From: a virus
Lineage: Duplodnaviria > Caudoviricetes
Reading direction: 5' to 3' (one strand)
Virus record (IMG/VR): IMGVR_UViG_3300035070_003584
Location: 1 to 64,000 of that record
Length of the DNA stretch: 64,000 nt
Numbering within the stretch: position 1 is the first letter of the stretch; every line of letters starts with the position of its first letter. Both the position numbers and the translations under genes were made by a program. This document shows positions 1 to 64,000 of the stretch, piece after piece. The notes below the pieces were generated by a model, which saw only the letters and a list, made by a program, of their open reading frames with translations, searched no databases and was not told the DNA's origin.

Positions 1-1488
1 GTGATTACCCTTGCGACTGATGGAACAACACCAACTGTAATTACACTCACGGGAACAGATTCAGATAATGCAGATGCAAATTTGATCTATTCTGTAGAGT
101 CGGATGGAAGTTTCGGTGGACTTGGTACACTGAGTCAAGATTCAAGTGTATTTACTATCACACCACTTGCTGAGGGTTCTGCAACTACAACATCATCTAC
201 TCTCACATTTAAAGTTTCTGATGGTATTAATTTTGGTTCTGGCACTACTGAATTTAGCTTGACGTTTGGTCCAGATTGGGCAAATACTACTGAAAGTAAA
301 TTAGTTGCATCTGATGCTTTTCAGGGCGATGAATTTAGCGAATATGCTCTGTCACTAAGTAGTGATGGTAATTATATAATAGTTGGTGCCGGTGCACATA
401 GTGGGCAGAACAATATCAGAGGGCAAGCATACATCTTTAACAGATCTGGCTCTACATGGTCAGAACAAGCTATATTAACAGCTTCAAATACTGGAGATAA
501 TGATCGGAATGGTTCATCGGTGGATATTAGTTCTGATGGTACTTATGCTATTACGGGTGCCTATCGTGAAGACGGCGCTACAAATACAATATCTGATGGT
601 GGAGCTGCTTATATTTATACAAGATCCGGATCAACTTGGACAGAACAAGCAATATTAAGAGCTTCAGATGCACAAGCAAGTGATCAGTTTGGTTGGTCTG
701 TTTCCATAAGCGGTGACGGAATGTATGCTATTGCTGGTGCAAATTCAGAAGATACAGGACAAACTGGTACAGGTGCAGCATATATCTTTGTTAGGTCAGG
801 TTCTACTTGGACACAACAAGCTAAAATACAACATTCGGATAGAGCTCAATATGATAATTTTGGATATTCAGTATCAATAAGCGATGATGGTAGTTATGCT
901 GTAATTGGTGCTTACTATAAAAATAACCAAGCAGGCAATGCTTATATCTTTAGTAGATCAGGTTCAACTTGGACACAACAGGCTAAACTAACTGCTTCTG
1001 ATGCACAAGCAAGTGATAGATTTGGTTGGTCAGTGAACATAAACGATGATGGTGATTATGTTATTGTTGGTGCATATCAAGAAGATACTAGTGCCTTCAA
1101 TGCTGGCGCAGCTTATATCTTTAGTAGATCAGGTTCAACTTGGACACAACAAGCTAAAATAGTATCATCAGATGGTGAAGCGAATGATCAATTTGGTTGG
1201 TCAGTGTCATTAAATTCTGATGCAACTTATGCTATTGTTGGAGCACTCAGATCTCAATATTCTGTAGATGATGCTGGAGCTGCTTATATCTTTACCAGAG
1301 ACGGAACAACTTGGACACAAACACGAAGGTTAACTGCATCCGATCCAAAATCACAGGATGAATTTGGTCATTCAGTATCAATAAGCGGTGACGGAGGCTA
1401 TGCTGCTGTTGGTGCACCGCAGGAAGACGGTGGATCAGGTGATCCAATATTTAATGCTGGTGCAGCATACATCTATGAAGCAGGTTAA
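1..1488 (+). CDS. Tail/receptor-binding protein with Ig/cadherin-like linker and FG-GAP beta-propeller (5' end probably outside window)
   Basis: Seven repeats of FGWSVSIS..G.YAIVGA...GAAYIF.RSGSTWTQQA; N-terminal part paralogous to the next ORF. Confidence 0.8.
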   Translation: MITLATDGTTPTVITLTGTDSDNADANLIYSVESDGSFGGLGTLSQDSSVFTITPLAEGSATTTSSTLTFKVSDGINFGSGTTEFSLTFGPDWANTTESKLVASDAFQGDEFSEYALSLSSDGNYIIVGAGAHSGQNNIRGQAYIFNRSGSTWSEQAILTASNTGDNDRNGSSVDISSDGTYAITGAYREDGATNTISDGGAAYIYTRSGSTWTEQAILRASDAQASDQFGWSVSISGDGMYAIAGANSEDTGQTGTGAAYIFVRSGSTWTQQAKIQHSDRAQYDNFGYSVSISDDGSYAVIGAYYKNNQAGNAYIFSRSGSTWTQQAKLTASDAQASDRFGWSVNINDDGDYVIVGAYQEDTSAFNAGAAYIFSRSGSTWTQQAKIVSSDGEANDQFGWSVSLNSDATYAIVGALRSQYSVDDAGAAYIFTRDGTTWTQTRRLTASDPKSQDEFGHSVSISGDGGYAAVGAPQEDGGSGDPIFNAGAAYIYEAG

Positions 1489-1504
1489 TAAGTTAATTCT
1501 TTAA

Positions 1505-1512
1505 TATAAATA
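1505..1512 (+). promoter_or_regulatory. T4-type late promoter TATAAATA
   Basis: Exact gp55 consensus shortly upstream of the 1531 start. Confidence 0.75.
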
Positions 1513-1530
1513 AAGTAAAAGGAATTTAAA

Positions 1531-2970
1531 ATGGCATCATTTGCTAGAACTATGGCAGGTATTATCAGTACAACTGGTGATGTAAAATCTACCGTTGTTG
1601 GTGATATAGGATTATCTGTATATTCCACTCTTGATTCGCTTCCGACTAGCGCATTAACTTCGGGTGATCAGGCATTTGTGTCAGAAAACAATCGCATCTA
1701 TGTTTCAAATGGTTCTGGTTGGTATAATGTCGCACTATTAAATGCAACTCCAACATTGAGTATTAGCCCATCCGGTGCCGTAACATTAGCAGTTGATGGA
1801 TCTACACCAACTGTTATTACATTGACTGCGACAGATTCGGATAATGCTGATGCAAGTTTAACATACAGCGTTGAATCGGACGGATCGTTTACAGATATTG
1901 CGACATTGAGTCAAGATTCCAGTGTGTTCACTATTACACCATTAAGTGAGGAAAGTGCTACACCAGGATCTTCTACTCTCACGTTTAAGGTATCAGACGG
2001 TATATCATTTGGGTCTGGTACAACTACATTTAGTTTGACATTTGGTCCACCGGTTTATGATGTAGATTTAAGTACAGGATATAGGTTAGGTGGATACATC
2101 ACAAACGCTGAAATTGATACATGGGGTGCCGGCACCGCTGCTAACGAGTTTGTTGCTGGCTTAGGCTTATCATCAAATGGTAATTATTTATTTGTGGGTG
2201 TTGACCGAACTCTACCAGATACGACGCCGCTAGAACCTATGATCACAAGATATGATATGTCTACCCCCTATGATTATACAAGCAAGACATTAAATACGGG
2301 TCAAACAGTAACTTACTGGAACGGGGGCAGTGAGACTAATTTTAGAGGAATGCATGTTTCTCATGACGGTTATCATATTTTTCTTGCTATGGGTGGTGAA
2401 GGACTTCAGCACTATACAATGTCCACCGCATGGGATTTAACTTCACGATCATATCAAACTGTTCAAAAATATCATGATGATGGGGTTGTTTGTAAAGTTG
2501 GTGGATATATAGCTGGTTTTCATATGAATCATGATGGTACAAAGGCATATACCGCCGGTAATACCAACCAAGGATATATAACTTATCTTACTTTATCTAC
2601 CCCTTGGAATCTAGCAACAGCAACTCTTGCTGCAACTTACAGCATACCATCTCCTTTTGCCTCCACTACTACTATAAGAGATATATGGCTCAATCATGAT
2701 GGCACTCAAGTAGTAATGTGCAACGCTAATTATAACCAATCACCAACACAGAATTTGGCATCTTGGGATTTAACAACTCCTTGGAATATATCTACAGCAA
2801 CCAATCCTGTTACTTGGCCGGCTAGTCAATCAACGGCTTCGATTGGCGAGTTTGAAATTTGGCCTGATGGGGGAGCGGGGCAAGGTGGTAATGATGGTAT
2901 TATTATGTGGTCACCTTATACCACCAATCAAACTTATCAAGTAGATATTGGGACAGTAGGCATAACATAA
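1531..2970 (+). CDS. Tail/receptor-binding protein paralog with a different C-terminal beta-propeller
   Basis: Shares the linker up to FSLTFGP with ORF 1; C-terminus has (L/M)STPW(D/N)-type repeats. Confidence 0.7.
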   Translation: MASFARTMAGIISTTGDVKSTVVGDIGLSVYSTLDSLPTSALTSGDQAFVSENNRIYVSNGSGWYNVALLNATPTLSISPSGAVTLAVDGSTPTVITLTATDSDNADASLTYSVESDGSFTDIATLSQDSSVFTITPLSEESATPGSSTLTFKVSDGISFGSGTTTFSLTFGPPVYDVDLSTGYRLGGYITNAEIDTWGAGTAANEFVAGLGLSSNGNYLFVGVDRTLPDTTPLEPMITRYDMSTPYDYTSKTLNTGQTVTYWNGGSETNFRGMHVSHDGYHIFLAMGGEGLQHYTMSTAWDLTSRSYQTVQKYHDDGVVCKVGGYIAGFHMNHDGTKAYTAGNTNQGYITYLTLSTPWNLATATLAATYSIPSPFASTTTIRDIWLNHDGTQVVMCNANYNQSPTQNLASWDLTTPWNISTATNPVTWPASQSTASIGEFEIWPDGGAGQGGNDGIIMWSPYTTNQTYQVDIGTVGIT

Positions 2971-2972
2971 CA

Positions 2973-3024
2973 GGTGCAGCATACATCTATAAAGCAGGTT
3001 AATAAATTAATTCCTTAATATAAA
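2973..3024 (+). repeat. Orphan copy of the 3' end and downstream sequence of the FG-GAP gene (1459-1510)
   Basis: 49/52 nt identical to 1459-1510; related copy at 21606-21639. Confidence 0.9.
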
Positions 3025-3029
3025 AAACA

Positions 3030-3037
3030 TATAAATA
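3030..3037 (+). promoter_or_regulatory. T4-type late promoter
   Basis: TATAAATA upstream of gp13. Confidence 0.8.
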
Positions 3038-3070
3038 GTACAAAGATTTTAAAGAATCGGAGACTATTTT

Positions 3071-3826
3071 ATGGCACCACCTAATTCCAGAGTCACACTT
3101 ATTGATTATTGTAAGAGACGCTTAGGTGATCCAGTACTGGAAATCAATGTTGATGAGGACCAGATTGAGGATCGCGTTGACGAAGCATTACAGTATTATC
3201 AAGAGTATCATTCTGATGCTACAATAAGAACTTATCTTAAGCATCTAGTAACTGCAACAGACGTTGCCAATGAATATATTCCTATTTCATCTGATATTCT
3301 TTATATCTCTCAATTATTTCCTACATCAAGTGCATTTGGTTCATCAGTAAATTTCTTTGATATTAAATATCAGATGATGTTAAATGATATTGCAGACCTT
3401 CAAAACTTTGCAGGTGACCTTGCTTATTACGAGCAGATGAATCAATATCTGTCAATGCTTGATATGAAATTGAACGGCACACCACAAGTTCAATTCTCTA
3501 GACATCAAGACAGACTTTATATCTTTGGTGATTTTGCCGATAAGGATATTAAGGCTGGTGAATATATTGTAGCAGAAGTCTATACAATTCTAAATCCCGA
3601 AACACATACATCAATATATAATGATATGTGGCTTAAAGAGTATACCACAGCACTTATCAAACAACAGTGGGGTATGAATCTTATTAAGTTTGAGGGTGTA
3701 CAATTACCTGGTGGTGTTGTACTAAATGGCCGTCAACTCTATGATGATGCCACAACAGAAATAGAAAATTTAAGGCAAAGAATCAGAGAAGAACACGAAT
3801 TTCCGGCTGACTTTTTTGTAGGATAA
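3071..3826 (+). CDS. gp13: Neck protein gp13
   Basis: RRLGDPVLEINV..DQ and KFEGVQLPGGVVLNG motifs; synteny. Confidence 0.93.
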   Translation: MAPPNSRVTLIDYCKRRLGDPVLEINVDEDQIEDRVDEALQYYQEYHSDATIRTYLKHLVTATDVANEYIPISSDILYISQLFPTSSAFGSSVNFFDIKYQMMLNDIADLQNFAGDLAYYEQMNQYLSMLDMKLNGTPQVQFSRHQDRLYIFGDFADKDIKAGEYIVAEVYTILNPETHTSIYNDMWLKEYTTALIKQQWGMNLIKFEGVQLPGGVVLNGRQLYDDATTEIENLRQRIREEHEFPADFFVG

Positions 3827-3827
3827 T

Positions 3828-5039
3828 ATGGCACGTAATTTTTATTTCTCTGAGAAGGTTAGATCAGAAATTAATCTTTATGAAGAACTCATAATTGAGG
3901 CTCTGAAGATTTATGGTCAAGATGTCTATTACCTTCCCAGAACAATTGTAAATGAAGACACCTTACTAGGTGACGATCCAGCATCCCAATTTGCATCATC
4001 ATATAAAATTGAGATGTACATTGAGAATGTCGAAGGATTTGATGGTGAAGGAGATCTCTTTACTAGATTTGGTGTAGAAATTAGAGATGAGTGTACATTT
4101 GTAGTATCCAAAAATCGTTGGGCAAATCAGGTTGCAAGGGCAGATAATGCACTACAGGGTGACAGACCTACCGAAGGTGATCTAATTTATCTACCTTTAT
4201 CTAAGTCTATGTTTGAAATTAGACATGTAGAACACGAACAACCTTTTTATCAAATAGAAAATGTACCAACATATAAAATGCGCTGTACTCTCTTTGAGTA
4301 CTCTGGCGAAGATATGGATACCGGTAATACTCTTATTGATTCACTAGAAAAGGATTATGCATATCAATATAAGGTCTGTACAATTGCGCCAAAGAAAGCT
4401 ACAGCAAGTCTCTTGTTCGATGCAGACTATATTGATTCTGGTTATGTAGCTTCTGGGTATATTAATGCCGGCAGTGGTTCACTACTTGGTATCACATTAA
4501 TAAATGGTGGTACTTATTATACAACTCCACCAACTATTAGATTTATCGGTGGTAATCCTACAGATAGTGCAGATGCTATAGCCATCATTGATTCGGCCAC
4601 TGGAGTGGTTTCAAGTATTCAGCTTATTGATTCTGGTCAAGGTTATCAAACATTGCCAACAATTGTATTTGATGGTGGTAGTGGTGTTGATAGTGGTTAC
4701 TCGGTTGGCGACACAGTTACTCAAACATTGTCATCCGGTGTTATTATGTCTGGCGAAATACAAAGAATTCAATTGGATTCAGCCGGTGATTCATCACGTT
4801 GCTATTATTTGGCACACGTAGGTGGAAGTGATGGTAATCTTCACACATTTACTGCAGGTGGATCTCTGATCAATAGCACAACTAATATGGCAGTAGGAAA
4901 TGGTTTAACAATTTCTAATGTCACAGAATATAATTACATATCAGAAACCGAACAGAATGATGAGTTTACTGCAGGATATGTAGATGACTTCCTTGATTTT
5001 AGTGAAAACAATCCATTCGGTGATGCTGAGAATCAATGA
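3828..5039 (+). CDS. gp14: Neck protein gp14 with internal insertion domain
   Basis: YGQDVYYLPR, P.EGDLIY.P, EHEQPFYQ, C-terminal DFSE.NPFG. Confidence 0.92.
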   Translation: MARNFYFSEKVRSEINLYEELIIEALKIYGQDVYYLPRTIVNEDTLLGDDPASQFASSYKIEMYIENVEGFDGEGDLFTRFGVEIRDECTFVVSKNRWANQVARADNALQGDRPTEGDLIYLPLSKSMFEIRHVEHEQPFYQIENVPTYKMRCTLFEYSGEDMDTGNTLIDSLEKDYAYQYKVCTIAPKKATASLLFDADYIDSGYVASGYINAGSGSLLGITLINGGTYYTTPPTIRFIGGNPTDSADAIAIIDSATGVVSSIQLIDSGQGYQTLPTIVFDGGSGVDSGYSVGDTVTQTLSSGVIMSGEIQRIQLDSAGDSSRCYYLAHVGGSDGNLHTFTAGGSLINSTTNMAVGNGLTISNVTEYNYISETEQNDEFTAGYVDDFLDFSENNPFGDAENQ

Positions 5040-5043
5040 TGAA

Positions 5044-5051
5044 TATAAATA
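5044..5051 (+). promoter_or_regulatory. T4-type late promoter
   Basis: TATAAATA upstream of gp15. Confidence 0.8.
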
Positions 5052-5082
5052 GTAATTTAAATAAATGGAATTTATAAACTAA

Positions 5083-5874
5083 ATGTTTGGTAGTCACTTT
5101 TATCACGAAAGAATACGAATGTCAGTTGCCATTTTTGGTAGACTGTTTAATAACATATATGTCATTCGTAAAAATGCATCTGGTGGTGTTCTTAACCAAT
5201 TAAAGGTTCCATTAGCATATGCTCCTAGACAGAAGTATCTAGATAGAATTAGGGAAAATCCTAGTCTAGAAAATGATACTAGAGTTGCTATTAAATTACC
5301 TAGAATGTCATTTGAGATAACAGATATTTCATATGACTTAAGTAGACAATTAACAAAAGTTGGCAATTTTAATACAAAAGGTAGCAGTGCCGAAAAGCGA
5401 CAAAAGTTTTATTCACCTGTACCATATAACATTTCATTTTCATTGAATATATATGCCAAGAATCAAGATGATGCTTTACAAGTTGTAGAACAAATTTTAC
5501 CTACATTTAATCCACAATATACATTATCAATTTATCCATTTAAGGATATCTATTCGGATTTAGTTGAGGATGTGCCTATTGTGATTACTGGAGTAACATT
5601 TCAAGATGATTACGAAGGTGCATTAGAACAAAGACGAACTATCATTTATACACTTACGTTTGAAATGAAAGTTCAGTTTTATGGAAATATTGAAAATAAA
5701 GATGTCATTCGTAGAGCAGATGCTCATCTTTATAATATGAATGCAGGATTAAATGACTCTGATATTTATTTAGAAAGAGTTTCAATAACACCAAACCCAT
5801 TATCAGCTATTGGTTTACCAGATAGTGATTTTGGATTTACAGAAGATATCGTTTTAGCTAGTGATAGCGCATAG
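5083..5874 (+). CDS. gp15: Tail sheath stabilizer/terminator gp15
   Basis: FGRLFNNI, VPLAYAP, LPRMSFE, QVVEQILPTFNP motifs. Confidence 0.93.
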   Translation: MFGSHFYHERIRMSVAIFGRLFNNIYVIRKNASGGVLNQLKVPLAYAPRQKYLDRIRENPSLENDTRVAIKLPRMSFEITDISYDLSRQLTKVGNFNTKGSSAEKRQKFYSPVPYNISFSLNIYAKNQDDALQVVEQILPTFNPQYTLSIYPFKDIYSDLVEDVPIVITGVTFQDDYEGALEQRRTIIYTLTFEMKVQFYGNIENKDVIRRADAHLYNMNAGLNDSDIYLERVSITPNPLSAIGLPDSDFGFTEDIVLASDSA

Positions 5875-5883
5875 GAGAAATAA

Positions 5884-6234
5884 ATGGCAATTACACTTAG
5901 ACTAACGAAAGGCAGTGAGCTTACCTATGCAGAGCTTGACGGTAACTTTACTGACCTAAATACTAGAGTAGGTACCCTTGAAACATCATCGGCAGGTACT
6001 GTAAGAGTAAATAAGTATTATTTTGAAGCAGACTCCGGAGATACAGTCTTTAGTGGAAATGACTACTTTGGAAATGCTATGACATATGATTCAAATTCAG
6101 CTTTGGTCTATTTGAATGGTATGATGCTAATGCAAGGGGTTGACTATACCTTGACTGGTGGTAATGCAGTAACAACAACTGTTGGAATTGATAGTGGCCA
6201 TTTGATCACTATTACTTCTATGGAATTGGTATAA
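5884..6234 (+). CDS. Small virion/fibre protein
   Basis: ITLRLTKGSELTYAELDGNF N-terminus typical of phage fibres; VYLNG...GVDYT module. Confidence 0.6.
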   Translation: MAITLRLTKGSELTYAELDGNFTDLNTRVGTLETSSAGTVRVNKYYFEADSGDTVFSGNDYFGNAMTYDSNSALVYLNGMMLMQGVDYTLTGGNAVTTTVGIDSGHLITITSMELV

Positions 6235-6245
6235 GGAGATAAACT

Positions 6246-7106
6246 ATGCCTATGTATTATAAACTAAAGAATGCTCCTTTATCAATGGCCTTTCAATTGG
6301 CTGATGGTCTAGGTGCTGCATTTGATGATGATCCTTATAATGGATCAATTATGGATCTAGCTAGTGCATCATTTATGTCACAAATGGCTAAACAATATCC
6401 AACAGTAAGTAGACAAATTATTTTTGACCCAGCATCACAAATTGCACCAACAAACTATGAAAATCCTACATCGTGGAATTCATCCGGCAATGTAACAAAG
6501 AATTGGACATATTCGAATGCAGCAGATCATGCTGATTATAAATTAGGTCAAGCAATTCAATCATTGCCTCTTAAAGAAGGTAAATTCTATTTTGAAATAG
6601 AAATTAATAATTTAGGTACCTATACGCCATCGGGAGGATCTGCGACTGATGCTGTTGTGCATCTTTTTATTGCGCCTATGGGCTGGAATTTCGGAAATCC
6701 ATTTGAATCTATCTTTGGTAGAGCATTTAATTTACCGTTAACTGACCAACCGCCAAGTCAACCTTTAAAACCTTTTGGTCAATTTTTAGATACAAGTTGG
6801 CCTGGGCCAATTACTCTTGCAGCAGGTGACATTATCGGTATTGCGTATGATACAAATATGTTCCCGGTTACCAGTGAGGGTGGTGTATTTTATTCACATA
6901 ATGGTACCTACCAGTCTAATCACAATCCTGCCACTAGTGGGACTCCTATAAAATTACTTACTTCAGAATCTCCGTATGCAGTACAATTTCATCCGCATCA
7001 ATTTTTCAGCGGTGGAGCTGGTGATACAATAACTGGATTTGATGTTACAATCAGAACTGGAACAGATGTGACTTATTCACCACCAACTGGTTACATTGAA
7101 CATTAA
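6246..7106 (+). CDS. SPRY/ConA-like domain virion protein
   Basis: GKFYFEIE, GDIIGIAYD, YSPPTGY motifs. Confidence 0.6.
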   Translation: MPMYYKLKNAPLSMAFQLADGLGAAFDDDPYNGSIMDLASASFMSQMAKQYPTVSRQIIFDPASQIAPTNYENPTSWNSSGNVTKNWTYSNAADHADYKLGQAIQSLPLKEGKFYFEIEINNLGTYTPSGGSATDAVVHLFIAPMGWNFGNPFESIFGRAFNLPLTDQPPSQPLKPFGQFLDTSWPGPITLAAGDIIGIAYDTNMFPVTSEGGVFYSHNGTYQSNHNPATSGTPIKLLTSESPYAVQFHPHQFFSGGAGDTITGFDVTIRTGTDVTYSPPTGYIEH

Positions 7107-7123
7107 TATTGGATATTAATATT

Positions 7124-7486
7124 ATGAGTGAAGATGATAACAAAAATATTCAGACAGACTATGATTACTCTCGGCAAACTTACTATGATCTCATAGAAAA
7201 GGGCCGGGAGAGTCTGGAAATGATGATCGAAGTTGCTCGTGAATCAGAGCATCCAAGAGCATATGAAGTTCTTTCTGGTATGATTAAAAACGTATCAGAT
7301 GTGAATGATAAGTTAATGGATCTGAATAAAAAGCAAGTTGATATCAATAGAAAAGACGAACCTAAACAATTAGGTAATACAACAAATAATAATGTCTTTT
7401 TAAGTTCAACTGCAGATTTGCAAAAATTATTGAAACAGGATGAAGAACTAATTGATGTTACACCAGACTCAGAGTTACCTAGGTAA
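7124..7486 (+). CDS. gp16: Terminase small subunit gp16
   Basis: DYDYSR, ESEHPRAYEV, STADLQK; directly before gp17. Confidence 0.9.
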   Translation: MSEDDNKNIQTDYDYSRQTYYDLIEKGRESLEMMIEVARESEHPRAYEVLSGMIKNVSDVNDKLMDLNKKQVDINRKDEPKQLGNTTNNNVFLSSTADLQKLLKQDEELIDVTPDSELPR

Positions 7487-9074
7487 TCCAAACGTAAAAC
7501 GAGATGGTGTTCAACAAGCTTGGACTCCAGATTTATTAAAAGAATATAAGAAGTGTATGAATGATCCCGTATACTTTGCAGAAAATTACGTTAAGGTTAT
7601 TTCACTTGATAGAGGTTTAGTTCCATTCCAACTATATCCTTATCAAAAAGAGATGTTCGGACATTTTAATGACAATCGTTTCTCAATCATTCTTGCTTGC
7701 CGCCAGTCTGGAAAATCAATCTCGGCATGTGCATATCTCCTCTGGTACGCGCTCTTTAATCCGGAAAAAACAGTTGCGGTTCTTGCAAACAAAGGGGCAA
7801 CATCTCGGGAAATGCTATCTCGGATTACGCTCATGTTGGAAAACATTCCGTTCTTTTTACAACCGGGATCAAAAGCTCTTAATAAAGGATCCCTCGAATT
7901 TAGCAATAACTCGAGGATCATTGCTGCTGCTACTTCTGGTTCTTCTATCCGGGGTATGTCTGTAAACCTTCTATATCTAGATGAGTTTGCATTTGTAGAA
8001 AGAGCTTCTGAATTTTATACATCAACATATCCTGTTGTATCTGCCGGTAAAGATACAAAGGTTATTGTGACATCTACTGCAAATGGTATTGGAAATCAGT
8101 TTCATAAAATTTGGGAAGGCGCTGTCCAAAAAATTAATGAATATAAATCGTTTAGGGTAGATTGGTGGGATGTACCAGGCCGTGATGAGGAATGGAAAAA
8201 ACAGACAGTAGCAAATACCAGTCAATTACAATTTGACCAAGAATTTGGTAATACTTTTTTCGGTACTGGAGATACTCTTATAGCGGCAGATTGTCTTTTA
8301 TCACTCAGAGCAGAGCCGTATATTGATTTATTGGAAAGTAATTGTCTTAGAATCTATAAGAAACCAATTGCCAATCATGATTATGTTATGACAGTCGATG
8401 TAAGTAAGGGAAGAGGACAGGACTATTCAACTTTTACTTTAATCGACATAAGCGTTCGGCCTTTTGAGCAGGTGGCTGTGTATCGGAACAACACTATCTC
8501 TCCCTTACTCTTCCCTAATGTTATATATAAGTACGCGAAATCTTATAATGAAGCTTATGTAGTTATTGAATCAAATGATCAAGGTACCGTGGTCTGCAAT
8601 GGATTATACCATGATTTAGAATATGAAAATGTACATGTCGAATCTGCCGTAAAAGCAAATGCAATCGGTATTGAAATGACTAGAAAATCAAAACGGCTAG
8701 GATGTTCTGCAATTAAAGATATTCTAGAGGCTTATAAACTAAAAATTGTAGATGATGAAACAATCCTAGAAATATCTACGTTCGAAGCTAGAGGACAATC
8801 ATATGAAGCATCTGATGGTAATCATGATGATCTAATGATGAACCTAGTTATGTTTGGTTATTTTGCATCAAGTCAATATTTTGGTGATATGACAGATATT
8901 GATTTAAAACAAATGCTATTTGATCAAAAGATGAAACAGATAGAAGAAGAATTAGTTCCTTTTGGTTATATCGACAATGGCGATGCCCATATTGAAGTCT
9001 TAGAAAAAGGTGAAGATAACTGGCAGATAAAAGACTATAATACAGATTATGGTTTAAATAATGAAAATTGGTAA
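7455..9074 (+). CDS. gp17: Terminase large subunit gp17
   Basis: RQSGKS Walker A, LYLDEFAF Walker B, TSTANG, HDDLMM nuclease motif. Confidence 0.97.
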   Translation: MLHQTQSYLGNPNVKRDGVQQAWTPDLLKEYKKCMNDPVYFAENYVKVISLDRGLVPFQLYPYQKEMFGHFNDNRFSIILACRQSGKSISACAYLLWYALFNPEKTVAVLANKGATSREMLSRITLMLENIPFFLQPGSKALNKGSLEFSNNSRIIAAATSGSSIRGMSVNLLYLDEFAFVERASEFYTSTYPVVSAGKDTKVIVTSTANGIGNQFHKIWEGAVQKINEYKSFRVDWWDVPGRDEEWKKQTVANTSQLQFDQEFGNTFFGTGDTLIAADCLLSLRAEPYIDLLESNCLRIYKKPIANHDYVMTVDVSKGRGQDYSTFTLIDISVRPFEQVAVYRNNTISPLLFPNVIYKYAKSYNEAYVVIESNDQGTVVCNGLYHDLEYENVHVESAVKANAIGIEMTRKSKRLGCSAIKDILEAYKLKIVDDETILEISTFEARGQSYEASDGNHDDLMMNLVMFGYFASSQYFGDMTDIDLKQMLFDQKMKQIEEELVPFGYIDNGDAHIEVLEKGEDNWQIKDYNTDYGLNNENW

Positions 9075-9077
9075 TGT

Positions 9078-9085
9078 TATAAATA
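9078..9085 (+). promoter_or_regulatory. T4-type late promoter
   Basis: TATAAATA upstream of gp18. Confidence 0.8.
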
Positions 9086-9143
9086 ATAGGATATTTGAAC
9101 AACCGTATTATGAAAACCATATAATTAAAAAAAGGAAGAAGAA

Positions 9144-10901
9144 ATGGCATTAGGTACACCGTCAGAAAGTCCTGCGGTTGTCGTCAAAGAAATTGATCTG
9201 ACGGGCGGAGTTCCAAACGTCCAATCAACAACAGGCGCAATTGTAGGTAATTTTCGTTGGGGTCCGGTCGCACAAAGAGTATTGGTAGACAATGAGGCAA
9301 CTCTTGTAGATACTTTTGCAACACCTGACTCTGCTTCGACAATTGATTTCCATTCTGCACAATATTTCTTGAGATATTCAAGCAATTTGCAAGTCGTTCG
9401 CGAAGCAACTTCAGCCGCAAAAAATGCTCGTTCAACAACTGGTCAACTCGGAACTGATAGTAATGGATCACTACCGCAAGAGTTTATTAAGAACGAAGCA
9501 GATTTCTTGGCTCAAAAATCAGCACTAGATTCAGATTCGCATACATTTATTGCGAAATATCCCGGAGCTTTAGGTAATTCATTGAAGGTATCAATTTGTC
9601 CTTCAAATGATTCCGCATTTAATAGTTGGACATATGCATCAAGCTTTGATAAAGCCCCTGATACATCAACATATGCTTCTCAGAGAAATGCAGCCGATGA
9701 TGAAATTCACATCGTAGTTGTAGACCAGGAAGGTAAATTTACTGGTACAAGAGGAACAGTCCTAGAAACATTCCCATTTGTATCTGTTGGTTCAGATGCA
9801 AAGAATTTTGATGGAACAAATAACTATGCACTGGATGTGATTAATGATCGTTCAGATTATGTATGGTTAGCTGGTTGGGATGCTGCATATGCAACTGCCG
9901 GTGCCGGCACAACTATTGATAGCGGTGATGATTTCTCATTGGCAACTCCGTCAACAATCGTTGAGCATGACTTGGAAAAGGGTGCAAATTCAGGCGCTTT
10001 GACAACAAGTGAAGTTTTGACTGGTTACGATCTTTTCGAAGATAAAGACCAAGTTGAAATTGATTTCTTGATTGCACCAAGTATGGTTAACAGTACAGAT
10101 CAGGCAACAGTTGTTAATGATCTGGTTTCAACAGCCCAATCACTTCGTAAGGATTGTATTGTTAATGCTTCTCCTGCAAGAGATGATGTAATTAATCTTA
10201 CAAATGCAGCAACTATCACAACAAATATTGTGGCAACTGCAAATGCATTTACTAACTCATCATACCTTGTAGCTGATAATAACTTCTTGAAAGTTTATGA
10301 CAAGTATAATGATCAATACATCTTTATTCCGGCAGCATCATCTACTGCTGGTATTTGTGCAGCAACTGACCTAGAACGCGCACCATGGTTCTCACCAGCT
10401 GGTACACGTCGCGGTCAATATTTGGGTATTACAAGCTTGGCTTGGACACCAAATAAAGCACAAAGAGATTCACTTTATAAAGTTGATGTCAACCCTGTTG
10501 CTAATATTCCAGGGCAAGGTACACTTCTTTACGGCGATAAGACAATGCTAGGTAGACCATCTGCATTTGATCGTATCAATGTCCGTAGATTGTTCCTCGT
10601 ACTAGAAAGAGCAATTGGTAGAGCAGCAAGACAAGTGTTGTTCGAATTCAATGATGAGTTTACTCGGGCCGAATTCGTTAATATTGTCGAACCTGTTCTT
10701 AGAGAAGTCCAAGGCAGACGTGGTATTACAGACTTTAGAGTTGTCTGTGACGAAACAAACAATACTGCGGCCGTTGTGGACCGTAATGAGTTCATTGCAA
10801 ATGTCTTCATCAAACCTGCACGTTCTATTAACTACGTCACATTGAATTTTGTGGCAGTTAGAACAGGTGTGGAATTTGAAGAAGTTGTTGGCACGGTTTA
10901 A
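9144..10901 (+). CDS. gp18: Tail sheath protein gp18
   Basis: SPAVVVKEIDLT, WFSPAG, FDRINVRRLF, KPARSIN. Confidence 0.97.
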   Translation: MALGTPSESPAVVVKEIDLTGGVPNVQSTTGAIVGNFRWGPVAQRVLVDNEATLVDTFATPDSASTIDFHSAQYFLRYSSNLQVVREATSAAKNARSTTGQLGTDSNGSLPQEFIKNEADFLAQKSALDSDSHTFIAKYPGALGNSLKVSICPSNDSAFNSWTYASSFDKAPDTSTYASQRNAADDEIHIVVVDQEGKFTGTRGTVLETFPFVSVGSDAKNFDGTNNYALDVINDRSDYVWLAGWDAAYATAGAGTTIDSGDDFSLATPSTIVEHDLEKGANSGALTTSEVLTGYDLFEDKDQVEIDFLIAPSMVNSTDQATVVNDLVSTAQSLRKDCIVNASPARDDVINLTNAATITTNIVATANAFTNSSYLVADNNFLKVYDKYNDQYIFIPAASSTAGICAATDLERAPWFSPAGTRRGQYLGITSLAWTPNKAQRDSLYKVDVNPVANIPGQGTLLYGDKTMLGRPSAFDRINVRRLFLVLERAIGRAARQVLFEFNDEFTRAEFVNIVEPVLREVQGRRGITDFRVVCDETNNTAAVVDRNEFIANVFIKPARSINYVTLNFVAVRTGVEFEEVVGTV

Positions 10902-10915
10902 GGAGGTAACATAAA

Positions 10916-11443
10916 ATGGCTGTACTCGGCGTAGATGACTTTAAGTCAAAGCTAAGAGGCGGTGGGGCTCGTCCTAACCTCTTTAAGGTAACTATTAACT
11001 ATCCTGGTTTCGCAAATGGTGATGCAGAATTGACATCATTCTTGGTAGAAGCTGCATCATTGCCAGGGTCAACATTTGGTATTATTCCGGTCTATTTTAG
11101 AGGAAGAATTCTAAAAATGGCTGGTGATAGAACATTCGCTGAATGGAACACAACTATCATCAATGATACTGACTTTAATATCCGTAATGCTATTGAGCGT
11201 TGGATGAATGGTATTAATGCACATTCTGCAAATACTGGTCTGACAACACCAATTGCATATGAAGCAGATCTTAAAGTTGATCAGCTTGATCGTAATGGAG
11301 ATGTTTTGAAGACATACACCTTCCGTGGTGCATATCCTCAGGATCTATCAGAAGTTGCTCTATCATATGCTGATAATGACAATATTGAAAGATTTACTTG
11401 TGTCTGGGCATACCAGTACTTTGAATCTGATACTACTAGCTAA
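10916..11443 (+). CDS. gp19: Tail tube protein gp19
   Basis: GGARPNLF, GDRTFAEWNTTIINDTDF. Confidence 0.96.
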   Translation: MAVLGVDDFKSKLRGGGARPNLFKVTINYPGFANGDAELTSFLVEAASLPGSTFGIIPVYFRGRILKMAGDRTFAEWNTTIINDTDFNIRNAIERWMNGINAHSANTGLTTPIAYEADLKVDQLDRNGDVLKTYTFRGAYPQDLSEVALSYADNDNIERFTCVWAYQYFESDTTS

Positions 11444-11453
11444 CATAAATAAC

Positions 11454-11477
11454 TGGGACCGGCTTCGGTCGGTCCCA
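11454..11477 (+). terminator. C(UUCG)G hairpin between gp19 and gp20 (weak terminator or stabilising stem)
   Basis: TGGGACCGGC-TTCG-GTCGGTCCCA; no strong U-tract. Confidence 0.6.
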
Positions 11478-11500
11478 TTCTCTAGCTTAGGAATTTAATA

Positions 11501-13057
11501 ATGGCAGAAGACGGCATTAAACTATTTGGTTTTGAAATTAAAAAAGCCAAGAAAAAGGAAGAAGATAAAGCTCCTTCCATTGTTCCGCCACGAGACGATG
11601 AAGGTGGCAGTTATGCCACAGCATCTGGGTCACATTATGGCCAGTATCTCAATCTTGGTGATGACGATTCGAAAGATAATTATCAACTTATTATGAAGTA
11701 TCGCGGTAACGCAATGCATCCTGAAGTTGATATGGCTATCGAAGATATTGTAAATGAATCTATTACCGGTTCTGAATTAAAACAAACTCTAGATCTTAAT
11801 CTAGAAGACGTAAAAGCTCCGGATAGAATTAAAAAAGTAATTAAAGAAGAATTTGACGAAATTTATGGTATGCTCAATTTTAAGGAATTGGGTCATGATA
11901 TCTTTAGACGTTGGTATATTGATGGTCGTATGTATCATCATCTAGTTATCAATGAAACAAATCCTAAAGAAGGCATTGTTGAAATTAGACCTATTGATGC
12001 TGCTAAAATGCGCAAGGTCAAAAAGATTAAAAAGAAAAAAGATCCAGCAACTGGTGCTGATATCATTGAAAAGACTGAAGAGTTTTTTGTGTTTCAAGAG
12101 AAACCAGGTTCTTCTACCAATGGTGTTAAAATGACTGCCGATTCTGTGAGTTATGTTACTTCAGGATTGCTTTCAGAAGATCGTAGAAAGATTATTTCAT
12201 ATCTACATAAGGCACTAAAACCAATTAATCAGTTGCGTATGATGGAAGATTCTCTGGTCATTTATAGATTGGCTAGAGCACCAGAAAGACGTATTTTCTA
12301 TATCGATGTTGGTAACTTACCTAGAGGTAAATCCGAACAATATATGAAAGATATTATGGCCAAGTATCGTAACAAGCTTGTCTATGATGCTAAGACTGGT
12401 GAGATTAGAGATGATCGTAAGCATATGTCTATGCTTGAGGACTTCTGGTTACCTCGCCGTGAAGGTGGTAGAGGAACAGAGATCTCTACACTACCTGGTG
12501 GTGAGAATCTAGGTCAGATTGATGATGTTCTTTTCTTCCAAAAGAAAGTTTATAAATCATTAAATGTGCCAATTAATAGATTGGAACAAGAATCACAGTT
12601 TAGCCTAGGTAGATCTACAGAGGTAAATAGAGATGAGTTAAAGTTCCAAAAGTTTATTGACAGACTTCGTATGAGATTTTCGCATCTCTTCTATGGTATT
12701 CTTAAGAAACAATTGATTCTTAAAGGTATCTGCACAGAGGAAGATTGGGAAGATTGGAAGAATGATATTACAGTAGATTTTGTAAAGGATAATCACTTTA
12801 CAGAACTTCGTGATGCAGAGGTAATGAGAGAAAGAATCCAAACTCTTGACATGTTGCAGAACTATGTTGGTGAGTATTTTTCAAAAGAATGGATTCAAAA
12901 GAATATTCTTATGCTTTCTGAAGAAGATGTTGAAAAAATGAAAAAGGAAATTTCTGGTGAAGAAGCCGAAGCACCTAATGAAGAACCAGAACAACAGGCA
13001 CAACCTGCCGGACAAAAATTTGAATTAAAACCTGTACAAGGAGATGACAGTGAGTGA
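11501..13057 (+). CDS. gp20: Portal protein gp20
   Basis: RAPERRIFYIDVGNLP, EDFWLPRREGGRGTEI. Confidence 0.97.
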   Translation: MAEDGIKLFGFEIKKAKKKEEDKAPSIVPPRDDEGGSYATASGSHYGQYLNLGDDDSKDNYQLIMKYRGNAMHPEVDMAIEDIVNESITGSELKQTLDLNLEDVKAPDRIKKVIKEEFDEIYGMLNFKELGHDIFRRWYIDGRMYHHLVINETNPKEGIVEIRPIDAAKMRKVKKIKKKKDPATGADIIEKTEEFFVFQEKPGSSTNGVKMTADSVSYVTSGLLSEDRRKIISYLHKALKPINQLRMMEDSLVIYRLARAPERRIFYIDVGNLPRGKSEQYMKDIMAKYRNKLVYDAKTGEIRDDRKHMSMLEDFWLPRREGGRGTEISTLPGGENLGQIDDVLFFQKKVYKSLNVPINRLEQESQFSLGRSTEVNRDELKFQKFIDRLRMRFSHLFYGILKKQLILKGICTEEDWEDWKNDITVDFVKDNHFTELRDAEVMRERIQTLDMLQNYVGEYFSKEWIQKNILMLSEEDVEKMKKEISGEEAEAPNEEPEQQAQPAGQKFELKPVQGDDSE

Positions 13058-13355
13058 AGTAGATACTATTGATAATGAGGTAGATAACGATTTGCCTCCA
13101 CCACATATCCAAGATATGATTCAACATGCAATGGATAATGAATATACAAAAGCAAATAATGTTTTTAATGATTTAATGACTGTAAAGTTAAATGACATTT
13201 TAGATCAAGAACAAGTTCGATTGGCCGACACAATCTATAATGGAGCCGAAGATGAGGATATTGAAGACGAGGATGACCAACTCGAGCTTGACCTTGAAAC
13301 AGAGGATGAGTCTGAATCGGAAGATGAGGATGATGAGGAAGAAGACGAAGTCTAA
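13050..13355 (+). CDS. Acidic prohead core protein (gp67-like)
   Basis: Very acidic; lies between portal and protease genes. Confidence 0.65.
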   Translation: MSEVDTIDNEVDNDLPPPHIQDMIQHAMDNEYTKANNVFNDLMTVKLNDILDQEQVRLADTIYNGAEDEDIEDEDDQLELDLETEDESESEDEDDEEEDEV

Positions 13356-13403
13356 GATAGCTACTAGAACGTAATCTTTTTTTAAAATAAAAAATTAATT
13401 TCT

Positions 13404-13411
13404 TATAAATA
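13404..13411 (+). promoter_or_regulatory. T4-type late promoter
   Basis: TATAAATA. Confidence 0.75.
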
Positions 13412-13422
13412 ATAGTTGTAAA

Positions 13423-13635
13423 ATGAAACAGTTTACTCAAATACGCGAACTAACCGGTAGAATGCCCAAAGGCAAACATGTCTTTGATAAAAAGATTAAA
13501 GGCATTCAAATTATGATCCATAAGGATCTAGGTAAGTTTGTAGCTTATGTTGACGGCGATAGGTTGGATGCCTATAACAGTCAAAAAGAAGCAGAGAAAG
13601 CTGCAACTGAATTTGTAAAGGTATTAAAGAAATGA
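13423..13635 (+). CDS. Small prohead core/internal protein
   Basis: MKQFTQIRE capsid-targeting-like N-terminus; position before gp21. Confidence 0.55.
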   Translation: MKQFTQIRELTGRMPKGKHVFDKKIKGIQIMIHKDLGKFVAYVDGDRLDAYNSQKEAEKAATEFVKVLKK

Positions 13636-14288
13636 AGCTGATTGCCGAATACGTTGATGATCAATTGGAAGTTGTTACTGAAGCAACTAAAGATGGCGGT
13701 AAAAAATACGCTATTGAAGGCGTGTTCATGTCAGCCGAACAAAAGAATAGAAATGGTCGGGTATATCCAAGAGCCGTTATGGAATCTGCCGTTGGCAAAT
13801 ATGTTGGCGAACAGGTATCAAAGGGACGTGCTGTAGGTGAATTGAATCACCCTGAAGGACCGACTGTTAATCTAGATAAAGTTTCCCACAAGATCGAATC
13901 CCTTAATTGGGAAGGTAATGATGTTGTGGGCAAGGCGACTATTTTGGAAACTCCTATGGGACAAATTGTAAAAGGTTTGCTTGATGGTGGTGTCAAACTA
14001 GGCGTCTCAACTCGTGGTATGGGAAGCCTTGAAAATCGTGGTGGCGCCATGGTTGTTAAACCAGACTTTCTACTCAATGCAGTAGATATTGTTCAAGATC
14101 CATCTGCTCCTAGCGCATTCGTTAATGGAGTTATGGAAGGTGTTGAATGGGTATGGAACAACGGCATCATTGAAGCTCAGGCTATTGAAAAAATTGAGAC
14201 TGAAATTAAGAAAGCTCCTCGAGCCGATCTCTATGAGACACAAGTTCGTGAGTTTAAGAATTTCCTCTCGTTGCTCAAATCTAAATAA
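13632..14288 (+). CDS. gp21: Prohead protease gp21
   Basis: NRNGRVYP, GELNHP, GVSTRGMGSL, DIVQDPSAP. Confidence 0.96.
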   Translation: MKLIAEYVDDQLEVVTEATKDGGKKYAIEGVFMSAEQKNRNGRVYPRAVMESAVGKYVGEQVSKGRAVGELNHPEGPTVNLDKVSHKIESLNWEGNDVVGKATILETPMGQIVKGLLDGGVKLGVSTRGMGSLENRGGAMVVKPDFLLNAVDIVQDPSAPSAFVNGVMEGVEWVWNNGIIEAQAIEKIETEIKKAPRADLYETQVREFKNFLSLLKSK

Positions 14289-14299
14289 AGGAGTCAATT

Positions 14300-15352
14300 A
14301 TGACTGAAGATCAAATCACTGATCAAGAGATTGACATCCATGATGACAACGATGTCGTGGAAGAAGCTCACGATCCTAAAAATGCCGAGGCACAATCTAT
14401 AGCGTCTGTTGATAAAGCAGGCGATGCAGGTAAAAAAGCCGGAGCACGAAAAGGCGATAATACTAAGCAAGATCCAATGCCTAAGACAAAAGCTGGTCTT
14501 TTGTCAGCCATGGTTGGTAAAATGCAAGGTATGAATAAGGAATCATTGATGGCTATGTATAAAGCAGAGTCATTCGTAGATGCCGACGGTGAAGCAATTG
14601 CCGAAACAACTGCCGAACTAGACCTTGATTATAAAGCAGATTTTTCAGAAGACCTGAACGCATTGGTTAATGAAGAAGCTACTTTGTCTGAAGAGTTTAA
14701 AGTAAAGGCAGAGGTTATCTTTGAAGCAGCTATTAAATCTAAGCTTGCCGAAGAGATTGACCGTCTCGAAGAGAAATACAATGAGGAACTAGCTGAGGAA
14801 GTAGAATCTACTAAATCAGAACTCGTTGAAAAAGTCGATAGCTATCTTAACTACGTTGTTGAGAATTGGATGGAAGAAAATAAACTTGCTGTCCAGTCTG
14901 GCCTTAGAACTGAAATCGCAGAGAAGTTCATGAACAGCTTGAAAGATCTGTTTACTGAGTCTTATATTGAGGTTCCAGAATCAAAGGTTGACCTAGTTGA
15001 CGAATTGGCAGAAAACGTTGAAGAGTTGGAAACTGCTCTTAATGAAACAACTGCCAAAAACATCTCAATGCAGGAAGAGTTGGAAGTATTGAAGCGCGAT
15101 GCAATCATCCGTGAACATTCATCTGACCTTGCTGAAACACAAGTTGAGAAGCTTAAAGGTTTGGTTGAGGACATTGATTTTGATGACGCCGAAAGTTTTG
15201 CTGCTAAAGTACAAACTGTCAAAGAATCATACTTTACCAAAAAAGTATCTGAGTCTGCTGATATTGTAGAAGACGACAACGGTGATGATATCGTTGAAGC
15301 TTCGCCAATGATGGCTCAATACCTCTCTGCAATCCAAAAAACAAACAAATAA
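14300..15352 (+). CDS. gp22: Prohead scaffolding protein gp22
   Basis: LSEEFK..A..IFEAA, VDSYLNYVVENW; acidic coiled coil. Confidence 0.93.
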   Translation: MTEDQITDQEIDIHDDNDVVEEAHDPKNAEAQSIASVDKAGDAGKKAGARKGDNTKQDPMPKTKAGLLSAMVGKMQGMNKESLMAMYKAESFVDADGEAIAETTAELDLDYKADFSEDLNALVNEEATLSEEFKVKAEVIFEAAIKSKLAEEIDRLEEKYNEELAEEVESTKSELVEKVDSYLNYVVENWMEENKLAVQSGLRTEIAEKFMNSLKDLFTESYIEVPESKVDLVDELAENVEELETALNETTAKNISMQEELEVLKRDAIIREHSSDLAETQVEKLKGLVEDIDFDDAESFAAKVQTVKESYFTKKVSESADIVEDDNGDDIVEASPMMAQYLSAIQKTNK

Positions 15353-15369
15353 TTTGGGAGTCCAAAACA

Positions 15370-16725
15370 ATGATGGGAACATCTTACGATAAGTTGATCG
15401 AAAAGTGGGCACCTGTTCTGAATGAAGAATCAGCAGGCAAAATCACCGATCATCACAGAAAAGCAGTAACAGCTGCTATTCTCGAAAACCAAGAGCATGC
15501 ATTTAGAGAAGAAGCTGGTCAAGCCCATGCTCTTAATGAAGCAGCTCCAACTAACGCAACCGGTCAGGTAGCAAATTGGAACCCAGTTCTTATTGCTCTC
15601 GTCCGTCGTGCAATGCCTAACCTTATGGCATATGACATGTGTGGTGTTCAGCCAATGTCAGGTCCAACCGGTTTGATCTTCGCAATGAAATCAAACTATC
15701 AGACAACTCGTGCCGGTGCAACTGCTGGTGATGAGGCACTGTTTAATGAAGCCATTACTGGTTTCTCTGGTGACTCAACTGGTACACAGACTCAGGATGC
15801 CTCAGGTCTTTCTGGTTTGACCGACTCTAACTCAGACTCAAGCATTGACAACGATCGTACCGGTCCAGATTTTGGTTCAGGTATGGCCTTGGGTGATGCC
15901 GAAGGTTTGGGTTCAACTGGTGCCGGTCCTTCTTCTGCCTTTGCAGAAATGGGTTTCACCATTGAAAAAGCTACTGTAACTGCTAAGTCACGTGCACTGA
16001 AAGCAGAATACAGCTTGGAACTTGCTCAGGATCTTAAAGCCATTCATGGTTTGGATGCTGAAACAGAACTTGCTAATATTCTGTCAACAGAAATCATGGC
16101 TGAAATTAACCGTGAAGTAATCCGTACAGTTAATGCACAAGCAAAAACTGGTGCTTCTACTACTAATACTGCTATTAATGGTATCTTTGACTTGTCAACA
16201 GATGCAGATGGCCGTTGGTCAGTTGAGAAGTTCAAAGGCCTGATCGTACAGATTGAGCGTGAAGCAAACATTATTGCTAAAGAAACACGCCGTGGTAAAG
16301 GTAACTTTATCATCTGTTCATCAGATGTTGCTTCTGTTCTTTCTGCTTCAGGTATGCTTGATTACTCACCTGCAATGAACACTTCATTGAGTGTCGACGA
16401 TACAGGTAACACCTTTGCTGGTGTACTGAATGGCCGTACTCGTGTGTACATTGATCCATATGCATCAGTAGACTATGTGACTGTAGGTTATAAGGGAACT
16501 AACCCATATGACGCAGGTCTCTTCTACTGCCCATACGTTCCACTCACAATGGTACGTGCAGTTGGTGAGGATACATTCCAGCCTAAGATTGGCTTTAAGA
16601 CTCGCTACGGCATGGTCTCAAATCCATTCGTGGATACTTCAAATGTATCTGGTCGCGACGGTTTGGCAACAAACAAAACCAACCAGTACTATCGTATTTT
16701 CAGAATCGACAATATCCTAGCATAA
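15370..16725 (+). CDS. gp23: Major capsid protein gp23
   Basis: GVQPMSGPTGLIFAM, ELAQDLKAIHGLDAE, FQPKIGFKTRYG. Confidence 0.98.
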   Translation: MMGTSYDKLIEKWAPVLNEESAGKITDHHRKAVTAAILENQEHAFREEAGQAHALNEAAPTNATGQVANWNPVLIALVRRAMPNLMAYDMCGVQPMSGPTGLIFAMKSNYQTTRAGATAGDEALFNEAITGFSGDSTGTQTQDASGLSGLTDSNSDSSIDNDRTGPDFGSGMALGDAEGLGSTGAGPSSAFAEMGFTIEKATVTAKSRALKAEYSLELAQDLKAIHGLDAETELANILSTEIMAEINREVIRTVNAQAKTGASTTNTAINGIFDLSTDADGRWSVEKFKGLIVQIEREANIIAKETRRGKGNFIICSSDVASVLSASGMLDYSPAMNTSLSVDDTGNTFAGVLNGRTRVYIDPYASVDYVTVGYKGTNPYDAGLFYCPYVPLTMVRAVGEDTFQPKIGFKTRYGMVSNPFVDTSNVSGRDGLATNKTNQYYRIFRIDNILA

Positions 16726-16747
16726 GGATAAATCGGAAAATAAGACT

Positions 16748-16774
16748 AAGGGCGGCTTCGGCCGCCCTTTTTTT
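16748..16774 (+). terminator. Rho-independent terminator after gp23
   Basis: AAGGGCGGC-TTCG-GCCGCCCTT followed by a T run. Confidence 0.92.
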
Positions 16775-16787
16775 AACAACTAATTTG

Positions 16788-16795
16788 TATAAATA
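16788..16795 (+). promoter_or_regulatory. T4-type late promoter
   Basis: TATAAATA just upstream of gp3. Confidence 0.75.
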
Positions 16796-16800
16796 GTATC

Positions 16801-17310
16801 ATGGCTCAATTAACAGAAAATTTTAATTACCTACAACCTACCAGTTTTAAGCTGGTAATTGATAGACGTAATTATCCTAATTTAGAATTCTTTTGTCAGA
16901 CAATTACACATCCCGGAATGATTCTAAATCCAGTTGAGTTAGGTATTCCTAGACTTGCTGGGTTACCTATGCCTGGTGAATCTCTTACATTTAATGAACT
17001 TTCAACAAATGTTATCTTAGATGAGAATTTAGAAGGTTATTCTGAGATGTATAACTGGATTCTTAGATTGGTAAATACTAATATGGGTACTAGTACCAGA
17101 GGTAGTATTGCTACTAATACGGATACTCCAACATATGCAGATATAACACTATCAATTCTTTCCAGTCATAATAATCAGACAAAACAAATAAGATATTTGG
17201 ATTGTATTCCTACATCATTAGGTGATATCCAATTTGAATCTACTGCTGATGGGCAGACTTTTATTACTTTCGCGGCATCATTTAGATTTAATTACTTTAA
17301 GTTGGTATAA
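16801..17310 (+). CDS. gp3: Tail completion protein gp3
   Basis: NYLQPTSF, FFCQ, DENL..Y...YNW, P.SLGDIQF; synteny after gp23. Confidence 0.85.
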   Translation: MAQLTENFNYLQPTSFKLVIDRRNYPNLEFFCQTITHPGMILNPVELGIPRLAGLPMPGESLTFNELSTNVILDENLEGYSEMYNWILRLVNTNMGTSTRGSIATNTDTPTYADITLSILSSHNNQTKQIRYLDCIPTSLGDIQFESTADGQTFITFAASFRFNYFKLV

Positions 17311-17568
17311 ATGGCAGAGTCAAAAGCAAGATTAATTAGTAAAGCATTTACATCTACTGGTGATATTAAATCCGAAAGTTTGGATAATGTTCCTGTAGGA
17401 TTGGATTCAGCAGCCATTGGATATGAAGTAGATGTTTTTAGAATAAATCATCAAAACCTTTCGGTATCTCATACAATTGATTCTGCAGATAATGCACTTA
17501 CTGCAGGTCCACTTACAATCGATAGTGCAGTTGTATTAACAATTAACGGTAATCTGGTGATAGCATGA
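17311..17568 (+). CDS. Small fibre-associated protein
   Basis: FRIN.Q.L...TI...NA..AGPLTI..V.LT.NGNLVI type motif heading the fibre cassette. Confidence 0.55.
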   Translation: MAESKARLISKAFTSTGDIKSESLDNVPVGLDSAAIGYEVDVFRINHQNLSVSHTIDSADNALTAGPLTIDSAVVLTINGNLVIA

Positions 17569-17954
17569 GTGAACTAAGAACAGACACAATCACTGCTAGC
17601 AATGGCACAAGTCCTGTCACGCTGACTAAGCAGAGTGCAACGAAGGCGTGGGCAAACTTCGATGGCACTGGAACAGTTGCAATTAGAGCAACATTTAACC
17701 AGACATCTTTAACAGATATCACGACCGGCCGATACGACCTGTCCTTTGTTTCAAACATGAGCAATGCAGATTATAGCGTTGCGACTGGAGGTGCTTATTC
17801 AGCAACAGTGGCAGGTTCTGCGGGATACGGTGCTGCTGCGGTGAATCAACTGACGACATCTCAGTATCAGATACAAACTGGTCCGTATGGCTCAAGTCCA
17901 CAACCAGCAGATATTGCAGTTGTGATGCCTTGCGTTTCGGGGGATTTAGCATGA
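17565..17954 (+). CDS. Small tail-fibre-like paralog 1
   Basis: KAWANFDG...SLTD...G.Y; C-terminal GDLA. Confidence 0.6.
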   Translation: MSELRTDTITASNGTSPVTLTKQSATKAWANFDGTGTVAIRATFNQTSLTDITTGRYDLSFVSNMSNADYSVATGGAYSATVAGSAGYGAAAVNQLTTSQYQIQTGPYGSSPQPADIAVVMPCVSGDLA

Positions 17955-18373
17955 GTGAGATAAAAGTAGATAACCTCACCGGCAAGACCTCCGCTGGTAA
18001 CATCACAGTGACCTCTGAAGGTGGTGCGGCAACTATGCAGTTGCAGCAGGGTTTGTGTAAAGGGTGGGCATTAACAGATTTCGCTACCGCACAAAATGAC
18101 GATAGCTTAAATGTTTCTGCTTATACAGATTATGCGGCTGGTTATGGACAATTAAGTTGGAACAATTATTTTAGCAATGCAAATTATGCTGTTGCACAGG
18201 CTTGTTCAGGTTCAGGCACTAATCCTAATGCAATTCCGGGGTCGCAAGCTAATTCATCAAAAGGGACAGCAACAATACGAATTGTTGCAATGGATAGTTC
18301 TACTGCTACACCTTCAGGCAATAACATTGATTACGCAGAGTTTGGAACGGTAGCAATGGGAGACCTAAGCTGA
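17951..18373 (+). CDS. Small tail-fibre-like paralog 2
   Basis: LQQGLCKGW...DSLNVSAYTD; C-terminal GDLS. Confidence 0.6.
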   Translation: MSEIKVDNLTGKTSAGNITVTSEGGAATMQLQQGLCKGWALTDFATAQNDDSLNVSAYTDYAAGYGQLSWNNYFSNANYAVAQACSGSGTNPNAIPGSQANSSKGTATIRIVAMDSSTATPSGNNIDYAEFGTVAMGDLS

Positions 18374-18756
18374 TGGCTGGAAAAATTATAGCAGACACTT
18401 TAGAACACAGCACCGCAGGTTCTCTGGATACGTCTTATGTGGTGAACGGTAGTGCGAAGGCGTGGGTTTCAATAAATAGCACATCACCAGCAATAAGAGG
18501 AAGTTTGAATGCGTCTTCTTTAACTGATGAGGGAAGTGCCGTAGGTGTAATGAAAGTAACCACAACCAACGCATTTAACAGTAGCGACAATATGTCTATT
18601 AGTTCCTCTGCTAGCAACGGCACTACCGGAACTAGTTATTATAAAAGTTCTGGTTGGGTAAACAATACTAGTAATTATTGGATAAGAGCAATTTGGGGTA
18701 CAACAGGGTATGACGTTCAATATGTTCACGGACAAGTGCAAGGAGACCTTGCCTGA
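18373..18756 (+). CDS. Small tail-fibre-like paralog 3
   Basis: GSAKAWV...SLNASSLTD; C-terminal GDLA. Confidence 0.6.
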   Translation: MAGKIIADTLEHSTAGSLDTSYVVNGSAKAWVSINSTSPAIRGSLNASSLTDEGSAVGVMKVTTTNAFNSSDNMSISSSASNGTTGTSYYKSSGWVNNTSNYWIRAIWGTTGYDVQYVHGQVQGDLA

Positions 18757-19214
18757 TGCAGACACCATCATTCAAAGGTACTAAGCTATTCGACAGACTA
18801 TGCTGGGCAAAAGAAAACCTTGAACCACATCAGTCAGACTATCGTGTGGTCTATGAGGACAGCGTTGACGAGTGTGCCAAGATACTTGTGCCTGACCCTA
18901 ACTGGATGGCGTGTGCGCTGCAAGGTGGTATTCTGCCACCAGTGTGGGTGTATCACGAACTGGCAAAAGACGAAGCACAACCTGACTTCAAGAAGCATAC
19001 TCGTGGTTATTTGCTACATAATACTGAGCCTGTTGAGGCAATGACTGAAGAAGAAGCAATTGAATACTTAATTATGAAAGACTGCCCACAGCATGTGTGG
19101 CAGAACTGGAATACAGGCAATAAACCTAAGATGGTTATCTGCAAGAAAGAGCAGTTACCGCAAACTAGAACGTGGCGCAATGCGTGGCGTATATCTGATG
19201 AACTAGCCGCATAG
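18756..19214 (+). CDS. Hypothetical protein of the fibre cassette (possible assembly factor)
   Basis: Translationally coupled; MTEEEAIEYL..KD.P and WRNAWR motifs. Confidence 0.5.
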   Translation: MQTPSFKGTKLFDRLCWAKENLEPHQSDYRVVYEDSVDECAKILVPDPNWMACALQGGILPPVWVYHELAKDEAQPDFKKHTRGYLLHNTEPVEAMTEEEAIEYLIMKDCPQHVWQNWNTGNKPKMVICKKEQLPQTRTWRNAWRISDELAA

Positions 19215-19223
19215 GAGAATTCA

Positions 19224-19592
19224 ATGGCTGTAACAACATATATCGTGGATAAGGACGGTAATCAGATTGATGCTTCAACTGCTACCGTTCCTGCCAACCG
19301 TGACTTCCGCGGTGCGTGGAGCCTGTCAGGCAGCGTAATCTCTGAGGACATGACCAAAGCAAAAGAAATCTTCCGGGATAAAATCCGTGAAGTACGCAAG
19401 CCTCTGCTTGAAGCAAAAGACGTTGAGCTGATGAAGGCGCTTGAGACAGGCGCAAGCACAACTGACATTGCAACGGCAAAGGATGCCCTTCGTGACGCGC
19501 CCGCAGCTGCGGCTATTGAATCAGCTACCACAATTGCTGAGTTAAAAGCAGCTTGGGATACATCTGTATTGGGTGATTCTCCATACGCATAA
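19224..19592 (+). CDS. Tail fibre assembly chaperone-like protein
   Basis: FRGAW...R..R.PLL...D....ALRDAP pattern. Confidence 0.55.
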   Translation: MAVTTYIVDKDGNQIDASTATVPANRDFRGAWSLSGSVISEDMTKAKEIFRDKIREVRKPLLEAKDVELMKALETGASTTDIATAKDALRDAPAAAAIESATTIAELKAAWDTSVLGDSPYA

Positions 19593-19619
19593 ATATATTA
19601 TAATAAATGGAGTAATTTA

Positions 19620-21635
19620 ATGCCAAGCATAATAAGAGACATAGCAGATATTCTGGGTATAACCGAAGCCGCTAATCCAACAAAGGCAGTTCTTACATCT
19701 GCTGCTGATGGAAGTGGATTAGTTGTATATGCTACGCCAAATTTGTTACCAACATCAGGATTTACAGCAGGTGACCAAGCATTTGTAACTAGTAATAAAA
19801 AACTTTATATCAGTACCGCTACTGGTTGGTATGCAGTTGCTACAGCAAATCTAGATCCAGTGATCACAGATAATGGACTAGATACTGAACTTGTAACAGG
19901 TGGTAGTAATGTAGATGTCGTATTATCTGCGACTGATCCGGAAGGATTACCATTAACTTGGACATATGAAGTTACTTCTGGTTCTATAGGTGGTACCACT
20001 GTATCACAAGTTGATAATGTATTCACATTCACACCTTCTAGCAATGTAGCAGATGAAGGTACATTTAATGTTACATTTACTGCAGATGATGGTATTAATA
20101 CTAGCAATGTAGTAAAAACATTTAATTTATCAAACGATCCACCTGTGATTGGATCATATACTTCTAGTTATGATTTTGCAACTGATGGAACTCCAATTAT
20201 TTTAACATTAACTGCAACAGATCCAGAAGGTCAAGATATCACTTGGTCTTACAATGTCACATCTGGAAGTCTAGGTAGTACCGCAACTGTTTCACAGGCA
20301 GATAATGTCTTTACAATAACACCTTCAACTAATAGTAGCAATGGTGGTGAATTTACATTGACATTCATTGCCAGTGATGGAACTAATAGTGATACCGCTG
20401 CAATTGCATTTAGCCTATCTTTTGGTCCCACTGAAACCAAAATACAATCATCTGATATACAAGCAAGCGATGAATTTGGTTATTCCGTTGCTATATCTAA
20501 TGATGGTAATTATGCTATCGTTGGTGCATGGAAAGAAGCCGCTATGGGCACAGATGCCGGTGCAGCATACATCTTTGTAAGATCAGGATCCACCTGGACA
20601 CAACAACAAAAACTAGTTGGTGCCGATGGCGCTAGCGGATTGTTTGGTATTTCGGTTGCAATAGACCTTAATGGTGATACTGTTATTGTTGGCTGTCCGG
20701 GCGCTGATTCGTCCCGAGGTGCAGCTTATGTATTTACAAGATCAGGATCCACCTGGACACAACAACAAAGACTAACTCATTTCATTTCTGGTTACAATGT
20801 TAATGCACAAGCAAATGATCAATTTGGTTGGTCAGTATCAATAAGTCACTCTGGTACGCGGGCTGTTATCGGAGCACGTTATCAAGATGTTTCTTTTGCT
20901 AATGATGGTTCAGCATTTATCTTTTACCTATCCAGTGGTACTTGGTCTCCTGAGTGGAGATTAAGCAATACTGACCGACAAGCGCAGGATGAATTTGGAT
21001 ATTCAGTAGCAATAGATGGCAATGGCAGTTACGCTATTGTTGGTGCAATTCGTGAAGATACTAATGGCGATGCTGCCGGTGCAGTATATATCTTTGCAAG
21101 ATCTGGAACATCTTGGTCACAACAAGCAAAAATACAATCATCTGATATACAAATAGGTGATAAATTTGGCTCTGCAGTTTCAATCAATCAAGATGGTACT
21201 TATGCTATTATTGGCACGGGGGAAGAAGATGGCGGCGCAGGTGACCCAATATCTAATGCTGGTGCTGCTTATGTCTTTACAAGGTCTGGTTCTACTTGGA
21301 CACAACAACAAAAACTAGTATCATCTGATTTACAAGCAGGTGACCGGTTTGGTCAGTATGGAGTTTCAATTAGTTCTACTGCTAGTCATGTCATAATTGG
21401 TGCACAATATGAGGATACCGGTGGAAGTAATGCAGGTGCAGCATACATCTTTACAAGATCAGGTTCTACTTGGACCCAACAACAAAAGATACAATCATCC
21501 GATATACAAGCAGGTGATTATTTTGGTTTGTCAGCATCAATAAATTCTAATGGTACTTATTATATTATTGGTGGGCCTCGTGAAGATACGGGTGGGACTA
21601 GTGCAGGTGCAGCATACATCTATGACGCAAGTTAA
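19620..21635 (+). CDS. Tail/receptor-binding protein with two cadherin-like domains and an FG-GAP beta-propeller
   Basis: ATDPEG repeats; FG-GAP repeats; N-terminal LPTS...GDQAFV...GWY module shared with 1531. Confidence 0.8.
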   Translation: MPSIIRDIADILGITEAANPTKAVLTSAADGSGLVVYATPNLLPTSGFTAGDQAFVTSNKKLYISTATGWYAVATANLDPVITDNGLDTELVTGGSNVDVVLSATDPEGLPLTWTYEVTSGSIGGTTVSQVDNVFTFTPSSNVADEGTFNVTFTADDGINTSNVVKTFNLSNDPPVIGSYTSSYDFATDGTPIILTLTATDPEGQDITWSYNVTSGSLGSTATVSQADNVFTITPSTNSSNGGEFTLTFIASDGTNSDTAAIAFSLSFGPTETKIQSSDIQASDEFGYSVAISNDGNYAIVGAWKEAAMGTDAGAAYIFVRSGSTWTQQQKLVGADGASGLFGISVAIDLNGDTVIVGCPGADSSRGAAYVFTRSGSTWTQQQRLTHFISGYNVNAQANDQFGWSVSISHSGTRAVIGARYQDVSFANDGSAFIFYLSSGTWSPEWRLSNTDRQAQDEFGYSVAIDGNGSYAIVGAIREDTNGDAAGAVYIFARSGTSWSQQAKIQSSDIQIGDKFGSAVSINQDGTYAIIGTGEEDGGAGDPISNAGAAYVFTRSGSTWTQQQKLVSSDLQAGDRFGQYGVSISSTASHVIIGAQYEDTGGSNAGAAYIFTRSGSTWTQQQKIQSSDIQAGDYFGLSASINSNGTYYIIGGPREDTGGTSAGAAYIYDAS

Positions 21636-21652
21636 TAAGATTATCTTAACAG

Positions 21653-21681
21653 TTTACTTTTGCCCATCTTTATGATATAAT
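21653..21681 (+). promoter_or_regulatory. Sigma70-type promoter
   Basis: TTTACT-N17-TATAAT. Confidence 0.7.
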
Positions 21682-21705
21682 ATATAATAATGAATGGAGT
21701 ATATT

Positions 21706-22152
21706 ATGATTGACTTGAAAAGTATCCACGAAATGTGGGCAAAAGATTGTGCTATTGATACCAATGAACTTGATAAATCTTCTCGAGAACAACCAATCCT
21801 ACATGCAAAATACCTAGAGCTTTTATCAACATATAAGCTTCAATTAAAGCGCGCAGAGTTTGCACAGAAATCCCTCTTAAAAGATAAATGGCTCTGGTAT
21901 AATGGTAAGATGGATCATGCCGAAATAATTGAAAAAGGTTGGAATCCAGATCCCTTTAATGGACTGAAAGTTCTGAAAGGTGAAATGGAGTACTATTACG
22001 ATAGCGACCCAGAAATTCAGAGATCCGAGGAAAAAATAGAATATTATAAGAATGTTATAGATACACTAGAGAATATTATCAATAATATCAATTGGCGACA
22101 CCAAACCATTTCGAATATTATAAAATGGAAGCAGTTTGAGGCTGGTTTTTAA
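21706..22152 (+). CDS. uvsY: Recombination mediator UvsY
   Basis: LHAKYL, YYDSD, I.NIIKWKQFEAG; precedes uvsW. Confidence 0.88.
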   Translation: MIDLKSIHEMWAKDCAIDTNELDKSSREQPILHAKYLELLSTYKLQLKRAEFAQKSLLKDKWLWYNGKMDHAEIIEKGWNPDPFNGLKVLKGEMEYYYDSDPEIQRSEEKIEYYKNVIDTLENIINNINWRHQTISNIIKWKQFEAGF

Positions 22153-22196
22153 AAATGCCGATTGTTGCGTAAAGTTAAGGTAACCATAAACTAAAA

Positions 22197-23675
22197 ATGG
22201 AAACAATCAAAGTAACGAAGATTAATCATGCTAATCTTCATATACAATGTGAGAGTGGTACTGCCCAGGAATTAAATGAATTCTTTTCATTTTATGTACC
22301 CGGATATAAATTTATGCCGGCTTTTCGCAATAGGATGTGGGATGGAAAGATTCGATTGTTCACAGTTATGTCAGGCGAATTGCCAGCCGGACTTTATGAA
22401 CACCTCTTACAATTTGCCGAACAAAGAGAATACGAAGTAGAGACCATCCAATCTGCATATGGTAAACCAGACGATTATAATAAATTTGACATAAAAGAAC
22501 TTTATGATTATATCTTAACCCTAGGCATGCCATATGAGATTAGAGACTATCAGTTTGATGCAGTATCAACTGGTATCCATAGAAAACGTGGCATTCTCTT
22601 ATCACCAACCGGCTCTGGTAAATCTCTTATCATTTATGCTCTGATGAGATGGTATTTGGAAAACTATGATAAGATGGTACTTGTGATTGTACCTACGACA
22701 TCATTGGTTGAGCAGATGTACGGCGATTTTAAAGACTACGGTTATGATGTCGATAATGAAGTCCATAGAATCTATTCTGGTAAAGATAAGACAACAATGA
22801 AACGAGTTGTTGTATCGACTTGGCAATCCATCTATAAGCTACCAAGAGCATGGTTTTCACATTTTGGTATGGTTATTGGTGATGAGTGCCATGGCTTTAA
22901 GTCAAAATCACTAATGTCGATTATGAATAAAGCATCAGAAGCAGAGTATCGTTTTGGTACAACCGGTACACTCGATGGAGCTCAAACTCATGAACTAGTA
23001 CTTCAAGGTTTGTTTGGTAAAATATATCGTGTCACCACAACAAAATCCTTACAAGATAATAATACTCTAGCTCAATTAAAAATTAAACGAATTGTTCTTA
23101 CATATGCAGACAGTGTGCGAAAAGAATTTGGTAAAAGAACCTATCAGGATGAAATTGACTTTATTGTAACAAATGAATACCGAAATAAGTTTATAAGAAA
23201 TCTCGCGCTAGATCTAAACGGTAATACTTTGATCCTATATAACTATGTAGAAAAACATGGTAAACCTTTATTTAATCTAATCGAGGATGGTGCACATGAA
23301 GATCGCAAAGTATTTTTTGTATCTGGTGAGGTCGATACCTCCGACAGAGAAGCAATACGAGGAATTGTGGAAAAAAGCAAAAACGCAATCATTGTGGCTT
23401 CATTAGGTACGTTCTCAACAGGGATAAATATTAGGAACTTGCATAATATTATCTTTGCTTCGCCTAGTAAATCACAGATTAGAGTGTTACAGAGTATTGG
23501 TAGAGGCTTAAGAAAATCAGATAACAATGAAGCAACAACGTTGTATGATATATCAGATGATATAAGTTGGTTACAGAGAAAAAATTATTCATTATTGCAT
23601 TCCTTTGAAAGGCTTAAAATGTACCAAAAAGAACAATTCGAATATAAAACCATTAAGCTAGAGATTAAATCATGA
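22197..23675 (+). CDS. uvsW: DNA helicase UvsW
   Basis: WDGKIRLF, SPTGSGKS, DECH, LQSIGRGLR. Confidence 0.96.
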   Translation: METIKVTKINHANLHIQCESGTAQELNEFFSFYVPGYKFMPAFRNRMWDGKIRLFTVMSGELPAGLYEHLLQFAEQREYEVETIQSAYGKPDDYNKFDIKELYDYILTLGMPYEIRDYQFDAVSTGIHRKRGILLSPTGSGKSLIIYALMRWYLENYDKMVLVIVPTTSLVEQMYGDFKDYGYDVDNEVHRIYSGKDKTTMKRVVVSTWQSIYKLPRAWFSHFGMVIGDECHGFKSKSLMSIMNKASEAEYRFGTTGTLDGAQTHELVLQGLFGKIYRVTTTKSLQDNNTLAQLKIKRIVLTYADSVRKEFGKRTYQDEIDFIVTNEYRNKFIRNLALDLNGNTLILYNYVEKHGKPLFNLIEDGAHEDRKVFFVSGEVDTSDREAIRGIVEKSKNAIIVASLGTFSTGINIRNLHNIIFASPSKSQIRVLQSIGRGLRKSDNNEATTLYDISDDISWLQRKNYSLLHSFERLKMYQKEQFEYKTIKLEIKS

Positions 23676-24157
23676 ATGGCTCTTTTAGACAATTTAAATT
23701 AACTAATGGTGATGAAATGGTCTGTGAACTAATTGATGCAGATGAAGAAATTGCTGATATTATTGTTCGTCGTGCAATGAAAATTGTAACAACAGACGAT
23801 CTGGAAGATAATGTAAGATATTACACATTAAAGCCTTGGATTTCATTCCAGGATGATTCGACTGATTTGGTATCATTAAATTCTGTACACATTATTAGTG
23901 AGTCAACACCATCGGCTACTATGATGGAACATTATGCAAAGGCATTGGCTGATGTTGATAAGTATAATGCAATTAAAGCGGCCGGGGTTTCTATTAATGA
24001 TATCCATGATAAGATGTTAGAATTATCTGAGGAAGAAATGGAAAAATTTCTATCCCAAAAGTATGAAGAAATCAACGGGCCAGAACTAACCCAACAACAA
24101 GATTCTTCTGATGTCGGTAATATTATCAGATTTAACCCAAAAGGCACAGTTCATTAA
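23672..24157 (+). CDS. Conserved T4-like hypothetical protein (Sm-like fold likely)
   Basis: FKLTNGDEMVC N-terminus; position between uvsW and gene 55. Confidence 0.55.
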   Translation: MNGSFRQFKLTNGDEMVCELIDADEEIADIIVRRAMKIVTTDDLEDNVRYYTLKPWISFQDDSTDLVSLNSVHIISESTPSATMMEHYAKALADVDKYNAIKAAGVSINDIHDKMLELSEEEMEKFLSQKYEEINGPELTQQQDSSDVGNIIRFNPKGTVH

Positions 24158-24192
24158 ATCTACTATTCCACCCTCCGGAAAACCATAGGTTT

Positions 24193-24229
24193 ATTATAAC
24201 ACGTCTGGCTACTTTGTAAACCCCTAAAA
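24193..24229 (-). promoter_or_regulatory. Leftward (antisense) sigma70-type promoter
   Basis: Reverse complement TTTTAGGGGTTTACA-N16-TATAAT with extended -10 TG. Confidence 0.65.
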
Positions 24230-24265
24230 TAAATTAAATTTAGTTTTTAATTCAATATTTTTATG

Positions 24266-24294
24266 TTTACAAGAACAACAATTTATTATATAAT
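24266..24294 (+). promoter_or_regulatory. Sigma70-type promoter for gene 55
   Basis: TTTACA-N17-TATAAT. Confidence 0.75.
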
Positions 24295-24317
24295 AGTACA
24301 TAATTAAAGGAGGCGAC

Positions 24318-24914
24318 ATGGCACGTTCAAAAAGAGCTAGCATACATTACGTTAATAACGCCGAGTTCTCTCAAGCTGTAGTAGAATATGTTACAGTAGT
24401 CCAAGAGGCCAAAAAACAAGATCAAAAACTTCCAGTCGTACCTGACTATATTGCTCAGTGTTTCTTACGAATCGCTGAAGGTTTGTCTCACAAATCTAAT
24501 TTTATTCGCTATACATATCGCGAAGAGATGGTTATGGATGCAGTTGAAAATTGTCTAAAGGCTATTGAAAACTATAACATTGAAGCAGCAACAAGAACAG
24601 GTAAACCAAATGCTTTTGCTTATTTCACTCAAATTACTTGGTACGCATTTTTACGGCGTATTGCAAAAGAGAAAAAGCAACAAGATATTAAACTTAAATA
24701 CTTAACAAAATCTGGCATCGAAAACTTTATGGTCAATGAACACGGTGATGATATGACCAACCAAGTTGCAGGTGCATTTATTGACACACTGCGCGGTCGT
24801 ATTGAAAAAGTAAGACACGTTGATGCAGAAGTAAAAGAACTAGTACAAGAAGAAAAGAAAAAGCGTAAAAGAATCTCTAAAGGTGATTCAGATTTATCGG
24901 ACTTTTTATCATGA
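24318..24914 (+). CDS. gp55: Late sigma factor gp55
   Basis: HYVNN, NFIRYTYREEMVMDAVENCL, NAFAYFTQI..YAFLRRI.KEKKQ. Confidence 0.96.
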   Translation: MARSKRASIHYVNNAEFSQAVVEYVTVVQEAKKQDQKLPVVPDYIAQCFLRIAEGLSHKSNFIRYTYREEMVMDAVENCLKAIENYNIEAATRTGKPNAFAYFTQITWYAFLRRIAKEKKQQDIKLKYLTKSGIENFMVNEHGDDMTNQVAGAFIDTLRGRIEKVRHVDAEVKELVQEEKKKRKRISKGDSDLSDFLS

Positions 24915-25972
24915 AAATTGCAGTATTAAATGACACACATTGTGGTATTCGTAACTCTTCCGAAATCTTTCTCAACAATGCAGCAAAGTTTTATTCAGAA
25001 GTCTTTTTTCCTTACTGTCAAGAGAATGGGGTTGAACAAATCCTACACCTCGGGGATTATTATGACCACCGTAAATTTGTAAACTTTAAAGCACTTAATC
25101 ATAATCGTAAACATTTTCTAGATCCCATGCGTAAGTATGGTATGAAAATGGATATTATTCCTGGTAACCATGATACGTATTACAAAAATACAAATGATCT
25201 AAATTCTCTTAAGGAATGTCTAGGTCATTATATGAACGAAATTCATATTGTTATGGAGCCAACTGTAATGGAATATGGTTCTCTAAAAATGGCACTCCTC
25301 CCTTGGATTAATCCAGAGAACTATGATTCATCAATGAAGTTCATTCAAGATTGTAAAGCCGATTGGTTAGGCGCACATCTTGAATTGAACGGATTTGAAA
25401 TGATGCGAGGTATTAAGAATACACATGGTATGTCTGCCGAACTATTTAAAAAGTTTGAAATGGTTCTTACAGGTCACTTCCATTGTGCCTCAAAACAAGA
25501 TAATATTTGGTATCTAGGCTCTCAGATGGAATTTTTCTGGTCTGATTGTGATGATCCAAAGTATTTTCATGTAATTGATACAGAGACACGTGAGGTAGAA
25601 AAAATCAGAAATCCTCACACTTTGTTCAAAAAAGTTGTTTACAATGACGACAAAATGGATTATAATAACTATAATATTGATGATTTCGATGGCAAATTGG
25701 TAAAAGTTGTTGTCATCAACAAATCGGATATATTTGGTTTTGATAGATTTATTGATAGGATCCAGAGTAAAAAGATTGTGGATCTTAAAATTGCAGAGAA
25801 CTTTCAGGAATTTGCTGGTGAAAACATTGAAGATGAAAAGATTAACTTTGATGACACCCAGGAAATTGTTGATTCATACATCGATGCAGTTGACACTGAT
25901 CTAGATAAAGATAAAATTAAAATCCAAGTACGTGAACTTATGACAGAAGCACAGGCTCTAGAATTTGCATGA
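24911..25972 (+). CDS. gp47: Recombination endonuclease gp47 (Mre11/SbcD-like)
   Basis: DTH, LGD, GNHD, GHFH phosphoesterase motifs. Confidence 0.95.
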   Translation: MKIAVLNDTHCGIRNSSEIFLNNAAKFYSEVFFPYCQENGVEQILHLGDYYDHRKFVNFKALNHNRKHFLDPMRKYGMKMDIIPGNHDTYYKNTNDLNSLKECLGHYMNEIHIVMEPTVMEYGSLKMALLPWINPENYDSSMKFIQDCKADWLGAHLELNGFEMMRGIKNTHGMSAELFKKFEMVLTGHFHCASKQDNIWYLGSQMEFFWSDCDDPKYFHVIDTETREVEKIRNPHTLFKKVVYNDDKMDYNNYNIDDFDGKLVKVVVINKSDIFGFDRFIDRIQSKKIVDLKIAENFQEFAGENIEDEKINFDDTQEIVDSYIDAVDTDLDKDKIKIQVRELMTEAQALEFA

Positions 25973-27708
25973 TTATATTCGGAAAATTGAGATACAAAAA
26001 CTTCCTTTCATCAGGAAATACATTTACCGAAATACAATTAGATAGATCTAAATCTACTTTAGTTGTCGGACAAAATGGTGCTGGTAAATCCACAATGTTG
26101 GATGCCATATCGTTTGGTCTTTTTGGTAAGGCCCACAGAAACATTAATAAAACTCAACTGGTCAACTCAATTAATAATAAAGGTTGTCTGGTTGAGGTTG
26201 AATTTGCTATCGGTGGTAATCAATTTAAAGTCTGCCGCGGCATTAAACCTGGCATCTTTGAAATTTGGAAAAATGGTACGATGATTAACCAATCATCTCA
26301 TGCCAAAGAATATCAAAAGATTCTGGAACAAAATATTCTAAAATTAAATCATAAATCTTTTCATCAAGTAGTTGTGTTGGGTAGTTCTTCATTCGTCCCA
26401 TTTATGCAATTACCTAGTGGTCACAGACGCGAAGTGATCGAAGATTTACTTGATATCAATGTGTTCTCTAAGATGAATATTCTCTTACGTGAAAGAAATA
26501 CTCAACTTAAAGATAAGATTACAGGTATTAATTATGATATTGATATTGTAAAAACAAAAATTGATGCTCAGAGAAAATACATTAGAGATATTAATGATTT
26601 GATTGGTCAGAATATCTCTAAGAAAAAAGATGATATTGCTAAATTTCAATTAGAAATCTCTGATCTTCAGAGTGCAAATGCAAAATACTCTTCATTTAAT
26701 GAGACAAAACAAAAACCAATTGAAGATGAATTGGCTAGTCTCAATGATAAGAAACAAGCACTTCTGCAATATACTGCACAATTTAAGCAGCAAATGGCTA
26801 CGGTGGCAAAAGATGCAAAATTTTATGAAACCAATGAGGAATGCCCAACATGTTCCCAGGATATTAGTCCTGAACTTAGAGAAGAAAAACTCACGTTTGC
26901 CAAAGGTAAAGCAAAAGAACTTAAATCGGCAATGGATAGGGCGATTATCGAGTCAACTTCTATTGAAGAGAGTATTGGCCGGGCAAATGATGCTTTCTCA
27001 ATCATCCGGGAAAACCAATCTCACATTCATTCTAACAATCAAGCGATCAGTCGGTTACAGACACATATTCAGTCTCTTGAAAGCGATTTGACTGGACCTG
27101 AATCAACTGACTTGGAAAAAGCAAAGGATGATCTTTCTGAATTTGAGGATAATAAATCAAATTCATTGGAACAGAAAATGAAATATTCTGAGGAATATAG
27201 TTATAATGCAGTTATTGTTGAGATGCTAAAAGATACTGGTATTAAAACAAAAATCATTAAACAATATTTGCCTGTGATGAATAAATTAGTGAATCAGTAT
27301 CTACAGATCTTGGACTTTTTTGTGCACTTCCATTTGGATGAATCATTCCAAGAAGTAATTAGATCACGGCATAGAGATGAGTTTAGTTATGATTCATTTA
27401 GTGAAGGTGAGAAACAAAGGATTGACCTAGCACTACTCTTTACTTGGAGACAAGTTGCAAAGATGAAGAACTCTGTTGCAACAAACCTACTAATCCTTGA
27501 TGAGACCTTTGACTCATCTCTGGATCACGATGGTGTTGAAAATCTATTAAAGATTCTATATACACTCAATGATGACACAAACGTATTTGTCATTTCGCAT
27601 AAGGGTGAAATCCTTGATGGTAAATTTAATAATAAAATAGAATTTATTAAGGAAAAAAACTTTAGCCGAATGAAAATGGGTTTACAAGCCAATGAACTTG
27701 TGTTATAA
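25969..27708 (+). CDS. gp46: Recombination ATPase gp46 (Rad50/SbcC-like)
   Basis: GQNGAGKST, CPTC zinc hook, FSEGE, LILDE. Confidence 0.96.
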   Translation: MIIFGKLRYKNFLSSGNTFTEIQLDRSKSTLVVGQNGAGKSTMLDAISFGLFGKAHRNINKTQLVNSINNKGCLVEVEFAIGGNQFKVCRGIKPGIFEIWKNGTMINQSSHAKEYQKILEQNILKLNHKSFHQVVVLGSSSFVPFMQLPSGHRREVIEDLLDINVFSKMNILLRERNTQLKDKITGINYDIDIVKTKIDAQRKYIRDINDLIGQNISKKKDDIAKFQLEISDLQSANAKYSSFNETKQKPIEDELASLNDKKQALLQYTAQFKQQMATVAKDAKFYETNEECPTCSQDISPELREEKLTFAKGKAKELKSAMDRAIIESTSIEESIGRANDAFSIIRENQSHIHSNNQAISRLQTHIQSLESDLTGPESTDLEKAKDDLSEFEDNKSNSLEQKMKYSEEYSYNAVIVEMLKDTGIKTKIIKQYLPVMNKLVNQYLQILDFFVHFHLDESFQEVIRSRHRDEFSYDSFSEGEKQRIDLALLFTWRQVAKMKNSVATNLLILDETFDSSLDHDGVENLLKILYTLNDDTNVFVISHKGEILDGKFNNKIEFIKEKNFSRMKMGLQANELVL

Positions 27709-27709
27709 T
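27681..27709 (+). promoter_or_regulatory. Sigma70-type promoter for gene 45
   Basis: TTTACA-N17-TATAAT. Confidence 0.72.
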
Positions 27710-27738
27710 ATACATAATAAATCTTTTGGAGAAATAAT

Positions 27739-28413
27739 ATGGAACTAAGTGAAAACACCCTTGACGTCCTGAAAAACTTTTCTGGTATCAATCAGAACAT
27801 GATGATTAAACAGGGCAATACAATTAAAACAATTTCAGAGGCTCGTAACGTATTGGCAACTGCCACTGTTGCCGAAGAGTTTCCTCAAAATATAGGCATC
27901 TATGATCTTAACGAGTTCATTGGTGTACTTGGTCTAGTCGATGGTCCTAGGCTAAAATTTGCAGATGAATATGTTACTGTTTCAGATTCAACTGGCCGAT
28001 CAAAAGTTAAGTACTTCTTCTCACCAGAAGAGACATTGACTGCCCCATCTAAAGATATTAACATGCCGGAAACGGAAGTTAAATTTGTTCTTACTACTGA
28101 AACACTGAACAAGATCAAAAGAGCCGCATCCACTCTTGGTCATGATGAAGTGTCGATCACTGGTAAGGATGGTGCTATTAACCTATCAGTAGTTGATAGC
28201 CAAAACTCAACCTCGAATGCATTTTCGATCGACATTGAGGGTGAGTTCCCCGAGACAAACTTTAAGTTTATCCTTGGTATTTCTAATCTTAAAATCCTTA
28301 CAGGTGATTATGATGTTGAAATCTCATCCAAGCTTATTAGTTGTTTCAAACATAAAGACGTTAACGTAAAATATTGGATTGCCCTAGAAAAGACATCTAC
28401 CTTCGGAGGATAA
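27739..28413 (+). CDS. gp45: Sliding clamp gp45
   Basis: LKNFSGINQ, IYDLNEF, YWIALE. Confidence 0.95.
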   Translation: MELSENTLDVLKNFSGINQNMMIKQGNTIKTISEARNVLATATVAEEFPQNIGIYDLNEFIGVLGLVDGPRLKFADEYVTVSDSTGRSKVKYFFSPEETLTAPSKDINMPETEVKFVLTTETLNKIKRAASTLGHDEVSITGKDGAINLSVVDSQNSTSNAFSIDIEGEFPETNFKFILGISNLKILTGDYDVEISSKLISCFKHKDVNVKYWIALEKTSTFGG

Positions 28414-28416
28414 ATT

Positions 28417-28623
28417 ATGTCAGAACCAGATAAGTATGATCACCTTTGTACACTTGCCAATCAAGTGTCACGTTCAACAGTAGCAGTCATTGATGCTATG
28501 TCACAACGTGGTGCCGTAAAAGGTGAGGAAATGTCAACCCTTGGTAAACTACGCGATGATGCCGTACAAGTTATCCAAGTTGTTGAGAACATCCAACAAG
28601 AAAAAGCAATGGAAGAAGAATAA
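28417..28623 (+). CDS. Hypothetical protein
   Basis: ORF with RBS; IDAMSQRGAVKGEE motif. Confidence 0.6.
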   Translation: MSEPDKYDHLCTLANQVSRSTVAVIDAMSQRGAVKGEEMSTLGKLRDDAVQVIQVVENIQQEKAMEEE

Positions 28624-28627
28624 GGTA

Positions 28628-28656
28628 TTTACATGCCTGTAAATATGTGATATAAT
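28628..28656 (+). promoter_or_regulatory. Sigma70-type promoter for gene 44
   Basis: TTTACA-N17-TATAAT. Confidence 0.72.
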
Positions 28657-28681
28657 TAATTTTTGTTATGAAGGACTATAA

Positions 28682-29623
28682 ATGTCTAATGATTTTCTCT
28701 GGGTCGAAAAATATCGGCCGCGTACCATTGCTGATGCCATCCTACCAGATGGTCTAAAACAAACTTTCCAAAAGATCATTGATACCGGTGAATTGCCAAA
28801 TATGCTTTTCACCGGTACTGCTGGCCTAGGTAAAACTACCGTGGCTCGTGCTCTATGTAATGAGCTTGATCTGGACCATATTGTAATTAATGGTTCTGAG
28901 GAAGGTAATATTGACACACTACGGACTAAGATTAAACAATTTGCTTCTACTGTTTCACTGCAAGGTGGTTACAAAGTAGTTATTCTCGATGAGGCTGATT
29001 ATCTAAACCCACAATCATTTCAACCGGCCTTGCGTGGCTTTATCGAAGAGTTTGCAAATAACTGCCGATTTATTCTTACATGTAATTTTAAAAATCGTAT
29101 CATCGAACCTTTGCATTCTCGGTGTGGTGTATATGAATTTAATACAACTAAAAAAGACATGGCTCAACTTATGTCTAACTTTATGGATCGTGTAACTGCT
29201 ATCCTTGAGGCAGAAAAAGTTGAATGTGATAAAAAAATCCTTGCACAACTTATCATGAAATTTGCACCAGATTGGCGTAGAGTTTTAAATGAGTTACAAA
29301 GATATAGTATCGGTTCAAGTAGCATTGATTCAGGTATTCTAGTAAATATCTCTGATAAAAACTATGATGATCTATTCGTCTATCTAAAATCAAAAGACTT
29401 TAAAAAAATGCGCGGTTGGGTTGTCAATAATATTGATACAGATGCTTCTGCTATCTTTAGAGCAATGTATGATCGAATGAGTGATAAGGTTGAACCACAA
29501 TCAATTCCTCAATTGGTTCTCATTCTTGCAGACTACCAATATAAAAATGCCTTTGTTGCAGATCATGAATTAAATGTTGTTGCATGTCTTACGGAGGTAA
29601 TGGCCAATGTCCAATTCAATTAG
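28682..29623 (+). CDS. gp44: Clamp loader large subunit gp44
   Basis: LWVEKYRP, GTAGLGKTT, ILDEAD, SRC. Confidence 0.96.
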   Translation: MSNDFLWVEKYRPRTIADAILPDGLKQTFQKIIDTGELPNMLFTGTAGLGKTTVARALCNELDLDHIVINGSEEGNIDTLRTKIKQFASTVSLQGGYKVVILDEADYLNPQSFQPALRGFIEEFANNCRFILTCNFKNRIIEPLHSRCGVYEFNTTKKDMAQLMSNFMDRVTAILEAEKVECDKKILAQLIMKFAPDWRRVLNELQRYSIGSSSIDSGILVNISDKNYDDLFVYLKSKDFKKMRGWVVNNIDTDASAIFRAMYDRMSDKVEPQSIPQLVLILADYQYKNAFVADHELNVVACLTEVMANVQFN

Positions 29624-29897
29624 ATTAACACTTTATACTCAAACAAATTGTGTATTTTGTGAGATCATGAAATCTAAACTTGATGATTGGGGTTACAAAT
29701 ATGATGTAGTCAATATCCAAATTCGTACTGAAGCAAAAGCTTTTATGAAAATTGCTGGCCATAAAACTGTACCTCAACTCTACTGGAATAAAGTTCATTT
29801 GAATAAAGTTGATACAGATGACTTTACCAAGGAAATCCTAGAAGATCAATTGGATCTAGACAACTATGCTGGTGGGGTAGAATACTTTGGCAGATAA
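29607..29897 (+). CDS. Glutaredoxin/NrdH-like protein
   Basis: CVFC and TVPQ motifs. Confidence 0.85.
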   Translation: MSNSIRLTLYTQTNCVFCEIMKSKLDDWGYKYDVVNIQIRTEAKAFMKIAGHKTVPQLYWNKVHLNKVDTDDFTKEILEDQLDLDNYAGGVEYFGR

Positions 29898-30051
29898 GGA
29901 AACCACTACATTTATTATCGCAATGATGCTAGGACTTTTAAGTAGCTTTCATTCATTATGGCTTGGATGGGTTGTAGGTCTAGGCGCATATATCTTTTTT
30001 CGTTGGGTACAGCGTGGACCAAATAATGGCTGGGATGAGGATCAACTATGA
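29887..30051 (+). CDS. Small membrane protein (54 aa, not in ORF track)
   Basis: TTG start; hydrophobic core; fills the gap and overlaps the gp62 start as ATGA. Confidence 0.5.
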   Translation: MADKETTTFIIAMMLGLLSSFHSLWLGWVVGLGAYIFFRWVQRGPNNGWDEDQL

Positions 30052-30425
30052 ATCCATTTGATTATTTAAATGCAATTAATGATACCAAAAAAGATATCAT
30101 GGTAGATGACATTGCTGAAAAGGGTTATGCACCATTTATGGTAAATCGTGGCCTTTCTTATTTTAATGATACTGTTCTATTCGCTAATGAGATGAATCGC
30201 TACCACCACCTAGATCATAGGCTACAATTTGACTTTTATATAAATATAATTCGAAAGCGTAAACGGTTCTCTAAATGGATGAAACCTGATACTGCTAGTG
30301 ACGTGGAAGTTGTTAAGGAATATTATGGCTATAGTAATGAAAAAGCCCGCCAAGCCTTGACCCTTCTCACATCTGAACAGATTAATGAATTGAAGAAAAA
30401 GGTTTATAAAGGTGGAAGAAAATAA
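30048..30425 (+). CDS. gp62: Clamp loader small subunit gp62
   Basis: PFMVNRGLS, ANEMN, EYYGYSNEKA. Confidence 0.92.
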   Translation: MNPFDYLNAINDTKKDIMVDDIAEKGYAPFMVNRGLSYFNDTVLFANEMNRYHHLDHRLQFDFYINIIRKRKRFSKWMKPDTASDVEVVKEYYGYSNEKARQALTLLTSEQINELKKKVYKGGRK

Positions 30426-30825
30426 TAACATTGTCGAATGGACACCAGGATCAATGCTGGAAATAACATTGAACGAGCCTGATGATTTCCTAAAAGTTAG
30501 AGAAACACTTACGCGTATTGGTGTTGCATCTCGTAAAGATAGAAAACTATTTCAGTCGTGCCATATTCTACATAAGCAAGGTAGATATTTTATTGTGCAT
30601 TTTAAAGAACTCTTTCTATTGGATGGTAAAAAATCCAATTTAGAAGAGAATGATATTGCTCGTAGAAATACAATTGCACAATTGATGAGTGATTGGGGTT
30701 TGATTAGTATTGAGGTTGGTGGTAATATCGAACCACTTGCTCCAATGAGACAAATTAAAATTATTCCTTTTAAAGAAAAGAATGATTGGGAACTTTGTCC
30801 AAAATATAATATCGGAAATAAATAA
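30412..30825 (+). CDS. regA: Translational repressor RegA
   Basis: DFLKVRETLTRIG, QSCHILHKQGRYFIVHFKELF. Confidence 0.96.
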   Translation: MEENNNIVEWTPGSMLEITLNEPDDFLKVRETLTRIGVASRKDRKLFQSCHILHKQGRYFIVHFKELFLLDGKKSNLEENDIARRNTIAQLMSDWGLISIEVGGNIEPLAPMRQIKIIPFKEKNDWELCPKYNIGNK

Positions 30826-30844
30826 AAGTTTTATATATATTATC

Positions 30845-30894
30845 GGATGCCGAGAGATCGGGTCCACTCAACTGTCCATAAAACGGAGGTTAAC
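30845..30894 (+). promoter_or_regulatory. Structured hsp20 5' leader (candidate RNA thermometer)
   Basis: GNRA-capped hairpin 30845-30865; AACTGTCC can pair with SD GGAGGTT leaving a bulged G. Confidence 0.45.
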
Positions 30895-31362
30895 ATGACA
30901 GGAACTTACGCACTGCCTAGACAGGCATTTATTGGGTTCGATCGTATGTTCGATCAACTCGAAAATATCCACAGCCAAGCAAAGGATACTTATCCACCAC
31001 ATAATGTTGTACGAGAAGAAGAATTTAAGTACATCGTGGAACTTGCCGTTGCTGGATTTTCTGAAGATGATATTACCCTAGAAGTGAAGGATCATATCTT
31101 AACCGTATCTGCTTCTCGTGAACAGAGACGTGAACAAGATAAGTATCTTCATAAGGGTATTTCAGCGAGGAAGTTCAAAAAGTCATTTCGTCTCTCAGAA
31201 TATACTGAGGTACGAGGAGCTGAAATGAAGGATGGAATTCTTGCCATTGGATTGGAAGTAGTCCTACCTGAAGAGAAGCGTCCCCAGACAATTAAAATTA
31301 ATAGTCATAAGGGGAAATCAAATGACACAAATAGCACTAAAAGGTTGTTCTCTCGGTCTTAA
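30895..31362 (+). CDS. hsp20: Small heat shock protein Hsp20/IbpA
   Basis: FIGFDRMF, YPPHN, ELAVAGF, YLHKGIS.R.F, DGIL.I. Confidence 0.93.
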   Translation: MTGTYALPRQAFIGFDRMFDQLENIHSQAKDTYPPHNVVREEEFKYIVELAVAGFSEDDITLEVKDHILTVSASREQRREQDKYLHKGISARKFKKSFRLSEYTEVRGAEMKDGILAIGLEVVLPEEKRPQTIKINSHKGKSNDTNSTKRLFSRS

Positions 31363-31537
31363 CCTTTTTAAGGGAGTTTTCGGAATCTTTGATCGTATTG
31401 GCACAGCCATTATGATTTCAAGACAAATTGAAGCAAATCGCATCATTGCAGAAAGAATGATTCACGAGTATCCAGGACATACTGTCGAAAGTTTGGCAGC
31501 TGAACTCAATCGTCAGACTGTGCAGGGGTGGAAATAA
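31322..31537 (+). CDS. Hypothetical protein
   Basis: ORF with RBS in the hsp20 operon. Confidence 0.55.
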   Translation: MTQIALKGCSLGLNLFKGVFGIFDRIGTAIMISRQIEANRIIAERMIHEYPGHTVESLAAELNRQTVQGWK

Positions 31538-31650
31538 TGACTTTTATTTGGAAATTCCTATTTAAAAAGGCAGGTTGCACTGCAGACTCTATTGCAGAAA
31601 TTGAACGTCAGATTAATGCTGATATCAATAGATATGATAGATACTGCTAA
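31537..31650 (+). CDS. Small hypothetical protein (37 aa)
   Basis: TAATG coupling at both ends. Confidence 0.45.
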   Translation: MTFIWKFLFKKAGCTADSIAEIERQINADINRYDRYC

Positions 31651-31710
31651 TGTGGCCGTACACCGAAGAAGAAAACGATAGACTAAAATAAAACAAAGAG
31701 GAGAATAGTG

Positions 31711-31866
31711 ATGAAGGGTACTGAACGTCAATGTCAAAAATGTGGCCACCGGTGCCATTGCTATTCTCCTGATTGCTCTGAATGTCACAATGATGTTTGT
31801 ACTGTATGTGACTGTGATAAACCTAATTTAAAAGATATACCAGATTCTTTTACAAAGGAGACATAA
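31711..31866 (+). CDS. Cys/His-rich metal-binding small protein (51 aa)
   Basis: GAGGAG RBS; CQKCGHRCHC..CSEC..CTVCDC; coupled to the lysozyme start. Confidence 0.6.
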   Translation: MKGTERQCQKCGHRCHCYSPDCSECHNDVCTVCDCDKPNLKDIPDSFTKET

Positions 31867-32309
31867 TGAATATCGACCAATTACGCGAAGAATTGAAAAT
31901 TGATGAAGGAGTAAAGTATGAGATATATTTGGATCATCTGGATTTACCTACTTTTGGCATTGGGCATTTGGTGCTCGATTCAGATCCTGAGTTTGGAGAG
32001 CCAATTGGAACTCCTGTCTCAGAAGACCGAGTCAACGAGTGCTTCGATCAAGACGTTGAAGTGGTGCTTGGAGAATGCAGAATCCTCTACCCAGACTTTA
32101 ACGATTTGCCAGAAGAAGCCAAACTAATCATTGCCAACATGATGTTTAATATGGGTCGCCCTCGCTTATCTAAGTTTAAAGGTATGAAACGTGGAGTAGA
32201 TGCTCGCGATTGGAATGCTGCAGCAGATGAAATGGTTGACTCTGCATGGTACCGTCAGGTAACAAATCGTGCAGATAGATTAGTTGAAAGAATGAGGGCT
32301 TTGGCGTAA
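31866..32309 (+). CDS. Lysozyme (GH24, T4 e-like)
   Basis: DEG....Y.D....TFGIGH catalytic motif; NMMFNMG; W..QV.NRA.RL. Confidence 0.92.
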   Translation: MNIDQLREELKIDEGVKYEIYLDHLDLPTFGIGHLVLDSDPEFGEPIGTPVSEDRVNECFDQDVEVVLGECRILYPDFNDLPEEAKLIIANMMFNMGRPRLSKFKGMKRGVDARDWNAAADEMVDSAWYRQVTNRADRLVERMRALA

Positions 32310-32316
32310 TTAGTTG

Positions 32317-32345
32317 TTTACAAACCACCAGGAATAGTGTATAAT
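32317..32345 (+). promoter_or_regulatory. Sigma70-type promoter for gene 43
   Basis: TTTACA-N17-TATAAT. Confidence 0.75.
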
Positions 32346-32367
32346 AGTACATGTTATTGGAGGTTTT

Positions 32368-34890
32368 ATGTCATTTTATACTTCGGTTGCCAGATATGGT
32401 AACAGCATGCTCTACCGCGGTTACGATCAAGGCGGTAATAGAGTAACTAAAAAAGAAACATTCTCACCGGTCTTTTTTGTACCATCAAAGACAGATACTG
32501 GTTGGCGTGGCCTTGATGGTGCACCCATTGGGCCCGTCAACTTTGAGAATATGCGTGAAGCAAAAGGTTGGTTGGAACAATATACAGATGTTTCCGGCTT
32601 TAAGATCTATGGTACTACCAACTATATTCATCAATATTTGCGTGAAAAGTTTCCACGTGATATTGAGTTTGACAGAGATAAAATCAATGTCTCTACTATT
32701 GACATCGAAACAGAATACAATGATGGGTTTCCTCATCCAGAAGTAGCAGATCAAAAGATCCTTGCTATTACTCTAAAAAATAATATTGACAATATCTATT
32801 GGGTTTGGGCTTATGGCGACTATGATGTAGATGCCGCTCTAATTAAACCAGTACGATATATGAAATGTGATTCCGAGGCAGATCTATTACTTAACTTCCT
32901 TGATTTCTATTCACGTGAGGACAAATGTCCGGATGTGATTACTGGTTGGAATGTTAGATTCTTTGATATTCCATACCTTGTAAATCGTACTGCCAAAGTC
33001 CTTGGTTTAGATATGATGAAAAAGTTCTCGCCATGGGGACTAGTTGAGCATCGTACAGTCACAAAACGTAACAAACAGGAAATGACCTTTGAATTACGTG
33101 GTGTACAGATTCTTGATTATTTGGAATTATTTCAAAAATTTGGCTATACCTATGGCACACAAGAGTCATACAGACTTAATCATATTGCATATGTAGTCCT
33201 TGGCGAAAGAAAATTATCATTTGAGGAATCTGGTTCACTAAAAAATCTATATGTAGATGATTTTCAAAAATACATTGACTATAACATGAAAGATGTTGAG
33301 TTGGTGGATCGCCTCGAGGATAAGATGGGTCTTATCACTCTTGCCATGACTGTGGCTTATAAGGGTGGGGTAAATTACCAGGATACATTTGGTACCACTG
33401 CTATATGGGAATCAATTATCTATCGTAAATTGATGAGTCAAAAGACAGTACCAGCTATTGAATTGGACCGACATGTTAAAACTGCCTTTGTTGGTGGTTA
33501 TGTTAAAGATGTCCAAACCGGAATGCATGATTGGGTTGTGTCATTTGACTTAAATTCACTTTATCCAAACATTATTGTTCAGTGGAATATGTCACCCGAA
33601 ACATTGCTTCGTAGTCCTAGAGACCAAGTGCATGGCGGTATTGATCACTTCCTTAATTTTTATGGCAGTGTAACCGATCCATTACACCCAGTAGTGCGTG
33701 AAAGCAATGTTGCAGTTGCTGCTAATGGTTCGGCATATCGTAAGGATAAGGATGGTGTGATTCCAGGCATTATTATTGATTACTATGATGAACGTCGTAG
33801 TGTTAAAAATATGATGTTGGCGGCAGAACAATCATACCAAAAGGGTAAAACCTTCGAGTTGGAAAAAGAAATTAATCGCCTTGAAAATCAGCAGATGGCT
33901 ATTAAAATTCTTATGAATTCACTTTATGGTGCTCTTGGTAATCAACACTTCAGATACTTTGATCTACGAATTGCCGAAGGTGTTACCACAACTGGTCAGT
34001 TGGTCATTCAATGGGCCGAACGCGCTATGAATGATGCAATGAATAAGGTAATGAAGGATGATAAAGACTATGTCATTGCCATGGACACAGATTCGTTATA
34101 TGTTAACTTTGGTCCTATGATTAAACACCTTGCACCAAATGATCCTGTAAAGTTTCTGGATAAAATCTGCAAGGAACATTTCGAACCTGCTCTTACCAAA
34201 GCATATGAAAATCTCTTTGAACGTCTTAATTGCCATAAACCTAGAATGGAAATGGCACGTGAGGTAATTGCAGACCGTGGTATCTGGACTGCCAAAAAAC
34301 GCTATATACTTAACGTGCACAACTCGGAAGGTGTGCAATATGCCGAACCTAAACTAAAGATTATGGGTATTGAGGCTATTAAATCTTCTACACCAGAAGT
34401 GTGCCGTGGTAGGTTTAAAGAGATATTTAACATTATTATGACACAAGGAGAAGAAGCAACACAAAACTATATTCGCAATTTTAAAACTGAATTCTTTTCT
34501 CTACCAGCAGAAGAGGTTGCATTTCCTAGGTCTGTGTCTAATATTACAGAATATCATGATCGGAAACTTATCTATAAAAAGGGTAGTCCAATTCATGTCC
34601 GTGGCTCGTTACTATATAATAAACATCTTAAGGATGCAAAACTAACTAAAAAATATGAGTTAATTGAAAATGGTAGCAGAATTAAATTTTGTTATTTAAA
34701 AATGCCAAATACAATCAAGGAAAATGTGGTTGCTTTTCCAAATGAATTACCTAAAGAGTTGCAACTGGATCGCTATATAGATTATGAACTACAGTTTGAA
34801 AAAACTTTTATTGACCCATTAAAACTTATACTGGATGCAGTAGGTTGGTCTGTCGAGGATCAAATGACATTGGAGGACTTTTTTATATGA
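32368..34890 (+). CDS. gp43: Family B DNA polymerase gp43
   Basis: DIET exonuclease motif, SFDLNSLYP, K..MNSLYG, DTDS, KKRY. Confidence 0.98.
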   Translation: MSFYTSVARYGNSMLYRGYDQGGNRVTKKETFSPVFFVPSKTDTGWRGLDGAPIGPVNFENMREAKGWLEQYTDVSGFKIYGTTNYIHQYLREKFPRDIEFDRDKINVSTIDIETEYNDGFPHPEVADQKILAITLKNNIDNIYWVWAYGDYDVDAALIKPVRYMKCDSEADLLLNFLDFYSREDKCPDVITGWNVRFFDIPYLVNRTAKVLGLDMMKKFSPWGLVEHRTVTKRNKQEMTFELRGVQILDYLELFQKFGYTYGTQESYRLNHIAYVVLGERKLSFEESGSLKNLYVDDFQKYIDYNMKDVELVDRLEDKMGLITLAMTVAYKGGVNYQDTFGTTAIWESIIYRKLMSQKTVPAIELDRHVKTAFVGGYVKDVQTGMHDWVVSFDLNSLYPNIIVQWNMSPETLLRSPRDQVHGGIDHFLNFYGSVTDPLHPVVRESNVAVAANGSAYRKDKDGVIPGIIIDYYDERRSVKNMMLAAEQSYQKGKTFELEKEINRLENQQMAIKILMNSLYGALGNQHFRYFDLRIAEGVTTTGQLVIQWAERAMNDAMNKVMKDDKDYVIAMDTDSLYVNFGPMIKHLAPNDPVKFLDKICKEHFEPALTKAYENLFERLNCHKPRMEMAREVIADRGIWTAKKRYILNVHNSEGVQYAEPKLKIMGIEAIKSSTPEVCRGRFKEIFNIIMTQGEEATQNYIRNFKTEFFSLPAEEVAFPRSVSNITEYHDRKLIYKKGSPIHVRGSLLYNKHLKDAKLTKKYELIENGSRIKFCYLKMPNTIKENVVAFPNELPKELQLDRYIDYELQFEKTFIDPLKLILDAVGWSVEDQMTLEDFFI

Positions 34891-35213
34891 GAGTAAGCAT
34901 TAATGATATTGGTGGAGAGGTTATCAAAGATAATGAAACCTATCTGCTAAAAGATAATAAGACGCTAAATAATTTGGTACTCAGTAGTACTGATTTAAAA
35001 TCAAAAATGAGTACACGTGGTCATAGCCATGCCGGCCAAGAGGAAGTGTATTATTTTGTAAAAGGTTCTGGTAAAATGGAACTAGATGAAGAAGAAATTG
35101 CAGTTAAGGCTGGAGATGTAGTCCTTATTGAGGATGGAGTATTCCATAGGGTCCATGCTGGACCACGTGGTTGTTATTTTGTATGTGTATTTGATGGAAA
35201 GAGAAATCACTAA
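34887..35213 (+). CDS. Cupin-domain protein
   Basis: GHSH..QEEVY..G.G and GD...I..G.FHRV. Confidence 0.85.
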   Translation: MRVSINDIGGEVIKDNETYLLKDNKTLNNLVLSSTDLKSKMSTRGHSHAGQEEVYYFVKGSGKMELDEEEIAVKAGDVVLIEDGVFHRVHAGPRGCYFVCVFDGKRNH

Positions 35214-35590
35214 TGAGTAATTTTACAGACGTAGGCACTTTCATGAAAACTTTTGGTCAGGAAGTAAAAACAGTACCAGAATTTCCTGATAAGGATACCA
35301 TTGAACTTCGTATTGAGTTGATTGGTGAGGAACTAAATGAGTTTTGGGATGCCTGTGACCAGAAAGATATTGTTGCAGCGGCTGATGCCCTTGCAGATAT
35401 TCTATATGTAACCTATGGTGCTGCCCATGCATTTGGTATTGATGTTGATGCATGTTTTGCCGAAGTACAAAGATCTAATATGTCCAAGTTAGGTGAGGAT
35501 GGCAAACCTATCTATAGAGAAGATGGTAAGGTTTTAAAAGGACCAAATTATTCTGAACCAGACCTAAAAAGTGTTTTACAAATCGACTAA
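35213..35590 (+). CDS. MazG-like/all-alpha NTP pyrophosphohydrolase
   Basis: LIGEELNE...DALADILYV.YG, EVQRSNMSK. Confidence 0.88.
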   Translation: MSNFTDVGTFMKTFGQEVKTVPEFPDKDTIELRIELIGEELNEFWDACDQKDIVAAADALADILYVTYGAAHAFGIDVDACFAEVQRSNMSKLGEDGKPIYREDGKVLKGPNYSEPDLKSVLQID

Positions 35591-35603
35591 TTTGTGGTAT
35601 AAT
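35575..35603 (+). promoter_or_regulatory. Sigma70-type promoter
   Basis: TTTACA-N17-TATAAT. Confidence 0.7.
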
Positions 35604-35608
35604 ATACT

Positions 35609-36562
35609 ATGTTAAATCCAAAATATCCAATTTATATTATTTCGAAAGGCCGTTGGGATTCTAGACAGACCCAACGGACACTCGAAGAACTAAATGTACC
35701 TTACCGTATTGTGATCGAAGAATCAGAATATGATAAGTATGCAGAAAATGTTCCAGAAAAAAAGATCCTCACGTTACCTACAGATTTTCGTGAGAATCCA
35801 CTCTATGCTATTCCAGATGAAACTACTGGCTTTATCGGTGGTTCTATTCCGGTCCGTAACTTTGTTTGGGAACATTCCAAATCTGAAGGTCACGCTCGGC
35901 ACTGGATCCTAGATGATAATATGAGACACATTTATCGGTTAAATCGTAACCTTAAAACTCGTATGCAATCCGGTTCGTCATTTGGTATCATAGAGCAATT
36001 TGTTGACCGATATGAAAATGTCAGATTGGCTGGTATGAACTATGCATTCTTTGCTCCTGCCACAGTAAAGAAACCACCATATTATACCAATACTAGAATT
36101 TACTCTTGTATCCTAATTGACAATTCACTTAAACATCGGTGGCGTGGCAGATACAACGAGGATACCGATTTGTCATTGCGTGTGCTCAAGGATGGTGATT
36201 GTACCATGTTGTTCAACAACTTTCTGGTTGGTAAGGCAGCAACAATGACAATGAAGGGTGGTAATACCGAAACCGTCTATAACATTGATGAAACCGGCGA
36301 TCGCAATAAACGTGGTGGTAATGAATTTGATAATCGTAAAGAGTTTGCCGAATCACTTATTGCCCAACATCCGGATGTTGTCAGACTTGCATTTAAATGG
36401 GGTCGTTACCACCATGATGTTAACTATTCAGTGTTTGTTCAAAAGCCAGTGAAAAAAGAAGGTCTAAATATTCCACGTGGACTAAATGAACACGGATTGG
36501 TTTTAAAGCCAATATCGCCAGAAGATCACAGTGATGAAGGAGAAGAAAATTATGGCGACTAA
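35609..36562 (+). CDS. GT-A fold glycosyltransferase (TET-associated/GREB1-like, DNA base glycosyltransferase type)
   Basis: YPIYIISKGR, RNF.WEH, W.LDDN, RIYSC, RGRYNEDTD, KGGNT. Confidence 0.75.
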   Translation: MLNPKYPIYIISKGRWDSRQTQRTLEELNVPYRIVIEESEYDKYAENVPEKKILTLPTDFRENPLYAIPDETTGFIGGSIPVRNFVWEHSKSEGHARHWILDDNMRHIYRLNRNLKTRMQSGSSFGIIEQFVDRYENVRLAGMNYAFFAPATVKKPPYYTNTRIYSCILIDNSLKHRWRGRYNEDTDLSLRVLKDGDCTMLFNNFLVGKAATMTMKGGNTETVYNIDETGDRNKRGGNEFDNRKEFAESLIAQHPDVVRLAFKWGRYHHDVNYSVFVQKPVKKEGLNIPRGLNEHGLVLKPISPEDHSDEGEENYGD

Positions 36563-36836
36563 TAAACTAAATGTTGATAATGTATCTAATAACTTGTTCA
36601 TTCTTTCAGGTGATGAAGAAGAACGTACACCTTATGATTGGGATAATATGCCAGAATTTGTACAAGATGAATCCGAGCCGTATGCAAAAATTGTCGTACG
36701 GATTCGTAGTGAAGAAGATCTAAAAAAGTTCATTGAATTGATGGATCAACCTATTACACCAAAGACTAAATCAATTTGGTATCCAGCATTGGATCGGTTC
36801 CGTAATTCTCTACTTCGTTGGATGGATGACGAATAA
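36552..36836 (+). CDS. Small partner protein of the glycosyltransferase
   Basis: W..MPEF.Q and Q.IT.KTKSIWYP motif; overlaps the GT stop. Confidence 0.55.
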   Translation: MATNKLNVDNVSNNLFILSGDEEERTPYDWDNMPEFVQDESEPYAKIVVRIRSEEDLKKFIELMDQPITPKTKSIWYPALDRFRNSLLRWMDDE

Positions 36837-36840
36837 GTTG

Positions 36841-36869
36841 TTTACTTTTAACTAGTAATGTTGTATAAT
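36841..36869 (+). promoter_or_regulatory. Sigma70-type promoter
   Basis: TTTACT-N17-TATAAT. Confidence 0.7.
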
Positions 36870-36874
36870 ATACT

Positions 36875-37801
36875 ATGTTGTCACTAACCATATTCAATTC
36901 TTTATTTGATAATAAAACCAACCAACGCGTTGATTTGCCAAACTTTGATGCGTTTGAAAAGGTTTTATATCAATTGTCAGAAAAACCTCGCGTCAGTAAA
37001 AAAGACGCAGAGTTAATATCTCCTGCCATCTATGTCAAGGATACTACTAGAGCAAATGCTAATGTTATCGAATGGGCTGGATGGTGTTGTGTTGATGTTG
37101 ATGAATACATACCAAATGGAGATTTAAAAGATGATTTATGTAATAAGTTTGCTCACCTTAGGTTCGTTTGTTACAGCACTGCTAGCAGTACGGTGGATCA
37201 ACCTAAGTTCAGATTGGTGTTTCCTTTGCGAACACGAGTGGGAAGAGAGTCAATCAGACACTTCTGGTATGCACTCAATAGAGAACTCGGAGAGCTTGGA
37301 GACGCTCAAACTAAAGACTTATCACGCATGTACTATATCCCTGCGAAATATTCTGGCGCTTTCAACTTTATTTTCAGTCATGATGGCGATACAATTGATG
37401 TTTATGATCTTCTAGGAAAACACCCTTATGCCGAAAAAGCCAATCTCAATAACTTCTTCGACCGACTCCCAGATGAACTCCAAAAACAAATCATCGAACA
37501 CAGAAAAGGACAAATGGATAACACTAACGTGGTGTGGTCGTCCTATCGTGACTGTCCCTTCTTCCCTCGTAAGCTCGAAGCGGAATACAGACTCATAAAC
37601 AATACCGGTTGGTATCATAAAATGTACCAAATAATGGTTGCTGTTGCCGGTAATGCCATTAAAAATCAATATCCAATTACAGCCAATGAAATATCAAAAT
37701 TGTGTAGAGAATTGGATACCGAAACCGGTAACTGGTATAAAAATAGACCATTAGACAAAGAGGCAGATCGTGCCCTGGAATACGTCTACAAAAATATGTA
37801 A
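36875..37801 (+). CDS. Primase-polymerase (AEP-like) protein
   Basis: SPA.Y....R.N.NV...DVD, YSTAS....PKFRLVFPL, KDLSR.YY.P. Confidence 0.6.
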   Translation: MLSLTIFNSLFDNKTNQRVDLPNFDAFEKVLYQLSEKPRVSKKDAELISPAIYVKDTTRANANVIEWAGWCCVDVDEYIPNGDLKDDLCNKFAHLRFVCYSTASSTVDQPKFRLVFPLRTRVGRESIRHFWYALNRELGELGDAQTKDLSRMYYIPAKYSGAFNFIFSHDGDTIDVYDLLGKHPYAEKANLNNFFDRLPDELQKQIIEHRKGQMDNTNVVWSSYRDCPFFPRKLEAEYRLINNTGWYHKMYQIMVAVAGNAIKNQYPITANEISKLCRELDTETGNWYKNRPLDKEADRALEYVYKNM

Positions 37802-37870
37802 TAAAACGAAATTAGTTGTTTACAAATGCATTTTTGTATGATATAATAGTATAATAATCAAAAAGAGGAG
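37801..37870 (+). promoter_or_regulatory. Early promoter/leader cassette (copy 1)
   Basis: TAAAACGAAATTAGTTGTTTACA-N17-TATAAT...ATAATCAAAAAGAGGAG. Confidence 0.85.
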
Positions 37871-37878
37871 CATTGGTT

Positions 37879-38331
37879 ATGGTATTTAATGAATTAAATG
37901 ATCTAGTAAAAACTATAAAAAATTTAAATTTGGATAGCATTTTATCCAAAAAAACATTAATGAAATCTGTAACAATTTATAGCAATTTAACCACATCCGG
38001 TCTTAAGGATAAATCCGGCGCCAGTAAAAAACATGGAGTATATATCCATTATTATAATGGAAATCCATTATATGTTGGTAAGGCCGAAAGACAAAGTATT
38101 TCCATTAGACAATCTCAACATTTGGGTGCATTTAGAAATCCAAAAAGTATTGCCGAAAGAAGTGGTAAAAAATATAGAGATTTTCTAAATGAAAATAAAT
38201 TAGAATCAATGAAAATTGATATTTGGTATCTGGATCTCTCTGATTATCCAAAATGTATTATACCAATGTTAGAATTGGAAATTATGGATTATCTTAATAC
38301 ACCATTTAATAAGGAAAATCAAAATTCATAA
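37879..38331 (+). CDS. GIY-YIG family nuclease
   Basis: GVYIH....LYVGKA....R..QH and downstream E...N motifs. Confidence 0.7.
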   Translation: MVFNELNDLVKTIKNLNLDSILSKKTLMKSVTIYSNLTTSGLKDKSGASKKHGVYIHYYNGNPLYVGKAERQSISIRQSQHLGAFRNPKSIAERSGKKYRDFLNENKLESMKIDIWYLDLSDYPKCIIPMLELEIMDYLNTPFNKENQNS

Positions 38332-38369
38332 TTCGCTATATACTAAGACATTAAATTAAGGAGACGCAA

Positions 38370-39194
38370 ATGAAAAATATTGCAATTATTGGACACGGCT
38401 ATGTTGGTAAGGCCGTTGAATATGGATTCCAAACTCAATGGGTGAAACAGACACTTATTGATCCAGCACTCTATGGCAACAGCCTAAGTGATCTACGAGG
38501 TACACGAGTTGATGTCGCATTTGTTTGTGTACCTACTCCTATGGGTGAGGATGGTTCTATTAACTCATCTATTGTAGAACAAACTGTAAGAGATTTATCT
38601 GCAATTACAACTGGACTCATTGTTATTAAATCAACTGTTGTACCAAGTGTTGTTGCAGAATTGTCTGAGTCCAATCCGCAGGTAATTTATAACCCTGAAT
38701 TCCTTACAGAAAAAAATGCACTAGATGATTTTATTAATCCACCAATGCATGTGTTTGGTGGTGAAAAAGGTGCCACTGCAAAACTAGAAGAGATTTATAA
38801 GGAACATTCTCGGTGTAAACCATGTCAAGCATATCACATGACTGCAATGGAAGCATCATTTGTAAAATATGGAATTAATTCATTCCTTGCAACCAAGGTA
38901 TTGTGGATGAACCAGTTCCAAGATCTTTGTGATAATTGGCATGCCAAATATAATGTTGTTGCAAATGCAATTGGTTCGGATGCCAGAATTGGTCACAGTC
39001 ATATGCAAGTGCCTGGTCCGGATGGTCGTAAAGGCTACGGTGGGGCATGTTTTCCCAAGGACACAAAAGCCTTTTCACATTTTGCCGAAGGTCAGCTTAC
39101 AGTCTTAGATGCAGTCATCGAAGAAAATAACATATATCGTGCTATGTATGAGTTGGATGATCGCGAGAAAGAACAAAATGTTGTTTACATTTAA
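38370..39194 (+). CDS. ugd: UDP-glucose 6-dehydrogenase family protein
   Basis: GHGYVG, CVPTP, KSTV, NPEFL, GYGGACFPKD. Confidence 0.9.
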   Translation: MKNIAIIGHGYVGKAVEYGFQTQWVKQTLIDPALYGNSLSDLRGTRVDVAFVCVPTPMGEDGSINSSIVEQTVRDLSAITTGLIVIKSTVVPSVVAELSESNPQVIYNPEFLTEKNALDDFINPPMHVFGGEKGATAKLEEIYKEHSRCKPCQAYHMTAMEASFVKYGINSFLATKVLWMNQFQDLCDNWHAKYNVVANAIGSDARIGHSHMQVPGPDGRKGYGGACFPKDTKAFSHFAEGQLTVLDAVIEENNIYRAMYELDDREKEQNVVYI

Positions 39195-39212
39195 CCTATA
39201 GTATGGTATAAT
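39184..39212 (+). promoter_or_regulatory. Sigma70-type promoter
   Basis: TTTACA-N17-TATAAT. Confidence 0.7.
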
Positions 39213-39236
39213 ATACTATATTATTTGGAGGAATAT

Positions 39237-40193
39237 ATGGCTAAAATTGCAATTACAGGTCTGGCCGGCTTTATCGGCTCGACACTAGCACATAAACTAC
39301 ATGCCGATGGTCATCACGTTATCGGCTTTGATAATTTTAATGATTATTATGATCCGGAACTTAAAAAAGCTCGTGCCGCAAAACTCATTGATGATTGTGG
39401 TGTTGTTGTTGAAAAAGTTGATCTAAATGATGCCGAAAATCTAAAAGATTGGATGTACCATAAACGGCCAGACATTGTAATGCATTTGGCAGCCTATGCC
39501 GGTGTTCGCCATTCCATGGTTGAACCAGGAAAATATATCGATAACAATGTTGTTGGTACTCATAGCCTTATTGAGGCTTGTTGGAATGCCGGCGTCACTA
39601 AGGCTGTGTATGCATCAACATCATGTGTAATGGCTGGTAACAAATTACCATGGACAGAAGATGAAAAACTTGGTTATCAATTAAATCCATATGGTTATAC
39701 CAAGGCTACTAATGAGTCACAGTTTATGGCGTCAGCTATCCCATCTACAGTGGGCCTTAGATTCTTTACAGTCTATGGTCCGTGGGGTCGGCCTGACATG
39801 GCTTTGTTTGATTTTACCAAAAATATCATTGCTGGTAATGAAATTGAACTATTTAATTATGGTGATATGATCCGTGACTTTACATATGTAGATGATATTG
39901 TCCAAGGTATTAGTATTATTCTAGAAAAAACCTTGGCCGAGGACCATGCTAAACAGATATATAATATTGGCAATGGCAGACAAGTTCAACTTATGGAATT
40001 TGTTGAGAACATTGAAAAACAACTTGGTCGTACGGCAAATAAAAAACTTGTACCAAAACACCCAGCAGATACTCAGGCCACATGGTCAGATTGTACTAAA
40101 CTTAAGGCATTAGGTTATAGTCCAGAAACATCTATCGAAAAAGGTGTTGAAAATTTTGTCACTTGGTATAAATCTTATTATGGAGTAAATTAA
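39237..40193 (+). CDS. UDP-glucuronate 4-epimerase-like NAD-dependent epimerase
   Basis: GLAGFIG, NDYYDP.LK.AR, HLAA.AGVR, YxxxK, LRFFTVYGPWGRPDMA. Confidence 0.9.
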   Translation: MAKIAITGLAGFIGSTLAHKLHADGHHVIGFDNFNDYYDPELKKARAAKLIDDCGVVVEKVDLNDAENLKDWMYHKRPDIVMHLAAYAGVRHSMVEPGKYIDNNVVGTHSLIEACWNAGVTKAVYASTSCVMAGNKLPWTEDEKLGYQLNPYGYTKATNESQFMASAIPSTVGLRFFTVYGPWGRPDMALFDFTKNIIAGNEIELFNYGDMIRDFTYVDDIVQGISIILEKTLAEDHAKQIYNIGNGRQVQLMEFVENIEKQLGRTANKKLVPKHPADTQATWSDCTKLKALGYSPETSIEKGVENFVTWYKSYYGVN

Positions 40194-40609
40194 TGATTGT
40201 AGCACTTACTGCATCTACATTTGATCTATTACATGCAGGTCATATTGCAATGTTAAGAGAAGCAAAATCACAGTGTGATTATCTTATTTGTGCATTACAA
40301 GTAGATCCATCAATTGACCGGCCAGAAAAAAATTCTCCAGTACAGACAATAGTAGAAAGACATGCCCAACTTTCGGCAGTAACCTATGTTGATGAAATCA
40401 TACCATATTGTACTGAGGATGATCTATTGGATATTCTGAATATGTATCCAATTAATGTTAGAATTTTGGGTGAAGAATATAGGGATAAAGACTTTACTGG
40501 TAAAGACGAATGCCGTAAAAGAGGTATTCAATTGTATTTCAACAAACGTGAGCATAGATTTAGTTCTAGTGACTTGCGTAAGAGAGTAGCTTCCAAAGAG
40601 AAGGAATAA
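40193..40609 (+). CDS. Glycerol-3-phosphate cytidylyltransferase-like (TagD) protein
   Basis: FDLLHAGH motif; R.H.FSSS. Confidence 0.85.
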   Translation: MIVALTASTFDLLHAGHIAMLREAKSQCDYLICALQVDPSIDRPEKNSPVQTIVERHAQLSAVTYVDEIIPYCTEDDLLDILNMYPINVRILGEEYRDKDFTGKDECRKRGIQLYFNKREHRFSSSDLRKRVASKEKE

Positions 40610-40613
40610 TCAA

Positions 40614-40829
40614 ATGTCTCAGATTCACGAGCCTCATGAAGTATATATGAAACGTAAATTAAAGGAAGAAAATATTGGTGTTAATACTGAATATACCAAT
40701 ATGAGATTAACAGCTGAAATTGAACAGCTTAAAAATAGAATTAAACAACTTGAGACAGACATGGCATATAATACTTATGCCACTAGTCCAGAAGAACAAC
40801 GTATTTATGATTTAAGGAGAACAGATTAA
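40614..40829 (+). CDS. Hypothetical coiled-coil protein
   Basis: ORF with RBS. Confidence 0.55.
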   Translation: MSQIHEPHEVYMKRKLKEENIGVNTEYTNMRLTAEIEQLKNRIKQLETDMAYNTYATSPEEQRIYDLRRTD

Positions 40830-41879
40830 ATGTCTATTATGGACAAACTCAAAAAGAATTCCAAGTTGAAACATACTGAGATTCTTTCTGAATCCAAATT
40901 TTTCAATGAAAAAGATATGGTACCTACTCGAGTACCTATGGTAAACGTTGCTCTATCTGGATCAATTGATGGTGGTCTTGCGCCTGGACTTACTGTCCTT
41001 GCTGGACCATCAAAACACTTTAAAACATCATTTGCACTCCTTATGGCTGGTGCATATATGCAGAAATATCCAGATGCTGTAATGCTTTTTTACGATTCAG
41101 AGTTTGGTTCACCACAATCTTACTTTGAACAATTTGATGTCGACACATCACGTGTTCTGCATACACCAATCACAAATGTAGAAGAACTTAAATTTGATCT
41201 GATTGGCCAACTTGAAGGCTTGGATCGCAAGGATAAAGTTATTGTAGTCATTGACTCTATTGGCAACCTTGCATCCAAAAAAGAGATGGAAGATGCCATT
41301 AATGAAAAATCAGTGGCAGATATGTCTCGTGCAAAGGCACTCAAAGGTTTGTTCCGTATGACAACACCTTATCTTGCCATGAAAGATATTCCACTTCTTG
41401 CAGTTAACCATACTTATCAAGAGATTGGATTGTTTCCTAAGGCTATTGTATCTGGTGGTACCGGCATTTACTATTCTGCCGACAACATTTGGATCCTAGG
41501 CCGTAGACAAAACAAAAAAGGTACCGAAGTTACTGGTTATGATTTTGTTATTAATGTAGAAAAGTCTCGGTATGTAAAAGAAAAGTCCAAGATTCCTATT
41601 ACAGTATCTTGGGAAGGTGGTGTTGCTCAATGGTCTGGTCTACTTGATGTAGCACTGGCTGGTGGTTATGCACAGAAACCAAGCAATGGTTGGTATGAAG
41701 CACTTGATCCATCTACCGGTGAAATTCTAACTGGTAAGACTCGTGAAGCTGGTACACTAGAAGAAGAATTCTGGACACCACTCTTTGAAAAAACTGACTT
41801 TAAAGAGTTCATCAAAAAGTCATACACAATTGGTCATAAATCAGAAATTGATATGGATGCGTTGGTAGATGAAGCATAA
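40830..41879 (+). CDS. uvsX: RecA-like recombinase UvsX
   Basis: GPSKHFKT, YDSEFG, DSIGNLAS, ADMSRAK. Confidence 0.96.
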   Translation: MSIMDKLKKNSKLKHTEILSESKFFNEKDMVPTRVPMVNVALSGSIDGGLAPGLTVLAGPSKHFKTSFALLMAGAYMQKYPDAVMLFYDSEFGSPQSYFEQFDVDTSRVLHTPITNVEELKFDLIGQLEGLDRKDKVIVVIDSIGNLASKKEMEDAINEKSVADMSRAKALKGLFRMTTPYLAMKDIPLLAVNHTYQEIGLFPKAIVSGGTGIYYSADNIWILGRRQNKKGTEVTGYDFVINVEKSRYVKEKSKIPITVSWEGGVAQWSGLLDVALAGGYAQKPSNGWYEALDPSTGEILTGKTREAGTLEEEFWTPLFEKTDFKEFIKKSYTIGHKSEIDMDALVDEA

Positions 41880-42165
41880 AGAAAATCAAACTTATCAATT
41901 GGTTCCGGGTGAGGAGGGCGATCAGCATTGGCTGGTTCGCTTCCTCGAAGGACCATATGCTGAAACAGTAATTCAGTATGGTTCTATTAGTGTGAATGAC
42001 GAAGAAGAAGGTACTATGTCCTTTAATTTCTTTGTTGAATCATCTCCAGATTCTGAATTAACTTCCGAAGATGTTGATTTGCAATTATGGGCTGGTGATG
42101 TTCTTCAAGAGATTCTTAGAGAAGCCATTATGGATGGTTCGGCAGTATTACAAGAACAAACATGA
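41869..42165 (+). CDS. Hypothetical protein (gene 40 position)
   Basis: Lies between uvsX and gene 41. Confidence 0.5.
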   Translation: MKHKENQTYQLVPGEEGDQHWLVRFLEGPYAETVIQYGSISVNDEEEGTMSFNFFVESSPDSELTSEDVDLQLWAGDVLQEILREAIMDGSAVLQEQT

Positions 42166-42653
42166 AAATATTAATATTTGGATTGCCGGGTTCTGGTAAA
42201 AGTACATTGGCCAAACCATTGGCTGAGTTATTGGGTGGTATACACATTAACGCAGATGTAGTTCGAACGAGCTATGATGACTGGGATTTTAGCTCTGAAG
42301 GAAGAATACGTCAAGCACAACGTATGAAACACTTGAGTGATGGTGTCATTATGGCTGGCAAAATTGCAGTTGCAGATTTTGTTTGTCCAACAAATATAGC
42401 TCGTATAGAATTTAATGCAGACTACACAGTATGGATGGATACTATTAAAGAAAGTCGTTACGAAGATACTAATGCTATGTTTGAAAAACCAATTGATGTT
42501 AACTATCATGTTAATGGATGGTTTGATGACACACATAAACAACTTGTAGCAGTTGTTAATAATTATATGAAACGCCAAGATGATATTCGTAATGACCGCG
42601 CCGAAGGTACTAGTATGGTAAATTTAGAAATAAAATCCAATAGGAAAAAGTAG
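42162..42653 (+). CDS. Adenylylsulfate kinase-like P-loop kinase
   Basis: GLPGSGKST, NAD.VR....DWDFS.EGR, ADFVCP, FEKP. Confidence 0.75.
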   Translation: MKILIFGLPGSGKSTLAKPLAELLGGIHINADVVRTSYDDWDFSSEGRIRQAQRMKHLSDGVIMAGKIAVADFVCPTNIARIEFNADYTVWMDTIKESRYEDTNAMFEKPIDVNYHVNGWFDDTHKQLVAVVNNYMKRQDDIRNDRAEGTSMVNLEIKSNRKK

Positions 42654-43039
42654 TGGATTTTGATCCCCTCAAACCAACAGTACAAATGCTTGGTCGTTGG
42701 CAACCATGGCATACTGGTCATACAGAACTTTTTAAAAGGGCTCATGCAAAAACCGGCCAAGTCTGTATACAGATTAGGCAAGTGCCAGAACAATATGACA
42801 ACCCATTTAATATTGATATAATAAAAATTAATATTATTGAAGCATTGGCAAAAGAGGGGTTTACAATTGCAGTAGATTATATTATAATGGTACTACCAAA
42901 TATAACTGATATTGCGTATGGTCGAAAGGTTGGCTATACATTTACAGAACATGATTTAGGTGAGGATATACACAATATATCAGCCACCAAAATTCGTAAA
43001 CAAATGAGAGAAGAAGGTACCCTTGCAGACAAATCTTGA
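42653..43039 (+). CDS. HIGH-family nucleotidyltransferase (cytidyltransferase-like)
   Basis: GRWQPWHTGH, DNPF, ISATKIR. Confidence 0.75.
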   Translation: MDFDPLKPTVQMLGRWQPWHTGHTELFKRAHAKTGQVCIQIRQVPEQYDNPFNIDIIKINIIEALAKEGFTIAVDYIIMVLPNITDIAYGRKVGYTFTEHDLGEDIHNISATKIRKQMREEGTLADKS

Positions 43040-44408
43040 ACAGACTATTCTTCGTAATCTTTTAACTGATGAAAAGTATATGCGTAAGGTATTACCTTTC
43101 ATCAAACCAGAATATTTCCAAGGAGTATATCGTACACTCTTTAAAGAGGCTGGTAAATATGTAGCAAAATATAATAAATTGCCTACATCAGAAACATTGG
43201 TTATTGAACTACAAGAATCAACTAATATGTCTGACGAACAATTTCAGATGTCGATGAATATTGTTCCACAGCTGTATTCTGGTGAGGTAATTGATCCGGA
43301 TTGGTTATTAAACTCTACCGAGAAATGGTGCCAGGATAGAGCAATTCATATTGCCATTATGGAATCTATTTCTATTATTGACGGTAAACATGAGTCAATG
43401 ACAAAGAATGCACTACCTGACCTTCTCAGTAAAGCTCTTGGTGTGTCATTTGATAATAGTGTTGGACACGATTATGTTGATGATTTCGAACAGCGTTATG
43501 ATTTTTACCATACAGAAGAAGATAGGATTCCATTTGATCTCGACTATTTTAATAAAATTACAAAGGGTGGTGTACCGCGTAAAACACTTAACATTGCCCT
43601 TGCAGGTACTGGCGTTGGCAAGTCTCTATTCATGTGTCATGTTGCTAGTGGCGCTTTGGTAGAAGGTAGAAATGTACTATACATAACTATGGAAATGGCT
43701 GAGGAAAGAATTGCCGAACGTATTGATGCTAATCTTCTCAATGTACCTATCGACCAACTTGAAAACCTTTCGAAGGATATGTTTAGAACTAAAGTTGAAA
43801 ATATTGCACGTAAGACAACCGGCAGATTAATTGTAAAAGAATACCCAACAGGCTCAGCTCATGCTGGTCATTTTAGGGCTTTGTTAAATGAATTAAAACT
43901 GAAAAGATCATTCGAACCAGATATTATCTTTATTGATTATTTGAATATCTGTTCTTCTTCTCGAATGAAAGCCATGGGAGGATCAATCAATTCTTATACA
44001 TACATTAAGGCGATTGCTGAGGAACTTAGAGGACTGGCGGTGGAGTTTAATGTACCGATTTTCTCGGCGACTCAAACGACGCGGTCGGGCTATGGCAATT
44101 CGGATGTCGGTTTGGAAGATACATCTGAGTCTTTCGGTCTACCAGCTACGGCGGATCTTATGTTCGCTCTTATCTCTACTGAAGAACTTGAAGGGCTCGG
44201 GCAGATGATGGTCAAACAATTGAAAAATAGATACAATGATCCAACATCAAATAAAAGATTTGTAATTGGAGTTGACCGATCTAAGATGAGATTATATGAT
44301 GTTGATGAAACAGAACAAAATCTAATGAAGGATGATACTCCAGTATTTGATAAATCTGTATCAGCAGAAAAAATTAGTGCAGAAAAGTTTAGGGAGTTTA
44401 AACTATGA
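43023..44408 (+). CDS. gp41: Replicative helicase gp41
   Basis: AGTGVGKS, YITMEMAEE, KEYPT, IDYLNI, SESFGLPATAD. Confidence 0.97.
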   Translation: MQTNLEQTILRNLLTDEKYMRKVLPFIKPEYFQGVYRTLFKEAGKYVAKYNKLPTSETLVIELQESTNMSDEQFQMSMNIVPQLYSGEVIDPDWLLNSTEKWCQDRAIHIAIMESISIIDGKHESMTKNALPDLLSKALGVSFDNSVGHDYVDDFEQRYDFYHTEEDRIPFDLDYFNKITKGGVPRKTLNIALAGTGVGKSLFMCHVASGALVEGRNVLYITMEMAEERIAERIDANLLNVPIDQLENLSKDMFRTKVENIARKTTGRLIVKEYPTGSAHAGHFRALLNELKLKRSFEPDIIFIDYLNICSSSRMKAMGGSINSYTYIKAIAEELRGLAVEFNVPIFSATQTTRSGYGNSDVGLEDTSESFGLPATADLMFALISTEELEGLGQMMVKQLKNRYNDPTSNKRFVIGVDRSKMRLYDVDETEQNLMKDDTPVFDKSVSAEKISAEKFREFKL

Positions 44409-44611
44409 TCTATAAAGGGCCAGAGGTTAGCACCTATTGGGGTGATGAGGAATATTCAAACCGTAAAGCAGTTGTGATGAAAGATGACAACGGATTTTAT
44501 GTTGAATTTTATAAAGAAGAAAAACTTTGGGAACGACGAAACGTCTATGATCATAGTGAAGTTTATGCAGAAAATGCTGCCGAAAACTTTGTAATGGGAA
44601 TTATTCAGTGA
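44405..44611 (+). CDS. Hypothetical protein
   Basis: HSE.YAE.AAENFV.G; coupled to gene 41. Confidence 0.6.
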   Translation: MIYKGPEVSTYWGDEEYSNRKAVVMKDDNGFYVEFYKEEKLWERRNVYDHSEVYAENAAENFVMGIIQ

Positions 44612-45321
44612 ACATTTATTGGAGTTCTTATATACCTGAGAGAAATAAAAGAATTCTTTCGGATATAAGATATCACGCGCCAGAACATGCTACGGAATAT
44701 CTTAAGAATAAGGTTAATCCAGAAATAAGAGAATCAGATTTTCTAAGATGCCCTGCATTTGCTAAACAGCAAAAAAACCTCTATGCATTGAAATTTTCTT
44801 TTTCTTATGAACTACGAATGGAAAATGGTGAGTTAAAGTCAGACAAGTATGATCAAAGGTTCTTTGACGATTTTGTAAGCGTTAGGGATCATGATAATTG
44901 TATGATATCTTTTCCAATGAGTTATGTGTTTATTGCAGAAACTCCTGTAGATATGGAGTATACTTCAGCATATAATGTAAGTAATGGTTTTGTTGATAAT
45001 TCAATAGTCATTCCAGGATCATTTGATATTGGAAAATGGTATAGACCTTTAGATTTGGCATTCCTTATGAAAGATAAAGAAAAGGGAGTTTCGTTTAATG
45101 AAAATGATGCATATGCCTTTGTCAACTTTCATACAAATAAAAAAGTAAATTTAATTAGATTCGAAACCACACCAGAACTTGTTGGTCTATTTAATTCTAT
45201 ATTACTTAGCAAATTTGCAAAATCAAAAGAAGTTAATGCTCTCAGTTGGTTTTATACTCTATTAGAAAAATCACAATATAAGAACAAAATATTGAAATTA
45301 GTGAAAGAGAATGTGTTATGA
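44608..45321 (+). CDS. Hypothetical protein
   Basis: 237-aa ORF coupled at both ends; RCPAF and IPG.FDIGKWYRP. Confidence 0.6.
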   Translation: MNIYWSSYIPERNKRILSDIRYHAPEHATEYLKNKVNPEIRESDFLRCPAFAKQQKNLYALKFSFSYELRMENGELKSDKYDQRFFDDFVSVRDHDNCMISFPMSYVFIAETPVDMEYTSAYNVSNGFVDNSIVIPGSFDIGKWYRPLDLAFLMKDKEKGVSFNENDAYAFVNFHTNKKVNLIRFETTPELVGLFNSILLSKFAKSKEVNALSWFYTLLEKSQYKNKILKLVKENVL

Positions 45322-45965
45322 CCGTAAATCTAATTAGTTATTCAAAGGGAGAGAAAGATGAAAGTCTCCAGGACATCATTGCGTATACAGCCCGTGTCTC
45401 GAATCCATCCAACCAAGACAACACCGAAACGTCAGAAAGACTACTACGATACCTCATCCGAGAAAAACACTGGTCACCATTTGAAATGGTTAGCGCTTGC
45501 TTGGAAGTAACTACAACTCGTGATATTGCTCGTCAGTTATTGAGACATAGATCATTCTCTTTTCAAGAGTTTTCTCAACGGTATGCAGATCCTACAAAGG
45601 ATTTACAGTTTAAGATGAAAGATGCAAGGCTTCAAGATACAAAGAATAGACAGAATAGCCTAGATGTAAATGATCCTAATCTACAATTAAATTGGTACAA
45701 ACAACAAGCGGAGGTCGTCAATGCAGCAAAGAAATCATATGAATGGGCAATTGAAAATGGTATTGCCAAAGAACAAGCTCGTGCAGTTCTACCAGAAGGT
45801 ATTATGGAATCTAGATTGTATGTTAACGGTACCATCCGGTCCTGGATCCATTATATCGACCTACGCTCTGGACACGGTACACAGAAAGAACACATAGAAT
45901 TAGCTCGAGCTTGTGCAACAGCACTCGAACCTATCTTTCCTATGATCAAAGAGTTTTGTCATTAA
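45318..45965 (+). CDS. thyX: Flavin-dependent thymidylate synthase
   Basis: ARVS, HWSPFE, QLLRHRSFSFQEFSQRY. Confidence 0.96.
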   Translation: MTVNLISYSKGEKDESLQDIIAYTARVSNPSNQDNTETSERLLRYLIREKHWSPFEMVSACLEVTTTRDIARQLLRHRSFSFQEFSQRYADPTKDLQFKMKDARLQDTKNRQNSLDVNDPNLQLNWYKQQAEVVNAAKKSYEWAIENGIAKEQARAVLPEGIMESRLYVNGTIRSWIHYIDLRSGHGTQKEHIELARACATALEPIFPMIKEFCH

Positions 45966-46332
45966 ATATTTAATTATATTCTTTTGTCTATTTACTACCA
46001 GTGTATATGCCGAAGGTCGTATGTATACTGGTAGTGAAGACAAAACTCACTGTACTCTATGGAACACAAGCCCATTACGATGGCCACAGACTATTTTAGG
46101 ACTCGAGCCAATGGAATGTAGACGTAAGGCAGTACCTCCTACAACAACCAATACTATAAACTGTAGACTCAAAAGACAATATGTCGATCCTGAGACCGAT
46201 GAACGTATGTGTATATACGAAAGAGGAGCCACAGGACATGGCGATCTTACAGTAGCGATGGATAAGTACTTCCATTGCCCTCGTACACAAAACTGTACAC
46301 AGAGTCCAGGTTCTGATGCTACTTTGGATTAA
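45961..46332 (+). CDS. Cys-rich, probably secreted protein (start may be ATT 45961 rather than ATG 46021)
   Basis: In-frame upstream signal-peptide-like segment IKYLIIFFCLFTTSVYA; 6 Cys in the mature part. Confidence 0.5.
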   Translation: MKYLIIFFCLFTTSVYAEGRMYTGSEDKTHCTLWNTSPLRWPQTILGLEPMECRRKAVPPTTTNTINCRLKRQYVDPETDERMCIYERGATGHGDLTVAMDKYFHCPRTQNCTQSPGSDATLD

Positions 46333-46384
46333 AAACTATTTTACTACTGGTTGTTTTTATTAAATAAAATTGTGCGTTTTTTTG

Positions 46385-46440
46385 TTTACAAACCTCTTTT
46401 TATATGATATAATAGTATCATAATCAAAAAGGAAGAGGAG
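46385..46440 (+). promoter_or_regulatory. Early promoter/leader cassette (copy 2)
   Basis: TTTACA-N17-TATAAT...ATAATCAAAAAGGAAGAGGAG. Confidence 0.85.
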
Positions 46441-46446
46441 CCTTAC

Positions 46447-46680
46447 ATGTCTAAACCAATTTCAAATGCCGCTTTTAAGCGTATGATTAAATCTGCTTCT
46501 GCAGAAAAGCGTCAGGAAATTCTTGAGCGCCAACTCAGAGTTCTTCCACAGTTTATTATGGAAGAAGTTGCTCGTATTCCTCAGTTACCTACATCACCTA
46601 AAGTGATTAAGGATTTGGAATCACGGCTTAAGTTGGTTCGGACAATGTGGACAGAGGAACTTATTCGGAGACATGCATAA
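46447..46680 (+). CDS. Early hypothetical protein
   Basis: Strong RBS after an early promoter. Confidence 0.7.
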   Translation: MSKPISNAAFKRMIKSASAEKRQEILERQLRVLPQFIMEEVARIPQLPTSPKVIKDLESRLKLVRTMWTEELIRRHA

Positions 46681-46850
46681 TGGCTTATCATTATATTAAA
46701 TTAGAAAAGTTTTTTATGGCATTGGCAAAAGATATGTCAGAAGAAAACATGCGTAAGCAACTTTTAAGTCTTACATCAGATGAGGTTCGTAAATTAAAGG
46801 ATCTCATGGATATTCATAATCTTACATATAACCATGAGGTTACTAAATGA
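46680..46850 (+). CDS. Hypothetical protein
   Basis: TAATG coupling. Confidence 0.55.
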   Translation: MAYHYIKLEKFFMALAKDMSEENMRKQLLSLTSDEVRKLKDLMDIHNLTYNHEVTK

Positions 46851-47392
46851 AGCGTTATGTTTTTCTTGGTGCCATGGCGGCATCATTTTTAGGTGGTCTT
46901 GTGAGTGGTAAATCGGCATTTGGTGCAGAAGCAAATGCAGGTTTACTACACGATTCTGTATCAGAACAGAAATGTCTGGCAGATAATATATACTTTGAGG
47001 CCCGTAACCAAATACATAGGGGAATGATTGGTGTCGCTCTTGTCACTCGTAACCGTGTTCTTGATAGTCGGTTTCCTCATTCATATTGTGAGGTTGTTAA
47101 ACAAGGACCTGAAAGACCATCATGGAAGCAAAATGGGACCATGGTCCCTCTTCGCCATCGCTGCCAATTTAGTTGGTATTGTGACGGCAAGTCTGATGAT
47201 ATTGGTTATCACGATACTGCTGTCTATGAACTTGCTCGTGCCATCGCTTTTAAAGTCTATCACGGAGAATTTCCCGACTTCACAGATGGTGCCACTCATT
47301 ATCATGCCGATTATGTTAGACCAGAATGGGCATCAACCAAAACCAAAACAATGAAGATTGATCAACACATTTTTTATAGATGGGAAAAATAA
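46847..47392 (+). CDS. Cell wall hydrolase (SleB/Hydrolase_2)
   Basis: Signal peptide; CLA.NIYFEAR, NRV...FP...C.VV.Q, CQFSW.CDG, GATHYHA.YV.P.W, H.FY. Confidence 0.92.
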   Translation: MKRYVFLGAMAASFLGGLVSGKSAFGAEANAGLLHDSVSEQKCLADNIYFEARNQIHRGMIGVALVTRNRVLDSRFPHSYCEVVKQGPERPSWKQNGTMVPLRHRCQFSWYCDGKSDDIGYHDTAVYELARAIAFKVYHGEFPDFTDGATHYHADYVRPEWASTKTKTMKIDQHIFYRWEK

Positions 47393-47715
47393 TGCAAAGA
47401 CTATTTCCAGAAGATAGTATTGAAAATATGCCAGACTTTAAATTTAATGAGGACATGTATATCGATGAGATCTCTGACTATATCATTGCGACATATAGTC
47501 AACACTACTCAAAGAACAATTTTCAAGCATCAGAGTTTATCTATGATGCTGGTCATGGTACTGGATTTAATATGGGTAATGTGATGAAGTATGCCCAGCG
47601 ATATGGTAATAAGGGTACTACCGATGATCATCGGAAGGATCTGATGAAGGTGATTCATTACGCGATTCTTCAGCTTCACGTACACGATACTTCGCAAGAA
47701 GAATTGCTTCTTTAA
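47392..47715 (+). CDS. DUF3310-like protein
   Basis: TYSQHY, GF.MGNV.KY..RYG.K, DL.K..HYA. Confidence 0.65.
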   Translation: MQRLFPEDSIENMPDFKFNEDMYIDEISDYIIATYSQHYSKNNFQASEFIYDAGHGTGFNMGNVMKYAQRYGNKGTTDDHRKDLMKVIHYAILQLHVHDTSQEELLL

Positions 47716-47848
47716 GGTGTTCTATTTCAAGTTCTAGTTCTGTCTTTGGTGCCTTAATATCTTCTAATGTCTTATCATAAAGATAAGCATTAAAGAAAAG
47801 TATTGCTACCAGTAAAGCAATGATTGACAATAGTATTACCTCTGACAT
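47618..47848 (-). CDS. Small membrane-anchored coiled-coil protein
   Basis: N-terminal TM segment; last gene of the minus-strand late unit. Confidence 0.45.
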   Translation of the reverse strand: MSEVILLSIIALLVAILFFNAYLYDKTLEDIKAPKTELELEIEHLKEAILLAKYRVREAEESRNESPSSDPSDDHR

Positions 47849-47855
47849 TTACCAT

Positions 47856-48062
47856 TTACTTAGTTAACATACCAGCTGGGAGTGTTCTGCATTCCCAGCT
47901 TCTTGGTTTGTATCCCTTCATATGTATATGCACATCTTCGGCCATTTGCAATGCACGGGCCTTACACACACGCTCAGATTCGTATGGTCCACGTTGATCT
48001 TCTAGCATAATGCAATAGTTTGGATTGCTCATCAGGCATGCATATACAATTGCTTGTATCAT
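47856..48062 (-). CDS. Small Cys-containing protein
   Basis: MIQAIVYACL...C...GPY.....C..R; coupled to the upstream ORF. Confidence 0.55.
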   Translation of the reverse strand: MIQAIVYACLMSNPNYCIMLEDQRGPYESERVCKARALQMAEDVHIHMKGYKPRSWECRTLPAGMLTK

Positions 48063-48541
48063 CAAACTGCCGTATACATTACAAAAATAAGTGCGGCGCC
48101 ACCAAGGATGACACATCCACCAATAATCATCATCATCTTAATCATTTCCCAGAACTCTTCATCTTCTTTTCTCTTTTGAATTCTGGCCAGTCTTTGCGCC
48201 TCTTTTGCTTCTACTATTCTTTTTTGTCTTTCATCCAAAATCTTTTGCCAAGTTCCTGGACCAAACCGCATATCAATTAGATTGCGCATCTCTTGCATCT
48301 TCTCTTCTGCAAGTTTGGCGTCAATCATTTCTTGGGCAACTGATTGGATACCGAACTGATCTTTCAGTCCCATACCGGATTTTTTGCCTCTTTTCTTCTG
48401 TACCTCTTCGGTACCTTTGAACATACCATCAATTGCACCAGCAATTTCACCAATGTCTTTTGCGGTGTCAATATTTGATTTTATAAATTCTACACTTGCC
48501 TTTACAAGTGCAATTCCTGCTAAAATTTCTGCTACAGGCAT
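48062..48541 (-). CDS. Membrane-anchored coiled-coil protein
   Basis: C-terminal TM segment; downstream of a minus-strand TATAAATA. Confidence 0.65.
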   Translation of the reverse strand: MPVAEILAGIALVKASVEFIKSNIDTAKDIGEIAGAIDGMFKGTEEVQKKRGKKSGMGLKDQFGIQSVAQEMIDAKLAEEKMQEMRNLIDMRFGPGTWQKILDERQKRIVEAKEAQRLARIQKRKEDEEFWEMIKMMMIIGGCVILGGAALIFVMYTAV

Positions 48542-48610
48542 TTTGATCTTCCTTCTACTGAAGTTAGATGTATGTCACTGTTGCCATATAATTAAATTCG
48601 CTCTCACATA

Positions 48611-48618
48611 TATTTATA
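48611..48618 (-). promoter_or_regulatory. T4-type late promoter (minus strand)
   Basis: TATTTATA is the reverse complement of TATAAATA. Confidence 0.65.
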
Positions 48619-48660
48619 TTTACAAACGTATCTAGATGTGTTATAATATTAATATAAATA
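48619..48660 (+). promoter_or_regulatory. Tandem sigma70 and late promoters of the tmRNA gene
   Basis: TTTACA(48619)-N17-TATAAT(48642) followed by TATAAATA (48653-48660). Confidence 0.75.
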
Positions 48661-48664
48661 AAAA

Positions 48665-48726
48665 TGATTCGGTGAAACTGGATGGATGTAGGCTGGACGT
48701 GGGGGCAGTACCCACCGCCTCCACCA
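48665..48726 (+). ncRNA. ssrA: Two-piece (permuted) tmRNA, acceptor piece
   Basis: T-arm GTGGG-GGCAGTA-CCCAC with alphaproteobacterial T-loop; acceptor strand CGCCTCC-A-CCA; 5' end approximate. Confidence 0.92.
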
Positions 48727-48746
48727 TAAACACACTAGAGGTAAAT

Positions 48747-48872
48747 ATGTTAGAAGCATTTGCAAATTGGGTATCAAAGTTTATTAAAGTTAAACCACAA
48801 CCAGGATATCTTGGTAGGGATATGGCAAAACACAGAGTCCATAGTGTAAAATATGAAGACCTTTGCAAGTGA
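48747..48872 (+). CDS. Small protein (41 aa) inside the tmRNA intervening segment
   Basis: GAGGT RBS and ATG; GTGA overlap with the next ORF. Confidence 0.65.
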   Translation: MLEAFANWVSKFIKVKPQPGYLGRDMAKHRVHSVKYEDLCK

Positions 48873-49102
48873 AAATAACACCAGAGAATACACCAAACAA
48901 ATATGTAAGGTGGTTTTGTTGGTTCATACAATTTAAATACGTATGGGACATTCAAACCTTATTTGAAAAATATCTTCCTATGGAGAAAGTGTATAGATTC
49001 CTAGGGTTTTATTTATTTTGGTTTATTTGGTTTTGTACACTATTACTTGTCTTATACAAGATTACTGGTAGTATGGAATTTCTTCTCTGGTTTGATGAAT
49101 AG
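48869..49102 (+). CDS. Small membrane protein (77 aa) inside the tmRNA intervening segment
   Basis: GTG start coupled to the previous stop; aromatic-rich TM segment. Confidence 0.6.
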   Translation: MKITPENTPNKYVRWFCWFIQFKYVWDIQTLFEKYLPMEKVYRFLGFYLFWFIWFCTLLLVLYKITGSMEFLLWFDE

Positions 49103-49114
49103 TGTGCTTATGAT

Positions 49115-49256
49115 GGGGGCGAAATAGGATCGACAGATGCAAGAAGGCAGTGGAGAATCACAAACGTAAATGCAAACGATAACTTTGCTCCTGAGATGCG
49201 CCTAGCGGCATAATCTCTGGGCTGGCAACTTGCCTTGAAACAGAAAAGTTGCAACT
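49115..49256 (+). ncRNA. ssrA: Two-piece (permuted) tmRNA, coding piece; tag ANDNFAPEMRLAA
   Basis: GGGGGCGAAATAGGATCGAC 5' end giving G3:U70; tag frame 49172-49213; terminal pseudoknot with AACAGAA; 3' end approximate. Confidence 0.93.
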
Positions 49257-49273
49257 TACCCAAGGAGGGTGCT

Positions 49274-49612
49274 ATGAAATACTACCTAATAATGTTCCTT
49301 ATGCTATTTGCAACATCTGCATTTGCTGAAGTAGAAACTCGTTCAAAACCAGTTCAATGTGGAGGTATAGAAGGTCTTCTTACTATCATTGATCAAGCAG
49401 AAGAAAAGGCTTTACTTGGCGCTTTAGGTGAAGTCACAATGCCTGATATGACTAAACAAATCTTGCCAATCTATGTGTTTGCAAATACAGATACAGGCAC
49501 ATTTACTATCTTTGAAATGCATCCCGACAGTAATGAAGTTTGCTTAATTGGTTATGGTACTAGTATTGATTTTAATGTACAGGGATATTTTGAACCTAAA
49601 ACAAATAGTTAA
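49274..49612 (+). CDS. Secreted/periplasmic hypothetical protein
   Basis: Signal peptide MKYYLIMFLMLFATSAFA; GGAGG RBS. Confidence 0.7.
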   Translation: MKYYLIMFLMLFATSAFAEVETRSKPVQCGGIEGLLTIIDQAEEKALLGALGEVTMPDMTKQILPIYVFANTDTGTFTIFEMHPDSNEVCLIGYGTSIDFNVQGYFEPKTNS

Positions 49613-51096
49613 TGAATCACTGCTTAATTATGAACATCGAGGAACGAAGTCACACACGTTCTTTAGGCCCATATAGAATAGCTCATTGGCTAAGGGATAA
49701 TGGGTGGGATACTGAGGTAATAGACTATTGCGCTCATTGGTCACATGACGAGTTAATGGAGTTATGTTTATCTCGAATTAATGATAATACGCGATTCATA
49801 GGATTTTCATCCTTATTTACTGGATGGACAAATCATATGGAAATATTTTCACTTTTTCTTAAGAAACATTATCCAAATATAGTACAAATTTCCGGTTCAT
49901 CTAGTCTTCCAAATGCGGATATGTCAGCAGTTGATTATCACATATATGGGTTTGGTGAAAAGGCTTTAGATGTTTTACTTAAATATCTATTCTCAAATGG
50001 TGAGGCACCCCGAGCGACAAATTATTTTAATACACAATTAATTGATGCATCTCATTATCCAGCATATCCACTTAAGGAATATACTGTTCTCTATGAAGAA
50101 AGAGATTATCTTCAACCATGGGAATTTCTTTCAATTGAAACCGGCAGAGGCTGTAAATTTAAATGTAGTTTCTGTAACTTTTCAGTACTTGGTGTAAAGG
50201 GAGATTATAGCACTTCACAAGATAGTTTTGAAAAACAATTAAATGAAAACTATGATAGATGGGGTATTAAAAACTATGTGATTGCCGAAGAGACATTCAA
50301 TGACCGTACAGAAAAAGTTGAAAAATTTAGCCAAGTAGTACAAAGATTGAATTTTGAACCATGGTTTGCTGCATATATTAGAGCTGATTTACTTATATCT
50401 AGAAAGCATGAAGTAGAACATTTGGCTAATATGAATGTATTCGGCCAATTTTATGGAGTTGAATCTTTTAACCAAAAAACCTCTAAAGCCATTAAAAAAG
50501 GCATGGACCGAGGTAAAATGAAAGAAGGTCTTCTTAAAGTAAAAGAATATTTTGAGAAAAACAATAATAGATATCGAGGCAATATATCTCTTATTGTAGG
50601 CGCGCCATATGAAACAAAGGAATCTTTATATAGTTCTCTCGATTGGCTAGTTGATAACTGGAAGACCCAAAGCTTTACTGCATATCCTCTTGGAATCCCA
50701 ATTTATGGAAGACAATCTATATTAAGTGGTTCTTATGGTGAAAACGAATATGAAGAAATATCAGCAGAAGAATTGTATCAAAAGCATGATAAAACATATG
50801 TCGATAAAGTATTAAAAAAGAATAACATTATAAAAGACAATAAAATACTTGAAAAAAAATGGCTAATGTGGAAAAATAAACAAATGGATGTTGTTGAAGC
50901 ATTTAAAATACATGATCATATGTGTGATGTAATGCGAAAAGAGAAATTTAAAAAATCCACATTTGCTGTAGCAGAATTTAGTGGTAAAGAATCTACTATT
51001 GATGATAAATTAAAATTGGATGTAAATGCTGTAAAAACATTTAGAGATGAAGAATTGCAATGGGTTGAGGAATATAAAAAAAAGAAATTATCATGA
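49612..51096 (+). CDS. B12-binding-domain radical SAM enzyme
   Basis: N-terminal G.YRIA..LR..G..VID and GFGE; ETGRGCKFKCSFC (CxxxCxxC); GVES. Confidence 0.88.
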   Translation: MNHCLIMNIEERSHTRSLGPYRIAHWLRDNGWDTEVIDYCAHWSHDELMELCLSRINDNTRFIGFSSLFTGWTNHMEIFSLFLKKHYPNIVQISGSSSLPNADMSAVDYHIYGFGEKALDVLLKYLFSNGEAPRATNYFNTQLIDASHYPAYPLKEYTVLYEERDYLQPWEFLSIETGRGCKFKCSFCNFSVLGVKGDYSTSQDSFEKQLNENYDRWGIKNYVIAEETFNDRTEKVEKFSQVVQRLNFEPWFAAYIRADLLISRKHEVEHLANMNVFGQFYGVESFNQKTSKAIKKGMDRGKMKEGLLKVKEYFEKNNNRYRGNISLIVGAPYETKESLYSSLDWLVDNWKTQSFTAYPLGIPIYGRQSILSGSYGENEYEEISAEELYQKHDKTYVDKVLKKNNIIKDNKILEKKWLMWKNKQMDVVEAFKIHDHMCDVMRKEKFKKSTFAVAEFSGKESTIDDKLKLDVNAVKTFRDEELQWVEEYKKKKLS

Positions 51097-51665
51097 TACA
51101 TTATTTACCTATTAACATACCTAGATTACCACCAATTAAATATGATGGAATGAGAACTAGTCATTATGCATGGTGGAGCATGATTAAGATAACAGAAGAG
51201 ACTGAAAATCGTTATGATGATTCTGTTATTAAGCCTGAATTTCTAGAAATGAATCCACATTTTAAACAGTGGTTAAAACATCTTCCTATAAAAAGATTAA
51301 TCAATATCAAATTGCATATGCAAGATAGAAAAGCAGATCCGCATATTGATTTCAATAAACCAAATGAAAATTTGGATTTATATAGAGTAACTCGAGCAAA
51401 TGAACCTTGTGGTTATAGAGTTGTTATAAATGGTTCTAATAAAAATTGTATGTATGTTATAGATAATAATGGTAATAAAATTTATACAGAATTGCCGACT
51501 GAAACAAATACGTATGCAATAAATCATACTCAATGTATACATGGTACAACGGATGATATTGATAGATGTATTATGTTCTTTCAGTTTGAGGTAGATTCTC
51601 AAAAACATACTCAATTAATTAATCAAAGTGCATTGGTATTTAAGAATTATGTTATTTCTATATAG
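51093..51665 (+). CDS. Fe(II)/2OG dioxygenase-like protein
   Basis: PHID...HG...R pattern (HxD..H). Confidence 0.55.
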   Translation: MIHYLPINIPRLPPIKYDGMRTSHYAWWSMIKITEETENRYDDSVIKPEFLEMNPHFKQWLKHLPIKRLINIKLHMQDRKADPHIDFNKPNENLDLYRVTRANEPCGYRVVINGSNKNCMYVIDNNGNKIYTELPTETNTYAINHTQCIHGTTDDIDRCIMFFQFEVDSQKHTQLINQSALVFKNYVISI

Positions 51666-52236
51666 TTATATTTTATATTATATCTTAGCTTCAATTGGTA
51701 TTACTTTTGGATATCATAGATATTTTTCTCATAAAGAATTTAATGCCCCAAAATGGCTAGAATTTATTTTTTTATATTGTGGTTTATTATGCGGTGGTAG
51801 ATCTGCATTAACATGGTCAGCCGTACATAGAATGCATCACGCTTATTCAGATACACCAAATGATCCACACTCACCAAAATATAAACGATGGTATGAAATA
51901 CTTCTTTCACTTTGGAAGGTAAAAAAAATACCGAGAAGGTTTTGTAAAGACTTACTTAATAACAAATTAGTAATGCATTTTCATAATGATGGCTGGAAAT
52001 ATATGTTCCTTACATATTTTTTTGCTCTTATGATAGGATGGCAATATCTAGTAATGTTTATTTTCGTCTTTATTTTATCATATATTTCGTTTGGTCTTTT
52101 AAATTATCTAGGACATAATAATAACGGGCCTATAAATAATATTATAATCAATATATTTGCACCATTTGAAGGAAATCATAAAGATCATCATGAAAAATCT
52201 AAGAAGAAGATATCTGCCAAACTTCGCAACTCTTAA
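51649..52236 (+). CDS. Membrane fatty acid desaturase-like protein
   Basis: His boxes HRYFSH, HRMHH, HKDHH; DPHSP; TM segments. Confidence 0.88.
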   Translation: MLFLYSYILYYILASIGITFGYHRYFSHKEFNAPKWLEFIFLYCGLLCGGRSALTWSAVHRMHHAYSDTPNDPHSPKYKRWYEILLSLWKVKKIPRRFCKDLLNNKLVMHFHNDGWKYMFLTYFFALMIGWQYLVMFIFVFILSYISFGLLNYLGHNNNGPINNIIINIFAPFEGNHKDHHEKSKKKISAKLRNS

Positions 52237-52933
52237 TAGCGAATATAATTTTGACGTAGAAAAATTAAAAGAATCTTATTTTTATAGTATTAATAAAAAC
52301 AAAGATGAAGGTATGAACCATCATTTTACTATTAATGATGTTGAAAATAAGGATAAGAAAAAATTTTATAACACAGACGAATCTGGTTATGAACAAGTAA
52401 ATCTTACTTCTTATAATGAAGTTGATACATCGGATGGATATGAAAAATCACAGTGGCAGTGGTGGAATTCTAGAAAAGATTTAACACTAGCAGAACGCAA
52501 ATCATTCTATCGAAGAGCATTACAAAATAAATTAGATGGTTTGGAATCAACTCTAGAAACATCTTATGCAAAGATGAATGCATTATCTGATGGTTATATG
52601 AAAGATATTCTTCAACAATTTAAAGGTAAGGTAACTCGAGTAAGATGGGCAGTTGCAAATCCCGGCATGGAAATGCAACCACATTTGGATTATGATACAA
52701 CATATGCTGTAAGATTCCATTATCCCATTATTACAAACCCGGATGCAATTATCTGCGTTGATCGTCATAATGAGGGTGTTCAAAAAATTCACATGCCGGC
52801 AGACGGTAGGGTATTTTTTATCAATCAGGGGTTTAAGCACTGGATTGAAAATAATGGAGATACACCTAGAGTTCATTTAATTGTAACTGTCGTTGGTCAA
52901 GAAGATATGGTAGAATGCTCTCCTATTCTTTAA
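52190..52933 (+). CDS. Asp/Asn beta-hydroxylase-like Fe(II)/2OG dioxygenase
   Basis: PHLD, RFHYPIITN, H..EN.....RVHLI. Confidence 0.78.
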   Translation: MKNLRRRYLPNFATLNSEYNFDVEKLKESYFYSINKNKDEGMNHHFTINDVENKDKKKFYNTDESGYEQVNLTSYNEVDTSDGYEKSQWQWWNSRKDLTLAERKSFYRRALQNKLDGLESTLETSYAKMNALSDGYMKDILQQFKGKVTRVRWAVANPGMEMQPHLDYDTTYAVRFHYPIITNPDAIICVDRHNEGVQKIHMPADGRVFFINQGFKHWIENNGDTPRVHLIVTVVGQEDMVECSPIL

Positions 52934-53673
52934 AATTAAAACTAATTTGGCTAATAGCAATGTGTATAAGTGCATATTGGTTGATGACTACTACAATGCC
53001 ATGGTGGTTGATATTATTGGTGTTTTATGCCTCTGTTTTTATTGCAAGAGTTGGTGGTGAAATAAGCTATCATAGATATTTTACCCATAGAGCATTTAAA
53101 ACTAGTAAAATTATGCATAATATATTATTATGGTGGGGATCTTTATTAGGTGTTGGAAGTTGTATATCATGGTCTTGTATGCATAGAGCACATCATGCAA
53201 CTGCAGATACTGATGATGATCCACACAGTCCACATAAAATTGGCATTTTAAAAACTTTCTTATTATCACCGGATACCTCAAAGCTTACATTTAAGAATGT
53301 TGGAGATTTATTCAAAGATCCAATGCAAAAGTTTATTCATAAAAATTATTTTAAAATCATATTTATCTGGATCGTTTCACTTGGTATAATAACACAATGG
53401 TCAATGTTACCTTTGGTTTTATTTTTTGCACTACCAGTTTCTTTTTTATGGATTATGTCTGGCATTACAAACTGTTTTGGGCATATGCTGGGTTATAGAA
53501 ACTTTGAAACAAAAGATCATAGTACTAATCACCATTTAACTAGATGGTTATTATTAAATGTCGGTTTACATAATAATCATCATTATAAACCTACAGCAAT
53601 AGATCATAATCTAAATAAAAAATGGTATGAATTTGACTTAGAAAGTTATTTTATAAAAATTATAAAATCATGA
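52915..53673 (+). CDS. Membrane fatty acid desaturase-like protein
   Basis: His boxes HRYFTH, HRAHH, HNNHH; DPHSP. Confidence 0.9.
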   Translation: MLSYSLKLKLIWLIAMCISAYWLMTTTMPWWLILLVFYASVFIARVGGEISYHRYFTHRAFKTSKIMHNILLWWGSLLGVGSCISWSCMHRAHHATADTDDDPHSPHKIGILKTFLLSPDTSKLTFKNVGDLFKDPMQKFIHKNYFKIIFIWIVSLGIITQWSMLPLVLFFALPVSFLWIMSGITNCFGHMLGYRNFETKDHSTNHHLTRWLLLNVGLHNNHHYKPTAIDHNLNKKWYEFDLESYFIKIIKS

Positions 53674-54224
53674 TTACAACACATCATATATCAGATGCGC
53701 CTCTTATGGAAGTAAAAACTTGGATAAGAAATAATGCGCATGGTAAACATTCTGAAAACTATAGGAATATTGAGCTTAATAGTGATCATAAAGCCATATC
53801 AATTGAAAGGTATGATGGAAAAAATATTACCTGTGTTTCCACCATATACAATAGAGATTATTATCCAGAAAGCTGTGTAAGAATTTTTAATAAATGGCTA
53901 GCAATCCGTAAAATTGGTGGAACAAAAAAGAATATATTATCTGACAGAGCAATTCAAATGGCAACTCAGCAGATTCATTTTTCGGAAATGATGGGATATA
54001 CTTCATTCTTTATTTCATATCATAGTTACATTCCAAAATTTTGTAATGAATTGACTAAAAGGTTAAATGAAAAAACAGAATGGAATTGGAATCACGAAGA
54101 ATTAGTAAGAGTTGCTCCTGGAGATAATAAGAAATGTTATCAACATGTAATTTATGCCGGTGAAGGAATAGAAAAACTTATAAATAGAAAAATGGATATA
54201 CAAACTTGGAGATCATTGTGCTAA
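53670..54224 (+). CDS. Hypothetical protein (possible GNAT-like fold)
   Basis: Coupled within the island; fold guess is weak. Confidence 0.45.
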   Translation: MITTHHISDAPLMEVKTWIRNNAHGKHSENYRNIELNSDHKAISIERYDGKNITCVSTIYNRDYYPESCVRIFNKWLAIRKIGGTKKNILSDRAIQMATQQIHFSEMMGYTSFFISYHSYIPKFCNELTKRLNEKTEWNWNHEELVRVAPGDNKKCYQHVIYAGEGIEKLINRKMDIQTWRSLC

Positions 54225-54844
54225 AATTATTTGAAAACTTAGACTTTTCTGAGTCCATTTCAATCACAAAAGAATTACCGGCATATAAAAAGATTGCAAC
54301 AGATCTACCGGTTACAGAACTACTTGCTGAAATGAATTTCTTTTGTACAGAAGAAAACAAATATCCGGATAATTCTCCATGGTTTAGTGTATACGGGCCA
54401 GACGTAACTATGAGTCGAGCTGATTTAGCATCTATAGGTTTATTACACTATTATCAGCAATGGCAGATGACAGAAAAACAAATTGAAACTCCATGGCAAA
54501 ATTGGAGAGCAGGCATTGGTGCTTCTACAAAAACTATTTTTGAAACACAATTATCAAGTTTTCATAGACCTAGATATGTAGAAGTAGGTCCTGGTTGGGA
54601 AGTAACCAATCACAAAGATTGGACAGATAATAATAAATTAGGTCTAAGATGTCATTTGATTCTCGAGACGAATGATCAATGCATGCATTATGTTACGGAT
54701 GATGCCGGTATAGAACATGAATTACATTTTGTTCCTGGTGATGTATGGTTTTATGATATTTCTAGAATGCACAGAGCACATAATCTAGGTACCACAATTC
54801 GTAAGAGTATCAGTTTTGAATTATTTAATGATGATCTTCTTTAA
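54206..54844 (+). CDS. Asp/Asn beta-hydroxylase-like Fe(II)/2OG dioxygenase
   Basis: HKD, RCHL.LETN, HRAHN.....R. Confidence 0.72.
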   Translation: MEIIVLKLFENLDFSESISITKELPAYKKIATDLPVTELLAEMNFFCTEENKYPDNSPWFSVYGPDVTMSRADLASIGLLHYYQQWQMTEKQIETPWQNWRAGIGASTKTIFETQLSSFHRPRYVEVGPGWEVTNHKDWTDNNKLGLRCHLILETNDQCMHYVTDDAGIEHELHFVPGDVWFYDISRMHRAHNLGTTIRKSISFELFNDDLL

Positions 54845-55277
54845 CACATCCTACAATATGTATTCTTTCATCATCTGATGCATTAATTGCTGTATGGATT
54901 TTAGTAGTATCTACTAGATACCAATTGCCATCGGCTGGATATCTATAAACTTTATCATCAATAATAAACATACATTTATCATTTGTAATAAGTGGTATAT
55001 GAATTCTTTTAGTTAAATCATAATGATAACTATAACAAACTCTAGGTTTCATTCTCATTAATCTAGTTCTATACATACCAAGTTTTTTAATAATAGAATT
55101 TGTATATGGTATATCAAAAAGAGGATAGATAAATTCTTCTTCATTATGATTTAATTCTAAAACCTTACCAACACCATAAAATGGATCACCATTAGGCTCA
55201 ACACCTTGCAATGATATTTGAGTTTGTTCTGGTACTAATTCCAATTCCAGTAAAATTCTATCTACATCGATGGACAT
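54825..55277 (-). CDS. Asp/Asn beta-hydroxylase-like Fe(II)/2OG dioxygenase
   Basis: HYD, RIHIPLITN, HTAIN.....RIHIV. Confidence 0.78.
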   Translation of the reverse strand: MSIDVDRILLELELVPEQTQISLQGVEPNGDPFYGVGKVLELNHNEEEFIYPLFDIPYTNSIIKKLGMYRTRLMRMKPRVCYSYHYDLTKRIHIPLITNDKCMFIIDDKVYRYPADGNWYLVDTTKIHTAINASDDERIHIVGCVKEDHH

Positions 55278-55702
55278 ATAGTTAACTCTTTTACTCTATA
55301 AGGTTGGTAGATAACCCAATCAATCACTTCTGCCACATATTCCAAAGGTAATTTAGGCTTATCTACATGAGCAGATCTTTCTGTATCAAAGTAACCAAAA
55401 TTTAAAATGGTGGTATTTATACCCTGCCAAAATAATTGATCGTTCACCTTACGAAGAGTGTGTTTCTCAATTCCATAACGAAAATTATCTTTATAACCTT
55501 TTGTCCAGTCTGAGGCAGCACTTCCTATATTAATAATTCTTTTATTAAGCTTTGCTGCTTTGTAGAGTAATTCTACTTGCTCAAAACCATCGTGTTTACA
55601 GTTAATAAAGATGTCACTTTCCTTCAGTGAAGAGACTGTCGGGTAAGTGTCGCTCAACAATTTCCCAAGACCCCTTCTCGTACCAGTGATATAAAACTTC
55701 AT
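55262..55702 (-). CDS. Compact short-chain dehydrogenase/reductase
   Basis: ITGTRRGLG, INIGS, YxxxK. Confidence 0.75.
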   Translation of the reverse strand: MKFYITGTRRGLGKLLSDTYPTVSSLKESDIFINCKHDGFEQVELLYKAAKLNKRIINIGSAASDWTKGYKDNFRYGIEKHTLRKVNDQLFWQGINTTILNFGYFDTERSAHVDKPKLPLEYVAEVIDWVIYQPYRVKELTICPSM

Positions 55703-56240
55703 AATATGATTTAATCTCTTCTATATTGGTAAAATATTCTTCATAATTTATATATTTCGAAAATTTTATAAGTGAAGTTTTCCATTCTATATCTTCATAA
55801 TATATAGTGTCATAGTTAAAATCATCTAACCAATATTGCCAAGTCAGAAATAATTTAAGCGTATTTTTGTAGTTAATAGCTTCTTTTGGTGTTTTATCAA
55901 TCTTAAGTGGATTTTCACACCAAGTAAGTTTCCATTTATTCTCGTGCTGATATAAATGACTGAGGTATTGATTCCATAGATTTCTTCTCTTTAGAATATA
56001 GATTTCTTCAAATTTATAAAAATTTTGAAACCAATTTATATGTTTTTTAATCTGATGCACGTGTACTTTATAACAATATTCATTACCTAATTTTCTTTCA
56101 CTTTCTAGAAACTCAATAGGATTATTATTATGTAGAAATGGCTCTTCATGTGAGGTGTGCAGTAATTGAGATTCTTTTCTTAGCCATTTTATGGCACAAG
56201 TTGAACCAGATCGAGGTGTACACAATATGATTTTTTTCAT
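55614..56240 (-). CDS. Sulfotransferase-like protein (Stf0-type)
   Basis: TPRSGST 5'-PAPS loop; L.RRN...QYLS 3'-motif; YED. Confidence 0.72.
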   Translation of the reverse strand: MKKIILCTPRSGSTCAIKWLRKESQLLHTSHEEPFLHNNNPIEFLESERKLGNEYCYKVHVHQIKKHINWFQNFYKFEEIYILKRRNLWNQYLSHLYQHENKWKLTWCENPLKIDKTPKEAINYKNTLKLFLTWQYWLDDFNYDTIYYEDIEWKTSLIKFSKYINYEEYFTNIEEIKSYYEVLYHWYEKGSWEIVERHLPDSLFTEGK

Positions 56241-56272
56241 AGATGTACCATTACCTCAAACATAACTCTATT

Positions 56273-56301
56273 ATTATACCATAGTACATCGTACATGTAA
56301 A
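56273..56301 (-). promoter_or_regulatory. Sigma70-type promoter for the minus-strand sulfotransferase unit
   Basis: Reverse complement TTTACA-N17-TATAAT. Confidence 0.75.
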
Positions 56302-56316
56302 CAAAAAAAAGTTTAA

Positions 56317-56390
56317 ATAAAACGAAATTAGTTGTTTACAGCGCCGTTTTTTTGTGATATAATATATGTATAATCAAAAAGGAAGAGGAG
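56317..56390 (+). promoter_or_regulatory. Early promoter/leader cassette (copy 3)
   Basis: ATAAAACGAAATTAGTTGTTTACA-N17-TATAAT...ATAATCAAAAAGGAAGAGGAG. Confidence 0.87.
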
Positions 56391-56397
56391 TTCTATT

Positions 56398-56547
56398 ATG
56401 ATTAAATGCTTTATTATTACCGCAGTTCTTAATACTGGGGAAATTTGGGAAACAGTTCGTCATACCAAGGATGGCTTAACTGATTACATTCAAAATATCC
56501 TTTCTGATGAGGCTGTAATTAAATTTACAGTTGAGGAGCGTGTATAA
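56398..56547 (+). CDS. Early small protein (49 aa)
   Basis: Strong RBS after an early promoter. Confidence 0.6.
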   Translation: MIKCFIITAVLNTGEIWETVRHTKDGLTDYIQNILSDEAVIKFTVEERV

Positions 56548-56632
56548 TGAAAAAATTTGAATTTATTGCTGGTATATTGTTTATTGTTGTAATGTCATCA
56601 TTACCAATTCTAATGTTTATATAGGAGATTAC

Positions 56633-56809
56633 ATGATTGAATTTGAATTTCAGAACCCGGATCAAAATGATATTTGGAGAGAGATTATTGAGTTTTGTAT
56701 GTCTCAACCAGAAAACACATCACCAGCTGCCTTACAATACTTGGTAGCTAAGGAACTTGGTTATATTGCAAGTAAAACAGCTTGTGCTCTGGCAGCAATT
56801 AGATTTTAG
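56633..56809 (+). CDS. Early small protein (58 aa)
   Basis: AGGAG RBS. Confidence 0.55.
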   Translation: MIEFEFQNPDQNDIWREIIEFCMSQPENTSPAALQYLVAKELGYIASKTACALAAIRF

Positions 56810-56818
56810 GAGGTTTAT

Positions 56819-57019
56819 ATGGGAATGTCAAATTATGTTTTGGATCAAGAAGAAAAAATGTTTGATGTTATTGAACAGGCAATTATAACCTGTGATCATC
56901 TCACAGAGGTAATGCAAGAAGCTGTTAAGAATAAGTCTCTTGTACCACATTGGACTGTACAAGAAATTGAAGATGCCTGTAGTGAATATTGGGAAGAGTA
57001 TTGGGCGAGTAAAATATAA
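56819..57019 (+). CDS. Early small acidic protein
   Basis: AGGAGG RBS. Confidence 0.65.
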   Translation: MGMSNYVLDQEEKMFDVIEQAIITCDHLTEVMQEAVKNKSLVPHWTVQEIEDACSEYWEEYWASKI

Positions 57020-57034
57020 TGAAGAGAAGGAGAT

Positions 57035-57148
57035 TTCTAAACTACTTACTAGATACGTCCGTGTAGAGGCGTTGATCAGCTAAAAGCACTATCTCGAAAG
57101 AGGTGTTAGTTTATACTAGCTCGGGCGTATCTAGTAAGTGGTTTAGAA
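57035..57148 (+). ncRNA. Candidate structured ncRNA (27-bp closing stem, inner GAAA-capped stem)
   Basis: 57035-57061 pairs with 57122-57148 using two G-U wobbles; intergenic. Confidence 0.6.
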
Positions 57149-57176
57149 TTAGGTTTTTATTAAGAGGAGTTTTATA

Positions 57177-57380
57177 ATGCTGCACTTTGTTGGTTTTCGA
57201 AATGATAATGATTATCTGGCTGCTGTTAGGGTTTTTGGTAAGCCTGACTTTGTCCATGTTACTCATGATCATCGTATGTATGGTGATGTTGATAGAGATA
57301 ACGATACTGTTGTCTTTTCACATAAAGCAGATCCTGATCGTGTTTCTCAATTCACTGATCAGGATCATGAGAGGCACTAA
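57177..57380 (+). CDS. Early hypothetical protein
   Basis: AGGAG RBS; HFVGFR...A.RVFG.PDF.H..HD.R. Confidence 0.65.
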   Translation: MLHFVGFRNDNDYLAAVRVFGKPDFVHVTHDHRMYGDVDRDNDTVVFSHKADPDRVSQFTDQDHERH

Positions 57381-57577
57381 TGGCACATCAATCGGAACTT
57401 ATTAATACCAAAGGCCATCCATTTGTGGGTGTCCAATGGGAGGTCGAAGGCAGTAAGGGCAATCAATATCTGGTCGGTATGTATGATTCCGGATTTGATT
57501 GCACTTGTATCGCCTTTCGTAAATGTAAACATATTAAAGCAGTAGAGGAGAGAATCTGTGAAGAACCCAGTTGCTAA
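57380..57577 (+). CDS. SWIM zinc-finger small protein
   Basis: V.GSKG..Y.V...CTC...CKHI. Confidence 0.7.
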   Translation: MAHQSELINTKGHPFVGVQWEVEGSKGNQYLVGMYDSGFDCTCIAFRKCKHIKAVEERICEEPSC

Positions 57578-57830
57578 ATATTTGATGTGTTCGTATGCAT
57601 ATTATAAAGAGGATGATCCTTTAATTTCTGACGCAGAGTTTGATGAATTGGGTAAATGGATGCTCGAGCATTGGGATGCAATTGATCATCCTCATAAGAA
57701 ATACATCACAAGACATGATCTAACTGCTGGTACATTTTTGGGTAAATATCCATCGATGATTCCTGGTGCGGTTAGATCATACCGTGAGATGAAGAAAAAA
57801 GAAGGAACTCTTGAAAACTTTTTTAAATAA
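57558..57830 (+). CDS. Stand-alone NAD-dependent DNA ligase N-terminal-like domain
   Basis: YAYY..DDPLISDAEFDEL. Confidence 0.65.
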   Translation: MKNPVAKYLMCSYAYYKEDDPLISDAEFDELGKWMLEHWDAIDHPHKKYITRHDLTAGTFLGKYPSMIPGAVRSYREMKKKEGTLENFFK

Positions 57831-57836
57831 AATGCA

Positions 57837-57900
57837 TTTTAGGGGTTTACAAATTAAACTAATTATGGTATAATAGTTACATAATCAAAAAGTGAAGAGG
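57837..57900 (+). promoter_or_regulatory. Early promoter/leader cassette (copy 4)
   Basis: TTTTAGGGGTTTACA-N17-TATAAT...ATAATCAAAAAGTGAAGAGG. Confidence 0.85.
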
Positions 57901-57908
57901 TTTATATT

Positions 57909-58865
57909 ATGGCACATATGGTAGAAACAATGGCTTATGCCGGTCAGGTTCCATGGCATGGATTAGGTGTTCCTGTCTCTAATGATTTGACACCAGTTCA
58001 GATGATGCAAAAAGCTGAACTAGATTGGAAAGTCCGTGAAGTGGAATCATTTATTGAGTTCGATGGTAAAAAAATGCCAACCGGACAAAAATCATTGGTA
58101 CGCGAAACCGATGGTAAAATTTTAACAAATGTTGGTGAGAATTGGAAATCTGTTCAGAACGAACAGGCCTTTGAATTCTTTCATGAGTATGTGATGGCAG
58201 GTGATATGGAAATGCACACTGCAGGTTCACTCAAGGGTGGTCAGATGGTCTGGGCTCTAGCCAAGATTAATTCTTCCATGGATTTCTTTAAGGGTGATCA
58301 GGTAGATTCATATCTGCTCTTTTCTAATCCTCACCAATATGGTAAGACGATTGACATTCGTTTTACACCAATCCGTGTTGTGTGTAATAATACACTGACA
58401 CTTTCACTAGACCAAAAGACAGAACAATCAGTTCGTGTTGGCCATAGAGTAGAGTTTGATGCATCAACTGTCAAACGTGCTCTTGGCATTGCTAGTGAGA
58501 AAATGGGTGTATATGGTGAAATGGCTAAATTCCTTGGTAACAAGAGATTTACTGAGGATTCATATATCGAATACCTTAATACGGTATTTCCCCGTACTTC
58601 CGATAAGCGTGTACAGGACAAGCAGTTATCAGCTGAAACCCTATCACGTAACGCCAAGTTGGCCTATGATGTCCTTGACACACAGCCAGGCGCGGAATAT
58701 GCTCGTGGTACGTGGTGGCAGGCATTTAACTCTGTCACATATATTACAGATCATGTTCAAGGTCGGAATGCCGATAATCGCCTTTATTCATCATGGTTCG
58801 GTGGTAATCAATTACGGAAACGTGATGCACTCCAAACCGCAATTGAATTTGCAGAGGCGGCGTAA
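57909..58865 (+). CDS. DUF932 family phage/plasmid-like protein
   Basis: MAH.VETMAYAG..PWHGLG, TAGSL.GG..VW, TPIRVVCNNTL, GT.W.A.N.VT. Confidence 0.85.
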   Translation: MAHMVETMAYAGQVPWHGLGVPVSNDLTPVQMMQKAELDWKVREVESFIEFDGKKMPTGQKSLVRETDGKILTNVGENWKSVQNEQAFEFFHEYVMAGDMEMHTAGSLKGGQMVWALAKINSSMDFFKGDQVDSYLLFSNPHQYGKTIDIRFTPIRVVCNNTLTLSLDQKTEQSVRVGHRVEFDASTVKRALGIASEKMGVYGEMAKFLGNKRFTEDSYIEYLNTVFPRTSDKRVQDKQLSAETLSRNAKLAYDVLDTQPGAEYARGTWWQAFNSVTYITDHVQGRNADNRLYSSWFGGNQLRKRDALQTAIEFAEAA

Positions 58866-58949
58866 TGGGAATAATCGTAACAGCCTACGGTCTTTTGATC
58901 GTAGGCAATTTTGTCATAAGTGGAATAACAGTCACCTTTGGAGGTTAAC

Positions 58950-59162
58950 ATGAGTATAGAACGTAGTATTGAACGTGATGTCAAGGTAATGACTAAAGGT
59001 TCATTTGGTGTTGATTGGGAAATTGCCATGTTAGAAGGCAATCAAAAATTAAGAAAAGCAGAACGAAAGCGCCTAGAGCGGCTTCGGGCAGTTAAAGTTC
59101 AGATGGTAGAAAATCCAGATGAATGTAAAAAATTGGTAAAACGATATAAGGAAATGTCATGA
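58950..59162 (+). CDS. Hypothetical protein
   Basis: GGAGG RBS. Confidence 0.6.
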   Translation: MSIERSIERDVKVMTKGSFGVDWEIAMLEGNQKLRKAERKRLERLRAVKVQMVENPDECKKLVKRYKEMS

Positions 59163-59320
59163 AGGCACATAGTATTGAACAGACAGCCGCTTGGGCTAAG
59201 AGTTGGAATATGAAAGGATATGAACACCTGTATCCAGAAAACCGTGAAAAGGCTCGTCAATTTGCTATTAAACTAGTTAATGATCAGAGACGAGATAAGG
59301 AAAATCAAAAATCGTCTTAG
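59159..59320 (+). CDS. Small hypothetical protein (53 aa)
   Basis: ATGA coupling to the previous ORF. Confidence 0.5.
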   Translation: MKAHSIEQTAAWAKSWNMKGYEHLYPENREKARQFAIKLVNDQRRDKENQKSS

Positions 59321-59323
59321 AAT

Positions 59324-59341
59324 ATTTAACAAAAGTTTAAT
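59324..59341 (+). promoter_or_regulatory. Putative Pho box upstream of pstS
   Basis: ATTTAAC-AAAA-GTTTAAT direct repeat with 11-nt period; degenerate. Confidence 0.35.
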
Positions 59342-59417
59342 ATAACAGGATCATTGGTTTGGTTAAATATTATTGAGGCGGTTGAGCGCCTCTTTAATTT
59401 TAACAAAGGGAAAATAA

Positions 59418-60320
59418 ATGAAAAAATTAATCTTTACACTAGCTCTTGTACTAGCGTCCTCAAATGCGCATGCAAGAGACACAATCACTTCGGTCGGTTC
59501 ATCGACTGTATATCCATTCACAACTATTGCTGCTGAAAAGTTTGCTCAGAGCACAGGTAGTAGAATTATTGTGGAATCAACCGGTACCGGTGGAGGAATG
59601 AAACTCTTCTGTAATGGTATTGGAATTGAACACCCAGATATGACTGGCGCATCACGTGCTATTAAAGATAAAGAAGCAAAAATGTGTGCCAAGAATAATG
59701 TAACATTTGACGAAGTAAAGATTGGTTTTGATGGTATCACCATTTCAAATTCAAATGAAGCACCAAAAGCAGCATTTACCAAACAACAACTCTTTAAAGC
59801 AGTATCAGACCCAAATATGAAGATGTGGTCTGATATTGATCCATCATTACCAAACAAAGAAATTTCTATTATGGTTCCTCCTCCAACCTCAGGAACAAGA
59901 GATGCATTTGTCGAACTTGTAATGCATGGTGCCTGTAAGGAAATGGGAATGTCAAAGAAGGAATATAAAGCAAAATGTTCTTCATTCCGTGAAGACGGTC
60001 AGGTAATTGTAATGGGTGAAAACGACAATTTGATTGTTGAAAAACTTGTTGCAGATCCTGACATGTTTGGTGTATTTGGATTCTCTTTCCTTGATCAGAA
60101 TCTAGATAAGGTACATGGTGCAACTGTAAATGGTGTAGCTCCTACATTTGAAACCATTGCAGATGGATCATATAAAGTCTCACGCCCACTTTATGTTTAC
60201 TTTAAGAAAGAACATATGGGTGTAATTCCTGGATTGGCAGAGTTTAAATCTTTCTATATTGATTTAGCAGCAGATCCAACCTCACAACTTGCTGAGGCTG
60301 GTCTGATTCCACTTAAATAA
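59418..60320 (+). CDS. pstS: Phosphate ABC transporter substrate-binding protein
   Basis: Signal peptide; GSSTVYP, ESTGTGGG.K.FC, ASR.IK, SGTRD.F, Y.VSRPLY.Y. Confidence 0.95.
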   Translation: MKKLIFTLALVLASSNAHARDTITSVGSSTVYPFTTIAAEKFAQSTGSRIIVESTGTGGGMKLFCNGIGIEHPDMTGASRAIKDKEAKMCAKNNVTFDEVKIGFDGITISNSNEAPKAAFTKQQLFKAVSDPNMKMWSDIDPSLPNKEISIMVPPPTSGTRDAFVELVMHGACKEMGMSKKEYKAKCSSFREDGQVIVMGENDNLIVEKLVADPDMFGVFGFSFLDQNLDKVHGATVNGVAPTFETIADGSYKVSRPLYVYFKKEHMGVIPGLAEFKSFYIDLAADPTSQLAEAGLIPLK

Positions 60321-60337
60321 TCCTACACTCCCAGTAG

Positions 60338-60364
60338 AAAAGACGGCTTCGGCCGTCTTTTTTT
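60338..60364 (+). terminator. Rho-independent terminator after pstS
   Basis: AAAAGACGGC-TTCG-GCCGTCTTTT followed by a T run. Confidence 0.92.
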
Positions 60365-60377
60365 GTTTACATTAATG

Positions 60378-60385
60378 TATAAATA
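60378..60385 (+). promoter_or_regulatory. T4-type late promoter
   Basis: TATAAATA upstream of 60426. Confidence 0.75.
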
Positions 60386-60425
60386 GTGTATAGTTAACTA
60401 TGATTAACATACCGAGGTACATAAG

Positions 60426-61265
60426 ATGAATAGACTTAAAACATTTATTAGGGAGATGGCAGCCGTGAAAACATCTAATTTAGATGCAGCCTTTCTGAAA
60501 AGAGCACAAAAGGTTACATCATTTAATTTAAGGGCTGCAGATTTTGAATCAACACAATATAAAGCAGAGATTCAACATCTATTTAGAACACATCTATTTC
60601 CGGACTTTGATTTAAGTCAGACCATGGTTGGACCACCAAATGTAGCTCAATTGAATAAACGAATTGATATACTAAAAAGACAAAATTTTGGTAACTATAA
60701 TAAACTACATTTCTATAATCTAAAAGGGGTAGGGCCGGGAGAGGCAACTCTTTACTTTCTTTTAGATGATGCACATCTAGGTGGTGGTGGATCTGCTGGT
60801 GTGGATTTGATTGTAGGTTCAAAACAGTATGAAGTAAAGGCATCACTCTATTCTGCTGCCGATAGTACTGTGTATGGATTTAAATTGGGTGGTACTGCTG
60901 CCCTAGGTAAAATGGTTAATGAATTGGTGAGATTAAAAAATGAATTAGGACTAAAATCTGCCGGTAAAGGACAGAATGAAGTCGGACCAAAAAACCTTGA
61001 GGCCATTCAAAAGGCTTATCCTAATGAATATAGAAAATTGGAAAATGATTATGCTAGAACTGCCGGACAATATTTTGGTAAAACTCCAGTAATCTTTATT
61101 AATAATAACGCTAGTGTAAAATTGGATCCGGATGATCCAGTTGAAAAAGTAAGATTGTTGAGTAATGCAGCTGGTAATGTCCTTGCAATTAAATCTGTAA
61201 ATACAAAAGATATTAAAATCCAAACAGTAACTCAAGGCACTATTAAACCAAGAGTAAAAATTTAA
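60426..61265 (+). CDS. Hypothetical late protein, possible PD-(D/E)xK nuclease fold
   Basis: G.GE...D......YEVK pattern; LKTFIRE N-terminus. Confidence 0.5.
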   Translation: MNRLKTFIREMAAVKTSNLDAAFLKRAQKVTSFNLRAADFESTQYKAEIQHLFRTHLFPDFDLSQTMVGPPNVAQLNKRIDILKRQNFGNYNKLHFYNLKGVGPGEATLYFLLDDAHLGGGGSAGVDLIVGSKQYEVKASLYSAADSTVYGFKLGGTAALGKMVNELVRLKNELGLKSAGKGQNEVGPKNLEAIQKAYPNEYRKLENDYARTAGQYFGKTPVIFINNNASVKLDPDDPVEKVRLLSNAAGNVLAIKSVNTKDIKIQTVTQGTIKPRVKI

Positions 61266-62071
61266 TGGCACAGTATTCAGTCAGTCGAGGTAGACACTAC
61301 AATCGAAACGCTAATCGCGATATTCATGAAGTGGTTATGCTTTCGGATAAAGATGGAAATATTCTCAATACATATGGTCCATCTGCTAATATTCCAATTG
61401 CAGATGGTTCGGTAGAAGGTTATTCAGTAAGAAACATTTTTGGTGGTACTGGTGCTAGCACTTATATTGTAACCACCGAATTTAGAACTCCATGGGAATT
61501 AGCAAGTAATTACGCATTTCCTGTTAGTGCATCTACAATGAGTTTGGTAAGTACGAGTACATCAGATACTGCTGTAACGGTTTTAATTTTAGGACTTGAT
61601 GCAAATTATAATCAAATAAGTGAAACTCATACACTCACTGGAACCACACCCATTATCACAACGAATAATTTTTTCAGAATCAATGATATGGTATGTACGG
61701 CTGGTAATGCAGTGGGTGATATTACGTTAAGTGTTGGTGCTAATGTTTATTCAAAAATCTTAGCAGGAAACGGAAGAGATCAAAAGGCGGTATATACTGT
61801 TCCTGCTGGCTATTGCTTTTTCTTGACTCGTATTGATGCTTTCTGTACTGATGCGAATGGTGGCAAGGCAGCGCGATTTAGAAACTATTTAAGATCACCA
61901 AACGGTAGAGAATTAAGAGTTGCTGATACAACGTTTTTTGAGAACATGAGTATTATGAGGCAAGCGCCGTTTAAGTATGATGAAAAAACAGATATTGAAA
62001 TGCAACTTCGTTCCTTATCTGGATCTACATTTGGGTCAATTTTTGCCGAAGGGATACTGGTGAAGCAATGA
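61265..62071 (+). CDS. Hypothetical virion protein
   Basis: Ser/Thr-rich beta protein; GLDANY, YTVPAG, EKTDIE. Confidence 0.55.
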   Translation: MAQYSVSRGRHYNRNANRDIHEVVMLSDKDGNILNTYGPSANIPIADGSVEGYSVRNIFGGTGASTYIVTTEFRTPWELASNYAFPVSASTMSLVSTSTSDTAVTVLILGLDANYNQISETHTLTGTTPIITTNNFFRINDMVCTAGNAVGDITLSVGANVYSKILAGNGRDQKAVYTVPAGYCFFLTRIDAFCTDANGGKAARFRNYLRSPNGRELRVADTTFFENMSIMRQAPFKYDEKTDIEMQLRSLSGSTFGSIFAEGILVKQ

Positions 62072-63294
62072 GTTTTAAGGATTTTATTACAGAACAAAAG
62101 AATACTCATATGACTCATATTGAGGATTTAGTTCTCTATGGTGGTGTCAAAGGGACAAGAGATGCTATTATGGCATTACGTTCAATGAGAGATATGTTAG
62201 GAGGAGTGCATGATGGAAATGTATCTGTTAAGTGGGACGGAGCTCCTGCTGTGTTTGCTGGCACTGATCCTAGTGATGGAAGATTCTTCGTGGCGAAAAA
62301 AGGGATCTTTAACAAATCTCCCAAAGTATACAAGAGTAATGCTGATATTGATGCTGATACTTCTGGTGACCTTAATGCAAAGCTTAAACTTGCTCTACAA
62401 TATTTACCTGAATTAGGAATTAAAGGAGTTATTCAAGGTGATTTTCTCTATGGCCCAGGCGATATCCAAAAATCTAAAATTAAAGGTAAAGACTATATTA
62501 CCTTTCACCCCAATACAATTGTATATGCAGTACCGGCTGGGACGGACATGGCCAAGCAAGTTACGTCAGCAAAAATTGGAATCGTATGGCATACGAGCTA
62601 CTCAGGATCCTCATTCGAAACAATGAAACAAAAATTTGGTGTTGATGTATCCAAATTAAAAAAATCAAAGAATGTTTGGTCACAAGATGCAATGTTAAGA
62701 GATATGACACAATTTAGTATGTCTAAAAAAGATACAGAAGAAGTAAATGTGTTATTGAGTGAAGCAGGAAAAATATTTAATAAGATTAGTGGCACAACTC
62801 TACGGCAACTTGAAAAAAATCAAAACCTTGCCAGAACAATAGAACAATTTAACAATACATATGTCAGAAAAGGTGAAGTTGTTATTAATACAACTCAACA
62901 TGTCAATAAACTCATCTCTTGGATCAAAGGCAGATATCGTGCCGAAATATCTAAGCGATCAACCGAAAAAGGTAAGGCTGCACAACAATCTAAATTAGAT
63001 GAGGTTCTTTCATTTTTCTCTGCAGAAAATAAAAAATCACTAAAATTTATGTTTGATTTACAGAAATACATTATTCTGGCAAAACTAAAACTTATAAATA
63101 TACTTAATAAGTTAAATGGTGTTCAAACGTTTTTAAAGACAAATAAAGGATATCGCACAACAGGCCAAGAAGGTTATGTTGCAATAGATAAACTTGGTGG
63201 TGATGCAGTGAAAATTATTGACCGGATGGAATTTTCATTCGCCAACTTTTCACCGACTATATTAAAGGGATGGGATAAACCAGGAAGGAATTAA
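62068..63294 (+). CDS. Conserved T4-like protein with ligase-type nucleotidyltransferase motifs (DUF6267-like)
   Basis: KNTH.THIED, VKWDGAP, QGDFL, EGYVA, K..DR.EFS..NF. Confidence 0.65.
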   Translation: MSFKDFITEQKNTHMTHIEDLVLYGGVKGTRDAIMALRSMRDMLGGVHDGNVSVKWDGAPAVFAGTDPSDGRFFVAKKGIFNKSPKVYKSNADIDADTSGDLNAKLKLALQYLPELGIKGVIQGDFLYGPGDIQKSKIKGKDYITFHPNTIVYAVPAGTDMAKQVTSAKIGIVWHTSYSGSSFETMKQKFGVDVSKLKKSKNVWSQDAMLRDMTQFSMSKKDTEEVNVLLSEAGKIFNKISGTTLRQLEKNQNLARTIEQFNNTYVRKGEVVINTTQHVNKLISWIKGRYRAEISKRSTEKGKAAQQSKLDEVLSFFSAENKKSLKFMFDLQKYIILAKLKLINILNKLNGVQTFLKTNKGYRTTGQEGYVAIDKLGGDAVKIIDRMEFSFANFSPTILKGWDKPGRN

Positions 63295-63296
63295 CG

Positions 63297-63824
63297 ATGG
63301 CAAAATTGCTTCGTTTTAAAGATCTATTAGAGATGGACGGACAGTCTCCTCTAGAACAAAAACCATTATCATTTAATGATATGCATTCGACTGAGTATCG
63401 TCCTGGTGAGGACGAGCTTACGAATTATCGTGCGTATCGTAGAAGAAAATTTGGTGTTGGTACTGGCGAAGGTGGCCCAATCGGTGAGTCTGTCGAGACA
63501 GATGAGGCCCTTGATATCCGTCAAAGACTTGCTAAGTCAAGAATGTTTAGAAGATTTAAATCAAAAATTAAATTAGGCCGCGATCGCGCCAAACGCCGTA
63601 TGGCAAAACCTTCTGTTCTTAAAACAAGAGCAGATAAAGCCGCAAGAAAATTTATTCTTAAAAAAATTACAAAAGGTGTAGATAAGAGTGATCTTTCTTT
63701 TGCCCGTAGACAAGAAATTGAAAAACGTCTCGAGAAACCTGCCGTAAAAGCTAGAATTAAGATGTTAGCTAAAAGGTTATATAAAGATGTACGGAAAAAA
63801 GAAGTTGAGCGGAAAAAAGGTTAA
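63297..63824 (+). CDS. Basic hypothetical protein (possible internal head protein)
   Basis: FKDLLE N-terminus; Arg/Lys-rich C-terminal half. Confidence 0.55.
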   Translation: MAKLLRFKDLLEMDGQSPLEQKPLSFNDMHSTEYRPGEDELTNYRAYRRRKFGVGTGEGGPIGESVETDEALDIRQRLAKSRMFRRFKSKIKLGRDRAKRRMAKPSVLKTRADKAARKFILKKITKGVDKSDLSFARRQEIEKRLEKPAVKARIKMLAKRLYKDVRKKEVERKKG

Positions 63825-64000
63825 TGATTAATTCATTTAGTACATTTTTGGTTGAAGAAGAAAAAACTCTATACTTCGTGTGGGGGCGAATGAATCCGCC
63901 TACCGCTGGTCATGAGAAACTTTTAGATTTTTTGAAATCAAAAGCTGGTAGGAATCCATTTAGAATCTATCTGACACAATCCGAGGATAAAAATAAAAAT
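63824..64000 (+). CDS. Cytidyltransferase-like (HIGH) protein, runs off the window
   Basis: Manual translation MINSFSTFLVEEEKTLYFVWGRMNPPTAGHEKL. Confidence 0.75.
   Translation, partial: MINSFSTFLVEEEKTLYFVWGRMNPPTAGHEKLLDFLKSKAGRNPFRIYLTQSEDKNKN

Follow-up and report, generated by a model that had tools for sequence, protein, structure and literature searches.

Positions 48665 to ~49256 of the window, the 64,000-nt stretch of viral DNA analysed here, bear the signature of a phage-encoded permuted tmRNA gene of the alphaproteobacterial type, with predicted tmRNA activity, whose two pieces are separated by a stem-closed intervening segment (IVS) carrying two protein-coding open reading frames (ORFs). 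A sequence-only reading of this DNA had proposed such an arrangement, and it is borne out by a match to the Rfam family RF04321, a covarying stem, coding conservation and variable cargo in related loci. The pairings, the Shine-Dalgarno (SD) sequence, the ORF ends and the tag described in that reading were all found exactly where it had placed them.

The gene lies on the + strand in permuted order, with CGCCTCCACCA ending at 48726, upstream of GGGGGCG from 49115. The acceptor piece (48665-48726) consists of the 5' strand of helix 2, the T arm, the 3' acceptor strand and an encoded CCA. The coding piece (49115-49256) consists of the 5' acceptor strand GGGGGCG, the partner strands of helix 2 including GAATCA at 49155-49160, the tag frame and a structured 3' part; its 3' end at 49256 is predicted, being the end of the alpha_tmRNA model match. 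The acceptor stem GGGGGCG/CGCCTCC contains the G3:U pair and its strand CGCCTCC-A-CCA closes at 48726, the T arm reads GUGGG-GGCAGUA-CCCAC with an uninterrupted T loop, and the outer pair of helix 2 is formed by TGATTC (48665-48670), which is complementary to GAATCA. The tag frame (49172-49213, + strand) opens on an alanine resume codon, GCA, and is translated as ANDNFAPEMRLAA, with a hydrophobic ..LAA end before the TAA stop at 49211-49213. Both helices covary among relatives: the acceptor stem occurs as CGCCTCC/GGGGGCG, CGACTCC/GGGGTCG and CAGCTCC/GGGGCTG, and the outer pair of helix 2 is TGATTC/GAATCA in the window, L126 and L317 versus ACAGTT/AACTGT in L316 and L319. Tag frames are intact in related loci, with differing tags.

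Recognition of the gene by Rfam and ARAGORN, put forward as a check in the sequence-only reading, held in one part and failed in another. RF04321 (tmRNA_permuted) matched 48668-49213 over model positions 1-213 of 213, with 64.5 bits against a cut-off of 47 (E 3.7e-10); RF01849 (alpha_tmRNA) reached 49.2 bits, just below its cut-off of 50 (E 1.2e-12 in an 841-nt search), and ARAGORN called no gene in the window. Relatives with the same cargo pass the RF01849 cut-off (68.7 for L123, 78.8 for L126 and 108.1 for L141). When run on related loci, ARAGORN found permuted tmRNAs with an IVS of up to 183 nt and none with at least 186 nt, and we therefore attribute its miss in the window to an apparent spacer-length limit of the tool rather than to the absence of a tmRNA. 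The pseudoknot-1 block of ~26 nt, present in L316 and L319, is largely missing from the window tmRNA, so that full tmRNA activity is not assured. No SmpB gene was found in the 93-kb record (55% complete), and SmpB would thus have to come from the host. As for group I introns, no intron family reached its gathering score in the window, and a search of 48560-49400 at E up to 1 gave none either. The arrangement is no assembly artefact: the layout recurs, with mostly synonymous differences, in an independent contig (L123/L315), and 14 DNA runs each contain half or more of the words sampled from the stretch.

The IVS between the CCA at 48726 and the coding piece at 49115 is 388 nt long and is, jointly with that of the near-identical relative L123, the longest among 147 tmRNA loci measured. 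Its left arm (48727-48737, +) forms a 15-nt arm together with ACCA at 48723-48726, and this arm (48723-48737, ACCATAAACACACTA) pairs at 13 of 15 positions with the right arm (49100-49114, +, TAGTGTGCTTATGAT), which holds the stop codon of the second ORF. Among 82 distinct arm pairs, each of the positions +2 to +10 after the CCA is paired in 74-82 and shows 3-6 pair types, and the mean number of paired positions before the second mismatch is 10.9, compared with 1.5-2.0 after shifting the partner by 1-3 nt. As judged from these alignments, the closing stem covaries and is conserved across loci, as the sequence-only reading had anticipated. Folding of the precursor, another check it named, agrees: both the MFE and the centroid fold of 48664-49262 show the T arm, and in both the acceptor helix runs on into the closing stem (8+5+7 pairs; z -2.26).

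ORF1 (48747-48872, +; 41 aa) runs from an ATG at 48747, 21 nt past the CCA, to a TGA at 48870-48872, and belongs to a phage small-peptide family with the invariant C-terminal pattern ..HR.H..KYEDLC(K/M), the ‘KYEDLCK’ family. Its SD sequence GAGG (48738-48741, +) stands directly after the left arm, 5 nt before the ATG, and is unpaired in the predicted fold. ORF2 (48869-49102, +) starts at a GTG at 48869, which overlaps the stop of ORF1 as GTGA, or alternatively at a TTG at 48863, and ends with the TAG at 49100-49102 within the right arm. With a single hydrophobic helix at about residues 44-65, ORF2 is a predicted 77-aa single-helix membrane protein.

A gapless comparison of the window with L123 gave 18 differences in the IVS, of which 16 affect third codon positions (binomial P 1.7e-6); the acceptor piece and both arms of the closing stem are free of differences. 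Relatives of ORF2 fall into 14 protein clusters with 59-100% identity to the query and 17 invariant columns, and the median dN/dS of ORF2 is 0.075 (12 distinct in-IVS coding sequences; 55 of 66 pairs usable). For ORF1, which has 308 relatives in viral contigs, the median dN/dS among the 80 that were fetched is 0.26 for in-IVS copies and 0.21 for free-standing copies. Free-standing gene copies of both families are present in other viral contigs. Taken together, the dN/dS values, the third-position differences and the free-standing homologues identify ORF1 and ORF2, at the level of sequence comparison, as genuine protein-coding genes, with the coding-type conservation on which the earlier proposal depended. 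Named families offered little guide to function: Pfam gave no family for either ORF; PHROGs matched ORF2 once, at E 0.13, and ORF1 not at all; PDB profile searches gave nothing for either at E up to 1, while the best protein-atlas score for ORF2 (0.80) is a lead only. The IVS cargo had no endonuclease match, and tblastn of ORF1 and ORF2 against isolated phages was without a match. The window IVS also contains an antisense ORF of 76 aa.

We compared spacers of phages and bacteria in samples drawn with one shared 26-nt acceptor pattern. The earlier statement that the spacer is normally short holds for bacteria, in which the IVS has a median of 35 nt and a maximum of 127 nt (113 loci among the matches listed), with 3 above 100 nt and 0 of at least 150 nt. 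The viral IVS has a median of 88.5 nt (118 loci among the matches listed), with 46 above 100 nt and 25 of at least 150 nt, and the two length distributions differ (Mann-Whitney P 1.6e-13 among the matches listed). Of the 24 distinct viral IVSs of at least 150 nt among the matches listed, 22 carry a sense ORF that takes up 60% or more of the segment, 18 of these 22 with an SD-like 4-mer; an antisense ORF of this kind is present in 6 of the 24 (Fisher P 4.6e-6). These long-IVS ORFs come, among the matches listed, from many unrelated families. IVSs of 60-149 nt show no such excess (sense ORFs in 25 of 54, antisense in 22 of 54), and the rule is therefore limited to long IVSs. As far as these sequences tell, an ORF-bearing spacer is general among phages with a long IVS, unlike in bacteria.

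The cargo itself varies. Related tmRNA IVSs hold ORF2 alone (260-267 nt), ORF1 alone (152 nt), ORF1 with a remnant of the 3' end of ORF2 (183 nt) or a truncated ORF1 (119 nt), and in this genomic sense the ‘gene-cargo slot’ of the sequence-only reading stands. Of the 72 ORF2 loci, 24 are found within an IVS and 3 shortly before a tmRNA; the other 45 have no tmRNA within 3 kb according to nhmmer models, and Rfam found none in 12 of those 45. Among 80 ORF1 loci (of the 308 relatives), the nhmmer models placed 14 in an IVS and 3 just upstream, and Rfam placed 3 more in an IVS among 20 checked of the remaining 63. Since the nhmmer models of the tmRNA ends missed tmRNAs that Rfam detected in L336, L341 and L349, counts of ‘no tmRNA’ from nhmmer alone are upper bounds. 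Loci L123-L194 and L315-L394 were fetched by ORF homology and are biased by construction; the unbiased sample is L002-L121 only. Most relatives of ORF1 and ORF2 are free-standing, and a functional tie to the tmRNA is a candidate at most.

Other IVS ORF families are constrained too, with dN/dS of 0.13 (9 coding sequences) and 0.24 (4 coding sequences). The number of such families, about ten, is approximate owing to clustering artefacts: in blastp clusters of IVS peptides, unrelated ORFs were merged through shared read-through of the tmRNA 5' end and, without composition correction, L087/L103 were linked to ORF2, and we rely on neither kind of link. Many IVS ORFs stop 1 to 15 nt short of the cleavage site. 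In several other families the reading frame runs on into the mature coding piece and stops 13 to 42 nt within it (+13, or +30 to +42), among them family G, L006, L044 and truncated forms of ORF1, including that of the cultured phage Melnitz, and such ORFs would be readable to their stop solely on the unprocessed precursor.

A sigma-70-like promoter, TTTACA-17-TATAAT with TG before the -10 element (11 of 12 consensus matches), is predicted at 48619-48647 (+) and is the sole + strand site of its kind upstream of the tmRNA. The other + strand sigma-70-like site lies within the coding piece (49130-49158), and there is none inside the IVS. A weak T4-type-late-promoter-like element, TATAAATA, stands at 48653-48660 (+), 4 nt before the 5' helix of the tmRNA. 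This motif, taken as quoted in the methods portion of the Melnitz paper (PMC9004378), has 15 matches in the window versus 9.5 expected, a weak excess, and none inside the IVS. No terminator was found after the tmRNA.

Contigs from RNA libraries (3 runs, 2 studies) run from the acceptor piece through the CCA into ORF1 or ORF2 (48697-48906, 48706-48852 and 48699-48891), and one further contig spans 48877-49076; all are assembled at low depth, with DNA carry-over possible, and cannot show RNA ends. The stretch 48560-48663 is uncovered in 4 of 4 RNA runs and the part beyond 49261 in 3 of 4, which is not readable as transcript ends, and summed RNA depth over the conserved tmRNA parts includes other organisms. 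At joints that leave out 360-388 nt, the two sides are separated by other letters or by a stretch marked ‘not known’; we take these joints for contigs from relatives whose spacers are shorter, and not for splicing.

We consider it probable that the spacer of this permuted phage tmRNA gene is a tolerated expression slot for small genes, with the ORFs read on the precursor. The whole gene would be transcribed from the putative promoter at 48619-48647, and ORF1 and ORF2, for which no promoter of their own was found, would be made within the pre-tmRNA transcript. Ribosomes would read them on the nascent or unprocessed precursor; we think this the most likely course on account of the stops that other families have inside the mature coding piece. 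The 11-15-bp covarying closing stem would then join the tmRNA halves regardless of insert size, the acceptor helix would form, and a cut by RNase P at 49114/49115 with 3' trimming to the CCA at 48726 would yield the two mature pieces. In a compact phage genome the spacer could in this way accommodate small genes. The window's own ORFs both end within the IVS; the case for translation on the precursor is therefore drawn from other loci, and here a released mRNA is possible.

Release is indeed what the sequence-only reading had suggested: maturation would excise the IVS as a separate, stem-closed bicistronic mRNA, which would be the molecule translated. In one variant, the near-continuous helix of acceptor stem, ACCA/UGAU and closing stem (~20 pairs) could be an RNase III-type site. 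RNase III-like cuts leave hairpin-protected mRNAs, as in the early mRNAs of T7, and act on the stems that flank rRNA. The position of both window stop codons is in keeping with release, as are the SD sequence and ATG of ORF1, which the predicted fold leaves open in a loop at the base of the stem, the length of the helix (8+5+7 pairs), the conservation of the stem and the many other IVS ORFs whose ends fall 1 to 15 nt ahead of the cleavage site. As a general rule, however, the idea sits badly with the families whose stops lie 13-42 nt inside the mature coding piece, since cleavage would leave their RNAs without a stop codon; moreover, the RNA contigs over the IVS are continuous with the acceptor piece, although contigs cannot show ends, and no excised species was seen. 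We hold release to be possible and rather less than an even chance.

Translation on the precursor could also be part of a wider scheme, which we think doubtful, in which the IVS of phage permuted tmRNAs is a general exchangeable small-gene slot with translation mechanically tied to maturation. A ribosome finishing the last ORF would cover the right arm and the first bases of the coding piece, and would there delay the acceptor helix and cleavage by RNase P; where the stop lies beyond the cleavage site, cleavage would make a non-stop mRNA, itself a tmRNA substrate. The phage might thereby sense the translation state and ribosome-rescue capacity of the host and set tmRNA supply and peptide output. 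In its logic this resembles the control of ArfA, whose truncated mRNA is under trans-translation control in the part of PMC10107115 that concerns it.

It is improbable that ORF1 and ORF2 are stand-alone genes driven by a promoter within the IVS, with a position irrelevant to expression. Both families do occur free-standing elsewhere and unusual phage promoters escape consensus scans, yet 48727-49114 contains neither a sigma-70-like site nor TATAAATA, ORF1 starts 21 nt after the CCA, and 22 of 24 long IVSs are filled by an ORF from just past the CCA to the right arm, with no room for a promoter. Still less probable is a tmRNA gene split by a small-gene cassette into halves that no longer function. 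The unusually long IVS, the alpha_tmRNA score just below cut-off, the reduced pseudoknot-1 region and the lack of an ARAGORN call would fit such a remnant; against it, the tmRNA halves match those of L123 fully or to within 2 positions, as opposed to 18 differences in the ORFs they flank, acceptor stem and helix 2 covary in ORF-carrying lineages, 82 distinct arm pairs preserve the closing stem, tag frames are intact with differing tags, and the arrangement persists in many diverged contigs. That the frames are open by accident in an AT-rich structured spacer, as the 76-aa antisense ORF and the lack of strand bias in short IVSs might suggest, is scarcely credible and, within the limits of sequence analysis, refuted by the substitution pattern (16 of 18 differences at third positions; dN/dS 0.075 and 0.26), the 17 invariant columns over 14 clusters of 59-100% identity to the query and the homologues outside any tmRNA.

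The tmRNA counts among the best-studied small RNAs, and in its permuted form the spacer has so far been regarded as short throw-away sequence; in phages it now turns out to hold conserved protein genes of many unrelated families. There are consequences for annotation: ARAGORN missed all tested loci with a spacer of at least 186 nt and gene callers give nested ORFs no context, so that phage tmRNAs and their cargo are probably under-counted. For RNA biology, one transcript may be both a message and the precursor of a two-part structured RNA, with competition versus cooperation between the two roles directly testable; in terms of genome economy, small genes could be expressed with no promoter or terminator of their own. 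Two widespread marine-phage peptide families that matched no named family are also brought to notice. Experiments are made feasible by the truncated version in the cultured phage Melnitz, whose host is strain H5P1.

The closest known systems are the alphaproteobacterial permuted tmRNA (RF01849, RF04321) and that of Melnitz (MZ577097), which share with the window the order of acceptor piece, CCA, IVS and coding piece, as well as the G3:U pair, a tag of the ANDN...LAA type, a promoter immediately ahead of the gene and a marine, myovirus-like setting. With 95% agreement over 41 nt of the window, the Melnitz acceptor piece was the sole isolated-phage match in blastn of 48600-49300, and megablast of 40000-60000 found no isolated phage. 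They differ in the spacer, which has 388 nt and two conserved genes in the window, 142 nt in Melnitz and a median of 35 nt in bacteria (113 loci among the matches listed), and in the glutamine riboswitch that follows the tmRNA in Melnitz, for which Rfam has no match in the window. The Melnitz record annotates no CDS inside ssrA, and the available portions of the Melnitz paper mention none (PMC9004378); a truncated frame of the ORF1 family is actually there. Literature searches brought up no report of ORFs in the IVS of permuted tmRNAs, and there is none in the available portions of PMC11915505, PMC5746245 and PMC10117765; the supplementary tables of PMC9004378 and PMC11915505 might bear on it.

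Among other tmRNAs, the intron forms have a group I intron in the T-loop, some with a LAGLIDADG homing endonuclease (36 of 883 intron forms in the part of PMC11915505 that treats them). There too a protein gene sits in a segment removed from a tmRNA precursor; however, the intron is self-splicing and its gene serves intron mobility, whereas the window has no intron, ends that are not rejoined and, in the related loci, diverse small phage proteins. The same portions of that source describe single cases of permuted tmRNAs whose IVS holds a tRNA-Ala gene or a repetitive element, and a longest gene of 1152 bp (PMC11915505). The IVS thus tolerates foreign sequence there as well, but what was inserted is an RNA gene in one case and a repeat in the other, both one-offs, unlike the phage inserts, which are protein genes under purifying selection and recur over many phage lineages. 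Mixed transcripts of tRNAs and mRNAs that are separated by RNase P and 3' processing are known from the tRNA region of T4, the E. coli tRNA-tufB operon and mitochondrial ‘tRNA punctuation’. In these the mRNA lies beside RNA genes, whereas in the window it lies inside a single RNA gene, whose halves must meet again.

The sequence-only reading had described a two-piece tmRNA at 48665-49256, and its coordinates were all correct when checked again against the sequence. The acceptor strand, CGCCTCC-A-CCA, runs to 48726, and the coding piece starts at 49115 with GGGGGCG; the pieces also cross-pair, TGATTC (48665-48670) being complementary to GAATCA (49155-49160), and the tag frame (49172-49213, +) reads ANDNFAPEMRLAA. 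The Rfam permuted-tmRNA model (RF04321) matches over its whole length at 48668-49213, with 64.5 bits against a cut-off of 47. Of the two tmRNA searches that had been suggested, the alpha_tmRNA model (RF01849) does find the locus but scores 49.2 bits, slightly below its cut-off of 50, and ARAGORN reports no gene. Among related loci ARAGORN called the permuted tmRNAs in which a spacer of 53-183 nt separates the two pieces (L316, L319, L124 and L001, the Methylophilales phage Melnitz, MZ577097) and missed those of 186-267 nt (L060, L050, L126), so its silence at the 388-nt spacer of the window reflects what the tool can handle. Public records probably under-annotate phage tmRNAs with long spacers. 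The source viral record is 93 kb and 55% complete, and megablast of window positions 40000-60000 gave no match to isolated phages.

On the sequence evidence, both ORFs in the spacer are genes. ORF1 (41 aa; 48747-48872, +) has its SD, GAGG at 48738-48741, directly after the left arm of the closing stem, which follows the CCA; ORF2 (77 aa; 48869-49102, +) starts at a GTG that overlaps the ORF1 stop as GTGA and ends with a TAG inside the right arm, before the GGGG of the coding piece. The ORFs fill the loop, as had been noted. Their coding nature is borne out by the closest relative (L123/L315), an independent contig with the same 388-nt spacer that aligns in gapless register: 16 of 18 spacer differences fall at codon position 3, eight in each ORF (P of at least 16/18 = 1.7e-6), with one each at positions 1 and 2; the acceptor piece and both arms are free of differences, and the coding piece has two. 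ORF2 has 14 protein clusters in a 5.8-billion-protein collection (59-100% identity to the query, 17 invariant columns), a median dN/dS of 0.075 across 12 distinct in-spacer coding sequences (55 of 66 pairs usable) and a single strongly hydrophobic stretch at residues ~44-65. The ORF1 family, with six protein clusters and 308 relatives in viral contigs, has an invariant C-terminal ..HR.H..KYEDLC(K/M), whose His, His, Cys spacing might indicate metal binding; among the best 80 of the 308, the 10 distinct in-spacer copies have a median dN/dS of 0.26 and the 38 free-standing copies one of 0.21. Peptides of the family (free-standing copies in L321-L394) are 33-52 aa long, and their N-terminus varies, being hydrophobic or basic. 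Neither ORF has a match in Pfam, PHROGs or any solved structure.

Five related tmRNA genes, when aligned, showed variable cargo: the window carries ORF1 and ORF2, L126 ORF2 only, L317 ORF1 only, L316 ORF1 with the last ORF2 codons, and L319 a truncated ORF1, the tmRNA body of L316 and L319 being visibly different. Relatives of ORF2 lie inside a tmRNA spacer at 24 of 72 loci (388 nt in L123; 260-267 nt with ORF2 alone in all others) and just upstream of a short-spacer tmRNA gene at three (L124:3001-3225, L125, L130). At the other 45 (identity at most 68%) our nhmmer models of the tmRNA ends found no tmRNA within 3 kb, and Rfam agreed at the 12 of these on which it was run. For ORF1, nhmmer placed 14 of the best 80 of 308 relatives in a spacer and three just upstream; Rfam on 20 of the other 63 gave three further in-spacer cases, so nhmmer under-counts them. 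By a flank-motif rule, 76 full-length copies among the same best 80 divide into 16 in spacers, three upstream and 57 free. ORF1-family genes stand immediately upstream of a permuted tmRNA in L333:1465-1590, L334 and L335. Since each family has three loci upstream and others inside, both accompany tmRNA genes in at least two arrangements. The 142-nt spacer of Melnitz, a cultured phage, holds an unannotated ORF1-family frame (L001:3054-3215; 68% identity over 38 aa to L060), truncated so that the conserved C-terminus is lost, which continues for 42 nt inside the mature coding piece. A run of six tRNA genes stands directly upstream of a tmRNA with ORF2 in its spacer (L141-L143:1474-2258).

Viral and bacterial tmRNA samples were drawn with one shared 26-nt acceptor pattern, and the figures hold among the matches listed in each. 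The median viral spacer is 88.5 nt long (at least 118 loci at which both tmRNA ends were present), with 46 above 100 nt and 25 of at least 150 nt. The bacterial spacer is normally short, as had been stated: the median is 35 nt and the maximum 127 nt (at least 113 loci, mostly alphaproteobacterial MAGs), with three above 100 nt and none of 150 nt or more among the 113 listed (Mann-Whitney P = 1.6e-13 against viral spacers, among loci listed). Among the 24 distinct viral spacers of at least 150 nt listed, a sense ORF covers at least 60% of the spacer in 22, 18 of them with an SD-like 4-mer, against an antisense ORF in 6 (Fisher P = 4.6e-6). No strand signal was found at 100-149 nt (sense 13/21, antisense 10/21) or 60-99 nt (12/33 for both). 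As a rule, the long spacers owe their length to the genes in them. Spacer ORFs form many mutually unrelated groups; apart from ORF1 and ORF2 there are two kinds of membrane protein, of 38-44 aa (9 loci, dN/dS 0.13) and of 68 aa (2 loci, dN/dS 0.20), as well as a peptide of 35 aa (4 loci, dN/dS 0.24) and some singletons of 52-75 aa; a count of about ten families is approximate because the clustering was crude.

The closing stem was confirmed, with 13 of 15 positions paired between 48723-48737 and 49100-49114. It lies wholly inside the spacer and prolongs the acceptor helix; cofolding of 48664-49262 returned the T arm and this prolonged helix (8+5+7 pairs) in MFE and centroid alike, with the ORF1 SD and ATG predicted to be unpaired at the stem foot. 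Across 82 distinct arm pairs (from the window and the unbiased viral sample, among matches listed), each of positions +2 to +10 downstream of the CCA is paired with its counterpart ahead of GGGG in 74-82, through 3-6 pair types; a mean of 10.9 positions pair in register before the second mismatch, compared with 1.5-2.0 after a shift of the partner by 1-3 nt. Bacterial in-register pairing is weaker (mean 4.1; 40 arm pairs, among matches listed). The viral in-register pairing with varied pair types argues that the stem is under selection. In L055, L037, L048, L082 and relatives (spacers 159-186 nt), the SD belonging to the first short ORF, AAAGGAGAT, directly follows the CCA and is itself the left arm, so stem formation would hide the ribosome-binding site; most of this group have a first short frame of 23-28 aa and then a 38-44-aa membrane-peptide frame.

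A candidate sigma-70-like promoter (48619-48647, +; 11/12 matches, with TG) and TATAAATA (48653-48660, +) precede the tmRNA, the latter directly before its 5' helix; neither element was found inside the spacer, and no terminator was found after the tmRNA. Low-depth metatranscriptome contigs from three runs in two studies extend from the acceptor piece through the CCA into ORF1 or ORF2 (48697-48906, 48706-48852, 48699-48891), one covers ORF2 (48877-49076), and one links the coding piece with the ORF that follows (49124-49326). RNA libraries thus contain the spacer joined to the acceptor piece, with DNA carry-over possible; the contigs report presence, not ends, strand or level. Directly after the tmRNA come an SD, AAGGAGG (49259-49265), and a 112-aa ORF whose N-terminus is hydrophobic, followed by a radical SAM protein of 494 aa that weakly matches a B12-binding domain (49259-51096 for the region); genes upstream (46847-47715) include those for a cell-wall hydrolase (Hydrolase_2, E 1.4e-19) and for a DUF3310 protein.

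We propose that the spacer of this phage tmRNA gene is a permissive expression slot. The ORFs would be carried on the pre-tmRNA transcript, and ribosomes would most likely read them there, while the precursor is nascent or still unprocessed; the closing stem would then dock the two halves and tRNA-processing enzymes would cut. RNase P and tRNase Z are named as probable for permuted precursors in the available text of PMC3985003. The sequence-only reading had instead pictured a released, stem-closed mRNA as the translated molecule. Both window stops lie inside the spacer, in keeping with this, but several other spacer ORF families stop only within the mature coding piece, at about +11 to +13 (TAG) or 30-42 nt into it (L319, L322, with truncated ORF1; L018, L069, L071, L084; L006; L044; L057, L075, L081), which makes a released message rather unlikely and is why we prefer translation on the precursor. 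If RNase P cleaves, late-stop messages would have no stop codon and would themselves become trans-translation substrates. The long helix could, we infer, also be a target of a double-strand-specific RNase.

Comparison of window 49135-49171 with L316:40-437 and L319:1416-1749 showed that a ~26-nt block between helix 2 and the resume codon, present in L316 and L319, is absent from the window, L126 and L317; it corresponds to the pseudoknot-1 region, where 16 positions of the Rfam model are unmatched. A tmRNA reduced in this way may not be fully active. A dead remnant is nevertheless highly improbable: the two halves are conserved together with their pairings and the tag frame, and the intervening ORFs drift at silent sites.

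Phage-borne two-piece tmRNAs were a known kind before this locus: the available text of PMC9004378 gives an ARAGORN count of 53 in 18,146 phage genomes, and describes a glutamine riboswitch that follows ssrA in Melnitz. The accessible part of the 2025 tmRNA database paper (PMC11915505) records single permuted-tmRNA spacers with a tRNA-Ala gene or a repetitive element; for intron-form tmRNAs it records group I introns that carry homing-endonuclease genes. Within the full-text literature as available, supplementary tables and two founding papers aside, no report of protein genes in a permuted-tmRNA spacer was found. Such genes appear to be new, and are well supported at the level of sequence.

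Follow-up and report, generated by a model that had tools for sequence, protein, structure and literature searches.

A mosaic cassette of ten tailoring-type enzyme genes in the variable tmRNA–DUF932 slot of a T4-like phage

We found that ten overlapping open reading frames (ORFs) very probably constitute an accessory mosaic cassette in the slot between the tmRNA gene and a DUF932 gene of a T4-like phage. The window, the 64,000-nt stretch of DNA that we analyzed, covers positions 1 to 64,000 of the 93-kb IMG/VR record IMGVR_UViG_3300035070_003584, and the ten ORFs lie at 49612-56240. As a tentative functional reading, we favor an auxiliary-metabolic-type role in which pre-existing host molecules, most likely acyl lipids of the envelope, would be remodeled.

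A block of ten overlapping genes

The ORFs are arranged in two convergent units, seven on the + strand (g1-g7) and three on the − strand (g10-g9-g8), exactly where the initial annotation had placed them.

49612..51096, + strand: g1, class-B (cobalamin-domain) radical SAM enzyme (Radical_SAM PF04055, E 3.5e-13)
51093..51665, + strand: g2, divergent AspH-like cupin (hhalign against the g4 profile, 83 %, E 9e-6)
51628..52236, + strand: g3, minimal membrane desaturase, 202 aa (FA_desaturase, E 3.5e-11)
52157..52933, + strand: g4, AspH-family Fe/2OG oxygenase (PF05118, 3.9e-10)
52915..53673, + strand: g5, SCD/DesA (delta-9)-type membrane desaturase, 252 aa (FA_desaturase, E 1e-16)
53670..54224, + strand: g6, soluble protein with a possible GNAT (acyl-CoA N-acyltransferase) fold (ESM-Atlas model)
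54206..54844, + strand: g7, AspH-family Fe/2OG oxygenase (PF05118, 2.1e-6)
54825..55277, − strand: g8, small soluble AspH-family beta-hydroxylase (Asp_Arg_Hydrox, 6.3e-11)
55262..55702, − strand: g9, 146-aa minimal SDR-like protein (NCBIfam SDR, E 1.1e-3, below its cut-off)
55614..56240, − strand: g10, PAPS-type sulfotransferase-like protein (Pfam Sulfotransfer_3, E 0.013)

Start and stop codons overlap throughout the block, by 4-89 nt at the gene junctions, and the units meet tail to tail with a 20-nt overlap. The AT-richness described initially was borne out: GC is 0.305 in the island, whereas 177 same-sized segments elsewhere in the window average 0.372 ± 0.0175 (minimum 0.342), which places the island 3.8 sd below the rest. 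GC falls likewise in L003, the sole syntenic relative (0.312 vs 0.368 and 0.373). All ten ORFs are real genes under purifying selection, with dN/dS against L003 of 0.05-0.17, compared to 0.05-0.13 for flanking genes, at a dS of ~1-2.5 that is near saturation. Divergence from L003 is equal for the island and its flanks. Within the block, neither intergenic DNA nor a short ORF is available to encode a precursor. In agreement with the initial annotation, no PKS, NRPS or ACP domains occur among the scanned ORFs of the window and the other 29 kb of the record, and scaffold, carrier, ligase and export genes were not found in the 93-kb record.

The cassette lies in a hypervariable slot behind early-type promoters

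Judged by its gene content, the window comes from a marine phage that is lytic, T4-like and a member of the pelagimyophage/Melnitz group. PHROGs named portal, capsid, sheath, polymerase and UvsX on the + strand among the window ORFs, and the capsid protein shares 61-69 % identity with those of phages C48C1, HTVC008M and Melnitz. GT8 and GT25 LPS-type glycosyltransferases are encoded in the same record, and alteration of the host surface has been proposed for pelagimyophages in one report (PMC7029224). Near-identical DNA was found in runs from 11 studies, and contigs covered the block in 4/4 sequencing runs examined.

The cassette occupies a hypervariable slot that runs from the phage's own tmRNA to a conserved DUF932 gene and ranges from 2.0 to 9.4 kb when the window is included. 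In the 22 loci with both flanks, the gap measures 2,042-8,963 nt vs 9,367 nt in the window; contents differ, with some loci devoid of any island gene and some carrying other cargo. The elements at the borders are as follows.

48619..48647, + strand: early-type promoter before the tmRNA (exact TTTACA-N17-TATAAT with TG)
48668..49213, + strand: permuted (two-piece), phage-encoded tmRNA (Rfam RF04321, 64.5 bits, gathering 47)
49235..49612, + strand: g0, small protein, likely ATG start at 49274
56273..56301, − strand: early-type promoter facing the g10-g9-g8 unit (exact TTTACA-N17-TATAAT)
56335..56363, + strand: early-type promoter facing downstream small ORFs (exact motif), right island border

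The tmRNA next to the block, already part of the initial annotation, was recovered with Rfam; ARAGORN detected none. It is retained in 10/10 relatives tested, and contigs of 4/4 runs examined join ~48734 to ~49102 within the locus. Such tmRNAs are known from Melnitz and pelagimyophages (PMC9004378). This one is the phage's own conserved gene and the conserved left border of the slot, not an attachment site. The stop of g0 touches the g1 start, and its N-terminus bears a hydrophobic stretch that, by eye, resembles a signal peptide. Found in 20/111 relative groups, mostly without a radical SAM gene, and evolving fast against L003 (dN/dS 0.40), g0 is a semi-conserved backbone gene and not island-specific.

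Exact copies of TTTACA-N17-TATAAT number 14 in the window vs 0.07 expected, among them the back-to-back pair predicted at the right border. A promoter with this early consensus precedes each unit: the copy at 48619 is the sole one upstream of the + unit, and that ending at 56301 is the window's only minus-strand copy. Since these are the only exact copies facing the two units, the cassette is probably expressed early; the block also sits in the early/replication region, far from structural genes. TATAAATA motifs occur 19-20 nt upstream of the start codons of g4 and g7, so expression may not be confined to the early phase, although the motif shows no enrichment (15 found vs 9.5 expected).

Enzyme families encoded by the cassette

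Family assignments are firm for the class-B radical SAM enzyme, the two SCD/DesA-type desaturases and three AspH-type oxygenases, moderate for g2 as a fourth AspH-like protein, for the mini-SDR and for the sulfotransferase, and weak for the GNAT-like protein. The inventory proposed initially holds to these same degrees.

In g1 the CxxxCxxC motif is formed by C181/C185/C188, and the B12-binding match (PF02310, E 0.0045) is below its cut-off. The AF2 model (pLDDT 88.9) is closest to the cobalamin-dependent radical SAM structures MgmA, TokK, CysS, OxsB and TsrM. With at least 591 viral loci and near absence from 185,579 cellular species genomes, the family is almost confined to viral contigs.

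Both desaturases have three complete His boxes (HRYFSH, HRMHH and HKDHH in g3; HRYFTH, HRAHH and HNNHH in g5), and no other island protein has hydrophobic membrane segments. g3 is 36 % identical to the FA_desaturase of phage Mosig and has two hydrophobic segments only; it may be incomplete as a desaturase. In g5 the segments fall in two regions, and the protein matches DesA_fam (4.7e-30) and SCD1 (4ymk, 8.6e-6).

Three genes (g4, g7 and g8) score above the gathering threshold of Asp_Arg_Hydrox (PF05118). g4 has an N-terminal extension of ~130 aa and matches Cpz10 at 3.8e-5, and g7 aligns with g4 and g8 at 99.9 % in hhalign. g2 has no Pfam match; an HxD...H...R pattern can be read from its sequence, and its dN/dS against L003 is 0.08. 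Among solved structures, Cpz10 from the caprazamycin pathway is closest to g8 (7v4f, 3.9e-20 over residues 14-142), whereas LpxO matches only at 1.8e-5 over 55 residues. Cpz10, the best-characterized relative of g8, is a soluble beta-hydroxylase that acts on an amino-acyl nucleoside (PMC9814697); the same Fe/2OG family includes the lipid hydroxylases LpxO, OlsC and OlsD (PMC12971839). Membrane segments are absent from all four AspH-like proteins, which together with the likeness to Cpz10 favors soluble substrates.

The possible acyltransferase of the initial annotation, g6, resembles GNAT clusters in its Atlas model (TM 0.59-0.72) and found nothing in Pfam or PDB profile searches; one homolog adjoins a desaturase in another locus (L032). 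g9 shows TGxxxGxG, Ser and YxxxK motifs as read from sequence, and in relatives its type again adjoins a g8-type AspH. For g10, the top 12 of 48,161 chains in VIA-align are all sulfotransferases (Z 9.4-7.6). Among 14 sequences, R10, G12 and S13 of its PRSGS loop are invariant and P9 and S11 are kept in at least 90 %; a second motif is matched by R85 (at least 90 %) and S94 (invariant).

Modules recur among relatives

The full ten-gene set was found in one other contig lineage only (L003, the same as L155), and part of it on a short contig that ends inside the set (L002, the same as L151). In a census of 42 non-redundant backbone relatives, each with 4 kb or more of sequence upstream of DUF932, radical SAM and sulfotransferase genes each occur once, followed by SDR (3), g2-type (5), g4-type AspH (8), desaturase (10) and g8-type AspH (12). 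Over 111 non-redundant groups, adjacent pairs comprise desaturase and AspH (4), AspH and SDR (4) and desaturase and g2-type (3), and 10 of the 15 desaturase-bearing groups also have AspH or g2. Of 57 non-redundant radical-SAM loci, 8 carry a desaturase, and AspH is present in 7 of these (Fisher p 0.025, ignoring relatedness); AspH directly adjoins the radical SAM gene in just 5/57.

These comparisons indicate a mosaic of small shuffled modules and not a fixed pathway. Its modules are (a) pairs of an AspH-like hydroxylase and a delta-9-type membrane desaturase, g2-g3 and g4-g5; (b) the GNAT-like protein and AspH, g6-g7; (c) the opposite-strand unit of Cpz10-like AspH, mini-SDR and sulfotransferase-like protein, g8-g9-g10; and (d) the class-B radical SAM enzyme g1 of a near-exclusively viral family. 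The initial proposal of joint action on one substrate finds no support in the form of a conserved ten-gene unit, yet adjacent pairs recur and the order is kept against L003. Across the 42 relatives, the picture comes close to the independent reassortment that would speak against that proposal; given the recurring pairs and the order kept in the window/L003 lineage, however, reassortment is only partly independent.

A rather unlikely alternative is that the genes are unlinked, individually useful oxygenases and transferases with different targets, brought together by the mechanics of a recombination hot spot. The very unequal census frequencies (1 to 12), the variable slot size with alternative cargo, the radical SAM family's many unrelated contexts with few AspH neighbors, and a solitary g8-type AspH in Mosig are consistent with this, as is the description of AspH as core to pelagimyophages (PMC7029224). 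Against it stand the start/stop overlaps along the entire block, the pairs recurring in diverged phages, and the complete order kept against L003 at dS ~1 or more with dN/dS of at most 0.17.

Proposed function

In the remodeling that we favor, the enzymes would act on molecules already present in the infected cell of a presumed host, so no scaffold-building gene would be needed. g3 and g5 would add double bonds to existing acyl chains, and hydroxylation would fall to the coupled Fe/2OG enzymes; the SDR could then oxidize, the sulfotransferase sulfate, the GNAT-like protein acylate and the radical SAM enzyme methylate. The infected cell would thereby acquire different membrane or outer-membrane properties, for example in fluidity or in masking of the surface from other phages. 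An acyl lipid of the host envelope as the target is, if anything, a slightly more tentative proposal. The intact His boxes of g3 and g5 and their matches to SCD1 and DesA-family models argue for it, but class-B radical SAM enzymes, GNATs, SDRs and sulfotransferases are equally typical of natural-product or peptide tailoring. A substrate common to all ten enzymes is improbable: outside one lineage, their genes do not occur as a set.

It is unlikely that the soluble enzymes, from the Cpz10-like hydroxylases and the radical SAM enzyme to the GNAT-like protein, the SDR and the sulfotransferase, instead turn an abundant, soluble metabolite of the host into a new compound, with the desaturases acting separately. 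Candidate metabolites would be amino acid, nucleotide or osmolyte derivatives. The g8 match to the caprazamycin enzyme (3.9e-20; PMC9814697) points this way, as do the natural-product methylases TokK, CysS and TsrM, plus OxsB, among the structural neighbors of g1, and genes for SPASM radical SAMs, TauD, tryptophan halogenase, Sulfotransfer_2 and APS-kinase-like proteins at sister radical-SAM loci; secondary-metabolite roles were suggested for cyanophage dioxygenase arrays by Iyer et al. (PMC2938197). However, scaffold, carrier, ligase and export genes were not found in the record, a lytic phage has little time to gain from a metabolite, and desaturases translationally coupled to AspH genes fit poorly.

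More improbable still is modification of proteins or peptides, in which the AspH-type enzymes would hydroxylate, the radical SAM enzyme methylate and the sulfotransferase sulfate. PF05118 was founded on enzymes that hydroxylate Asp/Asn residues of proteins, and the small protein g0 is encoded directly upstream of g1. Iyer et al. suggested that beta-hydroxylase and sulfotransferase neighborhoods act on tail-collar or collagen-like proteins (PMC2938197), and the comparable island of Mosig lies beside tail-fiber genes. Possible targets would be a phage tail-fiber, collagen-like or FG-GAP protein, a host protein or a ribosomal peptide. Yet g0 almost always occurs without radical SAM and evolves fast, the block offers no room for a precursor and is remote from structural genes in an early region, and membrane desaturases play no part in such chemistry.

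An integrative island or prophage remnant at a tmRNA attachment site, suggested by the position directly downstream of the tmRNA and the deviant GC, is contradicted by the lytic T4-like replicon, the full-length conserved tmRNA and the equal divergence of island and flanks, and is extremely improbable. The initial view of the tmRNA locus as an insertion site thus holds for the hypervariability downstream of it; bacterial-island logic is inapplicable, since the phage is lytic and T4-like, the tmRNA is its own and no integrase was seen among the scanned ORFs of the window and the remaining 29 kb.

Comparison with known systems

For the envelope remodeling that we favor, DesC-like desaturases of cyanophages are an established precedent (PMC5776448). 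In phage Mosig, an Asp_Arg_Hydrox gene (Mosig_00081) is directly followed by an FA_desaturase (Mosig_00080), a lone g8-type AspH adjoins PstS, and a comparable enzyme island abuts the tail-fiber genes. Cyanophage Syn9 has tandem dioxygenase arrays (PMC2938197); for pelagimyophages, radical-SAM cassettes and core AspH genes have been reported (PMC7029224). Tandem-dioxygenase and radical-SAM cassettes of marine myophages were thus already known; the gene composition described here is new.

A compact, AT-rich gene block in a lytic T4-like phage

ORF calling recovered ten ORFs at the positions reported in the initial annotation (49612-56240). They form a plus-strand unit, g1 to g7, and a convergent minus-strand unit, g10-g9-g8, with junction overlaps of 4-89 nt and a 20-nt tail-to-tail overlap between the units. 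The AT-richness described there was confirmed as well, with a GC content of 0.305 for the island compared to 0.372 ± 0.0175 (minimum 0.342) in 177 other windows of equal length, and the GC drop is also present in a syntenic relative, contig L003. The dN/dS values against L003 are 0.05-0.17 across the island genes and 0.05-0.13 for flanking backbone genes, and are only rough because synonymous divergence is ~1-2.5, near saturation. We observed near-identical DNA in public runs from 11 studies, 12 runs containing at least half of the sampled words, and contig pieces covered the island in all four runs examined, from four studies. None of the 24 runs listed for this DNA was an RNA run. The block is real and no assembly oddity. 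A blastn search of 49200-57000 against deposited phages gave no match, and PHROGs returned almost nothing for the island genes.

The source record, of which the window is the first 64 kb, is 93 kb long and rated ~55 % complete. A PHROG scan of the window identified structural genes (head-tail adaptor, head closure, terminase, sheath, tube, portal, prohead protease, scaffold, major head protein) and replication genes (Dda-like and DnaB-like helicases, SbcCD, sliding clamp and loader, gp43-type polymerase, primase, UvsX, thymidylate synthase), all on the plus strand. The major head protein is 68.8 % identical to that of C48C1, 61.5 % to that of Pelagibacter phage HTVC008M and 60.8 % to that of OM43 phage Melnitz. 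Based on this gene set and these identities, the replicon is a lytic T4-like phage of the pelagimyophage/Melnitz group. Its host is probably alphaproteobacterial, e.g. SAR11, judging from the phage relatives and the alpha-type tmRNA. Among marine viruses, T4-like phages of SAR11-type hosts rank with the most abundant; their variable regions carry many oxygenases of unassigned purpose.

Early-type promoters and a permuted tmRNA flank the island

The motif TTTACA-N17-TATAAT occurs in 14 exact copies in the window, compared to 0.07 expected, all within 24266-57874 and 13 of them on the plus strand. Most have TG before the -10 element and most lie directly upstream of replication-module genes. We infer that this is the early promoter consensus of the phage, and a very uniform one. 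The features at the island borders are:

48619-48647, early-type promoter preceding the tmRNA
48668-49213, permuted tmRNA, identified with Rfam
56273-56301, minus strand (the sole minus-strand copy in the window), early-type promoter facing g10
56335-56363, early-type promoter facing away from the island

The copies at 48619-48647 and 56273-56301 thus place each island unit behind an early-type promoter, the plus unit probably being read through the tmRNA. The starts of g4 and g7 are each preceded, at a distance of 19-20 nt, by a TATAAATA motif; this motif is not enriched (15 vs 9.5 expected). A scan for sigma-70-like promoters was not above chance (57 vs 61 expected), the exact consensus alone being enriched, and a terminator scan found none between the convergent units.

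ARAGORN did not detect the tmRNA found by Rfam. An alpha-type permuted tmRNA lies beside the same flanking gene in 10/10 relatives scanned, and two-piece tmRNAs are described for Melnitz and pelagimyophages in PMC9004378. The tmRNA match spans 546 nt, as it does in contig L143, compared to ~190-430 nt in most relatives, and contigs in 4/4 runs join ~48734 to ~49102, skipping ~365-385 nt of the tmRNA region. The permuted tmRNA gene of this phage therefore contains an extra segment of ~367 nt, which overlaps a 78-aa ORF at 48636-48872.

g1 belongs to a large, nearly virus-confined radical SAM family

The 494-aa product of g1 matches Radical_SAM (PF04055) above cut-off, at E 3.5e-13, and its CxxxCxxC cysteines (C181, C185, C188) are invariant in 32 sequences. 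The B12-binding model PF02310 scored 17.2 bits, under the cut-off of 32.1. The AF2 model (pLDDT 88.9) is closest by Foldseek to the cobalamin-dependent enzymes MgmA, TokK, CysS, OxsB and TsrM, with E about 1e-14 to 1e-10 and TM 0.51-0.59 over 400-500 aligned columns. Like these class-B enzymes, g1 has a predicted three-domain architecture and the CxxxCxxC motif; unlike them, it belongs to a family nearly confined to viral contigs, and its identity to them is just 12-17 %. We describe g1 as a radical SAM enzyme of predicted class B, with a putative N-terminal Rossmann-type cobalamin-binding domain. No curated NCBIfam model came near its cut-off (best 53 bits vs 360-600), and neither a sequence search against the PDB nor tblastn against deposited phage records gave a match.

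In IMG/VR, at least 591 of 610 pattern matches to this family were confirmed by profile scan, and a search of 5.8 billion proteins returned 608 relatives. Cellular genomes (one genome each of 185,579 species) held 61 loci, just two of which exceed 30 % identity, both at 40 %. These two lie on MAG contigs of 22-25 kb with neighbours matching PHROG families (QueC-like, dCMP deaminase, 2OG oxygenase); the contigs may be prophages or mis-binned phage contigs. The result is a very large, almost virus-confined radical SAM family with a putative cobalamin-type domain and no assigned substrate.

We then compared gene neighbourhoods for the best 79 of the at least 591 viral loci plus the window, which collapse to 57 non-redundant groups. 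AspH-superfamily genes were present in 28 groups (up to six per locus), other radical SAMs in 25, mini-SDR-like genes in 17 and desaturases in 8. Seven of the eight desaturase-bearing groups also carry AspH (Fisher p 0.025, uncorrected for relatedness). Further frequent neighbours among these best 79 loci are SPASM and MJ0619-like radical SAMs, TauD, tryptophan halogenase, Sulfotransfer_2, APS-kinase-like, QueC-like and epimerase genes. Three viral contigs with this family (L073 1-21346, L024 1-12805 and L023 1-21125) carry islands of at least 20 kb made almost entirely of enzymes, including two tandem class-B radical SAMs, several SPASM and MJ0619-like radical SAMs, QueC-like genes and up to six consecutive AspH-like paralogues.

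Two short predicted membrane desaturases

Both g3 (HRYFSH, HRMHH, HKDHH) and g5 (HRYFTH, HRAHH, HNNHH) have three His boxes and match FA_desaturase (PF00487) above cut-off. g5 also matches SCD1 structures (E 8.6e-6) and a DesA-family model (E 4.7e-30), and the NCBIfam DesA model gave 105 and 40 bits on the two desaturases, compared to a cut-off of 400. They are the only island proteins with hydrophobic membrane segments: in g5 (252 aa), two hydrophobic regions could each accommodate a pair of helices, and g3 (202 aa) has just two segments, compared to the four membrane helices and ~270 aa or more of a full-length delta-9 desaturase. We predict that both are membrane desaturases of the delta-9 (SCD/DesA/DesC) type. 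Against deposited phages, g3, g5 and the oxygenase gene g8 matched essentially only phage Mosig.

Recent capture from an alphaproteobacterial host is not supported, since matches in 26 of 401 sampled genomes, a sample that may contain few SAR11, were all at most 32 % identical and in longer ORFs. Cyanophages carry DesC-like lipid desaturases (vFAD), which Roitman et al. 2018 (PMC5776448) interpret in terms of host membrane remodelling. g3 and g5 resemble vFAD in being phage-borne, delta-9-type and endowed with three His boxes, and differ in being much shorter, of two paralogous types and coupled to AspH genes.

Four AspH-like oxygenases

The HxD...H...R pattern, i.e. the iron ligands and 2OG-binding Arg of the cupin core, was read in all four AspH-like proteins. 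g4, g7 and g8 score above the Pfam Asp_Arg_Hydrox (PF05118) cut-off; g2 has no Pfam match and is placed in the family just by hhalign to the g4 profile (83 %, E 9e-6), with the same HxD...H...R spacing. g8 matches Cpz10 (PDB 7V4F) at E 3.9e-20 over residues 14-142, keeping HxD...H and the C-terminal Arg. According to PMC9814697, Cpz10 hydroxylates the amino-acyl moiety of a nucleoside antibiotic precursor in caprazamycin biosynthesis. Like Cpz10, g8 is a small soluble AspH-family cupin; unlike the Streptomyces enzyme, which sits in a full nucleoside-antibiotic cluster, it has no such cluster around it in the phage.

The AspH family includes the lipid hydroxylases LpxO, OlsC and OlsD, whose substrates are the acyl chains of lipid A or of ornithine lipid (PMC12971839). 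The phage proteins share the Fe/2OG family PF05118 with these 2-hydroxylases and differ in having no membrane segments. They are not LpxO-type by the dedicated model, NF033391, which gave 24 bits over 55 residues compared to a cut-off of 500, with no hydrophobic segment. A scheme built on ornithine-lipid enzymes (OlsB/OlsC/OlsE analogues) was likewise put aside: the His-box proteins are SCD-type and not OlsE-type, and the same source reports OlsB as absent from Pelagibacterales.

The remaining island genes

The Atlas model of g6 has TM 0.59-0.72 to GNAT clusters, and its RKIGGT stretch resembles the acyl-CoA motif R/QxxGxG/A of GNAT enzymes. Sequence searches of Pfam and the PDB gave nothing, also when run with a profile of 14 sequences; g6 may be a GNAT, and this is the weakest family call in the island. 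At 146 aa, the SDR-like g9 is short for an SDR (typically ~250 aa); we read the nucleotide motif TGxxxGxG and the catalytic set Ser...YxxxK in its sequence, and the SDR model gave E 1.1e-3 and 18.5 bits vs a cut-off of 249.

In g10, the predicted 5'-phosphosulfate loop (PxxGxT/S) reads PRSGS; across 14 sequences R10, G12 and S13 do not vary, and P9 and S11 are conserved in at least 90 %. In the predicted 3'-phosphate motif (R...S), S94 is invariant and R85 conserved in at least 90 %. When the g10 model (pLDDT 87.3) was compared with 48,161 chains by VIA-align, sulfotransferases took all of the first 12 places (Z 9.4-7.6, 155-174 of 208 residues aligned). Fold and motifs together suggest a PAPS-type sulfotransferase-like protein, with just moderate confidence because Pfam Sulfotransfer_3 gave E 0.013 and Foldseek, with nothing at E <= 0.001, mixed P-loop kinases and sulfotransferases. 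The 89 nt shared by g10 and g9 (55614-55702) are read in different frames, and the overlap is retained in L003 (16015-16103). Several g10 homologues stop ~20-25 residues earlier, so the overlap stems from a C-terminal extension of g10. The small ORF upstream of g1, g0, was considered as a precursor peptide and rejected, as it is not specific to the island.

The island occupies a hypervariable slot with recurrent gene pairs

We surveyed 160 loci that carry at least one flank gene: on the left a 159-aa ORF (48062-48541), on the right DUF932 (57909-58865). Both flanks were present in 22 loci, some being the same contig twice, with gaps of 2,042-8,963 nt compared to 9,367 nt in the window. Several of the loci had no island gene, one had ~9 kb of other cargo and others had subsets. 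With conserved flanks and variable cargo among related phages, the slot is a hypervariable accessory (AMG) region. The full ten-gene order was found only in L003, at 60-91 % amino-acid identity, and up to the contig end in a short contig, L002.

Removing near-identical loci left 111 groups, many of them from short contigs. In these we counted AspH in 16, desaturase in 15, g2-type in 6, SDR in 5, radical SAM in 2, and sulfotransferase and g6 in 1 each. When only the 42 groups whose contigs reach 4 kb or more upstream of DUF932 are considered, the counts are g8-type AspH 12, desaturase 10, g4-type 8, g2-type 5, SDR 3, sulfotransferase 1 and radical SAM 1. Adjacent pairs in the 111 groups were desaturase+AspH (4), AspH+SDR (4) and desaturase+g2-type (3), e.g. 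in L236, L235, L282/L283, L255/L256 and L145, and 10 of the 15 desaturase-bearing groups also carry AspH or g2. In Mosig (MT647606), a larger enzyme island next to the tail fibres contains Asp_Arg_Hydrox with FA_desaturase immediately after it, and a further AspH adjoins PstS. The desaturase+AspH pair, recurrent and present in a cultured phage, offers a testable handle on the putative phage lipid chemistry, and the defined slot next to the phage tmRNA makes cargo turnover traceable in metagenomes.

A PstS gene is also present in the window (59418-60320), ~3 kb downstream of the island. In Mosig (L303 5821-7405), the gene directly after PstS is a g8-type AspH with 33 % identity, so that the two genes may have been neighbours ancestrally.

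Other accessory genes of the record

A TET-associated glycosyltransferase (PF20691, E 2.8e-45) lies inside the replication module, with a truncated gene similar to UDP-glucose dehydrogenase and a nucleotide-sugar epimerase close by (gene trio 35609-36562, 38370-39194, 39225-40193); this group may be a DNA base glycosylation system. A second accessory block at record 83002-89135 (L309 4002-10135) encodes a GT8, an NAD-dependent epimerase/dehydratase, an FkbM-type methyltransferase and two GT25 'LPS biosynthesis' glycosyltransferases. Three large proteins (window 1-1488 and 19620-21635; L308 7299-9056) carry seven FG-GAP_2 repeats apiece (E 1e-82 to 5e-107), with Ig-like and cadherin-like domains in addition in one of them, and may be virion surface or adhesion proteins. 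Record 73913-76828 (L308 9913-12132 and 12400-12828) contains an ORF of 739 aa resembling ribonucleotide reductase and, after it, a SegE-type GIY-YIG homing endonuclease. The former weakly matches the B12-dependent class II insertion domain (E 1.9e-5, under cut-off); if truly class II, it would be a second cobalamin-dependent enzyme in the phage.

Envelope lipid remodelling is the tentatively preferred reading

The initial annotation had seen no PKS, NRPS or ACP, and our scan of ORFs from the ten genes, their flanks and the rest of the 93-kb record gave none either. As these ORFs include no scaffold-forming core gene (PKS, NRPS, precursor peptide, terpene or sugar synthase), the island is not a biosynthetic cluster in the usual sense. 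With no PKS, NRPS or ACP, and with g0 not island-specific, the enzymes would therefore act on molecules already in the cell.

Membrane acyl lipid is the only substrate class that the sequences name, through the two predicted SCD/DesA-type desaturases, which are translationally coupled to AspH-type genes in a pairing that recurs in diverged phages. We place host envelope lipid remodelling first, as a tentative reading held at somewhat less than even confidence, because of this pairing, the lipid-acting AspH members and cyanophage desaturases described in PMC12971839 and PMC5776448, and the LPS-type glycosyltransferases in the record. Against it, the nearest characterised relative of g8 is Cpz10, a soluble small-molecule enzyme, the LpxO match is marginal and the AspH-like proteins have no membrane anchor. 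The remaining families would fit natural-product or peptide tailoring just as well.

First among the rivals is an unlinked enzyme toolbox, in which the genes share a slot and not a substrate. The turnover of slot cargo is to be weighed here against the recurrent pairs, and we consider this reading possible at best. Small-molecule tailoring, placed second, has Cpz10 on its side and the lack of a scaffold gene among the ORFs scanned on the other, and appears unlikely. Protein or peptide modification, third, would suit the radical SAM and oxygenase families; no precursor peptide was found among the ORFs scanned, and we regard it as improbable. An integrative island at the tmRNA, a kind of locus that the initial annotation called a common insertion site, is dismissed as very improbable, the replicon being T4-like, the tmRNA whole and conserved in 10/10 relatives, and no integrase present among the ORFs scanned in the window and the rest of the record. 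What that annotation observed was borne out; its interpretation is partly supported, and the insertion-site logic does not apply.

If envelope lipid remodelling is the true function, phage control of host membrane chemistry would reach beyond cyanophages to heterotroph phages and new reaction types. A broader proposal, speculative and on balance doubtful, is that the g1 family anchors a widespread, reassorting class of scaffold-less phage tailoring cassettes that rewrite a host envelope component during lytic infection. Such cassettes would be rich in AspH-type cupins (up to six per locus), SPASM radical SAMs, halogenases, sulfotransferases and desaturases. In the window, host acyl lipids might be converted to desaturated, hydroxylated and then sulfated or methylated species, for instance excluding competing phages. 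If this is true, the cassettes would represent a general strategy new to phages and would open a new source of B12-dependent lipid chemistry.

Comparison with known systems

Iyer et al. 2010 (PMC2938197) describe ten tandem dioxygenases in cyanophage Syn9, as well as beta-hydroxylase/sulfotransferase neighbourhoods. As described there, Syn9 and the island are alike in being arrays of many small Fe/2OG oxygenases side by side, with no scaffold gene, in a T4-like marine phage. Related neighbourhoods have sulfotransferase, acetyltransferase and halogenase partners. Unlike the mixed classical 2OGFeDO/JmjC set of Syn9, the island oxygenases are all of the AspH (PF05118) type; they are interspersed with predicted membrane desaturases and accompanied by a predicted class-B radical SAM, and the host group is probably alphaproteobacterial and not cyanobacterial.

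Pelagimyophages have hypervariable regions, radical-SAM cassettes and AspH as a core gene, according to Zaragoza-Solas et al. 2020 (PMC7029224). The present phage is of the same group as these and Mosig (capsid 59-62 % identical), with a variable region between the replication and structural modules and, in Mosig, the AspH+FA_desaturase pair. The Mosig island differs in adjoining tail fibres and in carrying MoaA-like radical SAMs, aminotransferases and a carbamoyltransferase instead.

As far as they were queried, none of g1, g6, g7 and g10 has a close relative or a tblastn match among the 50,697 phage records deposited. A literature search, with subscription journals and bioRxiv supplements outside its reach, found no published account of the g1 family or the cassette. 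In conclusion, the kind of island is already known, since Syn9 arrays and pelagimyophage cassettes are described in PMC2938197 and PMC7029224. New, as far as the literature search reached, are the composition of the island, the recurrent desaturase+AspH and AspH+SDR pairs, the slot beside the phage tmRNA, and the size of the g1 family (at least 591 IMG/VR loci) together with its near-restriction to viruses.
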